Assembly: GCA_002104905.1 (NCBI GenBank)
Contig: MCFE01000682.1
Coordinates: forward strand, 1 to 46,323
Direction: 5' to 3'
DNA length: 46,323 nucleotides
Source: Basidiobolus meristosporus CBS 931.73
Lineage: Eukaryota > Fungi > Basidiobolomycota
The notes below the pieces were generated by a model. That model was not told the DNA's origin. It saw nothing but the letters and a program-made list of their open reading frames with translations, and did not search any database. Both the position numbers and the translations under genes were made by a program. Positions within the stretch are counted from its first letter, which is position 1, and every line of letters starts with the position of its first letter. This document shows positions 1 to 46,323 of this stretch, piece by piece.

Positions 1-727
1 TAGTAAAGAATTCTTGTCTCAGTAACATTTTCTTAGCAGCTGAACATGACTGGTAGGTGTCTTCTAATGCCTTCCAGGCATTCTTTGCTGTTTTTGCTCT
101 TGAGCATTGAATTAGCAATTTGTCTTTGACATTAAGGCAAATGCAGTTAAAGGCACTTTGTTCTTTCTTCTGGTACTTTAAGGCTTCCTCTCCCACGTTT
201 TTAGGAGGACATTCTTCTCCCATGACAATATCCCAAAGGCCTCTTTCTTGTGGCAGCATCTTCATCATCACCTTCAACACTTGATAGTTTGATCCATCCA
301 ACTTTTCAGCAGAGGGAGAAATTCCAGTAATAGCAGTAGTCAACATTGCAGAGAGTGACAGCTTGGGGCTCATAACCTGTTGTAAGAGTCTTGGAGATAT
401 TGGAAGTGATTGGGAGGACAAGTAGATTAATGTGGTTTTCACTTGATGATATATTGAATGTAAAAGTAGTATTTATACCTTTACCTGGTCTTGGCATTAC
501 AAACACATAGAATAGATTAAGGAAGGTCCCAAGAACATGTGTGCAAAGTTTGGTGCTGTTTGGACAACTTTGAGAATTTTCATGTTCTGGGTACCTGGTA
601 TTTTGGTGAAAATATTCTAAGTAAATCCCAACAAGAAATTTGGTCAGTATTCTCTAGGATTTGAAGGTGATGATATAAGTGACCAAGTTAGGTGAATATT
701 TAGGTGGAAATACAAATTTTTACAACA
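1..727 (-). mobile_element. Ty1/Copia LTR retrotransposon, 5' end (5' LTR 378-727, PBS 366-377, gag running off the left edge)
   Basis: 350-bp LTR bounded by TGTTGTAA...TTACAACA and closely matching LTRs at 41287, 43109 and 43988. Adjacent PBS reads GGTTATGAGCCC on the minus strand, followed by gag (EKLDGSNYQV.KVMMKMLPQERGLWDIV). Confidence 0.92.
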
Positions 728-1500
728 GGGAGATGGGAAGACAAGTCAAGCTGCAGATACTACCATATCCCAATCTCATCAAGAATATTACTTTCAAGTC
801 TGTCATAGATGTGATGAGTTGGCACATGGAAGACAGCCAGGCAGAGTTGGCAAATACTGAGGACAAATGTGCACATGGAGACACCTATGCCAATGGCATT
901 AAGAAGCTAAGCAGCCCCACTGTGTGGGTAATCAGTTAAGTAATGCAAAGTTGAATTGGGTGCAACAAGCAACCAATTCTTGTTAGGAAAACTCTACCAA
1001 GGTATGCCGGATTTCTCTTGGTCACAAGCCAACTACTACACCATTCAGTATGGAATTCACACAAACAAGAGCCCAACTGCACATATACAGGGAACTAGAA
1101 TCCTGCAGGGAGAAGGAATATATTGGTTCAATACCAAAAAGCTCTTTGCAGATATTCTGGAGGTATTCATGGCACAAGTGGCAACAACCAAGCATATAAT
1201 TGCAAGATGTATATGTTATCAGCAGTACAAGGTAAATGACAACTTTGCAAGTATCACACTAAAAGGCCATAAAGTTGAGGTGATAGAAGTATGTCAATTG
1301 CAGCAGGTGTGTGCATTTGTAGAGGTTGCCAAGCAGGAGGCCATAGTTTTTTTTTGATTAAAACTATATGTGGAATACCCAAGGTAGTGGTGGGTAAGCA
1401 AATAAAGAGGGGTAACTATACAGTGGAATATATGAATTACACAAGGGGAGGTAGAAAAAGGAAATATTATTTGGTAAATTGGTACAGTAGCATTATACAG
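728..1500 (+). mobile_element. Degenerate Ty3/Gypsy-like integrase remnant (tentative)
   Basis: Broken frames contain a zinc-finger-like segment (KHIIARCICYQQYK, resembling the Cys-x2-Cys end of the integrase HHCC finger) and a downstream GIPKVVVG segment resembling the integrase core. Confidence 0.4.
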
Positions 1501-1809
1501 AACCAGCTTTAGACCATTATACTGCCAATATAATGCCATCAGATTCTTGCTGTGAGGCCATCAAAATACTGTGAAGTTTCTTGCCATATAGGGCAATTGG
1601 ATGTCCTGGCCAGTTGGATCCACTTAAAATGGTTGTAGAGCACAAAAAGACTGCAACACTACCATGCAATTATAGTCACAGCACCAATCAAATCTTGTCC
1701 AGTTTATGCCTTTATTTGGTAGCAAAATTAGCAAAACACTGTTGTGATCCTGTTATAAGATTGTTAAGAGGGTCAGTAATTCCAAGCTGCTGGTATTATG
1801 ATGGTCTCT

Positions 1810-2844
1810 AAGCAGTATCCTGACAGTCAATCTGGATCAGATCCACCTGCGGGACCAAATTATTTTCATAGGGCTCATTGGCACTTGATTTTCTTAATTC
1901 TACATCCAGGAACCATCCATATATGAAATTTGAGGTCAAATCTTCAGTTCTGGACTCTAGGGCTGATACAAGGCCCTGAAACTTGTCTGTCAGGCTATTC
2001 AGGATGGTTACTATCACATCCTCATCAGTAGTTTGTACACCTACAGACTCCAGCTCATCCACCAGCTGGTGATTCTGTTAATTAGATTTTTTATTTCTTC
2101 TCCTGACAGCATCTTTGTAGTAAAGAATTTTTGTCTCAGAAACATTTTCTTAGCAGCTGAACATGACTGGTAGGTGTCTTCTAATGCCTTCCAGGCATTC
2201 TTTGCCGTTTTTGCTCTTAAGAATTGAATTAGCAATTTGTCTTTGACATTAAGGCAAATGCAGTTAAAGGCACTTTGTTCTTTCTTCTGGTACTTTAAGG
2301 CTTCCTCTCCCACATTTTTAGGAGGACATTCTTCTCCCATGACAATATCCAAAGGCCTCTTTCTTGTGGCAGCATCTTCATCTTCACCTTCCACACTTGG
2401 TAGTTAGATCCATCCAACTTTTCAACAGAGGGAAAAATAGCAGTGATAGCAGTAGTAGACATTGCAGAGAGTGACAGCTTGGGGCTTGTAACCTGCTGTA
2501 AAAGTCTTGGAGACATTGGAAGTGATTGGGAGGACAAGTAGATTATGTGGTTTTCACTTGATGATATATTGAATGTAAAAGTAGTATTTATACTTTTACA
2601 TGGTCTTGGCATAACAAACACATAGAATAGGCTAAGAAAGGTTCCAAGAGCATGTGTGCAAAGCTTGGGGCTGTTTGGGTAACTTTAAGAATTTTCATGT
2701 TCTGGGTACCTGGTATTTTTGGTGAAAATATTCCAAGCAAATCCCAACAAGGAATTTGGTCAGTATTTTCTAGGATTTTAAGGTAATGATCTAAGTGACT
2801 AAGTTAGGTAAATATTTAGGTGGAAATTACAAATATTTACAACA
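1810..2844 (-). mobile_element. Degenerate Copia copy: 5' LTR 2494-2844, mutated PBS, frameshifted gag
   Basis: LTR homologous to 378-727. ORFs 2295-2621, 2041-2394 and 1808-2062 are successive out-of-frame pieces of the same gag seen at 43489. The left boundary is approximate. Confidence 0.88.
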
Positions 2845-2885
2845 GTAGCACCAGCTGAAGACCAGGGCATATGGGAACTAGTGAA

Positions 2886-3041
2886 TAGACTTGTCCCATT
2901 GGAGAGTGCCACATTGAACTATGAGTCCCAAATAGTGCCATAGTGTGCCAGAGAGGTATTGCACACCTATACTTGGCCACACAATGTGGCATTATTTGGC
3001 ACTCATGGCTCAATGTGGCACTATCCTACAGAACAAGTCTA
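2886..3041. mobile_element. Small MITE-like inverted-repeat element, TA at both ends
   Basis: Left arm tagacttgtcccattggagagtgccacattgaactatgagtcccaaatagtgcca pairs with the reverse complement of the right arm (tagacttgttctgtaggatagtgccacattgagccatgagtgccaaataatgcca) over ~60 bp. Confidence 0.7.
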
Positions 3042-3535
3042 ATGAACAATGACATAAAGCTGTAGGGATCCTGCAAAAGTCATGGAGGAAGAGTGTTACT
3101 AGCCAAGTGAGTGGTTGGGCTTAATTGTAATGTTAGGTATAGGGACTTGTTTAGGTCAGTACAATTAGGCAGTCAAGTCACAAGTGACAATTGAACAGAA
3201 ACAAACCAATTTGTATGAATGAAAAGTAAGAGCATTGTCTGAGTCAGGAAGTATGGAGTGTGAAACAGGAGCAATAGCAAATCAATGTGCACAAGCATTG
3301 GAGGTGATTGAGTGTCCAGGATCACAAAGTGAGAGAATTGGCAGGGAATCAATCAAAAGCCACTCATGAATTGTTATAATGATAAATTTTGACTTTGTTT
3401 TTTGTGAAGTCTGGGGTGCAATTTTTTAATGGTTTTTGCATGGTGTCCTTACTCCATCAATACCTCATATTCATGGGATTAATATTCTGTAGTAACCATT
3501 TGACAGGATCATCATGAGTTATTTTTCATAGGGGT

Positions 3536-4840
3536 GGCTTCCCTTGTTACTTCTGAGGTTTACTTGGATAGTTCTCTGTTCAGCTGCATCAAGAGCTCTA
3601 CTGTCTCTCCATGAAAACCTTGTTGAATGAAATTGCTTGATATTGGGTAGAAAATTCTTCTCAGTCATTGAAGTGTGGAGATGCTTTGGAGTCAATATAT
3701 TACATCTGAGAATCCTTGTATGCTGTTATGCTGGAAACCAATATGAATATTTTATCTTGAGTGGTTGCAGCACTTCTATGTTTGGGCCTTTTGTGCTGAT
3801 TATCTCTGACCTTGAAGCACTGGTCAGATTTGTGTCCTTTCCTTTTACAGTGGCTGCAACAAAGGATCCAGTTGCCTCTAAAGGGTCTTCAGCACCTACT
3901 TTTGTGGCTATTGCTTCTCATTCAGAGCATCTTCTTCTTCCTTCTGGACTGGCACTTCATCTACTGAGTTCCTCATCCAAGAGCCTTCTATACATGTAAC
4001 TCAAAGTTCAATTCTCCAGATATGGACTCTAGGACTGATACAAGACCCTGAAACTAGTCTGTCAGGCAACTCAGGAGGGTATTTCCATGAACCAACATGA
4101 TGATACAGCTTGGTCATTTTTTCATTGCTTCTACTAAGAGCTTCTTTATGGTAAAAAATATTTGCATAAAATACATTTCCTTAGCATCTGAACATGACTA
4201 ATAGGTATCTTCTAGTGCCTTCATGGCATTTGTTGCCATTTAGATCATAAGCATTGAATTAGCAATTTGTCTTTAACATTAAGGCCTCCTCTCCTATATC
4301 TTTAGGTGAGCATTCATCTCCCAAAACAATACCTCAAAGGCCTCTTTCATGTAATAACATCTTCATCCTCATCTTCACTTTCCAGACTTTGTAGATAGAT
4401 CCAGCTAACTCCTCAGCAGAGGGGAAAATTCCAACAATGGCAGTAGTGGACCTTGCAGAGAGTAACTGCTTGGGGCTCATAGCCTGCCAAAAGAGTTTTT
4501 GGGGATTTTGGAAGTGATTGAGAGAGCATGTAGATTATGTAGATTATATGGTTTTTGCCTGATGGGTATTTAATATAAAGCGGTTTTATACTATCCCATG
4601 GTCTTGGCAGGACAAGTGTGTATACTATGCTTGGGAAGGTCCCAAGAGTATGTGCACAAAGTTTGGGGATGCTTGAACAACTATGGGATTTCTAATGTTG
4701 TGGGTACCTGATATTCTGGTGAGAATATTTGGAGTAAATCCCAAGCAAGGGGTTTGGTCAGAGTTCTCTAAGATTTGTAGGTATAGATCTAAGTGACCGA
4801 GTTAGGTAAATATTCAGGGGTAATCACAAGATTCATAACA
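3536..4840 (-). mobile_element. Old, highly diverged Copia copy (LTR ~4485-4840, gag and protease remnants)
   Basis: Diverged LTR, PBS remnant (rc of GGCTATGAGCCCC), and minus-strand remnant AYKDSQM*YIDSKASPHF matching the protease region at ~42200. Confidence 0.8.
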
Positions 4841-5857
4841 CATTTGACACCAACTTGTCATATCAACAAAGTATACAGTACTATCAGGCACCAGGACCAT
4901 TGGCACAATGGAGCAGGTCTATTCTCTTTGCAGGTGGCAAGCTCTCATAGAATACTGTTCAGTGGAAATAGCAACCATGGTTTTGGTCCAAATTTGAAGC
5001 TTCTCACCAGTAAATCATATAGATATTGATAAAGATCGATGTTGGAAATGTTTGATTGGGGCCAATTTGGGCAAACAATTCGAGTGGCCGTATCCAATCA
5101 GATTGGAGCAGAAGCTACTCAACCAGCTTTCATTACGAGTTGGCTTATAGTTGCAGAGCAGGATTTCTAGTGCAAGTATAAATACGTCTAGCCAAAATCC
5201 CCGGCAATACTCCATGCCCATCGAAACAACGCATTTTCTTACAACACCATATGGACATACAGAACATGGATGGTTCAACTTGCCCTGATCAAGTCCCTAA
5301 ACATTGTTTTCGAGTGTGGCCACGTGAACAACACTGGTCCGAGACTTCGACAACACTACATGGTCAGTACTTGATGGTTGGTTTGCCACGAGCTCAATCC
5401 TGTCAAATAGGTGAAGTGCACGATGTCCAAAAGAATCAGTCACGCCAAGCAAAGGATGAGGTCAATGAATGCGCACAATCGATGCATAACAAACTCCATG
5501 CAGCTAATTGTTGACCGGACTTGATTCTGGCCAATGGAGCCCGTCCAGAATTCCTCAATGATGCACCCGCACTTGTGCAACGTTCTATCCGTTCCCTGTA
5601 CCACATCCGGCCATTGTTTGGGCTTCTTTTGGGGCCGTCAGCTAGGATCAGGGTATTCCACCCACTTTTTTCCTATTATTCGCAGGTTCGGAGGTTTTTT
5701 TGCTGAGGCTCCCTGATAAACCCGGTGTTTCTGTGACGAAAGACTTCACCAGCCCCTTTCTTCAACCCTTAGAGTAGCTCACCGACACTTCTCCACCTCC
5801 ACCTCCACCTCCCCTCCAGCCCGCCACTTTGTACAACCATTCCACACGACGCCATAA

Positions 5858-7049
5858 ATGCCAAACTACTTCGGGAATTTCAACGACATATGTCGTATCG
5901 TCCCATTGACAGTCTGTCCGTTGTTGGGGAATAATGGGAATGGGATAGAGGCACAATGCTACGCACGTAACTTCGAGTTTTCTGGACACTACTTTTTCGA
6001 GTTCGGTAAGTCGCCACGGCTGAGGTTGGGGTGGCCTGCAAAGCTCGTACTTACTTTCCCTCTGTAGCCGCTGTGGTGATATACATAGCCGCCATTGTGA
6101 TGGCCGTCATCATGATCTACCACATAAAGACCAAATACACCGCCGTTGGTAATTCCTCCGACTGACTGCTCTGCCACCGTGCACCTGCTAACCCCTTGAT
6201 AGGCCGCAAGGAGATGGCGTTCTTCTTCTATCTCTACTTTCTCACCACCCTTCTGGAGATGTTGCTGGTGTCCGGGGCGATTCCCATCGTGTCGAACCTC
6301 TATCCTGTAAGTGTCCTCGCCTGCACCGTTTGAGGCCAGCAGTGGTAACGCCATTCTATTCGCACAGTGGTTCGCGGCCGCACACGTTGGTCTTCTGAGC
6401 GCATCGGTATGGTGCCTGTTGATGAATGGCTTCGTCGGCTTCCAGATCTATGAGGACGGGACCGCACTATCTCTCTGGGTAAGTTTGATTCCTGATTCGG
6501 TCGATGGCCAGCCGATGCTCATCCAAGCCACCCTGTAGCTACTCCGACTATCCACCCTATTTGTCCTGGGCGGGGTGTATTTTGTGGCCATCGCCACCTT
6601 CAAAAACATCACCGGATTCTTCGGGCCCACCAAACAGCTTATGCTGTGGATCTTCTACTTCGTATTCAACGGGGCAGCCATCCTGATCTACTTCCTGATG
6701 CAGCTCGTGCTGGTCTTCAAGACTCTGGATGACAGATGGCCTTTAGGTAAGTTTGACTGCTGCTGCAGGGCACGCGGGACCAGCCTGACATTTCCTTTCC
6801 CTAGGGGACATCCTCTTTGCGTTTGCATTCTTTGTGATCGGGCAGCTGTGCCTGTACGTCCTTTCCAAGGATATCTGCGTGTATGTCAGCCATTACATCG
6901 ACGGGATGTTCTTCGGAGTGCTGTGTTCGCTACTGGGAGTGATGATGGTCTACAAGTACTGGGACTCCATCACCAAGGAGGACCTTGAGTTCAGCGTAGG
7001 GAGCAAGAATGTTCAGTGGGATTACAAGGGGACCAACTACTCCTACTAG
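5858..7049 (+). CDS. CHS7: Chitin synthase export chaperone Chs7 (6 exons)
   Basis: Spliced product has hallmark segments HIKTKYTAVGRKEM, LMNGFVGFQIYEDGT, LVFKTLDDRWPLGD, HYIDGMFFG and YKYWDSITKEDLEFSVG. Canonical GTAAGT...YAG introns (first 6006-6067). Confidence 0.95.
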
Positions 7050-7453
7050 ACCAGCCTGCCCTCTCGCCCTCAATACCTCCCTCCTACATTAAGTAATATT
7101 TTTGCCCGCTCTGTACACAATCGGCTCCATGTATGACGCTACTATTCCTCTAATAAACTATCCCGTAAGTGCCGCGCGAGCATCACGGAGGCTGTCAAGC
7201 GCGTGTGATGGTGATCATCAATTGGAGATAAATATAATCGTTGATCAAAATCTTGCTTATCAATGGATGTTGCACTGATTAAAAGCTTAGCATATGATTA
7301 TCTGATAAATAAGACCTGACAAATCGGTGTGTGACAGACCTATCACAATACTTCCTATTAGCCCCGTATTATCATGGGGCAGGGAAAGCCACTTGAATTC
7401 GCTTTCTTAACTCACAACGAGGGCTCACTTCTTACCCATTCGCTTCGTCCAGT

Positions 7454-8262
7454 ATGGCCAAATCAGCAGTTCTTGAGCTCGTCAGGGCATCCATCGCGGG
7501 TCCCAACCCCAACCTTGACCGTCTCGTCAAACTGTTCTCCACTTTCCGAGGCAATGACAAAGTTCTTATGGTTCGTGGTGGGGTTTTCCCTTCTCTAACA
7601 AGCCCCGCAAACTAACTTGCTTCCCATTCAGTTGATTCAATACACCTGCAAAATCTTGGTGGCCTACTTCAACTACCGCAAAAAACCCGGCCTCGCCACC
7701 CGTTTTGCCAACCTCGGTGGACCCACCGCTGACTTCCGTATTCTCCTCCGTTACTCCGGACTCGTCCCAATGCTTCAGGCAATCTTGGCGGTCGAGAGAA
7801 GCCCACCAGCTTCGCGAACTCTACTCTGGGTGGAGAGGCTTCAGAATTTAAGCATGGTGATCTATTACCCTCTAGAGCATATCTACTGGCTGGGTGCACA
7901 CAACGTCATCCCTCTTTCCACAGAAAAGACCAACAAGATCAGTCTCTGGTCGTGCCGCTTCTGGGCTGCATACGTCGTCCTGCAGTTCATCCACAGCTAC
8001 GAGGAATATCGTCTCTGGAACGTCAAGCGTATCGGTTTGTTGAAGAAGTCCGGCGAAGACTCCGTCGACCCCAACGAAATGGAAGCCTTGATGGCCGAGA
8101 AGCGCAGCATCAAAGATGTGGCATATCGTGAACACCGCTTACTTCCCCATGACTTTGCATTGGTCTCTAGAGAAATCGCCAATCCCCGAATGGTTCATCG
8201 GTGTTTGTGGTGTAGTCGCTGGCCTATACCAGCTCCAATTTGCCTGGGAATCCACAGCCTGA
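7454..8262 (+). CDS. PEX11: Peroxisomal membrane protein, Pex11 family (1 intron; apparent +1 frameshift near 8112-8115)
   Basis: MAKSAVLELV...FRGNDKVLM|LIQYTCK, YYPLEHIYWLG, SLWSCRFWAAYVVLQF. The expected C-terminus (IVNTAYFPMTLHWSLEKS...AWESTA*) lies in the +1 frame from 8116 to TGA 8260-8262. Confidence 0.85.
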
Positions 8263-8690
8263 TCGGTGATTTATCCGCGCCAGTGCAACTTGGCCGTATT
8301 CCCATAGAAACCATTCAAATGTCACCTTTAATAGCCATTATGTATTAAACCCTCATATAACCAAGTATTTCGTGCATAAAGCCAGGTTATTTCCATCACA
8401 ATAAAGCTCGATGTTCTGGGAAAATCACGCGCTCGTTCCATGAATGTACCCACACTCACACTCACACTCCCACCTCTCCCTAGTTGATGGGGAATTCTCG
8501 GTAATTTTCCAGGATTGCCAATGGATCAGATTGATCAGGAATCCAGGAAATCGTGGAAAATTTTACTCGGAAAATATAGTCGCAGAAGATAAACAAATCT
8601 GGTTAGTTTTTCTTGGGTAAACGATACAAGACCTTTGGGTGAATTTCCTACCTGTATCTGTTCCTGGTACACGTACACCGCACTCGCAAA

Positions 8691-10603
8691 ATGGATCCTT
8701 ACGCAGCACAAGCCGCATACCATCCAGCCGCCATGGGTATGGCCCAAGATGAAAGCTTCAAAAGCCTGTATGTTGGAAACCTCGATCCTAGAGTGACTGA
8801 TTACATGCTTTGGGAGATCTTCGCCACCGTCGGACAAGTCATCAGCATCAAGATCATTCCCGACAAGAGTGTAAGTTCCCCTTGATTCTGTGACCACCTC
8901 CGTTTGTTCTGCCGGCGGGGATTTGTGTACATTGGGTCAATGCGGTTTTGGAAGCGATGGTCGCATAGGTTGTTTTACTACGATACCAATAACCCAACTG
9001 ATGCACGTCTTTCTTAAGCTCTAGTCACATACAAAGGGCTAGGTTCAACTGGATGTTGAGTTGTATGCTTAGAGTAGGCACTTTTTTCCTCTCGTACCGA
9101 TCGAATCCAACACAACCCACCATTTCACCAACACTACCACCCAACCCACTCGTCAACACGCTGCTTACCGCATTTATATTGTTGTTTTAGTATGCTCACG
9201 GTGGCCTGAACTATGGTTTTGTCGAGTACATTGACCACTACTCCGCCGATCAAGCTTTGCAGACCCTGAATGGCCGAAAGATCTTCACCTCCGAAATCCG
9301 AGTTAACTGGGCATTTGCAGGCGCCAACGCTCATAAGGAAGACACATCAAGTCAGTCACCAAGCTTCCGGGAGTCCTGGACCAGATTCGCTAACCACTCA
9401 TATCTCTATAGGCCACTACCATGTTTTCGTCGGTGACCTAAGTCCTGAGGTGAACGATCAAGTACTAGCCAAAGCATTCAGCGCCTTTGGCAGCATGTCG
9501 TATGTGCAGTTTACACCAAGCATGTTGGGTCAGTCGAGATGCTAAATGAATCCTGTAGTGATGCCCGTGTTATGTGGGATATGAACTCCGGAAAGTCGAG
9601 GGGATACGGATTTGTTGCGTTCAGAGAAAAGGCTGTATGTGGATTTCGATGGGACATGGCCGTTGCCAAACGACGCTAACTAATGAGTTTCCTTCCTTAG
9701 GATGCTGATCAAGCCATCAACACGATGAACGGTACGTATCACCTCATACGTCTTGTGTTTTGAAGGGCCCACCTCATCCAGATTTGCGATTCTAGGCGAA
9801 TGGCTAGGCAGCCGAGCCATCAGATGCAATTGGGCTAACCAGAAAGGCGTGGCCTCCACCCCCGCACCAAGCTCCACGCCACGTTAGTATACTCTATCAC
9901 TGAGTGGGTCAAGTTCATTTTACTGATCTCGGCCTTTTGCAGCTGCCACATCCTACAAACAAAGCATGACTTATGAGACGGTCGTTGCTCAGAGTCCCCA
10001 GCACAACACCACCATCTACGCAGGAAACCTGGCCCCCTATACCACCCGTGAGTATCCACGAAGGCGTATCGACTAAGCTCCCGACTGACCCCCATCTGTT
10101 TCGTATTTCCAGAGGAGCAGCTCTACCCAATATTCCAACAGTATGGCTATATCATCGACATTCGCATGCAGGTTGATCGTGGCTTCGCCTTCGTCAAGCT
10201 GGACACCCATGAGAACGCCGCCATGGCCATTGTTTCTCTTCATGGGGCTGTGGTCAACGGCAGACCGCTGAAGTGCTCCTGGGGGAAAGACAAGCCCTCT
10301 GATAGCACATCCACCCCCTCATACCCTCAGCAAAACTACGGCTACATGGCACCGATGTACTCCATGTACCAGCCACAAGCCTATCATGCTGACGCTGCTG
10401 CTGATCCAAATGGCCAAGCTGCTCCAGGCTGGGATGGCTATGCAATGTACGATCCCTATGCGCAATACTACGGCGCCTACGGGGCCCCGGCTGCCTATGG
10501 CGCCGTCAACACAGACCCCAACGCCCCCTCACCTGCCGCTACCAACGCAACGCAACCCGCCAGCGCTAACGGGGAGGTGGGCGCGCGATCCGCTAATCAG
10601 TAA
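8691..10603 (+). CDS. PUB1: Triple-RRM poly(U)/poly(A) RNA-binding protein, Pub1/TIA-1 family (multi-exon)
   Basis: RRM1 (LYVGNL, YGFVEY, IRVNWA), RRM2 ([33 protein letters not shown]), RRM3 ([25 protein letters not shown]) and a Q/Y/P-rich low-complexity tail. Exons join in frame through canonical splice sites. Confidence 0.92.
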
Positions 10604-11027
10604 GAATAAAGCAGGTGGGAAGCGAGTATAGTTTGTCCATGTACATTATTGCAAGAAGTCCATCCTATGCAATGGTAGAGGCGTCAATCGAAATAAAGTT
10701 GGACCCAATCTTGCTTACATAAACCACATATCCAGCCAGAGCTAAACAGGGATGCCACCCGTTTAAATAGGAGTTGAACGGGAATGGAAATAGGACAGGA
10801 GCGGATTTCCGGGGTGTGGTCCCTACCCGAAAAATCGAATCAACAAAAGCGATCCACCTGAATCGAAGGTCCCTCCTTTCCTAGTTGGCAGCAAACCTTC
10901 TGTATCACGGTAATTCATTCAATTCGATTCAATGCGTCCCCTCACCTAGGAACCGAATGCTAATCCACACTTCTCATCCATCCATCCATCCGCCCCTAGC
11001 CCGTTTTACATAAGGCACAACATCGCA

Positions 11028-11624
11028 ATGGCTCTTCCCGCTGAAGTTTCTCAATCCGAAAGCATCTTGCTTTTCAACAAGTGGTCCTACGAGGATCTTG
11101 AGATCAAGGACATCTCCTTGACTGATTATCTCCAGATCAGAAGCCCCGTGTACCTGCCCCACACCGCCGGTAGATACGCTACCAAGAAGTTCCGCAAGGC
11201 TCAGTGCCCCATTGTCGAGCGTATGACCAACTCCCTCATGATGCACGGTCGTAACAACGGCAAGAAGCTCATGGCCGTCCGCATCGTCAAGCACGCCTTC
11301 GAGATCATCAACCTTCTCACCGACCAGAACCCCCTCCAAGTCCTCATCGACGCCATCATCAACTCCGGTCCTCGTGAAGACTCCACCCGTATTGGAAGCT
11401 CTGGTACCGTCCGTAGACAAGCTGTCGATGTTTCTCCCTTGAGAAGAGTCAACCAAGCCATTCACCTCTTGACCACTGGTACTCGTGAGTCTGCCTTCAG
11501 AAACGTCAAGACCATCGCCGAATGCTTGGCTGATGAGCTTATCAACGCCGCCAAGGGATCCTCCAACAGCTATGCTATCAAGAAGAAGGACGAGCTTGAG
11601 CGTGTTGCCAAGAGCAACCGTTAG
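11028..11624 (+). CDS. RPS5: 40S ribosomal protein S5 (uS7)
   Basis: [40 protein letters not shown] and [10 protein letters not shown]; single coding exon. Confidence 0.98.
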
Positions 11625-12312
11625 TGGTCACTTGTGGTGTATTTGGGCCCAGCAAACAATAAATTTCCATTTAGAGGTCAACTTCACATGGGATAGCGTC
11701 GGGGAATTATTGGGTTTATTTAAGGTGGTCGGTTTGGATCCATCAGGGATCGGGGGGAAGCATGAAGGAGGCATGATTGTTGCTGTGTCATCCAGGTTTG
11801 CGATCGCGGGCAAGGCGATAATTGATTGGAGCAGAGTAGGATGATTGATGAAACCGGTCGTGCTTTCGAAATAAATATGCATCATTTTGTATCATCCGTG
11901 AAATACCATTGTTTTGATGGGGATTACCGTTCTCTGACGGAGGGATTTGTCGGGGAGGGAATCCCGTGATTTAATCGCCTTGATTTCTAATTGAATTCCG
12001 CATTTTCAGTTCGCCCATCTCATTTGTTGCGAAGCACCATTCACTGACGCTTGCTCACCACTTGGTTATCTTCACCACATTAATTCAGTTTGTTCACTCT
12101 GGAAGCAGAAGTGGCTACCTACTACCTAGTTCACACCCCACCTGGCATTCCATACCGCTGCTTTTCTCTCCTATCTAACCCCCACCAGTCCATTCGGCTT
12201 CTTTTTGCCCCCCGCCTGCTTTGATTCCCTTACCTCAGACAAATACCTTTCGGTTTTCCTCCACTATACACTAGCGTTACTTTACCTTTGTTAGCCATAC
12301 GAAAGTTTGATA

Positions 12313-14656
12313 ATGGGTGCTTGCTCGAGTTGCTGTATTGGTAGTACGTGGCGATTCCCATCCACCCAACCATTTCATCTGATTCACTCTTTCCCCCATT
12401 CCCACTCCTAGGCAAACAAAGAACCGGTCTCTACGAACCCTTGCTACAGGAAAATGAACGCGAAGCCGTCGCCGATTTGCTCCAGTACTTAGACAGTATG
12501 TGACCACCACCCCTTAGTAAAGTTTCCCCTACCTACACTTACTCAACCGCTTCGTATTCTGCAAGGTCGGACCAGAGCGGACACCAACTTCTTCGAAGGG
12601 GATCCTTTGAGGGCGCTGTCCACCCTGGCCTTCTCGGACAACCTGGATCTGCAACGTTCCGCCGCTCTCGCCTTTGCCGAAATCACGGAAAAAGGTATGT
12701 GCTCTGGTTTCGCTTGTAGTTCCGCCGGATGGTTCGATTCTAATTCTCTTCGGAAGACTCGAGAGAGGTTTCTAGAGAAGCCTTGGAGCCCATCATGTTT
12801 CTTCTTCAATCTCCTGATGTTGAAGTTCAACGTGCGGCTTCCGCCTCCTTGGGCAATCTGGCCGTCAACAGTAAGATATTGTTGCTGGATTCCGCTTGTT
12901 ATACGCCGATTCTAATCGTGGGCCTTGTGGTATCTTTCTTCAGCGGAGAACAAGCTCTTAATTGTTAGAATGGGTGGTCTAGAGCCGCTTATCCGTCAAA
13001 TGCTATCACCCAATGTAGAGGTTCAATGTAACGCCGTAGGTTGCATTACAAATCTCGCAACTCATGGTAGGTCTCTTTGTCCAAGCACCACACCATCGGA
13101 CACCCAGCAGTTAACCATGACCAACTCCTCGGGTAGATGAGAATAAGGCAAAGATCGCCCGAAGCGGGGCACTTATCCCATTGACCAAGCTTGCACGCTC
13201 GAAGGATATGCGTGTCCAGAGAAATGCTACCGGCGCATTGCTGAACATGACCCACTCCAGTATGTATTTGTTGGCGGATCCTACGCAGTACGGATGATGT
13301 AACCTAGTCATGTTTGCAGTCGAGAATCGCCAACAGCTTGTCAACGCCGGAGCAATCCCAGTTCTTGTCAGTCTGCTAAATTCCCCAGACACCGACGTCC
13401 AATACTACTGCACGACCGCGTTGAGTAACATCGCAGTGGATGGTACCTCAGTATATGCGCACTTATTCTTGCGTTCACCTCGACCTAATCGTAATTTCTG
13501 TCACCAGTTGAGAACAGAAGGAAGCTCACCCAATCGGAAACCCGCCTCGTCAACTCGCTTATCGCCCTGATGGAATCCACCTCACTCAAGGTCCAATGCC
13601 AAGCCGCTTTGGCACTCCGAAACCTGGCCTCTGATGGTTAGCCCATTCCCATGCTCTCCACAGCGTGACCACCCCTAACGTTCATTCCTCCACTCGCAGA
13701 AAAGTACCAGCTCGACATTGTGCGCTCAGGCGGTCTGCCACCATTACTGCGCCTACTTCAGTCCTCGTTCCTCCCATTGATTCTCTCCTCTGTCGCCTGC
13801 ATTCGAAACCTTTCCATTCACCCGCAGAACGAGGCGCCGATCATAAACGCTGGTTTTGTTGGCCCTCTGGTAGAGTTACTGGGCTACGACGAAAACGAGG
13901 AAGTGCAGATCCATGCCACCAGCACCCTGCGTAACTTGGCTGCCAGCTCCGAAAAGAACAAAAAGGTCATCGTGGATGCCGGGGCGGTCGAGAAGATCAA
14001 GGATCTGGTGCTGGAGTTGCCGGTTGCAGTTCAAAGCGAAATGACTGCTGCCATTGCAGTGCTGGCTTTAAGTGGTAGGTGTCGTCAGCACCAGTGGTGG
14101 ACACTTGGCCGAGACTAACCGGGGATTTTTCTAGACGAGCTGAAAAGTGTCATGCTGAACAAGAACATCTTCAGCGCACTGATCCCTCTCACGCAGTCGG
14201 AGAATCCGGAGGTGAAGGGCAACACTGCAGCGGCCATTGGAAACCTGTGCACCAAAGTGGACGACATCACACCTTTCTTGAATGCTTGGGATGAGCCATC
14301 CGGTGGCCTTCACCAGTATCTTACACAATTCCTGAAAAGCAAGGATACCACCTTCCAGCACATAGCAGTCTGGACAATCGTTCAATTTTTGGACATGAAA
14401 GGTACGAGCATGTCCGCTTGCGATACCACACTCTTGGCCTTACTGACCGATCGCGAATCTAGATGAAAGCCTGACCCAGAAAATCGCCGAGTCCAAGACC
14501 CTTGCTTCGTTGGTCAAGAGCCTGGCATCACAAGTCCCAGAGGCGCCCAGCGCCGAAGTGACACCCAACAACGCGGAGGATGCTGGCGATGAAACAGAGA
14601 TCTCTGCCCTTGCCAGAAGAGTCCTGACCATCATTGAATCCAGTGCCACCCAGTAG
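12313..14656 (+). CDS. VAC8: Vacuolar armadillo-repeat protein Vac8 (multi-exon)
   Basis: N-terminal MGACSSCC myristoylation/palmitoylation motif, [46 protein letters not shown] and [13 protein letters not shown]. Confidence 0.96.
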
Positions 14657-15190
14657 CCTATTTCCTTTCTATACTGGCCAACCCATGTACCCAATCTTAT
14701 TAATGGTAAGCATCCACAAACCCATCCACTCCGCCCACCCCACCACTCACCGACCTCCCAGCAGGCTCGCTAGCGGAAATGAATTTGAAGTGATATAGTT
14801 CGGATGGTTCTTATGTATGTTTCTCCTGTACTTACCGCTCCTCCTCCCTTTGAATATTTCTCTTTTATATCACATCCGCCATCGCCACCATGCACCCTTC
14901 TCTCTTTAATGCTAATTTATCCAGGAGATCGTCGCATCCACCCTTTCTTGTATCTCGCTCTCTGCACCCACTGTTTTCCCACTGCTTTCCAAAACGGATC
15001 CCATTTGGGAATCAATAAACCGAGCCGTTCATTCTATTTGGTCTTATTAATCAGGAAAACGATACAGAAGTGTTCATTGGTGGGGGAGGGGATAGAATTA
15101 AAATCACAAGATTGAAGCTATGATAGTGATGAGGGTTAGATGAGAACGAAATGGAAATAACACTCGCTATCTATTTACATTCTATTACGA

Positions 15191-17159
15191 TTATTTGTTC
15201 TTGATCTTCCAGCTGCCGGGCTTGGAGAGCTTCTTGGCTAGCTTCTCCTTGTTCACTGGCTTGACCTTGTCGCGGTTCTTGTTCTTGACGTTGGCCTTCT
15301 CGTAATAGTGTTGACCGACCTTCTTTTTGTTGGTGGTCATGCGGGTCTTCTTGGACTTCTTGTCGTCCTCGCTCTCCTCGTCGTCGCTGATACGTTTCTT
15401 CTTCTGCTGGGCGGAGCTCTCGGCAACCTCCTCAGAATCGTCCTCGCTCATTTCCGCGGTTTCCTCCCCGACGACGCTTTCAAAGACCTCGTCCCAGTCG
15501 GGAACGTCCTCGGCATTCTCCGCCTCCTCGGTCTCTGCGGGGGCGTCCCCTTCAGACTTCTCCAGACTTTCTTGAGCTTGCTCTTCCTCTTGCATCTCCT
15601 CATCCTCCCTTCTCAAATCATCAGGCAAGAAATCGGCGACCACTTGGATCTTTCGGAAGATCTGCTCCACGCCGATCTTGCTCTTACCGTCCTCTTCCTT
15701 GACTGGCTTCTCGCCCTCAGGGGGTGCGGCGTAGAAAGGAATCTTACCGCGCAACCAGTCATTCAGCACCATCTTGGAGACGGCGGTCAGATCGGGCTCA
15801 CCACCCTTGAGCAACTTGCCGGTCTTGTGGGAGAGCTGGGTGAGGAAGTCGATGTGGTCCTCCCAGTCGTCCAGCTCGTAGGTTCGACTGATGTACTCCC
15901 GTCTAACGCGGGAGAGGATTTGTGGGATGTGGTCTTCGGGATTCTTGATATTCTCGATACGAACGACTCCCTTGAGCACGATGTCGGTCTCGGTATCTTC
16001 GGTGGAGGGATGCACCACACCTGGACAATCGATCAGGTAGATTCTCTTCATCAAGGTGATGTACTGCCAGACCTTGGTCTCACCAGGAATGGGAGCCACG
16101 TTACAGACCTTCTTCTTCTTGAGGGTGTTGATGATGGAACTCTTTCCGGTGTTTGGATACCCGATGAACCCAACACTGATCTGCTTCTTGTCAGCGTGCA
16201 GCTTGGCGAACTGGCGGAGCAGTTGGATCAACGAACCCTTACCGAAGGAGTTGTTCACACTGGCGTGGAAGGCGAGGGTGGGGTACTCTTGGGAAAGGTG
16301 CTTGACCCAGCGGGCAGTCACCCAGGTGGGAACCAAGTCACACTTGTTCAACACGAAGATCAAGTGCTTGTGTGGGGTCTCTTTCTTCATGTGGCTGATC
16401 ACGTTTTGGCAGCGGGTGCCAAGGGGATCTCTCGAATCCAACACATGGATGACCACATCCGAGGAATCAATCACCTTGTACAGCTCGTTCCAAATACGCT
16501 TCGACTGACCCTTCTGGAAGATCGCCTCACGTGCTTCGGTGATGTAGTCGGTGATCTCGTTAGCGACCAAGGAAACATCCTTCTTCTCGCTGTAGTTCTC
16601 AAGGGACTCTTCTACATTGGTGGCCAAATCCTCCAGACTGCTGATGTTCAGCTTGGGCTTCTTACGCTGAGCCTTAGGGCCGAAGGTATGGTCGAAGGTC
16701 TCAGTCTCCAACATGTGCATTCTAGAGGTTTTGGTTGGATCGGTCAACAAACTCATGGGGAGCTTGTTCTGACGAAGAAGAACCTGGTAGGGGTCATTAA
16801 GCTTGGACCCAAGCTTCTCACGGAAGTCCTCGAGCGCCTTTTGACCGATGACTCTGGTGTTTCCTGGATGAATGAGAACGGTTAATGAGGAGCCAGGAGG
16901 GCAACGTAACTTTAAGCGAAACCATACCGAACCACTTGCGGTTAGGCTCAACACGAGCAACAGGGGCCTCTTTGCTTTGGAAAGCGGCGGCCTTGATGAC
17001 ATTGCCGTCTCTGTCGTGAACAGCTCTGCCGGAATTCAACATGTTCACGAACTTGACCTTGTTTTTGTCACGATAAAAGTTCTCCCCCTTCAAGCGAGTC
17101 CCGTAGGGCTCCTTCTCGGAGCGGGCGACTCTGTTCTTTTCCTTCTTGAATTTTCCCAT
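15191..17159 (-). CDS. NOG2: Nucleolar GTPase Nog2 (1 intron)
   Basis: NGP1NT region ([36 protein letters not shown]) and circularly permuted GTPase motifs [12 protein letters not shown] and DCPG. Confidence 0.97.
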
Positions 17160-17581
17160 GTTTGGAAGACCGTTGACTGCGTTGGTGACAAAGCTAAAGG
17201 AAGGGAAGAATTGCTATCGAAAAAAATTGACCAGCAATAAGAGATGGGGAAAAAAAAGGAGGTCCGCTTTGAATTTGCGAATGAATCTGCCACTGGAAAT
17301 CGAGCGCTTGATATCCTAGCATTCAAGCTTCATCGCTTTTTTTTCGGCCCAGTAATTTTTTTTTTCGAGTCGTGTGTGGTGTGGTGCGGTGCGGTGGATC
17401 GCCGGATTTGGTTATGGATTTCGTGAATTCCACGAAGCATTTGTCAGTAGGACTGCCTATGGTTGATATAGTCAAGTGAATTTTATTTGTTTATTACAGA
17501 AGAAATAAGCTGGAAGTTGAGTCAACTCGCATCTATGCATATATCGAGAGTGTAGCGGGCATTTACTACTGCTATGGCCCT

Positions 17582-18093
17582 CTACTTTCTCATCAAAAGG
17601 TAAATGTTCTCGGAGACGGAGATGTTTTGAAGATGTCTGAAATCTCCCTCCAAGGCCATCAACAAACCACCATATGAGGCGTAGACTGACACCTTGGAGC
17701 CTGAGCTCTCGTCGTACTTGTAGACCTTTCCGTACATGACATATTCATAGTCGTCGGCCAAGTTCTTCTCGGTACGTTCTCTCCAGGACTCCTTCTTTCC
17801 ACTGGCATCCAAATCACGAACACCATCCAACGAGAGCGATGAGGCCAAGACCAAAGAGAACTTGTCCCCAATCTCCAAGGGATACAACTCGTTGTTGAAA
17901 TCCAAAGTCAACTCCATGTCGTAGTTTTCAGAGCGAGCATTCAGGCGGGAAACTAAGGCAATAGAAGATTAGTCACCGAATGGGATGGACTTGAGCCTAG
18001 CACGAAAGTACCTCGGTCGAATTTCTTGCCATCCCGGTCCACATCTTTAATGTCGAAAATATCGGAAAAAAGGATGTTCTCTCTCTTGTCCAT
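17582..18093 (-). CDS. RPB8: RNA polymerase I/II/III shared subunit RPABC3 (1 intron)
   Basis: LFSDIFDIKDVD..KKFDR|VSRL, LADDYEYVMYGKVY and VYASYGGLLM. Confidence 0.96.
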
Positions 18094-18383
18094 GGTGCTC
18101 TAATAAATCACGTACAAAGAAACAAGCCTTCCTCTAAACCACTTTTGATGTAATAAGGATTTTTTTCTTTTTCTATCCTTGTTATTGATGAAAAAATCCA
18201 GCGATTTTTCTTCCAGGGATTCTGATTGGACGAGGGCTAAGGTGAGCTGCTTCACACTAAGGAGACCAAGCTAATGACTAATGGATACTGGCAATTGGAT
18301 ATTTGGAGTATAGACTTTTATTCTCTGAACATGGAGGTGTCCGAGTGGGATTGGCATAACAATTGGTATACAGAGTTTGCTGT

Positions 18384-18719
18384 TTAGGATTCCATCAATT
18401 CACGAAGACGACGGACGGTACTGCGAACAGTGGCAGCAGCAGTGGTAGAGACGGTCCAAGCACCACCAGCCATCACCTTACGGCAACCACGGCATTCCCA
18501 AATGCCAACGGATTGACGCTTGACGGCGTCCTTGCCACAGAAAGTACAGGTATACTTGGCGTGCTGAGTGATTTCCATCTTCTTCACTTGCTTACGAAGA
18601 GAAGCACCGTAACGGGTACCGTACTTACCGACAACTCCAACCTTTTTGGTGCGCTTGGCCTAGGGGGTGGGGTCAGTATTGGATGGATGGCTAGGATGGA
18701 TCATGAAAACACGTACCAT
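18384..18719 (-). CDS. RPL43: 60S ribosomal protein L43 (eL43/L37a); ATG-only first exon
   Basis: ATG|GTACGT...CCTAG|[23 protein letters not shown]; C4 zinc finger CTFC...CRGC. Confidence 0.96.
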
Positions 18720-18795
18720 TTTGAACAGGTGAGGTGGACAAAAAGAAGGAAGTATCAGCCATATGACTCCTACTTTTGATTCCTCTCGCATTCCA

Positions 18796-18867
18796 GGGTG
18801 CTCGGGTCTGGCATTTTCGGTGACCATGTATTCTGGGGTGCTCAGATCCGGGATTTTCGGTGACCAT
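18796..18867. repeat. 40-bp direct duplication upstream of RPL43
   Basis: gggtgctc...ttttcggtgaccat occurs twice (ttttcggtgacc at 18814 and 18854). Confidence 0.7.
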
Positions 18868-19026
18868 AATTCGCATCCGAGTCAGGGGGTTTGGTTTCAT
18901 CACTCGCCTCGTGGCACACGCAGCCACAAGGCAAGCCAATTCTGCGCCTGGCAGTCCATTGCCCCGCAATCAGTGGAGATGAGCTCATGGGATCCGTCGA
19001 TAGAAGCGCTAAATTTCGCCAGACAC

Positions 19027-19150
19027 CCACCTTGACGCCGTATTTCTTCCATCATTACCACCTTGACGTCGTATTCCTTCCATCATTGCCACCTTGACGT
19101 CGTGTCGCTATCATCAATCCCACCTTGACGTCGTATTGCTTCCATCATGA
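19027..19150 (+). repeat. 4 x 31-bp tandem array ending on the P2X start codon
   Basis: Units start at 19027, 19058, 19089 and 19120, each beginning CCACCTTGACGYCGT. The fourth unit contains the ATG at 19147. Confidence 0.9.
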
Positions 19151-20835
19151 TGTGTTTTCCAGAAATAGACTGGGACGAGATACTTGGGTATTTTCAACCC
19201 TAGATTGGTGGTCGATTTGCCATTTAACTGATTTCTACAAATAGCTACAATACTACTCGAATAGTGCAGATCAGAGACCGCAGGCTCGGTTTACTTTATC
19301 TCCTGCTGCGTCTGGCAATCGTCGCCTATATCATTTACGCGATCGTTGTGAACAGGTCCTATGAGACTTATCAACCGGTTGTCCCTGGTATGTCTTGTCT
19401 CGTGCTAGACTTCCTCCCATCTAAGGCTAATCGCGCGCTTTTAAGGCTCCACTCAGATAACCTTGATTGAGCCACCAGGGGGTCTCCAAGCCCAAGACTA
19501 TTGTCGTCGTCTCAACTGTCTTTTCTGGACCACAAGCCAGATCATGTAACGCATCCTCCAGTGCCTCCTTAGTCGCGGCAGAGTACTAAAACCATCACCT
19601 CGCATTGCCAGGGTGCGACAGGATCCAAGCTCAGTGTTTCTCACGACCAGTGTATCGATGAAGCGATACTTTCAGCCGCCAGGCTGCAACAATCTACTCC
19701 CGGGCACCCCCGGGTGTAAATTCGACCTTCAGATACCAACTGAAACCCAGCGGTATTTCATTGCGGACATTGAGAGGTACACAGTAAGTGGCATGTGTCA
19801 AGGCAACGGTTGACGTGATGTGGCACTGACGCTCCATCTAGCTATTGATTCGACATACCATGAAACGATCCCCGGAAGGCGCTCTGATCCAAAGCAACTC
19901 CCTACCAGGGTCGCTGATAGGTATCGATGGCAAGGTTTTCCCCGACGCTGATCGAGGCCACTTCGCGAACGAAACCAGGCTCGAGAGCTTCCCCGGGGAT
20001 CTGATGTCTTTGGGAACCTTGCTGGGCGCCGCCAACGTATACCTGGATGGTACGCAATGTCGGTCCGGATTCGAGCTAGCATCCACCTAACCCAACTTGC
20101 TGTAGATCTCTCACCCGCCCCGGACGCCAATCACAGACTGGGGGAAACTTTGAGAGCATCTGGAGTATCCATACCAGTCACCATCAAGTATCAAAACGAG
20201 CCCTTGAACCCAGGCGCCATCTCTTACAAGTATTTCCCTGATGCCTCCAATGCCGAGGTCTACGGCATCGAAGAGGCTCAGTACGATCCAGAAAACGGAA
20301 GCTATCTTGTTTATCAGAGACATGGGTAAGCGGAGCGTCGATGTCGAGTTAACCTGCGATCTAACCGTTCCCCCCTTTACTTGATAGCATCCAGTTGGTC
20401 TTCTCTCAGACTGGTAGGACATAGACATCATATAAGCCGCATTGTCATCTCTGACCCTCTGCTTTAGGGAACCTTGGGCGCTTCTCGCTGCTCCTGCTAT
20501 TAACCAGCTTGGTGGCTGCTTTTATTCTTTTAGAGGTGGCCAAGTGGCTGGTAAACCTACTCATGCTCCGTACGTTCAGAGAGCGTCGCATATACAAGAA
20601 GGCGAAATACTCCCGCACACAAACATTACGCACCATCCGCGAAAGACGCAGCATCCGTATTGCCAATCGGAACAGTGCCAGTCAGGCGAAGAATGAGGAG
20701 CTCCCGGTCGTCAACAAACCATTACCGGATCTACCGCCACCGACATTGGACGAGGAGGACGAGGACAGGATCATGGTTTTGGAACTCGGCAAGGACGAAT
20801 ACCAAGGGGAAACCTCACAGAGAAGCCTCGTCTAG
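19147..20835 (+). CDS. P2X receptor-like trimeric cation channel, Dictyostelium type (8 exons)
   Basis: Spliced N-terminus IDWDEILG|YNTTRIVQIRDRRLGLLY (YxTxR motif plus TM1), ectodomain VFLTTSV, YFIADIERYT|LLIRH and GDLMSLGTLL, pre-TM2 YQRHG|IQLVFSQTG|NLGRF, TM2, then a YKKAK (YxxxK) motif. All 7 introns are GT-AG and keep the frame. Confidence 0.88.
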
Positions 20836-22247
20836 ACAGGCGCACCCTACAAGATTTCGGCCAATCTTGACGAATACTTCGGCCTGGCCCATCCACGCCC
20901 TGGCTTTGGGTCAGCAATCATGTGGTCCACCATGTCCTTGAGATTGCACTGCAGTTTAGCCCCTCTGGCCTGCAACAAAAGTGGTTTATTTGTTGTACAA
21001 ACCATGTGCCCTACCAAACCGACCCCTCCCTATCCCCATTGCATTAGTTTTTCCTTGGCAACTATATAAATAATATCAATGAACATCTACATACTGGGCC
21101 AAGTGATGATGCAAGCGAGCAACAAGGCTGCGAACCACCCAATTCCCAACTGTCGTTACCATGGCAACATGGTGTTGCGTGATTGGAGGGTGGGATTCCC
21201 AAACCTCGTATCATTCGAAAGAAACACCAACACCCTTGATACAGACGTTACACAGTCTCTGCCAGCGTTTCGAGCCAAATGTCACACATGGTATTGGTCA
21301 GATAGGTGTCTCACTTAGTTTCCGCCGGGATGGTAGACACAAATGTTCCACCCATGGAGAGCGGCTGAAATAGGAAACAGAGGCAGAGTGCGAGACAACG
21401 ATCCCCGAAACCCGCCATCGCGAATCTCCACCTGGCTCCTAACAGTCATGGCCAGAACTCTATACGTAATGGTCGCTGGGTGATACGTCGGACATTTACT
21501 GAAATGGGAATCATTCAGTACACTATCCGCATTTGTAACGCGGGTTGTTACTGATTGGAAATCCGGATTGATTAACTGCACCAGCTTCCTTGGAGAAAGG
21601 TGTCTACCGCTGCTCCATATGGTCACGCTTTCCATAGCCGGCCGTCGTGTAAAGTCAACGACACACTCACCCCGCGTCTAGATGAGATGCACACATGGGG
21701 AATCATCGAATTCGAGGGGCTATCAAATAAGGCATCTTGTTCATGTAAATTCCGAAGCACCAGCTGAACAGTCCATAGGCCCATCTTAGTTGGCTCGGGT
21801 GTTACATCCACTCCACCAATCCAGTCTCGACTACAGCACTGGCTATATTGGCAGCGGTTGCTCAGAAAATTTCCATTTGGAAACAGATTAAGATAAATAA
21901 AGTTATCTGGCGAGTTCATCCGCTGATGTGCCTGATACTGCCCATCACAGCCATCACCATCATTGGCTGGGGTGGATTCCGATCTAGGGTTAATTTAGCC
22001 CGGGGATTGAATAAAATATACTGGCCAACCTTTTTTTCACTCCCGAGCCGAGCGATACACAATCAATGGGAAAGGGGGGCTGGAGATTCTTAAAATTCGG
22101 AGTCTCCTTTCGGCCGGTTCGCAAATCAACTTCACCAGCTTTGTCAACGTTTTACCGAGATTGGGGTTCGATTTCCGGACGTCTACGGGCCCATATAAAT
22201 TCCCCTCCCACCCGCACCATCCTCATTCCCCTCGTTCGCGCCCATTG

Positions 22248-23000
22248 ATGTATCCCGTAGGCACTTCCCAAAATCCCGTGATCCTTCCAACCAACTATGT
22301 GTCACCACATCAAAAAGATGTCCCAATTCCTCACACGCCCTTGATTTTTCGCCCACTGAACGAGGACCAATTGATGGCCATTCTGGCCACCCCTAGCCTG
22401 CCACCGGCCTTGCAGGTCTACGAGAACACCTGCCTCACCGACTTCGCCACCCAGATCGTGGGTCGGCTGTGGCATGGCGACACCCGACCCCAGTACTTTC
22501 CCCTTGCCGGCTTTCGCAAGCTCTGCTACATCCTCATCAAATCCGCCTCCATCACAGCCCACACCCTGGCGTTGATTTTGCGCTACGTCGCGCTGTTCAG
22601 ACAGTACGAGCCCTACGCCAACACCCAGCCCGGCTCCGAGTTTCGCGCGATCATCGTGGCCACCATCCTGGCCAACAAGTACCTCGAAGACAAGCCGGTG
22701 GCCCATCGGGCCTGGGCCGACATCACCAACGTTACCTGCCAGGAGTTGAGCCAGATGGAGATGGAGTTCTTGTGCCGGATCCACTTCCAGGCTCACGTCA
22801 CCTCGACGCAGATGGCCTCGTGGGTGGACGCCTTGAGGTACTACCAGGTCGAGTTCAGCGGGTTCAACACCAGGCTGAGCCTCGCGGTGAAGCCCGATCC
22901 CATCCCATCAACCCCCATCGTCAAACCAGTCACGTGGGAACAGGCAGCCACCAAAAAGCGCAAGTATGATGTTTCCAACGAATGTCTGTGTCTCTTGTAA
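22248..23000 (+). CDS. Pho85-type cyclin (Pcl/Clg1/Pho80-like cyclin box)
   Basis: TLALILRYV...GSEFRAIIVATILANKYLEDKPVAHRAWADIT...ELSQMEMEFL is the Pho85-cyclin box. Single exon; start assigned to the first ATG. Confidence 0.85.
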   Translation: MYPVGTSQNPVILPTNYVSPHQKDVPIPHTPLIFRPLNEDQLMAILATPSLPPALQVYENTCLTDFATQIVGRLWHGDTRPQYFPLAGFRKLCYILIKSASITAHTLALILRYVALFRQYEPYANTQPGSEFRAIIVATILANKYLEDKPVAHRAWADITNVTCQELSQMEMEFLCRIHFQAHVTSTQMASWVDALRYYQVEFSGFNTRLSLAVKPDPIPSTPIVKPVTWEQAATKKRKYDVSNECLCLL

Positions 23001-23221
23001 ATAGCTGCGTAATCGACCTAAGCTTATACATACCCAATGCCGTCATCCCTCCACCACCACTTCCAAACCTCTGTACCATTCCACACGTTAATTCTCCATC
23101 CCAGTCAATGCCCCCTGTACATACGCCCCCATCGAACCTAGACATTTAATAAACATATCAAAAAGGTTTTCTCAGCATCTATCAGCATTTATCGTTGTTT
23201 ATTGATGAGATCATGTGTGGA

Positions 23222-26200
23222 TCATTGATCCAATAAAAAATTGCTGGCCTTGTTCAAATCGTTGTCATATCGTTCCAGCGCGTCCACCGACTGCTCCTGC
23301 GTGAATCCCATCCCCATCAACTCCTTCAGGTTGCTAGAGTAGAGGTCGTCCTCGGTGATCGGGACCGCCTTTGACTTCTTCTTGAACGGTTTGAACGAGA
23401 AGACCGGCGACTTGTGCTTGGACTTGGGGTGGTCGTTGGAGTGGGGGACCGGTACATCCCGAGGATGCTCCGGGTAGACCTCCGAGCTCGGGTTTGGCGG
23501 GTTAAATGATGGCGAGACTACCGAATCTCCGAATGGGTCGTATTGTGGTGCAGGGTTGGGATTCGTTGGCTCGGTGGGGGGTGGGAACTGGTCAAAGTGA
23601 GGGGCAGGATTTGGTTGATTGACATGAGTGAAAGTTGCGTTATCGTCAAAGCCGGAAGTAGCTGTGGGTAGGCGCTTGGGGTGCAAATGCGTCTCCAAAG
23701 ACATCGTCAAAGCCGATGCTATTATTCGCCTTATTCAGGTCCACCTTTCCACCGAAAGCCTCGTCTAAATCGTTGGTGTCGGTTAGATTGTTGCTGTCGG
23801 CTGCTTTGAAATCGTCAAAGCCGAACCCAGTGAATGGGCTATTGGAGGGGGCTTGGCTCACGTTGGAGCCGCTTGGTTTGAAATCCATCGAATGGTCGGT
23901 GGGCTGTTTCGCGCTAGGGAACTCGGAGTTGAGTTCGAATTCGTCAAATGGCGACTTCGCCTTCGATGTGTCGAACGAAGTGTCGAAATCAACATCGAAA
24001 TCGGTATCAAAGGCCGCATCAAACTCAGTCAGCCCGCCGTTTATACCACTGGCTCGTTTGGCCTTAAGATCGACGAATTCGTCGTCAAAAATGGTGTCAA
24101 AATCATCCATGATCTTGCCTTTCTCCTTGGCCCCTTCACTGAAATGAACTGCGGAGGATTCGGCTTGAGGCTCCTTGACATCTGGTTTGGTTTCCTTGTT
24201 TTCTTCCACAGCAACTGGCGCCTCATCCTTTTCTAGAGTTGGTACTGGCAGCTCCTTGTTTAGGTTGATTTCTGGTTTGTGGGCAGCCACTGGTGCTGGC
24301 ATTGGCTCTGGTTCCTCAGTGTAGTTTGGTGACACAAATGGCTCCTCTTGGTCTACCTGCTCTACGGATGGCTTTTCTTGCTCTTCCGTGGGCTTGTCTG
24401 AGGCGCTTGTGGAGATGGGGTCCACTGGCTGGCTATTGTCAGGTGATTCCCAGAATATGGGGTTGCCGTAAGTCACAGGTTCTTGCGGTTGCAACTCGAA
24501 GTGAGAGTTGGGGGACGCGTTAGGCGGAATAAACGAGTCGTCAAAGCCAGAGGTGAATGGGTTTTCTTCCAAGTTTTCGGAATCGATTGCGGGGAAGGCT
24601 TCATCAAAGCTAGTGGGGCTTAAGCTATGGCGTTCCGAGTTGCTACGGACTGGTTCATTGAATTCCGGTGATTTCGACTCTTCATCCTGGACGATGAACG
24701 CAGTCGGTTCGGCGATTGCCTTCTTGTTATCGGTGGGTGTTTCTTCTGGTTCAGGAGTCTCGACAGGGGAATGTCTGGCCTCGGCTTCAAAGGAGCGGTT
24801 TGCATCATCCCTCAGGTGGGCCAGCTCTTCATTATGCTTGTTGACCTCCTCGTCCAGCTTTTCCCTCTCGGCTGTGACACTAGCAAGTTGCTCCCGGCTT
24901 GTTTGTAGCTGGATGTTTTGCTGCTCAATATCGCTGCTCAACTTGTCATTTTCCATCTTGAGTGCTTGCATCTCTTCGGTCAATTGGGCGATCTTTTGCA
25001 AGATACCGCTGCTCTCGCCCTTACCTCTCTCCAGCGCTTCATTCAATTCACCTCTCTGGGCTTGCAGCTGTTGGATCGTCTGCTCGACTTCAGTATTCTC
25101 CAGTCTACTCTGCTCTAATGATTGTTCCAGCTCGCCCTTTTGAGCTTGTAGTTGACCAACTTCCTGCTGGATTTCATTGCTCTCCACCCTAAGCTTTTCT
25201 AGAGATTCCTCACATTCACCCTTCTGTGCTTGTAGCTGCTTGATGCCTTCCTCCAAATCGGTGAGAGCCTTACGACTAGACTCGAGCTCCTCGTTCTCTC
25301 TTTTCAGAGTGTCCTGAAGCTCTTGAACGGCCTGCACTTCCGCATCGTGTTGGGCCTTGATTTCAGCGTATTTCGCTGTAAGCTCGCTCTTCTGCAATGC
25401 AATGGTAGCTAGACTGGCCTCAAGCTGGGTGTGTTGCTGTCTGGCTTCATTGGCGGCTGTGGTGGTCTGAGCTATCTGGGTTTGAAGATTTAATACCTCG
25501 GAGGCGTCCGGCCCTGGTGTGCCAGATATGCTACCAACTGATTTCACGGTGTCACTCGCTGTCAACGGCTTGCCTAGTAAGTAAGAGAGTCAGCACCACA
25601 ACAATGCTGCTTTGCTCGGCATGGTCGGGAACTCACTCTGCATCGGTGGGCTCTTGATCAACTCTAGGTTATCGTCGTTGAAGTCTAATAGCGAGGTGGG
25701 TTGGGCAGGTGTCGGAGGGAAGTTGCCAGCAGCTAGAAACAAACGGGCCTAAGCCTTTGGAGTCGCAGAGTGTCGTGCGCATACACTTACCCAGAGGCTT
25801 TCTCATAGAGGGGGGGATGAGGGAGCGGGGGAGTACTTGGGGCAGTTCGCCGCCTGAAAGCTTCAGCTGGATCAAGTACATTGACACGGCGAACTCCTCC
25901 CGATTGAGTTGTCCGCTCTGATTGATGTCGGCCAGGTCCCTAGATACGCGTGGGATAAGTAAACATCCAGTAATGCCAACAGCACATGCTCCTACCAAAT
26001 TTGCGCCAACACGGCTTCGGGCAGCTTGGATCTTAAGAAGTATTGCACCGCCTCCTCTCCGGTGATGTACCCTTTCTGGTTGATGTCGATGGTGGTGAAG
26101 AACCTGTCGAACTTGGCCTTGTCTTCGGGCTTGATTGCCCAATCCTCCTCCGGTGCGTTTTTGGGAATGAACGGACTGTTATTGAGGGAGATTGATCTTG

Positions 26201-26879
26201 GATTGGCCTCCACTCTCTCAGTGGTAGGCATCCTTACCGAGGAATATCCTGAGTGCAGACTTGTTGACCCAGTGCGAGAGATTCCAAGATTTGGTGTGTT
26301 GCCATTGAATGTGCCACTGCGACTACGTGGTCCTACACCTTCCACAGCGGGCGACCCCATCTGGCCTCCCTTGGCACTGCTGAGGAGCTCGGGGGGCAGA
26401 TGGCTTGGAATAGCTTTGATGGTCCCGTTCATGAAGTGTTGCACGAAGTACATGGCAATAATAAACTCGGATTGATCCAAACGCCCGCGGTTTCGCGTAT
26501 CGGCTAGATTCCTATACAAGAGCAACACACTCATAAATGACCGAGCTCAAGATGGCCAAAGCTGCTGGTGGGGCATCAGCTACTTCTTTCGAGGCCGTTG
26601 CGGTGAAGAAAAACACTGACCAGATTTGCCCCAGTACATCAATGGGTAATTTGGACCTCATCAGTAGGTCTCTAGCTGCCTCGCCTTGGGGAAGAGAGTT
26701 TTAGTGAGCATGGTTGCCAAGGAGGAATGGAAGCTAGAAAACTATTCACCATCTAAGTCGCCATCTTTTGGATTGCAGTTATTGAAGATTCTAGAAAATT
26801 TGGCCAGATCCTCATTGGTAAGAGGGACAAGTGAGGAGCCAGATGGTCCGTATAGATTTGGAGAATTTGGTATGCTCAT
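23222..26879 (-). CDS. EDE1: EH-domain endocytic scaffold, Ede1/Eps15-like (EH-EH-coiled coil-acidic-UBA; apparent frameshift at ~23666)
   Basis: EH motifs LGQIW|NLADTRNRGRLDQSEFIIAM and LAQIW|DLADINQSGQLNREEFAVSM, a long heptad region, FD/DF-rich linker, and C-terminal UBA (LMGMGFTQEQSVDALERYDNDLNKASNFLL). Confidence 0.88.
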
Positions 26880-27229
26880 TATGCTGCTGCTTTCTCAAGG
26901 GAAAGAAATACGTCACGAGAACGAGTACCGGAGAATTCTTGTCGTAGAAATAGAGCAAAAGAGAAAGACTTCTCGACTGGAGATGAACAGGAAGAAGGAG
27001 GGTTTGTGGTTGGGAGTTGCCTAGACTCGAGACTTTCAGAAGGCAATATGGTTATGGCGTGGCTTGATTCAAGAAAGGGAGTAAAATCCCAGCGAGGGGA
27101 TACTCGGAATTATTCAACCCCGATTTCGTGGATCAGCAAGTTGGGCAACTTTCGAAAAAAGGGATTTTATTTGTGTATTCTATTTATATACCTATTATGT
27201 ACTTATAGCAAAATGAATGAAAGAATCTT

Positions 27230-28399
27230 CTAATTGTCGAAAACAATACGTTTGGACTTGGGCTTCACATCGCCAGTGTAGCCTGGGAAGTCGTAGTCGA
27301 TACCGAGCTCCTGGAGCTTGGCTCTGGTCTTGGCCTCCTTCTTGAGGAGCTTCTTGACCACCCTGTTTCTCGACTCGCGGGTCTTGGGCTTGTTGTGCTC
27401 CTCGCGGGCGATCTTGTTCCAGGGAATGACTTTGAATTTCTTGTTGGCGCCGTCGAAAAGCTTGGGGTGGAGTTTGTCCTCTGGGATCACCTTACACTTC
27501 AACAGATGTCCGTAGAGAAGGTAGTTGTTCATGGTCTCGGCAACAATCTCCGCAACGTCCATTGACTTGAACTCGATGAATGCATAATGCTTGGATTTAC
27601 CAGTCTGATTTTGAACGGTGCTATGGTTAGATCTCTGGTGGGTACGAAATGGCTGCAACTAAACAAATACCTTCTTGTTTCTGGATAATCTGAGTCTGGT
27701 AACAGTACCGAATTGTCCAAAATAAGCGCGCATCTCATCTTCGTAGAAACCGTGAGGGATGCGGCCCAAGTAGATGACTCCGGTGTCGACCTTCTCGGTG
27801 TGTGCCTTCTGGTCAAGTTGCTCAAGCTTCTTCTTCAACTTGGCCTCGTCTTGGGGATCCAAGGCAATGTGAGGCTTGTTGTCGGTGAACTCATCTTTGG
27901 CGAATGTGCTTTCCAGATCACCTTCGTCATCTGAACTATCTTCGCCCTCACTGCTGTCGATTCCTTGAAGGAGCTCAGTCTCATCAACCTCCTCCTCGCT
28001 CTCCTCCTCAGGCTTAGGAGCGCTCTTGGCGACGGGCTTGCTCTCCACAGCCTCCTCCTCCTCCTCGGAAGAATCAACTCCTTCATCACTGCTGGAATCG
28101 GCGGCAGCGATTTCCTCGGCAAACATGGAGCTTTCTTCCTCCTCTTCTTGCTCCTCCTCCTCCGATTCGCTTTCAGCTTCGACTACCTTCTCGGGAACCT
28201 TGGATTTTTTGGCTGCAGGTTTGTTCTTCTTGGCAGCAACTTCCTTTGCGGCAGGAGCCTTTCTCTTTTGTGCGGGAGCAGGCTTTACAGCAGCTTTAGC
28301 GGCTGGCTTAGCAGCGGGCTTGGTGGCGGCCTTAGCAGCAGGCTTGGTGGCCTTGGTGGCAGCGGATTTGGTGGGGGCAGACTTAGATTTGGGAGCCAT
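27230..28399 (-). CDS. NOP15: Nucleolar RRM protein Nop15/NIFK (1 intron)
   Basis: K/A-rich then acidic N-terminus; RRM VIYLGRIPHGFYEDEMRAYFGQFG...RLSRNKK|TGKSKHYAFIEF...AETMNNYLLYGHLLKC; tail GIDYDFPG. Confidence 0.93.
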
Positions 28400-28784
28400 G
28401 GCTTGTTATTGTGATTCCCCAGGAATGATTGAGTGCACAGGAAGGAATACTAAAAATCAATATTACAAGGCAAGTAACTCCTACACGCAGCAAGAAAAAT
28501 TTCAGGTCGGCTCAACTACACTAGTCTTTTTTTTTTTCTCTAATCCTTTTCTTTTCACTCACCGAGAATGAATGCGATTCTTGGTTTTTTTTTGATCTTA
28601 CTTTTTGGGACTGGTCCCATCTCCCCTAACCCTTGGTTTTGGTGCCATACTATTGAGGGTTCTCCAGACTCTTGGTTGAAATCTCTATTTATTGGGATGG
28701 TTTAGTGTCTAGCGTTTAGCGGATGTTTAATGTTACATAATGGTTGTTCAAAATATGGATTTTGTATATTACTGGTGTGATGGG

Positions 28785-31414
28785 CTAATGCAAGTTATCA
28801 TATTCTTTGAGATATCCAAGTAGTCGCTTTTTATGGATGACTCCCACAAAGCGACCTTTATCTACAACACATAGGTAGCGCGTTCCAAGCTTGATGAACA
28901 GCTCTAGTACCACTTCCATCGGTGTATATTCCGTAACCGTGACAGGCGCATGATCCATGTAGGCACTAAAGTCATACTCATCATCAGGCACAAGTTCGGG
29001 ATGCTCGGTGAAGTGGCAACACTTGTGCAGATCCAGGTTCTTGAGCTTCTTGATCACGTACTCCAACTCGTTACAGGCTATATACCCAATAAGATAGCCG
29101 TGGTCGAGAATGGGAAAGCCTCCATCCGGATATTCGCTGCCTAGCATACGTTGAATCTTCTTCTTCAACATCTTGATGGTATTTGGTTCGTTCACACTAA
29201 TGACGTCCACATGATACTCGGTGATCTCTCCGGTACGTCCTAGGAAAATGTATTCCTTTTTGGAGTCCAGATAGGGATGTCCCTTTTGTTCAATCAATCC
29301 GTCGTAGATACTCTCTTCCGAAAATACGTCGCCCGTCCATTTTGCAACCAGGTTCGCAATGATCAACGGCAGCACGTACGAGAGTGAGCCAGTGAGTTCG
29401 AGCATAATGACGATCAAGGAGATGGTCATCCTTGTGGTTCCTGTAAGGGTGGCTGCCGCGCCAACGACCGCGTACAGCCCAGGGTTGATACACTGCTCTG
29501 AACCGCAGCTGGAAAAGAATGGACTGGATGGGTGGTTGATATGAAGCAATTCGACACCAATGCCGAGAATCTTTCCAGCCAACGCGCCAACTACCATCGA
29601 TGGAATGAAAATACCGCACGGAATTCGAATGCCAAATGTAAAGCACACAAGGAACGTTTTGATGACCAATGCGATGGCTAGATCACCGACAATAGGTCCA
29701 TATCCCGAAGGGCTACTTGGGCAGAGAGGGCGGTCTACACCGTCCCTTTTGCACTGTTGGAACAGTTCGGCAACCAACTCGCTGTTGCTTATTTTGGTCC
29801 ACTTGTTCCAGTAACTGCACAGCGTAGTTATGATAATCAAGACCACCACCTCCAAGATAGGGTAGTTCTTCAGTTTGGTAGAGCGCATCTTGTTGTACCA
29901 GAGATTGACTTGGACAAAGAAATAGCCGAACAGCCCTCCAAATATACCCAGAATGAAGAAGAAGATCAACTCGAAATACTGCCACGGCTGATCGTAGAAT
30001 ACCTGGAACAGGACGATTTTCCCGGTTCTAAAGGGGTCCCACAGTTTCAAGAAGAAGGCACCAGAGAAGGCACAGACGAAGCTTCTAATCAACACACGGT
30101 TCGGAAAGTAGTAACTGACTTCTTCGAGACTGAATAGGGCACCACCCACCGGGGCGGCGAAAGCTACGGCCACGCCCGCTGCCGCCGCAGCTGACAGAAC
30201 CTCACGTTTCTTTGCCTCATTTTTGTTGACTTTAGCAAGGGCGCGACAGCACACATTGCCTAAGCAGCAGGCAATGTGTACCAACGGGCCCTCTTTGCCG
30301 GTTGCTAGGCCCGAAGAGACCGACAGTATGATGCCAATGAACTTGACCCAAAGCGTTCGGAAGCCCAGGTATCCACGAATCACAAAACCACTCAAAATGG
30401 TTTTGACCTCTGGGATACCACTGCCTGCGGCATACAGCTTTCTGATTGGCTTTCCTTTTGGATTCTTCTTCATCGTGGCACCGTAGTACACCAACAGTCC
30501 CGCAATCAAGCCCCACAGAACCGCGAATCCGATGTACGCAATAAACGCCACCCATCCACGGGTAGTGGTGCTGCGATGCAGTATATCAATGTCCCGCCAA
30601 TTCACCCAATCAGCACATCCCGCCTGACCGGGACTATCCCAGCAGCAAAACGTCTGTTTATGGAACACGTTTTTCTTGCAGTAGCCAAGCTTCAGGTCGG
30701 AGAAGAAGCCCTCGGCAAACGAGATCATCGCAGCAAGTGAGCCACACAACGCACCAACGACCCCTACTAGAAGCCACATCTGGGCGTGCTCCCACACATT
30801 CAGTAATTTCCCGCGGATTCCCTTGATGCTCTTCAACTGGCGTTGGCGAGCCGTATTCTTTACCATGTCGTGAATCCAATCTAGAGACGATGGAGGCAAT
30901 GGTTTAGACGAATGATTGATGATAAGGTGTCACTGCTAGAACCTACCGATGGACGAATAATCCTCATACCACACTCGCAACCCATTCTTCTCGGTGGACA
31001 AGTCTCGAACGTCTGCGTCGTAGTCTTGAAGCTTTTGGGAGCGGTTGGAAAAGAACTTGTGGTTTCGGCGGGGGTTGTGATTACTATATACAGTCTCTTG
31101 GTTCTCTTCCTCGTAAGACATCTCAAAATCGTGACTGATCATTGGGGACCAGGTGTTCGAGTGGTGTAGAAACACCTTTGAGCGTCCTCTGCACAGAATG
31201 GATCAGGGTCAGTTGACAATGGAAACGTGGGCAAAGGTCGATTTACTACTTACATATATTCGTCATCGGGATCCAAGTTGTCTGGAGCAGCGGAAATCAG
31301 GTTGCAGGAGCTATCGATGGGGGTGAGGTGAGTCCGGGGAAACGTGGGTGGACAAAGGGTACTGTCACTTCGTCTAGTTCGCCCGTTTCTTTCTTCGTGA
31401 ATATCAGAACTCAT
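28785..31414 (-). CDS. CLC family Cl-/H+ exchanger, ClC-3/Gef1-like, with two CBS domains (2 introns)
   Basis: Signature motifs GSGIPE, GKEGP (gating Glu), LFSLEE (proton Glu) and GIFIP. Exons join as ...EYI|GRSK...YSSI|DWIHD. Confidence 0.94.
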
Positions 31415-33218
31415 GATGTTTGGTAGGTAGGATTAGAGTGGAAAAAAATCGTATGTAAACAAAGGATCGACGCGAGGGAAGCGGAGTAAATATCGGTACA
31501 GGGAATGCAAATTATTAACAGCTAGAGCTCGGAGACCTCTCTAAAAAAGCCAACCTTCCCGAACACCCAGTTATATATATTATTAGTGGTCGTCAAATTT
31601 CCATACGTGGACAGGAACATCGATTTACCGAGACTTTACAGCTATCGATCCGCACCATTCACGGATCAACAAGCTTCTAGAATGTGACCAGTCTATCTAG
31701 GCATAAACCTTTTGCCCTCGATCATTCGAAACTTTGGGTTTGTGAATATACTAGAATCTCTTCCTGATTGGGAATACCGAAATATTCCAAAACAGCTCGC
31801 CACATCTAGACCTATGGATGTTTGGGGCTCAGACTAGTTTGCACAGATCCAATCTAAAATAGCTACAAATCAGTAATGGACTAGTCTATTTCCAAGACAC
31901 CACTACGTTTCTCATGATTTCTATATGGAACCGATTGCGACGATAGCCCGCAGTTGACGCTACTCCACGTTTCCCATACTCTTGGCATGGCGTTGAATAT
32001 GAGCCACATTTCACTTCACTTTGTACTTGTTAGTGGGAATGGCCATTGGATCTGTGGGTTTACCACTGACGGGAGTTTCGCATCTACTGAGATTAATATC
32101 CCTAATAAGGAAACTATCCCGAGTTCATATTTCTAATGCTTTTATACTTCTCATCGAAAATGTTATGGAATGGACTTCTATTCTGGATCAAATCCCCTAA
32201 AGCCACAATCCCGGATTGGGATGGTATCTGTTACCAATATGGATATACATGCGAAGGTGATCAAGGTGAAATTTTATCTATCGTTATGATGGTTGCCACG
32301 ATAAGCTGATGGTCTGGCCGGACTCTTTTATGCTACTTTAACAATTGCTAGAGCCAACTGTGGAAAATATACATGCCGCTGTTATCGACTATATCGAAGT
32401 GTTGTTCTTGTGATGATCTTGGCATACAATATCAATGGTGTAAATCGGGCTTCCGCATCCAAGTAACAACGTTAGTTTTGGAGCCGCCAAGACGATCAGA
32501 AGTAGCAATCTGCACATTGTCGAACATGTCTATTATTAATTGCCATTCTACACTTGATAAGCGAGAATAGTATCTAAGGGAGATTGAGTGTGCGTACACA
32601 TAAGCAACTAGTAAACGAGGTTGAATCAGCGGACCAGCTTTGCTAGCAACTAATCCGAATGCTGTGGGGTATGCTGGTTGGAGAGGTGACATGACAAACA
32701 AGGTGTGGCTTGAAGTTTTTGGTTAACACCACTCAATGTGGGCCACTCCATACACACCACTCAATGTGAGGCTGTTTAATACCGGTGGATCAGAAGAGTG
32801 ATATAAATGAATATATACATGAAAGTGATAGAAATAACTAGAGGAGTCCGATGTTTGGAAGTAAATGATTTTCCACTTTGACAAAACTCAATCGTTATGG
32901 TGGGTTACTTCGTCAATGCTTTGGAGTAGGTGAAGCCCCAGAAGTTACCCAACTTGCCCACATAGCTTGCTAGGCCCTTCCTCAAAGCATCATTGATGTT
33001 ACTGTTACAAAGCTCTAAAAGCAGACAATATACTCTATTTCAACTCAGCATGTGAAAACCAACATTGCTACAGAGCATAATATGAGTTGCAACATGTAGA
33101 CTTGATCCACAGCTTTGAAGAGATTTACCTACTGCTCCCAGCACAATTTCGCCTAGCTCATCGTGCTGAGGGATTAAGATCGGAGGCCAAAAAGGTAAGC
33201 TAGGGTGCTGATAGGTGG

Positions 33219-33303
33219 TGCTGATGAAATTTGTTACTGCATTTATTGATTATATGCTAATGAAGTTTGTTGCTGCATTTATTGGTTATGTGCTAATGAA
33301 ATG
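33219..33303. repeat. 36-bp tandem duplication (x2.3) just beyond the hydrolase stop
   Basis: tgctgatgaaatttgttactgcatttattgattata / tgctaatgaagtttgttgctgcatttattggttatg / tgctaatgaa. Confidence 0.75.
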
Positions 33304-33354
33304 ACCGTCCCAAGTATCGCGCCTGGTTACATGCTAATGGAATGGCGAGGCAAT

Positions 33355-34365
33355 TCACCTAAGCATTGCTGACACCCGATTCAAGAAGTTAATCAACCCA
33401 GCGGTAGTAGCCTTCGGTGCTTCTTCCCAGATAAAATGGCCACCATGATACTCTTGGGATTCCACGTTGGATGCATATTCCTTTATAGAATCTGCAACCA
33501 GCGATCCCAGGAGCGTATCCATCACCGCAAAGACCGGTATAGTCAGGGTAGTGTTGTAATACCCCCTCGAGCTGTAAATGTCTATAGTGTTCCAGAAGTT
33601 CCTGTAGTAATCATTGCCGGCCCTAAATTCGTTTTTTCGGGTCAAAATTCGAATATACTCGTCGAAATCCTCCTGGTTGATGCCCGAGCGAGTGTCCGGA
33701 AGCATCAGATAATCGAAAACCTTGTTGAAATACAATCTCTCTTTGCACCTTACAAGCTCTTCTGGAAAGGGACTAGGCTCTGACTGTAATGAGGCAAACC
33801 ACCACTTAAATGTACCAGGTCTAGGATATGAAGGGATGTTTCCCAAGGTTTCGCCGGGCACTGGTGACCCACTCACCGTAAAACTAGCAACCTCCCTGTT
33901 GAACTCATGGACATACGCGTATCCAATCCATACTCCAATGTCGTGTGTCACAATGTGAACTTTTTCGGTGATGTTGAGAGATGCTAGTGCGAGATGCAGA
34001 TCAGTCGCAACCGTCAACGCATCATAGCCATCATCAGGAATAGATGATTCTCCTTGGCCACGGGTATCAAACGCAATGACCTGGTATCCAGCCTTCGCCA
34101 GTTGGGGAATCTGATTTCTCCACTCGTACCAGCTCTGTGGATATCCATGAATCAAAACGACCGTCTCTCCATCCTTTGGACCTTCGCGGACATAGTGAAG
34201 GCGTGCATTGGTCCCATTGTTCCTCACATCGACTGAAAAGTGCTTAAATGACTTGTAGATCCGGTTCTGGGAAGGAAAATACTTGGGCCTTGAACAACTG
34301 TAGTCGGCAGCCAGAACACTCAAACCCAAGTGTAAGAAGAAGGTCAGCAGAAATATCAATGACAT
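33355..34365 (-). CDS. Secreted alpha/beta-hydrolase, epoxide hydrolase class (Cif-like), intronless
   Basis: Signal-peptide-like MSLIFLLTFFLHLGLSVLA; HGYP oxyanion motif; nucleophile elbow THDIG; DYYR tyrosine; catalytic His in GGHFIWEE. Confidence 0.88.
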   Translation of the reverse strand: MSLIFLLTFFLHLGLSVLAADYSCSRPKYFPSQNRIYKSFKHFSVDVRNNGTNARLHYVREGPKDGETVVLIHGYPQSWYEWRNQIPQLAKAGYQVIAFDTRGQGESSIPDDGYDALTVATDLHLALASLNITEKVHIVTHDIGVWIGYAYVHEFNREVASFTVSGSPVPGETLGNIPSYPRPGTFKWWFASLQSEPSPFPEELVRCKERLYFNKVFDYLMLPDTRSGINQEDFDEYIRILTRKNEFRAGNDYYRNFWNTIDIYSSRGYYNTTLTIPVFAVMDTLLGSLVADSIKEYASNVESQEYHGGHFIWEEAPKATTAGLINFLNRVSAMLR

Positions 34366-34622
34366 TTGGAATGCAGCAGTAAGTTTTGGTGCACTGCTAT
34401 TTATGCATGGTTTCCTCCTAGCACACATTAGTAATTGCATCCTTCGCTTTGACGGTTTGTATTAATAATACGCATGCCTGGGAAAACCGGTTATCAACTA
34501 CATCAAGTCTAAATGGGATTAAGCTTATTGATGGAATGCAGTGACAAATCAATCCGTAGGTAAGGTGTGAATGGCAAACCAAATCCATCTGCTAGCAACG
34601 ACTGAACGAGTCACAGTCTACG

Positions 34623-34697
34623 AAGATCCGTTTTTTCCTGCAAATTGCCACACTCAAAGATCAGTTTTCTCCTGCTAATTGTAACACTCAAAGATCC
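34623..34697. repeat. 34-bp tandem duplication in the divergent intergenic region
   Basis: aagatccgttttttcctgcaaattgccacactca / aagatcagttttctcctgctaattgtaacactca / aagatcc. Confidence 0.75.
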
Positions 34698-34992
34698 AAC
34701 GCATTGCTATGTGAATGGATATTTGCAGTTATTTCGTGATGCGGGTTTTTGCTTAAGCAAGTCCAAGCTTTAATCAGATCTCCGTACCTTTCTGGGCATA
34801 GGATTTCCAGACATAAATCAATAATAATGTGGCTAGGTGGAGGTAATTGTCGTTGACACCAATTGACGCGGTGACCCCCATATCCCCCTATGTTTCCTTG
34901 ATACCCTCCTTGTTCATTGCATTGATCAGGATCAAAACGCAGTGAAGGCATCCCAAGTTGATCCGTGCTGTGTACAATAGAGGTTAACCCTG

Positions 34993-35036
34993 CCCTAACC
35001 TCTCCCTAACCTCTCCCTAACCTCTCCCTAACCCCT
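34993..35036 (+). repeat. 4 x 11-bp CCCTAACCTCT array (contains telomeric CCCTAA)
   Basis: Units at 34993, 35004, 35015 and 35026. Confidence 0.85.
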
Positions 35037-35052
35037 CCAGATACAAGCTAGT

Positions 35053-35060
35053 TATAAAAA
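35053..35060 (+). promoter_or_regulatory. Putative TATA box of the GH25 gene
   Basis: TATAAAAA ending 88 nt upstream of ATG 35148. Confidence 0.45.
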
Positions 35061-35147
35061 GAGTATGGATTCCCCCGTCACCTTAATACTACCCCAACTG
35101 GTCTTTCCTTGACGGGGATTCATATCACGCAAGCCTTTTCCGACAAA

Positions 35148-35831
35148 ATGCTGAAGATCACTGCACTTCTTTTATTAGCTTCTGCTACATATTGCGCACA
35201 GCCAGAGGGTATTGATGTTTCTGACCATCAACCAAATATCAATTGGAAGGCTGTGAAGGCAAATGGCGTTGAGTTCGCTTATGTCAAAGCAACGGAGGGT
35301 ACGACCTTTAAGAGTCCGGCGTTCGGTAGTCAATATAGTGGGGCCACTAATGCTGGCCTAGTGCGTGGCGCCTATCATTTTGCCCATCCTGACGTCTCAA
35401 GCGGTGCAGCACAGGCAAACTTCTTTTCGGCTAATGGAGGCGGATGGTCAGCCGATGGAAGAACTCTTCCAGGTGCAGTCGACCTCGAATATAATCCCAA
35501 CAAATCGGGTACACGTTGCTACGGATTGAGCACAGCTGCAATGACTGCCTGGATTCGCGACTTTTCCGATACTTACCATGCCAAGACAGGTCGCTATCCG
35601 GTAATTTACACTACAACCGATTGGTGGAAAACCTGCACCGGTAATGCTAGCGGTTTTCAAAATAATAATCCATTATGGATTGCTCGTTGGGGTCCCTCAG
35701 TTGGCGAACTTCCTGCGGGCTATAGTTTCTCCACATTCTGGCAATATGCGGATTCTGGTCGCAATCCAGGGGACCAGGACAGGTTCAATGGAGATAGCGC
35801 AGGGCTTACAAGACTTGCGAAAGGTTCGTAA
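35148..35831 (+). CDS. Secreted GH25 muramidase (Chalaropsis/cellosyl-type lysozyme), intronless
   Basis: Signal peptide MLKITALLLLASATYCA; GIDVS (first catalytic Asp), VKATEG, RGAYHF, DLE (DxE), IYTT..WW and FWQY. Confidence 0.95.
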   Translation: MLKITALLLLASATYCAQPEGIDVSDHQPNINWKAVKANGVEFAYVKATEGTTFKSPAFGSQYSGATNAGLVRGAYHFAHPDVSSGAAQANFFSANGGGWSADGRTLPGAVDLEYNPNKSGTRCYGLSTAAMTAWIRDFSDTYHAKTGRYPVIYTTTDWWKTCTGNASGFQNNNPLWIARWGPSVGELPAGYSFSTFWQYADSGRNPGDQDRFNGDSAGLTRLAKGS

Positions 35832-38004
35832 ACTTCCATTAGGTGGGTGTTTGTGAGAGATGACAGGGATACAAAAAAGATTAATCACATGCTTATGACC
35901 AATGTTGAAGGTGTTGGCTGAGCCAAAGGCAAATATCAAAGTTAACCAATGGAGTAGATGTGAACCGACAATAAGCTGTAGTAATAGAAAGGTTGACACT
36001 TGTTGCTAGGTTTTGCTTTCGGGTGAAATTCTTGTTTTCAATAATAAAGATACAGGAGCTAAAACAAATGAAGAGAGTGATGACAGCATTTTAACGTGAC
36101 TCAATTAGATGAAGATAGAGCATTGTACGGCAATCGTTCTGTCAGATTTAAAGCACAACTCTGCAAATAACTTGTTGAAAAGTTGGATTTTCTGTAACAA
36201 TAGTATTTCACACCATTTCGCATTCTTCAAAAGCGTATGTGTAGGGTTTGAAAATTGGAACGATACATAAAAGTTTTGTTTCTTATTGCATATTCGATAT
36301 AGAGTTTAAGGTGATGATTATTCTTATCATAAACTTACGATCCTACACAAAGGGATTGTAGAAGGGTTTGAGGTTTTCCATGTTACGGCTTCATATGTCA
36401 AAGTCCGGACCAAATCTCACTTTTCATGATCAGAAACATGCAACAATTGTCAGGATGTTAAATTGAATCAATAGATTTGACGTAACAATCATCGAACGCT
36501 TTGTTGGTTTCCAAACTCTGCATCACACATCAACGGATCAGGAACAGCATTTACAACCTTGGTATCCTGGTTGGATTGCAATGATGGAAGGCATCCTTCA
36601 GCGACACATGTTCTTGTATGGCCCTGCCGCTGGGTGAGCCATAATGACACAGGTGAAGGCAGTTAATACTTCAACCATGATGATATACAAGATTTCGAGA
36701 TTTGAATAGCTTCAAAGTATTGCGCTATGCGATCTAGTGGCTGTGGATATGTCTAATATGTCAATATCAGCCCTCAAGCTTCGATAAATACTGTAGCAGT
36801 GCCCCATCCAATGGCTGTACTCTAGATATGGAAAGATGATCACAATACCATATATCATATGGACACATGGATTCTTAATTCCCAATACAAATCAGATTGT
36901 GGAATCTCCATAAATCCTCAAATCTAGGCCCTTGGTTTGATCCAACACTGCAATGCGCAAAATAGATTCAGAGAACATTGCTACAGATTATGTTTCGTTT
37001 ACTCAGAAATCCAACTTTATGGTAGATTGAATTTGTACCAGTTGATTATATTGAATTTGTATCAGTTCATACCAAATGAATAGTATGCATTCTTGACCAT
37101 ACGTGCAGTAACGTATGAGCGTTGGAGATCATGGCATGTAACAATTTTCTGGCGAGATCCTACCTCTATTGGAGTATTTGAAAGGGTTGCTGGTCTATTA
37201 TGAGATTTGTATATTGACTAGTAATGCTAACAAGTAAAAAGCGTCCTGCGAAATTAGTGAAGGTTAAGCAATTCCTTAAACCCAAATATTTAGGTTCATG
37301 TTCCAGACATTCTACGGGATTACCCGAGGGCATTGCTACTCAAGGTAAAGCACTATTTAGTAGTAGGTCTCTTCAACCTGGAAATCTTTTATATCCGAAA
37401 GCGTTATATGCACAGGGCGATAGTGATATATGGTATATTGGCATCAAACCATCAATTCCCAATTATAAGGAGTCATCTCTATTTGGACGTGCATTTGTCA
37501 TTAATCTCTTACTCCCAAACGTAGGAAAACAACGGTATTTGAAAATAAATTAAATAATGACATCTGGTAAACAATCCCAAGTGATATATGCTTCGATCTA
37601 TTATTAATATGCTAAGGGGTTGGCGACGATAGCAATTTGATCTGTTCAAACTATGGGCATGTCTTGATGTTGAAAGAGAAAGATATCTGTCCCCACAATA
37701 AGCCACTGGTAGTACAGCCGTGATGCCATGCTCATACTGCTACAATAAGGCTTATAACAATACAGGCCTCCGTACCAGGAGAACTGGCATGCCAAAATAG
37801 GCACCGACTTCATTCTAGCCAGTTGTGTTCGTATATCAAAAATTGCCTTGTTGAACTCTCATGTGTGACTTGGGGGCATTCTGCGTAAAAGAAACTCCAT
37901 CAGTCTCACTACTGAGTCAAATGCATTTGTTGATACATATAATCAATCATTCAATGGTGAAACCTCTGCTGATGTATTGAAGCCTTGACTTACTGATTAC
38001 TTCG

Positions 38005-38070
38005 TTACCTTGCTATATATATGTGACTCACCGATGATTACCTTACTATGTATATGTGACTCACCGACGA
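38005..38070. repeat. 33-bp tandem duplication, each unit carrying TGACTCA
   Basis: ttaccttgctatatatatgtgactcaccgatga / ttaccttactatgtatatgtgactcaccgacga. Confidence 0.75.
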
Positions 38071-38873
38071 CTGCTTTGCCTTACTATATCCTCACTGCTC
38101 ACCTAACCCTATATTTGGCGCTTAGCTTATTCGCCCCTTGTGATTACACAATCACCATAGCTATGAGCCCCCAATGCTTTCTCACCTATCCCTATTTGCT
38201 GATTAGCGCATTTACACCTCTGTGGCCAATCATTTCAAGCTCCCAATTGCTATATAAGCTGTATTGTGTAGTAGCATTTCTCTTCGACTGATGATATACT
38301 GGTTTTCCAGCTTTGCTTCAGGTTTCTTGACTTTGATCATAACCATGATGTGATGTTGTGGAGTCTGGTGGGTTTGTTAGCGCCTTAGTCATTTGTTGAC
38401 TTTAAGTTGGATTCATCAATGAGTGAAATATTCTTTCAAGATAAACTCACCAGTTAAGAGAATTTAATTCCATAGAATCTCTTGATTTGTAAAGAGCAAA
38501 TGAGTAAGCCTGGTGGATTACATAATATATTAATAAGGTACTTTGTGGAATATGCTTCTTAGACATTAAATGTTGTGTTTTCTCTGATAGATTATACATC
38601 CTACAGATCATCCCATGATATATGTGTTCCATGCCCATAGAAGATGTAGACATGTTCACAGCATTCCTTGGTGAATACTTGAGTTATTTAGTTCTTAACC
38701 ATCACTCCAAGTTGCTAAAGTTTGGGTAATAAACTGCTCACTACATATGCAATGAACATGTTTCCAATATCTCTAGATGAACAGGTCTGTGCAGCTTTCA
38801 ACTGTTGGATAATGCACATATCCAGTGAAGTGCTAACCAAGGAAAAGTAGTCATTTATGTATCTTCAATAAAG

Positions 38874-39280
38874 GTGATTAACATACACATTCATTGTAGA
38901 GATGTTCTAAATATATTTTTAATTCTTAGTACACCTGTAATACTCTTCAAAGCATTCTGATATTGAGTCAGGTGATCAAGCTGCACATAGATTAATGTGT
39001 AGCTGATTAGTATAATATTACAAGTCATTCTACGTAATGATTACACATTAATGACTAGATTCTAATACCATTGATAGAGATGATTTAACATACACTTTCA
39101 TTGTAGAGGTGATCCAAGTGTGTTTTTTGCCGTCAATACACCCTGTAATATTCTTCAAAAGCACTCTGCTATTAAATCAGGTGATCAAGCTGCACATATA
39201 TTAGTATATGGTTGATCTAGTATAAATATCACCAAGTCATTCTGTTGTAATGATTATGCACTGATAACTAAACTCTAACC
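38874..39280. repeat. ~207-bp diverged tandem duplication upstream of the UBR1-derived gene
   Basis: Shared anchors taacatacac (38879 and 39086), ttcattgtagag, tcaggtgatcaagctgcacata and caagtcattct at constant spacing. Confidence 0.85.
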
Positions 39281-39417
39281 AGTAATGAACTAGATTTTGC
39301 TGAATGCAGCTTCATTTGTGTATGCAATAGAAATATCTATGACGGCACAAATGAATAAAGAGGAGGATAATACTTTGCATTTGCCAACAACCAATATATT
39401 TGAGCATTAAGATACTA

Positions 39418-40628
39418 ATGGATTCTCTAATCACTGCTAAACTGCAGCGAAAAATAACCCTACCACAATACTTGCACCAAGCGCCCAACTACCATAAGTA
39501 CTTCCTTAGCCCATCAGTAGAGACTGAAATATTACTGGCCTTTCTGACTTCATTGTGCAACAACCAAGACGAGTACCAGGAATTACTCTACCCCCAAAAC
39601 GCACCCGAAGATAGGTACTACCGCAGCTATTGTGCACAAGGATTAGGCAAAGATTAATAACCAACTGGTACTAGGAAATCTACACTAGACGCCTTGCCAA
39701 CAGATTTATTAGTGTCCATAAAGGAAACCCTTGCCACGGTTTTTGATTTTGTCCTGGAAACTTACGTTGTCACACGTCCCCAATGGTCCACACAAACCTT
39801 GGAGTCGGGTAGCATCATAGAAGAGTCCATTGCGGCCGGCTCGTATATATCTTGTGAGGAGATCGAGCAAACTGTCTTTGCCTGTGTTCTTTGGAAGACC
39901 CAAGTGGGGGATCCGAATTCGTCCATTTGCCAGCTTCAAAAAGCTGCTGGTTGTACAACGGAGGCGGCAAGAAATATAGCTACTCTCTCCCAGAGTAAGG
40001 TACCTTTTTGTTAGAAGACCTTTACAGATCACCTTTCATTGACCAGTGGTAGGGAAGAGCAGTAGTCGCTCTATCCACAGATGTAGAGCGTCTAATCAGG
40101 ATTGGGTCTAGTTTGGCATCCTGTGGCCTGCGCGTTACCATTCGGTCAGGCAGAGACACCTTTCGAGAAGAGATTGCCAGTTTACTTCTTCGGTGTGTAC
40201 AGGAGCTATGTACCAGTCGATTGCCACCAATCATCAAGATAGTGCGTGACCAGCTGCTCAGCGGTTGGCAAAGAGATTCTATTGATGTATGCAAACAATT
40301 ACTTCAGATCGATATGCTACTGCTATCTAGTGGTTGCATGTCCGTTGAGGCAAATGGTCACTTAAAAGCACTGTATTACTGTGCTTTTCCGGATGGCAAG
40401 AAAACCTTGAGTACATATTATCCCTTTAATGCTATTCCCCAAGTTTTTGTCTAACTTGCCATTGTTACAGCTTCTAGGTTTACTGCGCTATATACTGCAT
40501 TGACTGGCAGGGTAATAAGCGAGACAAAAGCAGAACTACTTTTTGAATCCTCCAAGCACACAGATGAGTATGATTTCGTTGTTCTAACTCTGGGTGCATT
40601 GCGCCCTTACTCGCTTGTTTCAATATAA
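39418..40628 (+). CDS. Truncated UBR1 (N-recognin)-derived protein, ~345 aa, 4 exons; no UBR box, degenerate ClpS-like domain, no RING
   Basis: Exons 39418-39614, 39675-39999, 40053-40410 and 40471-40628 join in frame through GT-AG introns (1038 nt). Segments LPTDLLVSIKETLATVFDF, FACVLW...AAGCT...KGRAVV, LRVTIRSGRDTFREEI...QLLSGWQ and LQIDMLL...RFTALY match fungal Ubr1 as I recall it. Start and last exon are less certain. Confidence 0.72.
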
Positions 40629-41040
40629 GGTAGAATTAAGTGATATTGGCAATATAAAGAGTATAGCAACGTTGTAAAGCTACAATATACTGGGGAACTT
40701 AAGCTGGAAATTTTCAATTCAGTCATTGGTGCAATACCAAAGAGACTGCTTGCCTGCATTAGCAAAGAAAAGCTCAATGAGTCTGCCACTGTATGTTTAA
40801 GGTGTTTCAATTGGGACAATGTATCATGTCACATTTAATTCAAGTTACTTGTACAATATCAACCAACCTGTATGCTTCAAGCTACAGCTTACATGCAATG
40901 CTATTGATTGACTATTTATACACTTAGAAGTTCTGTATACATCCTGAAAGTACATGATAGTGCAAATCACTGGGGCATTGCTAATTAATTTAGAACCTTA
41001 AAGATCAAACTATATCACTTCAGTAAAATTGGGTAAAATA

Positions 41041-41286
41041 TGTTGTAAGAGTCTTAGAGATATTGGAAGTGATTGGGAGAACAAATAGATTATGTGGTTT
41101 TCACTTAATGATTTATTGAATATAAAAGTAGTATTTATACTTTTACATGGTCTTGGCATAACAAACATGTAGAATAGGCTTAGGAAGGTCCCAAGAACAT
41201 GTGTGCAAAGTTTGGGGCTGTTTGTGTTGTAAGAGTCCTGGAGATATTGGAAGTGATTTGGGAGGACAATTAGATTATGAGGTTAC
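41041..41286 (-). mobile_element. Two interrupted Copia LTR ends (41041-41224 and 41225-41286)
   Basis: Each begins TGTTGTAAGAGTC (rc of the LTR 3' terminus) and is cut off by the next insertion. Confidence 0.88.
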
Positions 41287-43108
41287 TGTTGTAAAAATTT
41301 GTAATTCCACCTAAATATTCACCTAACTTAGCCACTTAGATCATTACCTTCTAATCCTAGGGAATACTGACCAAATTCCTTGTTGGGATTTACTTGGAAT
41401 ATTTTCACCAAAAATACCAGGTACCCAGAACATGAAAATTCTCAAAGTTGTCCAAGCAGCCCAAACTTTGCACACATGTTCTTGCAACCCTCCTTAACCT
41501 ATTATACATGTTTGCTATGCCAAGACCATGTAAAAGTATAAACATCACTTTTACATTCAATAAATCATTAAGTGAAAACCACATAATCCACTTGTCCTCC
41601 CAATCACTTCCAGTATCTCCAAGACTCTTACAACAGGTTATGAGCCCCAAGCTGTCACTCTCTGCAAAGTCTACTACTGCTATTACTGGAATTTTTCTCT
41701 CTGCTGAAAAGTTGGATGGATCTAACTACCAAATGTGAAAGGTGAAGATGAAGATGCTGCTACAAGAAAGAGGCCTTTATGATATTGTCATGGGAGAAGA
41801 ATGCCCTCCTTATAATGTAGGAGAGGAAGCCTAAAAGTACCAGAACAAAGAACAAGGTGCCTTTAACTGCATTTGCCTTAATGTTAAAGAAAAATTGCTA
41901 ATTCAATGCTCAAGAGCAAAAAGGGCAAAGAATGCCTGAAAGGCATTAGAAGACATCTACCAGTCATGTTCAGCTGCTAAGAAAATGTACCTGAGACAAA
42001 TATTATTTACTACAAAGATGCAGCCAGTAGAAGAAATGAAAAATCTAATCAACAGAATTACCCTGCTGGTGGATGAAATGGAATCTGTGGGCACAGACTG
42101 GTGCCTCAAAAAGAGAGATAATCAGCAAAAGAAGCCTGAATATGGAAATGCTGCAACAACTGAAGATAGACTACTCATATCTGCACTAAATATGTTTGCA
42201 CACAAGGATTCTCAGATGTGGTATATTGACTCTAGAGCATCTCAACTCTTTACACACCAAAACAAACTTTTTACCCAATACCAAGAAATTCCCATTAAGA
42301 AGGTTTTCATGGGTGACAATAGAACACTTGATGCAGTGGGAGAAGGATCTATCCAAGTAAACCTTAGAAGCAGTGAAGGAAGCCATACACTGACCTCTAA
42401 AGAAGTATTCTGTGTATTAGAAATAGCCAAGAACCTACTGTCTGTAAGCAAGGCCTCTGCAGAAGGACTCAGTTTCAGCTTTGACAATTCTGGATGCAAG
42501 ATCACTGATCAAAATGGTGCCCATATTGCTTTGGGTATCAGAGATCAGAATGTATACAAGTTGACTTATATTCCATCATATCTAGAAGCCAATATAAGTA
42601 CCCTAAGAAAAAAAATTGAGAAAAGGCCAGCAAAATACCATCATAGTATCAGCTGAATTCCAAGTTTCTCAAAATTGACAACTCTCAATATCTCTGTTCT
42701 GAACTGATTTGCAGGCAAGCAAACAAGTTCTCCAGGAGAAGACTAGGCAAACTAGCATCCATACCAAATTTGGTAATTAGCTGCCCATTACTTTCATCAA
42801 AAATTGCGTTTGAAATTTTGAACCCAAAACACCAGCAGAATACCAGCTAAAAGTCAGATGAATTCCAAGTTTGAGGTTTTTCATAGGGGTAACTTAAATG
42901 AAGAAACCTCATTGCTTTGGCACAGGAGATTTGGGCACATCAATTTTGATATTTGCACAAAATGATCAAAGATCAGCTAAATTCTGGAGTAAAAATTGAT
43001 CCCTCAGCTAATTTGGAGCACTGTGAAGCCTGCATATATAGGAAACAAGCCAGACAACTGTTCAAGAGCTCTGGGTCAATCAAAACTAAGAAAAAATTAG
43101 ATCTAATT
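41287..43108 (+). mobile_element. Copia copy: 5' LTR 41287-41635, PBS 41636-41647, decayed gag, protease, GAG-pre-integrase domain; interrupted
   Basis: WYIDSRAS protease motif, LWHRRFGH, CEAC, KKLDL; in-frame stops in gag; cut at 43108 by the next LTR. Confidence 0.92.
42601..42889. mobile_element. 289-bp TA-flanked MITE-like insertion inside Copia pol
   Basis: TA|ccctaagaaaaa ... tttttcatagggg|TA. Removing the insert plus one TA restores the frame EANIS-NLNEETSLLWHRRFGH. Confidence 0.8.
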
Positions 43109-43987
43109 TGTTGTAAAAATTTGTATTTCCACCTAAATATTCACCTAACTTAGTCACTTAGATCATCACCTTCAAATCCTAGAGAATACTGACCAAATTC
43201 CTTGTCGGGATTTACTTAGAATATTTTCACCAAAATACCAGGTACCCAGAACATGAAAATTCTCAAAGTTGTCCAAACAGCCCCAAACTTTGCACACATG
43301 TTCTTGGGACCTTCTTTAACCTATTCTACGTGTTTGTAATGCTAAGACCATGTAAAAGTATAAATACTACTTTTACATTCAATAAATCATTAAGTGAAAA
43401 CCACATAATCCACTTGTCCTCCCAATCACTTCCAATATCTCCAAGACTCTTACAACAGGTTATGAGCCCCGAGCTGTCACTCTCTGCAATGTCTACTACT
43501 GCTATTACTGGAATTTTTCCCTCTGCTGAAAAGTTGGATGGATCTAACTACCAAGTGTGGAAGGTGAAGATGAAGATGCTGCTACAAGAAAGAGGCCTTT
43601 GGGATATTGTCATGGGAGAAGAATGCCCTCCTAAAAACGTGGGAGAGGAAGCCTTAAAGTACCAGAAGAAAGAACAAAGTGCCTTTAACTGCATTTGCCT
43701 TAATGCCAAGGACAAATTGCTAATTCAATGCTCAAGAGCAAAAACGGCAAAGAATGCCTGGAAGGCATTAGAAGACACCTACCAGTCATGTTCAGCTGCC
43801 AAGAAAATGTATCTGAGAAGAAAATTCTTTACTACAAAGATGCTGCCAGGAGAAGAAATGAAAAATCTAATTAACAGATTACCCTGCTGGTAGATGAGAT
43901 GGAATCTGTGGGCGTACCAACTACTGATCAGGATGTGATAGTTACCATCCTGAATAGCCTGACAGACGAGTTTCAGGGCCTTGTATC
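43109..43987 (+). mobile_element. Young Copia copy: 5' LTR 43109-43457, PBS 43458-43469, gag from ATG 43489; interrupted
   Basis: 349-bp LTR with TG...CA ends; gag EKLDGSNYQVWKVKMKMLLQERGLWDIV; cut at 43987. Confidence 0.93.
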
Positions 43988-46323
43988 TGTTGTAAGAGTC
44001 TTGGAGATATTGGAAGTGATTGGGAGAACAAGTAGATTATGTGGTTTTCACTTAATGATTTATTGAATGTAAAAGTAGTATTTATACTTTTACATGGTCT
44101 TGGCATTACAAACACGTAGAATAGGTTAAGGAAGGTCCCAAGAACATGTGTGCAAAGTTTGGGGCTGTTTGGACAACTTTGAGAATTTTCATGTTCTGGG
44201 TACCTGGTATTTTGGTGAAAATATTCTAAGTAAATCCCGACAAGGAATTTGGTCAGTATTCTCTAGGATTTGAAGATGATGATCTAAGTGACTAAGTTAG
44301 GTGAATATTTAGGTGGAAAATACAAATTTTTACAACACTCCCACTCAGCTAAATGTTCATACTGACTAGTCCTAATTTTGACCTAAGATATTCAAACTTG
44401 TCTCTAGCTAATGGTTTGGTAAATATGTCTGCAATCATTTCATCTGTAGGACAGTAAACTAAGCTAACTAAGTTATTCTCTATAGCTTCACGTATGAAAT
44501 GATGTCTAATATCTATGTGCTTGGTTCTAGCATGAAAAGTTGGATTTCTACCTAATTGTATACATCCTTGATTATCTTGAAATAAAGTAATAGGCGTTTT
44601 TTGACATAGGCCTAAATCTGTAAAGAGCTTTCTTAACCACATTGCTTCTTTTGTAGCTTCACAGGCTGCCATATACTCTGCCTCTGTAGTAGAAAGTGCT
44701 ACGGTTGGTTGCTTTCTTGAATTCCATGAAATGGCTCCTTTACAGTAAAGAAAGGTGTATCCTGTGGTGGATCTTCTGTCTTCTAAATTTCGTCCCCAAT
44801 CAGCATCAGAGTATCCCACAAGATCCTGTTCTGAATCCTTATAAGTGTATCTTAAACAGATATCAGCAGTTCCTTTTAGGTATCTAAAAATCCGCTTAAC
44901 TGCTGCAATATGATCAGATCCATAATTCTGATTATGTTGGCTGACAACTCCCACTGAATATGAGATATCTGGACGTGTTCCAAGCATGATATACATCCGA
45001 CTGCCGACCATAGATTGATAAGGAAAGTCAGGGCTTTCAGATGGCACCAAGCTCTCTTGATTTGGTTGAGTTTTGACCAAGTTAAGGTTTGTCTCCATTG
45101 GGGTAGCTGCCGGTTTACAGTCTTCCATTTTGTACTTCTTTAGTATATCTTGAATATACTTGGATTGGCTTAGGGTAATAGTCTGGGTACTTCTGTCTAT
45201 GGAGAACTTAATCCCTAAGTAGTAACTAAGTTCTCCTAGATTGGACATCTTGAACTCCTTAGATAGGCTGGATTTAGTCTCTTCCAATGTTTCTAGGTTA
45301 TTGGCGGCTATAATAAGATCATCCACATATAGAGCTAATAGAACTGGATTTGCTCTATCTGGCTTATAGTATATACTATAGTCAGCATTACTCCTTTTGA
45401 AACTCAAAGATTCCAAATAAGAATCTATCTTGCAATTCCAGGCTCTTGGTGATTGTTTGAGACCATATAGTGACTTTTTAAGCTTGCAGACCAAATGGGG
45501 GTTATCTTGGTCAACAAACCATCAGGCTGGTCCATATACACGTCCTCATCAAGTTCTCCATTCAAAAATGCAGTTTTTACATCCATTTGATGAATAAAAA
45601 ACTTATATTTGGCTGCAATAGCCAATATTAATCTGATGGAATTAAACTTGGCTACCGGTGCAAAGGTCTCAGTATAGTCAAGTCCTTTTGTTTGAGAGTA
45701 TCCTTTGGCTACAAGTCTTGCTTTGTATCTTTCAATTGTACCATCAGCCTTGTATTTTGTCTTGAAGACCCATCTGCATCCAATTGATTTTCGGTTGATT
45801 GGTAATTTGACTAAGTCCCAAGTTTGATTTTCCATCAGGGCCTGATATTCCTCAGTCATTGCAGATCTCCAAAACTTCGTCTGGGGCTATTTAGGGCCTC
45901 TTTTACAGTCTGGGGCTCATCAACATGGACTGAATAGGCATAGGCTAAGTTTGTACCCTCATTGATATAGTAATTTGGGCTATTTCTTGTCCGATTGGAT
46001 CTCCAGGCATTTGATACTGGAATGATCACTTCTGGGATATTCCTGGGCACTGATTCTGGCTGAACCACAGTTGTAGAGTCCTCTGGAGTGAAAAAATTTT
46101 CATTGTTTTGCTCTGATTCAATCCTGACAATTGGTGGACTTGAGATCAAATTTTCGTCATCATCTGATGTCATTTTTTGTGAAAATTTTGAATTTTCATC
46201 AAACAACACATCCCTGGACTTGATCAGCTTCTTTGCTTCGGTATTGTAGAGTCTGTATGCCTTACTCTCATTGCAGTAGCCCAAAAATATGCATTTTACA
46301 CTTTTTGGCTCAAATTTTGACTG
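43988..46323 (-). mobile_element. Copia copy, 3' half: integrase C-terminus, RT, RNase H, PPT, 3' LTR 43988-44337
   Basis: RT motifs YKARLVAKG, QMDVKTAFLNG, LYGLKQSPRAW and LYVDDL; RNase H GYSDADW, LSTTEAEY, TKHIDIR and IADIFTK. INT precedes RT (Copia order). PPT GAGTGGGAG abuts the LTR. Two frameshifts (~45500 and ~45870). Confidence 0.96.

Follow-up and report, generated by a model that had tools for sequence, protein, structure and literature searches.

Gene Organization

The window analyzed (46,323 nucleotides of contig MCFE01000682.1 from Basidiobolus meristosporus CBS 931.73) contains a P2X-family gene at positions 19147–20835 on the forward strand. The gene comprises eight exons with a CDS of 1278 nt (425 codons), and all seven introns are of the GT..AG type with lengths of 54–66 nt. 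The support for its splicing and expression is comparative. The exons and motifs, together with a tandem repeat upstream, are listed in Table 1. The intact eight-exon gene with a 26-nt micro-exon, as originally predicted, was recovered at these positions and is matched by the exon structure of the B. ranarum ortholog. The public gene model of B. meristosporus (ORX82087.1) corresponds to exons 4–8 and part of exon 3 and includes the micro-exon; it is truncated at the N-terminus and lacks exon 1 and TM1.

Table 1. Features of the P2X-family gene of B. meristosporus and its upstream region (positions in the window).
Feature	Positions	Strand	Description
Tandem repeat	19027..19148	+	31-bp unit, 3.9 copies (TRF); runs up to the start codon
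Exon 1	19147..19187	+	Cytosolic N-terminus from the start codon on, MMCFPEIDWDEIL, followed by a split Gly codon
Exon 2	19245..19387	+	YxTx[K/R] motif as YNTTR, and TM1 (basis: PF00864 and phmmer)
YNTTR	19246-19260	+	N-terminal YxTx[K/R] motif, kept in B. ranarum
Exon 3	19446..19545	+	First ectodomain strand with TLIEPP; first Cys pair
TLIEPP	19460-19477	+	Site of canonical KxKG; SLKAP in relatives
Exon 4	19612..19783	+	Ectodomain; second Cys pair (GC...GC); ERYT at the end
Exon 5	19842..20049	+	Ectodomain; LLIRH; N-E-T sequon followed by a near-invariant Arg
Exon 6	20106..20325	+	Ectodomain; GETLR (invariant Arg), YGIEE, VYQRH with a near-invariant Arg after Gln
YGIEE	20261-20275	+	Site of canonical YNFRF
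VYQRHG, Gln codon CAG	20315-20317	+	K309/K316 position
Exon 7	20388..20413	+	26-nt micro-exon; IQLVFSQT plus split codons
Exon 8	20468..20835	+	TM2, YxxxK motif, cytosolic tail (basic, then acidic), TAG stop
KWLVNLL, Asn codon AAC	20554-20556	+	Conserved TM2 Asp position
YKKAK	20593-20607	+	YxxxK motif, kept in B. ranarum

Orthology and Selection

In the B. ranarum ortholog (429 aa), each of the eight exons is present and agrees in length and phase, and the N-terminus, MRCSMCFPDINWDEIF, is the counterpart of exon 1. The exons of the two species are 70–83% identical at the nucleotide level and align without gaps, except for three gapped columns in exon 8, while the introns are 35–58% identical. 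The micro-exon is of equal length in both species, and its eight amino acids are all identical. A gene for an NGP1/Nog2-type GTPase lies upstream of the P2X gene in both genomes.

Over 358 codons, pN was 0.091 and pS was 0.78 (saturated); for the ectodomain alone, pN was 0.087. Given a pN of 0.09 against a saturated pS of ~0.78, the gene is under strong purifying selection. Pseudogenization, contamination and gene transfer were each considered and rejected on the basis of the synteny, the introns and the pN/pS pattern.

Family Membership and Fold

The gene belongs to the P2X protein family, with support far above chance. Exon 2 alone matched PF00864 with 31.2 bits (cut-off 27) over profile positions 3–46, and exon 8 alone reached 17.9 bits against the same cut-off over positions 315–360. 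These were the only exons in which the family signal could be detected singly: exons 3–6 gave no Pfam matches when searched one by one, and exons 6 and 8 gave no P2X matches in the PDB. The full-length B. ranarum ortholog, 81% identical to the B. meristosporus protein, scored 66.1 bits, whereas the public B. meristosporus model scored 25.2 bits (cut-off 27) because TM1 is missing from it. In a phmmer search, exon 2 matched the N-terminus and TM1 of P2X2, P2X1, P2X4 and P2X7, and all of the PDB matches that it gave at E ≤ 5 were to P2X chains (14 of the 15 listed). A profile of the ectodomain alone found nothing in the PDB at E ≤ 0.01; at E ≤ 10, it matched P2X chains only (E 0.02–0.76), with collinear segments.

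A structure was modeled with AF2 for the B. ranarum ortholog, not for the window protein itself, from an alignment of 11 sequences. The mean pLDDT was 67, with most of the ectodomain at 70–90 and helices at residues 29–54 and 314–342. VIA-align placed this model at Z 13–15 to P2X1, P2X2, P2X3, P2X4 and P2X7, with Z 14–15 for P2X1, P2X3 and P2X4; 85 chains reached Z ≥ 8, and the best 50 listed were all P2X. The superposition on zfP2X4 (4dw0_A) gave Z 14.0 and an rmsd of 3.5 Å over 191 residues (model residues 60–309), and that on 9bpd_A gave an rmsd of 3.3 Å over 186 residues. An earlier run from five sequences (pLDDT 47), for which the Foldseek matches were all P2X with TM-scores of 0.3–0.4, was superseded by this model.

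The PF00864 match is accompanied by two TMs flanking a beta-rich 'dolphin'-fold ectodomain and by the YxTx[K/R] and YxxxK motifs. The original prediction of two TMs with YxTxR and YxxxK holds (YNTTR, YKKAK and the TM helices of the B. ranarum model), as does that of a P2X-family gene in a fungus outside Dikarya, on the evidence of PF00864 and the fold.

Relatives and Lineage Pattern

Basidiobolus represents Basidiobolomycota, a zygomycete-grade terrestrial lineage. The relatives recovered comprise Acaulospora and six soil-metagenome loci, and the related-locus search was made with an alignment of the exon 6 region. The homologous-protein search, with the public B. meristosporus model, the alignment and the B. 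ranarum ectodomain as queries, yielded no proteins other than those of the two Basidiobolus species and Acaulospora; one known relative was missed, and low-complexity words from the TMs and the tail appear to have overloaded the word index. Among the Atlas clusters, the nearest one is dominated by chytrids and was automatically named 'P2X receptor B'; the nearest clusters bear Dictyostelium-style names and consist mostly of chytrid proteins. No mention of P2X together with Basidiobolomycota was found in the literature searched.

The residue comparison and the tree included 11 sequences: two from Basidiobolus, one from the chytrid Nowakowskiella, four of subtype A and four of subtype B. In this alignment, Lys at the K309/K316 site occurs only in B. 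ranarum and Nowakowskiella. Subtype A has Asn there in all four sequences (three from soil, one Logan contig), and subtype B, which is Acaulospora-like, has Glu in three, the fourth (L008) ending before the site. GETxR carries an invariant Arg, and two further arginines, in xRHG and after the N-x-T sequon, are near-invariant. Some basic residues kept by the fungal relatives were lost in Basidiobolus (ITTR to TTS, EYK to VYG and LRSG to IQSN). In the tree, the stem leading to Basidiobolus is long (1.66 changes per column) and its tips are short. Judging from these alignments, the lysine losses are typical of the fungal lineage and alone are no indication of lost ATP gating.

ATP-Site and Pore Residues

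The canonical phosphate-coordinating residues are K68, K70, R292 and K309 in hP2X1, equivalent to K70, K72, R298 and K316 in zfP2X4. Based on HMMER alignments to solved P2X chains and on the family alignments, B. meristosporus has T/L, I/E, G/E and Q at these sites, where paired letters denote an alignment ambiguity of 1–2 residues; no basic residue occurs at any of the four under either placement. For this reason, the gene was not filed as a canonical ATP-gated receptor. The functional lysines K67 and K289 of DdP2XA correspond to Ile69 in TLIEPP (SLKAP in the relatives) and to Gln292 in VYQRHG, and exon 3 holds no basic residues from TM1 to the first Cys. The B. ranarum ortholog retains only the last canonical basic residue, the Lys of VYKRHG. 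Since this sister species still has Lys there, the Gln of B. meristosporus is, by sequence comparison, a recent change on the terminal branch. The two species differ at this position while its flanks are identical, which suggests that the K309 equivalent is no longer critical. In TM2, Asp is replaced by Asn in both species (LVNLL, LINLL), the Asn of B. meristosporus being residue 333. The replacements named in the original prediction (Lys to Ile, Lys to Gln and TM2 Asp to Asn) were therefore reproduced in the alignments, and the alignment to vertebrate and chytrid P2X, which could have placed other basic residues at the canonical phosphate sites, placed none.

ERYT, at the end of exon 4, is the counterpart of the canonical 'FT' motif, with ADAERFTVLIKNNIR of zfP2X4 aligned to the clade profile siADiERyTlllehsir in this region, and the Arg of LLIRH in exon 5 falls at the canonical K190/K193 position; the Thr of the FT motif is thus kept, as is basic character at K190/K193. 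The micro-exon peptide IQLVFSQT is the counterpart of the canonical GIRFDI strand leading into TM2. Four cysteines, in DYC..NC and GC..GC, occur in the ectodomain and are shared across the clade, versus the canonical ten (five disulfides), a set that varies in 'primitive' receptors (PMC3853471).

Comparison with Known P2X Systems

The vertebrate P2X1–7 and zebrafish P2X4 share the fold over TM1, the ectodomain and TM2 (Z 13–15, B. ranarum model), with sequence matches at the N-terminus/TM1, the FT strand, the GIRF-like strand, TM2 and YxxxK. They differ in that identity is 11–17%, cysteines are four in Basidiobolus against ten, TM2 has Asn instead of Asp, and the basic residues of KxKG, NFR and K309/K316 are absent from B. 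meristosporus.

The Dictyostelium receptors P2XA–E resemble the Basidiobolus protein in several ways: both have the two-TM architecture and an N-terminal YxTx[K/R] motif, their ectodomains show very little similarity to those of animal receptors, and the canonical 10-cysteine set is missing or incomplete. Unlike DdP2XA, which has none at the equivalent positions (PMC3853471), Basidiobolus keeps four ectodomain cysteines, and the TM2 Asp of Dictyostelium is Asn in Basidiobolus. P2XA–E are intracellular receptors of the contractile vacuole, whereas fungi have no contractile vacuole. The lysine loss has a parallel in this group: the first lysine is missing from dP2XB and both are missing from dP2XE, and the two receptors are nevertheless ATP-gated (Ludlow et al. 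2009, PMC2787382). The P2X receptor of Ostreococcus tauri (OtP2X) has Asn for the conserved TM2 Asp (rat P2X2 D349); it functions as an ATP-gated channel and is poorly permeable to Ca2+ (PCa/PNa 0.4) (PMC3853471). The lysines corresponding to rat P2X2 K69 and K308 are retained in OtP2X, whereas neither is present in B. meristosporus.

Among fungi, the P2X homologues reported from 'basal fungi' (Allomyces, Spizellomyces and Batrachochytrium; Cai 2012) are likewise P2X-family proteins. The Nowakowskiella protein KAJ3124122.1 is 31–32% identical to the B. ranarum ortholog and shares SxAPDA, GETxR, YKYFP and RxG with it, but still has Lys at the second lysine site (YYKRYG) and Asp in TM2 (LVDLL), where B. 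meristosporus has Gln and Asn. None of the fungal P2X proteins has been functionally tested (PMC4928787).

It had been proposed from the missing residues that the protein may be a non-ATP-gated channel with a new class of ligand. This step was not supported: dP2XE and OtP2X are ATP-gated despite equivalent losses. Its implicit premise that Dictyostelium-type receptors need both lysines was rejected, since dP2XE lacks both and responds to ATP (PMC2787382). Because each loss is found in functional ATP-gated channels, the losses alone are no proof of a new ligand; alternative gating is possible, and the evidence offered does not favor it.

Proposed Function and Alternatives

We suggest, with a probability of roughly 45%, that the gene encodes a subunit of a trimeric, Branch 1-like P2X cation channel of the endomembrane which is still opened by a nucleotide via substitute arginines. 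The protein would be of the Dictyostelium/chytrid-like ('Branch 1') kind, in which two or more canonical residues are missing (PMC10620158). By analogy with the Dictyostelium receptors, the channel would most likely lie in an endomembrane such as the vacuole, with its large domain towards the lumen. The opening ligand would most likely be a nucleotide, probably ATP at a high (sub-mM to mM) concentration. Clade-specific arginines (GETxR, xRHG and the one after the N-x-T sequon) may serve in place of the canonical lysines, with the Arg that Basidiobolus has at K190/K193 as a possible further substitute. With Asn in TM2, the pore would be expected to work but to be less permeable to Ca2+, like that of the Ostreococcus receptor. 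Against ATP stand the acidic residues at pocket-equivalent sites, E in TLIEPP and EE in YGIEE, which are identical in both Basidiobolus species and, as read from the alignment, are unfavorable for a triphosphate. The loss in Basidiobolus of basic residues found in its fungal relatives and the difference between the sister species at the K309 equivalent also count against it.

A P2X fold that has lost ATP gating, and now responds to a cationic ligand, protons, a divalent metal or membrane tension or acts as a constitutive leak, is a serious but unlikely alternative. B. meristosporus lacks all four of the canonical basic residues that bind ATP, acidic residues conserved in both species lie at or beside three of the four sites, and the K309 equivalent varies freely (K/Q/N/E). 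The long Basidiobolus stem with short tips would fit an ectodomain that was remodeled and then fixed. However, the FT-motif Thr and the K190/K193-position basic residue are kept, and the GETxR and xRHG arginines are invariant and near-invariant, respectively. Furthermore, the functional P2X channels in the literature examined were all ATP-gated, none being reported with another ligand, and we know of no P2X channel gated by a ligand other than ATP. In the Dictyostelium branch, ATP gating does not depend on the lysines, as dP2XE and dP2XB demonstrate (PMC2787382). ATP-insensitive members of the family nevertheless exist, since Dictyostelium P2XC failed to produce an ATP current in any of the conditions used (PMC3774368). 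The more specific version of this alternative, in which a neutral or acidic pocket binds another, possibly cationic, ligand or senses luminal pH or metal, seems to us rather doubtful. The non-ATP reading would cover Basidiobolus and perhaps the wider clade of terrestrial early-diverging fungi recovered here.

It is improbable, in our view, that the protein is an obligate heteromeric or regulatory subunit dependent on a paralogue. Such a role would agree with the location of P2X ligand sites at the interface of subunits, with the formation of heterotrimers by P2X receptors and with the poor function of mammalian P2X6 on its own. That the gene is a relic in decay or without function, or an artefact of annotation or assembly, to which the truncated public model without TM1 might point, is very improbable in view of the frame open over eight exons in two species, the saturated synonymous sites with pN 0.09, the exon lengths and phases kept while introns diverged, and the shared NGP1/Nog2-type neighbor.

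Significance

The literature searched places fungal P2X only in chytrids and Allomyces. The B. meristosporus gene, together with Acaulospora and the six soil-metagenome loci, extends the family into zygomycete-grade terrestrial fungi. The Basidiobolus, soil and Acaulospora sequences form a constrained sub-family in which the K309/K316-equivalent lysine was replaced several times. They offer natural test cases for how Dictyostelium-type P2X recognizes ATP without the canonical residues, a question left unanswered by the Dictyostelium and Clytia papers, and the Basidiobolus pair (Lys in B. ranarum, Gln in B. meristosporus) is a ready-made natural mutant comparison. Should the B. meristosporus protein turn out to be functional without responding to ATP, the P2X fold would gain a new gating class, and if the non-ATP reading were true, this would be the first non-nucleotide-gated channel of the P2X family.

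Upstream Repeat

The 31-bp tandem repeat preceding the gene was not found upstream of the B. ranarum ortholog. Each unit contains a CRE-like, ACGT-centered core, TGACG(T/C)CG, and a pattern search for this core gave four matches versus 0.06 expected. Judging from the core and its position, it is possible that the repeat acts as a promoter or 5′UTR element.

Family Assignment and Gene Structure

Based on PF00864 (P2X_receptor) matches and on the AF2 fold of the Basidiobolus ranarum ortholog, which aligned to solved P2X structures, it is established that the product of the gene at 19147–20835 belongs to the P2X protein family, as the original prediction had it. The B. meristosporus product was searched exon by exon, and its joined form was seen via the N-truncated public model ORX82087.1 and the B. 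ranarum ortholog. Exon 2 alone scored 31.2 bits against PF00864 (cut-off 27), exon 8 gave a weak match (17.9 bits) and the ortholog reached 66.1 bits. A phmmer search of PDB with exon 2 yielded P2X chains throughout at E ≤ 5 (14 of the 15 matches listed). The ectodomain is highly divergent in sequence; exons 3–6, queried singly, gave no Pfam match, exon 6 gave no P2X match in PDB, and an ectodomain-only profile retrieved exclusively P2X chains from PDB, in collinear blocks (E 0.02–0.76).

The structure model, which is that of the B. ranarum ortholog and not of the B. meristosporus protein, was built from 11 sequences and had a mean pLDDT of 67, with most of the ectodomain at 70–90. It matched P2X1, P2X2, P2X3, P2X4 and P2X7 with Z of 13–15 (zfP2X4 4dw0_A: Z 14.0, rmsd 3.5 Å, 191 residues). 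There were 85 chains at Z ≥ 8, and P2X accounted for 50 of 50 among the matches listed. The ESM Atlas model of the ortholog had a pTM of 0.61, and its nearest cluster, mostly from Chytridiomycota, was automatically named 'P2X receptor B'. Placement of the protein within the Dictyostelium branch is no more than a lead.

The coding sequence comprises 1278 nt (425 codons) in eight exons, separated by seven introns of 54–66 nt, all GT..AG and most with plausible branch sites by eye. The predicted 26-nt seventh exon was of the size claimed, and the quoted motifs YNTTR, TLIEPP, VYQRHG, IQLVFSQTG, KWLVNLL and YKKAK were all found in the gene.

Coordinates of the P2X gene exons, the upstream repeat and neighbouring genes (exons from a sequence reading of 18900–21100)
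Feature	Position	Strand	Remark
PEX11	7617–8348	+	
Ribosomal protein S5/S7	11028–11624	+	
NGP1/Nog2-type GTPase	15191–17002	−	
31-bp tandem repeat	19027–19148		3.9 copies, 83% matches; abuts start codon
Exon 1	19147–19187	+	
Exon 2	19245–19387	+	
Exon 3	19446–19545	+	
Exon 4	19612–19783	+	
Exon 5	19842–20049	+	
Exon 6	20106–20325	+	
Exon 7	20388–20413	+	26-nt micro-exon
Exon 8	20468–20835	+	
Pho80-like cyclin	22161–23000	+	
CLC chloride channel with CBS domain	28785–30899	−	

In a library-wide phmmer search, ORX82087.1 ('hypothetical protein', B. meristosporus CBS 931.73) was 100% identical to the exon 6 query. This 369-aa model matches the 425-aa one from inside exon 3 through the stop, including the micro-exon; it starts at an out-of-frame ATG within exon 2, joined into exon 3, and thus lacks the N-terminus, YNTTR and TM1. 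The B. ranarum ortholog (429 aa, 81% identity) has a complete N-terminus, and its locus contains all eight exons with equal lengths and phases. Because of this correspondence, the 8-exon model is better than the public one; both the Pfam match and the annotation of B. ranarum support it. Exons of the two species share 70–83% nucleotide identity, with gaps confined to exon 8 (3 columns), and introns share 35–58%. An NGP1/Nog2-type GTPase gene lies upstream of the P2X gene in both loci.

ATP-Site and Pore Residues

Residues were mapped by HMMER alignments to PDB P2X chains and by family alignments, with numbering according to the 425-aa model; the mapping is ambiguous by 1–2 residues at two canonical sites, and neither placement yields a basic residue. 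These alignments confirmed Ile69, Q292 and N333, which had been placed by eye. The KxKG motif after TM1 (hP2X4 K67/K69) corresponds to T67-L-I69-E70-P-P in two alignments one residue apart, and the segment from TM1 to the first Cys includes no basic residue. Ile69 occupies the position of the first lysine of the DdP2XA type (SLKAP in relatives). At the FT motif and K190/K193 (ERYT152-LLIR156), the Thr and a basic residue are retained, the latter being Arg (R156) in B. meristosporus and Glu or Asp in other fungal relatives. The NFR site reads Y-G275-I-E277-E, its Arg being aligned to Gly (profile) or Glu (pairwise); this loss is Basidiobolus-specific, since relatives retain K/R (EYK or KYR) under the profile alignment. 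The K309/K316 lysine corresponds to Q292 (CAG) and is Lys (AAA) in B. ranarum. The TM2 Asp is Asn in both Basidiobolus species (N333) and Asp in the chytrid. The loss of basic residues is wider than originally stated, because the NFR Arg is also absent and acidic residues stand at or beside three sites.

Relatives and Probable Repeated Lysine Loss

As a member of Basidiobolomycota, B. meristosporus represents a terrestrial, early-diverging lineage outside Dikarya. Fungal P2X homologues have been cited for 'basal fungi' only, with no functional analysis reported (PMC3410928; PMC4928787), and the literature searched did not link P2X with Basidiobolus, Zoopagomycota, Mucoromycota or Glomeromycota. 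A library search and a metagenome scan found relatives in Nowakowskiella, Acaulospora colombiana (Glomeromycotina), one Logan contig (SRR31149481, L002) and six soil loci (L003–L008). The protein KAJ3124122.1 of the chytrid Nowakowskiella sp. JEL0407 scored 50 bits against PF00864; its name, 'cytochrome c oxidase subunit 1', is evidently a mis-annotation. The N-terminus and TM1 appear to be missing from its model. L002–L008 form two further P2X-like ectodomain sub-families, one of them near the Acaulospora protein; L003–L008 are JGI soil metagenome contigs, from soil eukaryotes.

Based on the alignment and tree, three groups were distinguished: the Basidiobolus pair, whose stem is long, at 1.66 changes per column, and whose tips are short; subtype A, made up of the Logan contig together with three of the soil loci; and subtype B, which includes Acaulospora. 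Among the aligned relatives, the chytrid and B. ranarum alone carry Lys at the K309/K316-equivalent; every subtype-A sequence has Asn there, B. meristosporus has Gln, and the three sequences of subtype B that extend to this position have Glu. Each of these codons is one nucleotide from a Lys codon, which suggests that the lysine was lost independently at least three times. In the L002–L008 sequences reaching this site, the Asn or Glu is followed by a conserved Arg-His-Gly. At the first lysine site, three subtype-A sequences carry Lys and the fourth (L006) Gln, both subtype-B loci read there (L004, L008) carry Gln, and both Basidiobolus species carry Ile. The GETxR Arg is invariant across the clade, and the xRHG Arg and the Arg after the N-x-T sequon are near-invariant. 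The sequon itself is largely conserved, which fits a luminal or extracellular ectodomain. An intron immediately 3′ of RHG is common to Basidiobolus and, by sequence, subtype A.

Possible Gating of the Channel

In DdP2XA, K67A and K289A disrupted ATP-evoked currents (Ludlow et al. 2009, PMC2787382). The same study reported ATP gating of dP2XB, in which the first lysine is absent, and of dP2XE, in which both are. Given appropriate ionic and pH conditions, ATP opened four of the five receptors of Dictyostelium, P2XC being silent (Baines et al. 2013, PMC3774368). OtP2X carries Asn at the position of D349 and is a functional channel with low Ca2+ permeability, and DdP2XA has none of the canonical cysteines (Fountain 2013, PMC3853471). 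Asn replaces the TM2 Asp in OtP2X as in both Basidiobolus proteins.

We suggest, with a probability of about 0.45, that the B. meristosporus protein may be a low-affinity nucleotide-gated endomembrane channel using the clade-specific arginines. The original inference of a non-ATP-gated channel with a new ligand class is not supported by the evidence: each of the residue losses occurs in functional ATP-gated channels, the K309/K316 position was lost repeatedly in related fungi, and of the two lysine losses, one arose on the terminal branch leading to B. meristosporus. Alternative gating is rather unlikely, but an ATP-insensitive channel is kept as a live minority hypothesis because basic-residue removal and acidic gain in Basidiobolus are the most extensive among the relatives compared. 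Less probable still is an obligate heteromeric or regulatory subunit.

Comparison of the two Basidiobolus proteins' codons gave a pN of 0.091 and a pS of 0.78 (saturated) over 358 codons, with pN 0.087 for the ectodomain alone, and the pocket segments TLIEPPGG and EEAQYDPENGSYLVY were unchanged. Strong purifying selection acts on the protein throughout, the remodelled segments of the pocket included. A pseudogene or an artefact can be ruled out, and a dead gene is extremely improbable.

Flanking Sequences

Every copy of the 31-bp repeat contains CCACCTTGACG(T/C)CGT, with the CRE-like core TGACGTCG. The repeat was found neither elsewhere in the window nor upstream of the B. ranarum ortholog, and it could represent either a lineage-specific series of predicted bZIP-type (stress) sites or a mere minisatellite. 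The five neighbouring genes are ordinary fungal housekeeping genes, and no gene cluster or mobile-element context was seen among the neighbours in the window. GC content was 0.38–0.39 at 1–4000 and 36000–46323 of the window, compared with approximately 0.50 in its middle.

Follow-up and report, generated by a model that had tools for sequence, protein, structure and literature searches.

UBR1 is the founding N-degron ligase. Among the full-length UBR paralogs there are some, S. cerevisiae Ubr2 included, that have given up classical N-degron recognition, retain the RING and are still ligases. N- and C-terminal fragments of Ubr1 reportedly bind in trans, an observation that Du and co-workers are said to have made in 2002. 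Ubr1 has a C-terminal autoinhibitory domain (PMC3172311) and further binding sites that are poorly defined (PMC11914429). The small, disordered protein Roq1 is a pseudosubstrate bound to the type-1 site of Ubr1 (PMC11914429). The crosstalk of the N-terminal module with the rest of UBR1, through allostery or autoinhibition, is also poorly defined, and the family of short genes described here bears on that point. We found no paper in the literature describing UBR1 fragments of this kind.

The window, that is the whole stretch of 46,323 nucleotides analysed, is the entire contig MCFE01000682.1 of Basidiobolus meristosporus CBS 931.73 (GCA_002104905.1). It is gene-dense from 6 to 32 kb, with about 50% GC, and falls to about 38% GC in its last 10 kb, which end in Ty1/copia fragments. 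The public annotation has no gene model at 39418-40628, the last called gene being a GH25 lysozyme at 35148-35831. Direct reading of the AT-rich stretch adjoining the copia fragments gives a short UBR1-derived gene on the forward strand, with four predicted exons that would splice into one open frame of about 345 codons (39418-40628) and an exon GC content of 46% as against 34-37% in the flanks. This bears out the preliminary description, which had assembled four short pieces into a single frame of about 345 amino acids. Chance open reading frames were considered as an explanation and rejected. The features of the gene are as follows.

39339..39410, + strand: short upstream ORF in a different frame from the main ORF, with ATG at 39339 and TAA at 39408-39410

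39418..39614, + strand: exon 1, 65 codons plus 2 nt, with ATG at 39418; N-terminal helices, corresponding to UBR1b residues 1-59

39615..39674, + strand: intron 1, 60 nt, GTACTA..TAG, phase 2, splitting an Arg codon AG/G, with an in-frame TAA inside

39675..39999, + strand: exon 2, which encodes the first half of the ClpS-like domain, preceded by the helices that follow the deleted UBR box

39895..39909, + strand: codons K-T-Q-V-G, which replace the type-2 pocket motif N-D-E-x-H of UBR1b

40000..40052, + strand: intron 2, 53 nt, GTACCT..TAG, phase 0, at the junction SQSK / GRAVV

40053..40410, + strand: exon 3, which completes the ClpS-like domain with its second half (GRAVV..VTIRSGRDTFREE, to about 40154) and continues into scaffold helices

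40411..40470, + strand: intron 3, 60 nt, GTACAT..CTAAC..TTACAG, phase 1

40471..40628, + strand: exon 4, with the TAA stop at 40626-40628; the end corresponds to about residue 470 of 1764 in the parent

The exons contribute whole-codon pieces of 65, 108, 119 and 51 amino acids, together with two split codons. The frame is open only after splicing, because there is a stop in frame within intron 1 and intron 2 would cause a frameshift if retained. Across intron 1, PEDR is joined directly to KSTLDALP, the exon 1 side ending in a short tail (QNAPED-R) that has no counterpart in UBR1b, and the motif LWKTQVGD is read at codons 39892-39912. The introns had been called canonical, which is right for their sizes (53-60 nt) and their GT..AG borders; the donors GTACTA, GTACCT and GTACAT, however, all depart from the GTAAG consensus, as defined by 9 of the 11 UBR1b introns threaded in two Basidiobolus species. 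GTAC donors are also found in a sister copy on contig MCFE01000939.1, whose annotated model includes two of these introns. Intron 1 has a branch-site-like motif that reads TAATAAC here and TACTAAC in the sister copy. It had also been suggested that the ATG at 39339 would join the main frame if one T were a sequencing error. This is not supported, since the sister copy has the same out-of-frame relation with no indel between the two, and homology to UBR1b begins only at the Met of 39418, downstream of the upstream ORF.

Exon 3 (119 aa) was searched with phmmer against 1.84 billion proteins and retrieved three paralogs from the same genome (E 1e-21 to 5e-26), followed by the UBR1 of B. ranarum (P0004, 3e-14) and then by full-length UBR1s from other early-diverging fungi, in which the match lies at residues ~290-410. 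The long matches contain the Pfam domains zf-UBR, ClpS, WHD_UBR1 and PRT6_C. A fish trichohyalin-like protein (P0005) among the matches was set aside as a low-complexity false positive. Using tblastn, residues 120-222 of P0004 align to 39691-39999 in exon 2 with 41% identity, and residues 223-428 align to 40053-40616 in exons 3 and 4 (E 2e-43). Exon 1 aligns Met-to-Met with UBR1b of B. meristosporus (locus L007) at 51% identity over 59 aa (E 4e-18, tblastn), and it also matches the B. ranarum locus (L006) immediately upstream of the UBR box. The order of UBR1 blocks given in the preliminary description is therefore the real one, and the description of the gene as a UBR1 derivative of about one fifth length agrees with its end near parent residue 470.

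Two full-length UBR1 genes are present in the same genome alongside the short copies, namely UBR1a (P0011) and UBR1b (P0028 = K493DRAFT_339176). UBR1b is 84% identical to P0004 of B. ranarum and the same kinase gene comes after both. In a maximum-likelihood tree four short copies form one clade (100/100) that is sister to the UBR1b orthologs (joint 100/99); this clade sits on a very long stem and its branches are several times longer than those of UBR1b. The gene structure agrees with the tree. Intron 1 is the counterpart of parent intron A, located within the UBR box (L007 3297-3368), and shares its phase 2 and its split Arg; all four short copies have an intron at this position. Intron 2 is at the position of parent intron B, between ..ANSH and GRAIV.. 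(L007 3904-3968 in B. meristosporus, L006 815-877 in B. ranarum), and intron 3 corresponds to parent intron C (L007 4402-4464), phase 1, in ..KKFI-A-ARF... Since all three introns share parental positions and phases, the duplication took place at the DNA level and not by retroposition, and a processed pseudogene (retrocopy) is ruled out. Between the short genes and the parent gene, no similarity was found in the sequence upstream. Collectively these comparisons show, at the level of sequence, that the short gene descends from the 5' part of UBR1b, one of the two UBR1-type genes of Basidiobolus.

We then consider which parts of the parent are missing. The UBR box profile (PF02207) finds no match even at E 10 in the exons or in the paralogs, as against 6.7e-20 for the first 490 residues of the parent, and parent residues 55-175, which span the UBR box, find nothing in the window by tblastn. 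The preliminary description was hence correct that the box is absent, but it was not excised as a unit: intron A is retained, with about 34 codons missing on its 5' side and about 66 on its 3' side. Because coding sequence was lost on both sides of this intron, the box was not simply skipped as an exon.

The ClpS profile (PF02617) likewise finds no match at E 10 in the exons or in the paralog proteins P0001-P0003, whereas the first 490 residues of the parent do match; for the window copy this exon-wise test is weak, as intron 2 splits the domain, although the unsplit paralog proteins fail as well. In the type-2 motif region the parent reads CVLWNDETH and the window copy CVLWKTQVG, so that the Asp and His of NDExH are replaced and the ClpS-type motif is indeed rewritten, as had been read (LWKTQVGD). 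We take the S. cerevisiae equivalents of these two residues to be D318 and H321. The same Asp and His of the motif are altered in the type-2-defective S. pombe ubr11-T2 (D251N, H254Y; PMC4447728). The loop that reads KTQVG in the window copy reads MSKSA and KSKGR in the other two short subfamilies, and with this difference among the short copies no new pocket is conserved in the loop.

The winged helix, the E2-binding region (U2BR), the RING-H2 and PRT6_C are all absent from the short gene, given its stop at ~470 of 1764. A tblastn search with parent residues 480-1764 finds nothing, as expected from the earlier claim that the E2-binding and RING regions are missing, and no remnants of these residues or of the UBR box were detected in the window or at distances of up to 10 kb from the paralogs. 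With no RING, no E2-binding region and no degron pocket, the protein should be neither a ligase nor an N-recognin. Judged by these losses, it would be unable to ubiquitinate and, with neither pocket present, unable to read N-degrons.

The fold was approached through the paralog P0002, for which an AF2 model was built from an alignment of the family with 37 UBR1 N-termini. The model has a mean pLDDT of 79.7 and a pTM of 0.82, values to be read with the bias toward the Ubr1 fold that the UBR1 rows of the alignment bring. Among PDB entries, Foldseek finds significant similarity only to yeast Ubr1 (7MEY and 7MEX, E 1.5e-5), with ClpS structures coming next, and the structural match to Ubr1 that had been anticipated was thus obtained, for P0002. 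In VIA-align, residues 14-360 of P0002 superpose on residues 14-628 of yeast Ubr1 7MEX with Z 22.0 and an rmsd of 3.8 Å over 313 residues. The best match to ClpS gives Z 12.6 and an rmsd of 1.5 Å over 80 residues, and P0002 residues 133-213 match M. smegmatis and E. coli ClpS with Z 11-12.6 and rmsd 1.3-2.0. The window copy is 50-57% identical to the paralogs here and is hence predicted to have the same three-strand, three-helix ClpS fold. Searches of PDB sequences with exons 1-3 and P0002 (phmmer) found no Ubr1 match, and the tie to the solved Ubr1 is therefore visible only by fold. By the nomenclature of the Ubr1 structure, the short protein comprises the start of the helical scaffold and Ubr-Box2, without Ubr-Box1 (bioRxiv 10.1101/2021.04.12.439291).

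The window copy is one of at least four short copies in B. meristosporus. The other three are annotated at NCBI as hypothetical proteins (P0001, 237 aa; P0002, 383 aa; P0003, 288 aa), two of them intact and one frameshifted; the broken copy, on contig 475 (L005), has a frameshift in exon 2 and its annotated model begins at an internal Met. All four share the UBR box deletion and the altered pocket and stop at almost the same place, implying that one truncated ancestor was multiplied. We saw no short homologs outside the B. meristosporus genome in the phmmer search of 1.84 billion proteins. Pfam and NCBIfam hold no family for the short gene, with NCBIfam giving noise only; searches of Pfam and PDB sequences with single exons gave nothing, nor did a word-index protein search with exon 3 (candidates of 65-208 aa). 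An ESM Atlas feature search with exon 2 gave no usable match, and the nearest Atlas clusters are UBR1/UBR2 pieces with the ClpS signature retained. The statement that no such family had been described is upheld by these searches; the gene is, however, not a singleton, given its three hypothetical paralogs.

The closest of these paralogs, the sister copy encoding P0003, lies in a segmental duplicate of the region around the gene.

37626..41040, strand not specified: segmental duplicate of MCFE01000939.1 (L003 3438-6852), ~3.4 kb, carrying the gene (blastn)

38868..39278, strand not specified: two tandem units of ~200 nt (38868-39065 and 39074-39278), just 5' of the gene and present in the sister locus too

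The duplicate is 87.8% identical to L003 over 3.5 kb (blastn), with a further 100 nt match at 37444-37543. The deep paralogs have the exons alone in common with the window, and not the flanks.

The sister copy provides a comparison of coding and non-coding sequence of the same duplication. The exons differ by 5.0% substitutions and no indels in 1038 nt and the non-coding sequence by 9.9% substitutions and 21 indel events in 2273 nt; the gap in substitutions is highly significant (Fisher 1e-6), as is the absence of exon indels where ~9.6 would be expected (P 7e-5). The dN/dS against L003 is 0.335 (Nei-Gojobori) and 28 or fewer nonsynonymous changes among the 52 exon substitutions would have a P of 0.01 under the flank substitution spectrum, these tests being averages over both copies that do not single out the constrained one. 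A dN/dS near 1 had been named as the sign of decay, and the value found points instead to purifying selection. Constraint is strongest in exons 1 and 4, and the ClpS-like part is the least constrained, as dN/dS is ~0.65 in exons 2 and 3.

Over longer times the same pattern is seen. The comparison with the deep paralog L004 (contig 326), in which both frames are open, gives a saturated pS of 0.80 and a pN of 0.28, which indicates long-term purifying selection in the truncated family. The dN within the short family is 0.35, compared with 0.10 for UBR1b between B. meristosporus and B. ranarum, a roughly 3.4-fold greater amino acid divergence, with dS saturated both for the deep short paralogs and for the UBR1b orthologs. 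These substitution patterns show that the short family is retained as protein-coding under purifying selection and evolves several times faster than its parent. We rejected a decaying unprocessed pseudogene on the grounds of the open frame, the dN/dS of 0.335 and the complete lack of the expected indels; such a description fits only the copy on contig 475.

Taken together, the gene is probably an intact, unannotated member of a truncated family derived from UBR1b, kept under selection and acting, if at all, by binding. A different possibility is that the family is functional but that the window copy itself is a silent young duplicate heading to decay, with an open frame that reflects its youth. 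The copy has a dS of ~0.1 from the sister copy, and with 52 exon substitutions the chance of there being no new stop under neutrality is ~0.10. It lacks a public gene model and adjoins transposon debris, it has GTAC donors in three of three introns together with the changed branch-site-like motif in intron 1, and L005 shows that family members can break. Nevertheless, its exons have taken substitutions at half the rate of the flanks and none of the ~9.6 expected indels, its nonsynonymous changes are fewer than expected, and the GTAC donors recur in the sister copy, where two of those introns are part of the annotated model. On balance we regard a silent copy as unlikely, although the possibility carries real weight.

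The gene might also be real and its product differ from the one read here, following the pattern annotated for the sister copy. The P0003 model has introns 1 and 3 as in the window copy, but its intron 2 has a donor 5 nt upstream and an acceptor 28 nt downstream of those used here, and it contains one extra intron. The corresponding stretches in the window are as follows.

39995..40080, + strand: alternative in-frame intron, donor GTAAGG and acceptor CCACAG, which would drop SK and GRAVVALSTD

40193..40330, + strand: 138-nt stretch that is an extra in-frame intron in the sister annotated model and behaves as coding here

The first of these is equivalent to L003 5809-5894 and both of its splice sites are present in the window. 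Splicing from GTAAGG at 39995 to 40080 and removal of 40193-40330 would give a product like the 288 aa sister model, without one ClpS-like strand and part of the scaffold. Threading of P0003 on L003 does yield these introns, both removals keep the frame, and GTAAGG is closer to the local donor consensus than GTACCT. On the other hand, the removed stretches encode sequence common to all paralogs and UBR1b (GRAVV..STD), and it is 40000-40052 that matches parental intron B. Over the 138 nt of 40193-40330 the sister copy differs at only 2 sites where ~14 would be expected at the non-coding rate (P 1e-4), and the stretch encodes sequence homologous to the UBR1b protein; it has therefore been under coding constraint. 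These comparisons favour the splice model of the preliminary description, and a product of the sister type seems to us improbable.

Finally, capture of a gene fragment by a transposable element that then multiplied it, without any function for the host, as might be suggested by the several copies, by the same copia LTR family lying 0.4 to 2.5 kb from the window copy and two others, and by the 3.4 kb duplicated unit ending exactly at an LTR start (41040/41041), is scarcely credible when no transposon protein similarity is found within 35832-41040, the deep paralogs match the window in their exons and not their flanks, the copia arrangement differs at each locus and the coding sequence is under purifying selection.

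We return to the reading of a selected, truncated UBR1b derivative. In its history the 5' part of UBR1b was duplicated at the DNA level to give the ancestor of the short family. This ancestor was already without the UBR box, and hence the type-1 site, with coding lost on both sides of the retained intron; it was also without the type-2 Asp and His of the ClpS-like domain, and a new stop near parent residue 470 had removed the winged-helix, E2-binding, RING and C-terminal domains. The remainder comprises the scaffold helices of the N-terminus, a ClpS-like fold whose loop at the former pocket is variable, and the first scaffold helices beyond it. Because the selected protein retains only scaffold and a pocket-less ClpS-like fold, we infer that it acts, if it is active, by binding, and that it may use the surfaces that contact the rest of UBR1 or its partners.

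The most likely mode for such a protein would be that of a non-catalytic competitor or regulator of UBR1b, since a free N-terminal module could compete for contacts with the autoinhibitory domain or with the further binding sites. The specific proposal that this mini-UBR1 is a trans-acting regulator of UBR1b, a decoy made from a fragment of the E3 that docks on the ligase (for example on its C-terminal autoinhibitory region) or on its partners and is blind to N-degron ligands, selection having retained it in several copies, is speculative and in our view rather unlikely to be right as it stands; the alternatives to it are a relic under weak constraint or a new binding role of an unrelated kind. 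The observation made in the preliminary description is thus confirmed, and its interpretation is supported in part.

The short family may nonetheless be informative about UBR1 itself. That both pockets and the catalytic half are lost, yet the remainder is selected in several copies, argues for a binding function that belongs to the N-terminal module itself, and the family offers a natural minimal construct for finding the partners of this module. Should it turn out to be a species-specific curiosity without a phenotype, it would still be a clean case of a giant E3 gene shedding domains around retained introns.

How then does the short gene compare with the systems already described? With UBR1b it shares the start codon region, the three intron positions, the N-terminal scaffold helices, the ClpS-like fold and the conserved blocks GRA..STD and VTIRSxRDTFREE. 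It differs from the ligases yeast Ubr1 and UBR1b in having no UBR box, NDExH, winged helix, U2BR, RING or PRT6_C. With the bacterial and organellar ClpS adaptors it has in common, as judged by the paralog model, an alpha/beta fold of ~80 residues; here, however, the domain is embedded in UBR1 scaffold helices, its pocket residues are lost and there is no match at the sequence level, and a link to a Clp unfoldase is not expected. Like the Ubr2-type paralogs the short protein would not read N-degrons but, in contrast to them, the family keeps only the front fifth and so could not be a ligase. If the proposed mechanism is right, the short protein and Roq1 would both be small non-catalytic modulators of UBR1. 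The two are unrelated, and whereas Roq1 is a disordered pseudosubstrate, the short protein is, by its predicted fold, a folded fragment of the ligase itself.

The public gene models of three other short UBR1b-derived copies in Basidiobolus meristosporus CBS 931.73 differ from the four-exon structure modelled for the window gene. The features concerned are as follows.

L003 5232-6441, contig MCFE01000939.1: sister copy, public model K493DRAFT_343019 (P0003, 288 aa)
L005 9550-10826, contig MCFE01000475.1: fourth family member, with a 1-nt frameshift in exon 2
L004 11043-11105, contig MCFE01000326.1: equivalent of intron 3 in the deep paralog P0002 (60 nt, GTAACG..)

At the sister locus, K493DRAFT_343019 cuts out two in-frame stretches, both of which are conserved in UBR1b and in the window copy. 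The four-exon model applied to this locus also gives an intact frame of ~345 codons, and K493DRAFT_343019 may therefore be a mis-spliced annotation or represent an isoform. In P0002 the intron 3 equivalent is in frame and has no stop, and the public model takes its 60 nt as coding, giving a 20-aa insert. The frameshift in the contig 475 copy lies between ..LWKSKGRDP and ..SDFASQIQQ.., and its public model (K493DRAFT_71521; P0001, 237 aa) takes an internal Met of the shifted frame as its start. Probably this copy is a pseudogene, or else the gene has been modelled wrongly.

Basidiobolus has a pair of UBR1-type ligase genes, UBR1a and UBR1b, ~40-50% identical to each other, and B. meristosporus and B. 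ranarum each carry both; the loci and proteins concerned are L007 (UBR1b of B. meristosporus), L006 (UBR1b of B. ranarum), P0011 (UBR1a of B. meristosporus) and P0016. Between the UBR1b orthologs of these species synonymous sites are already saturated (pS 0.75), hence the two are deeply diverged congeners.

Repeats in the window are as follows.

1-4830 and 41041-46323: Ty1/copia fragments of one family, in opposite orientation at the two ends
18996-19148: tandem repeat, 4-5 copies of a 31-nt unit (CCACCTTGACGYCGTATT..CATCAT)
38868-39278: tandem repeat, two copies of a ~200-nt unit, immediately 5' of the short UBR1-derived gene
44349-46284, minus strand: RT/RNase H ORFs of Ty1/copia

The ~200-nt pair is also retained at the sister locus, and its units may be either repeats belonging to the promoter region or a small non-autonomous element. 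The contig-end Ty1/copia pieces comprise LTR and gag, with several LTR pieces nested or in tandem.

The predicted structure of P0002 resembles an ESM Atlas cluster of 65 eukaryotic 230-aa proteins, mostly from Basidiomycota and all with a ClpS Pfam match, which superposes on residues 86-338 of the model (TM 0.85 as given by the match). These proteins are probably exon-level UBR1 gene fragments from metagenomes; alternatively, short ClpS-plus-scaffold proteins may occur elsewhere.
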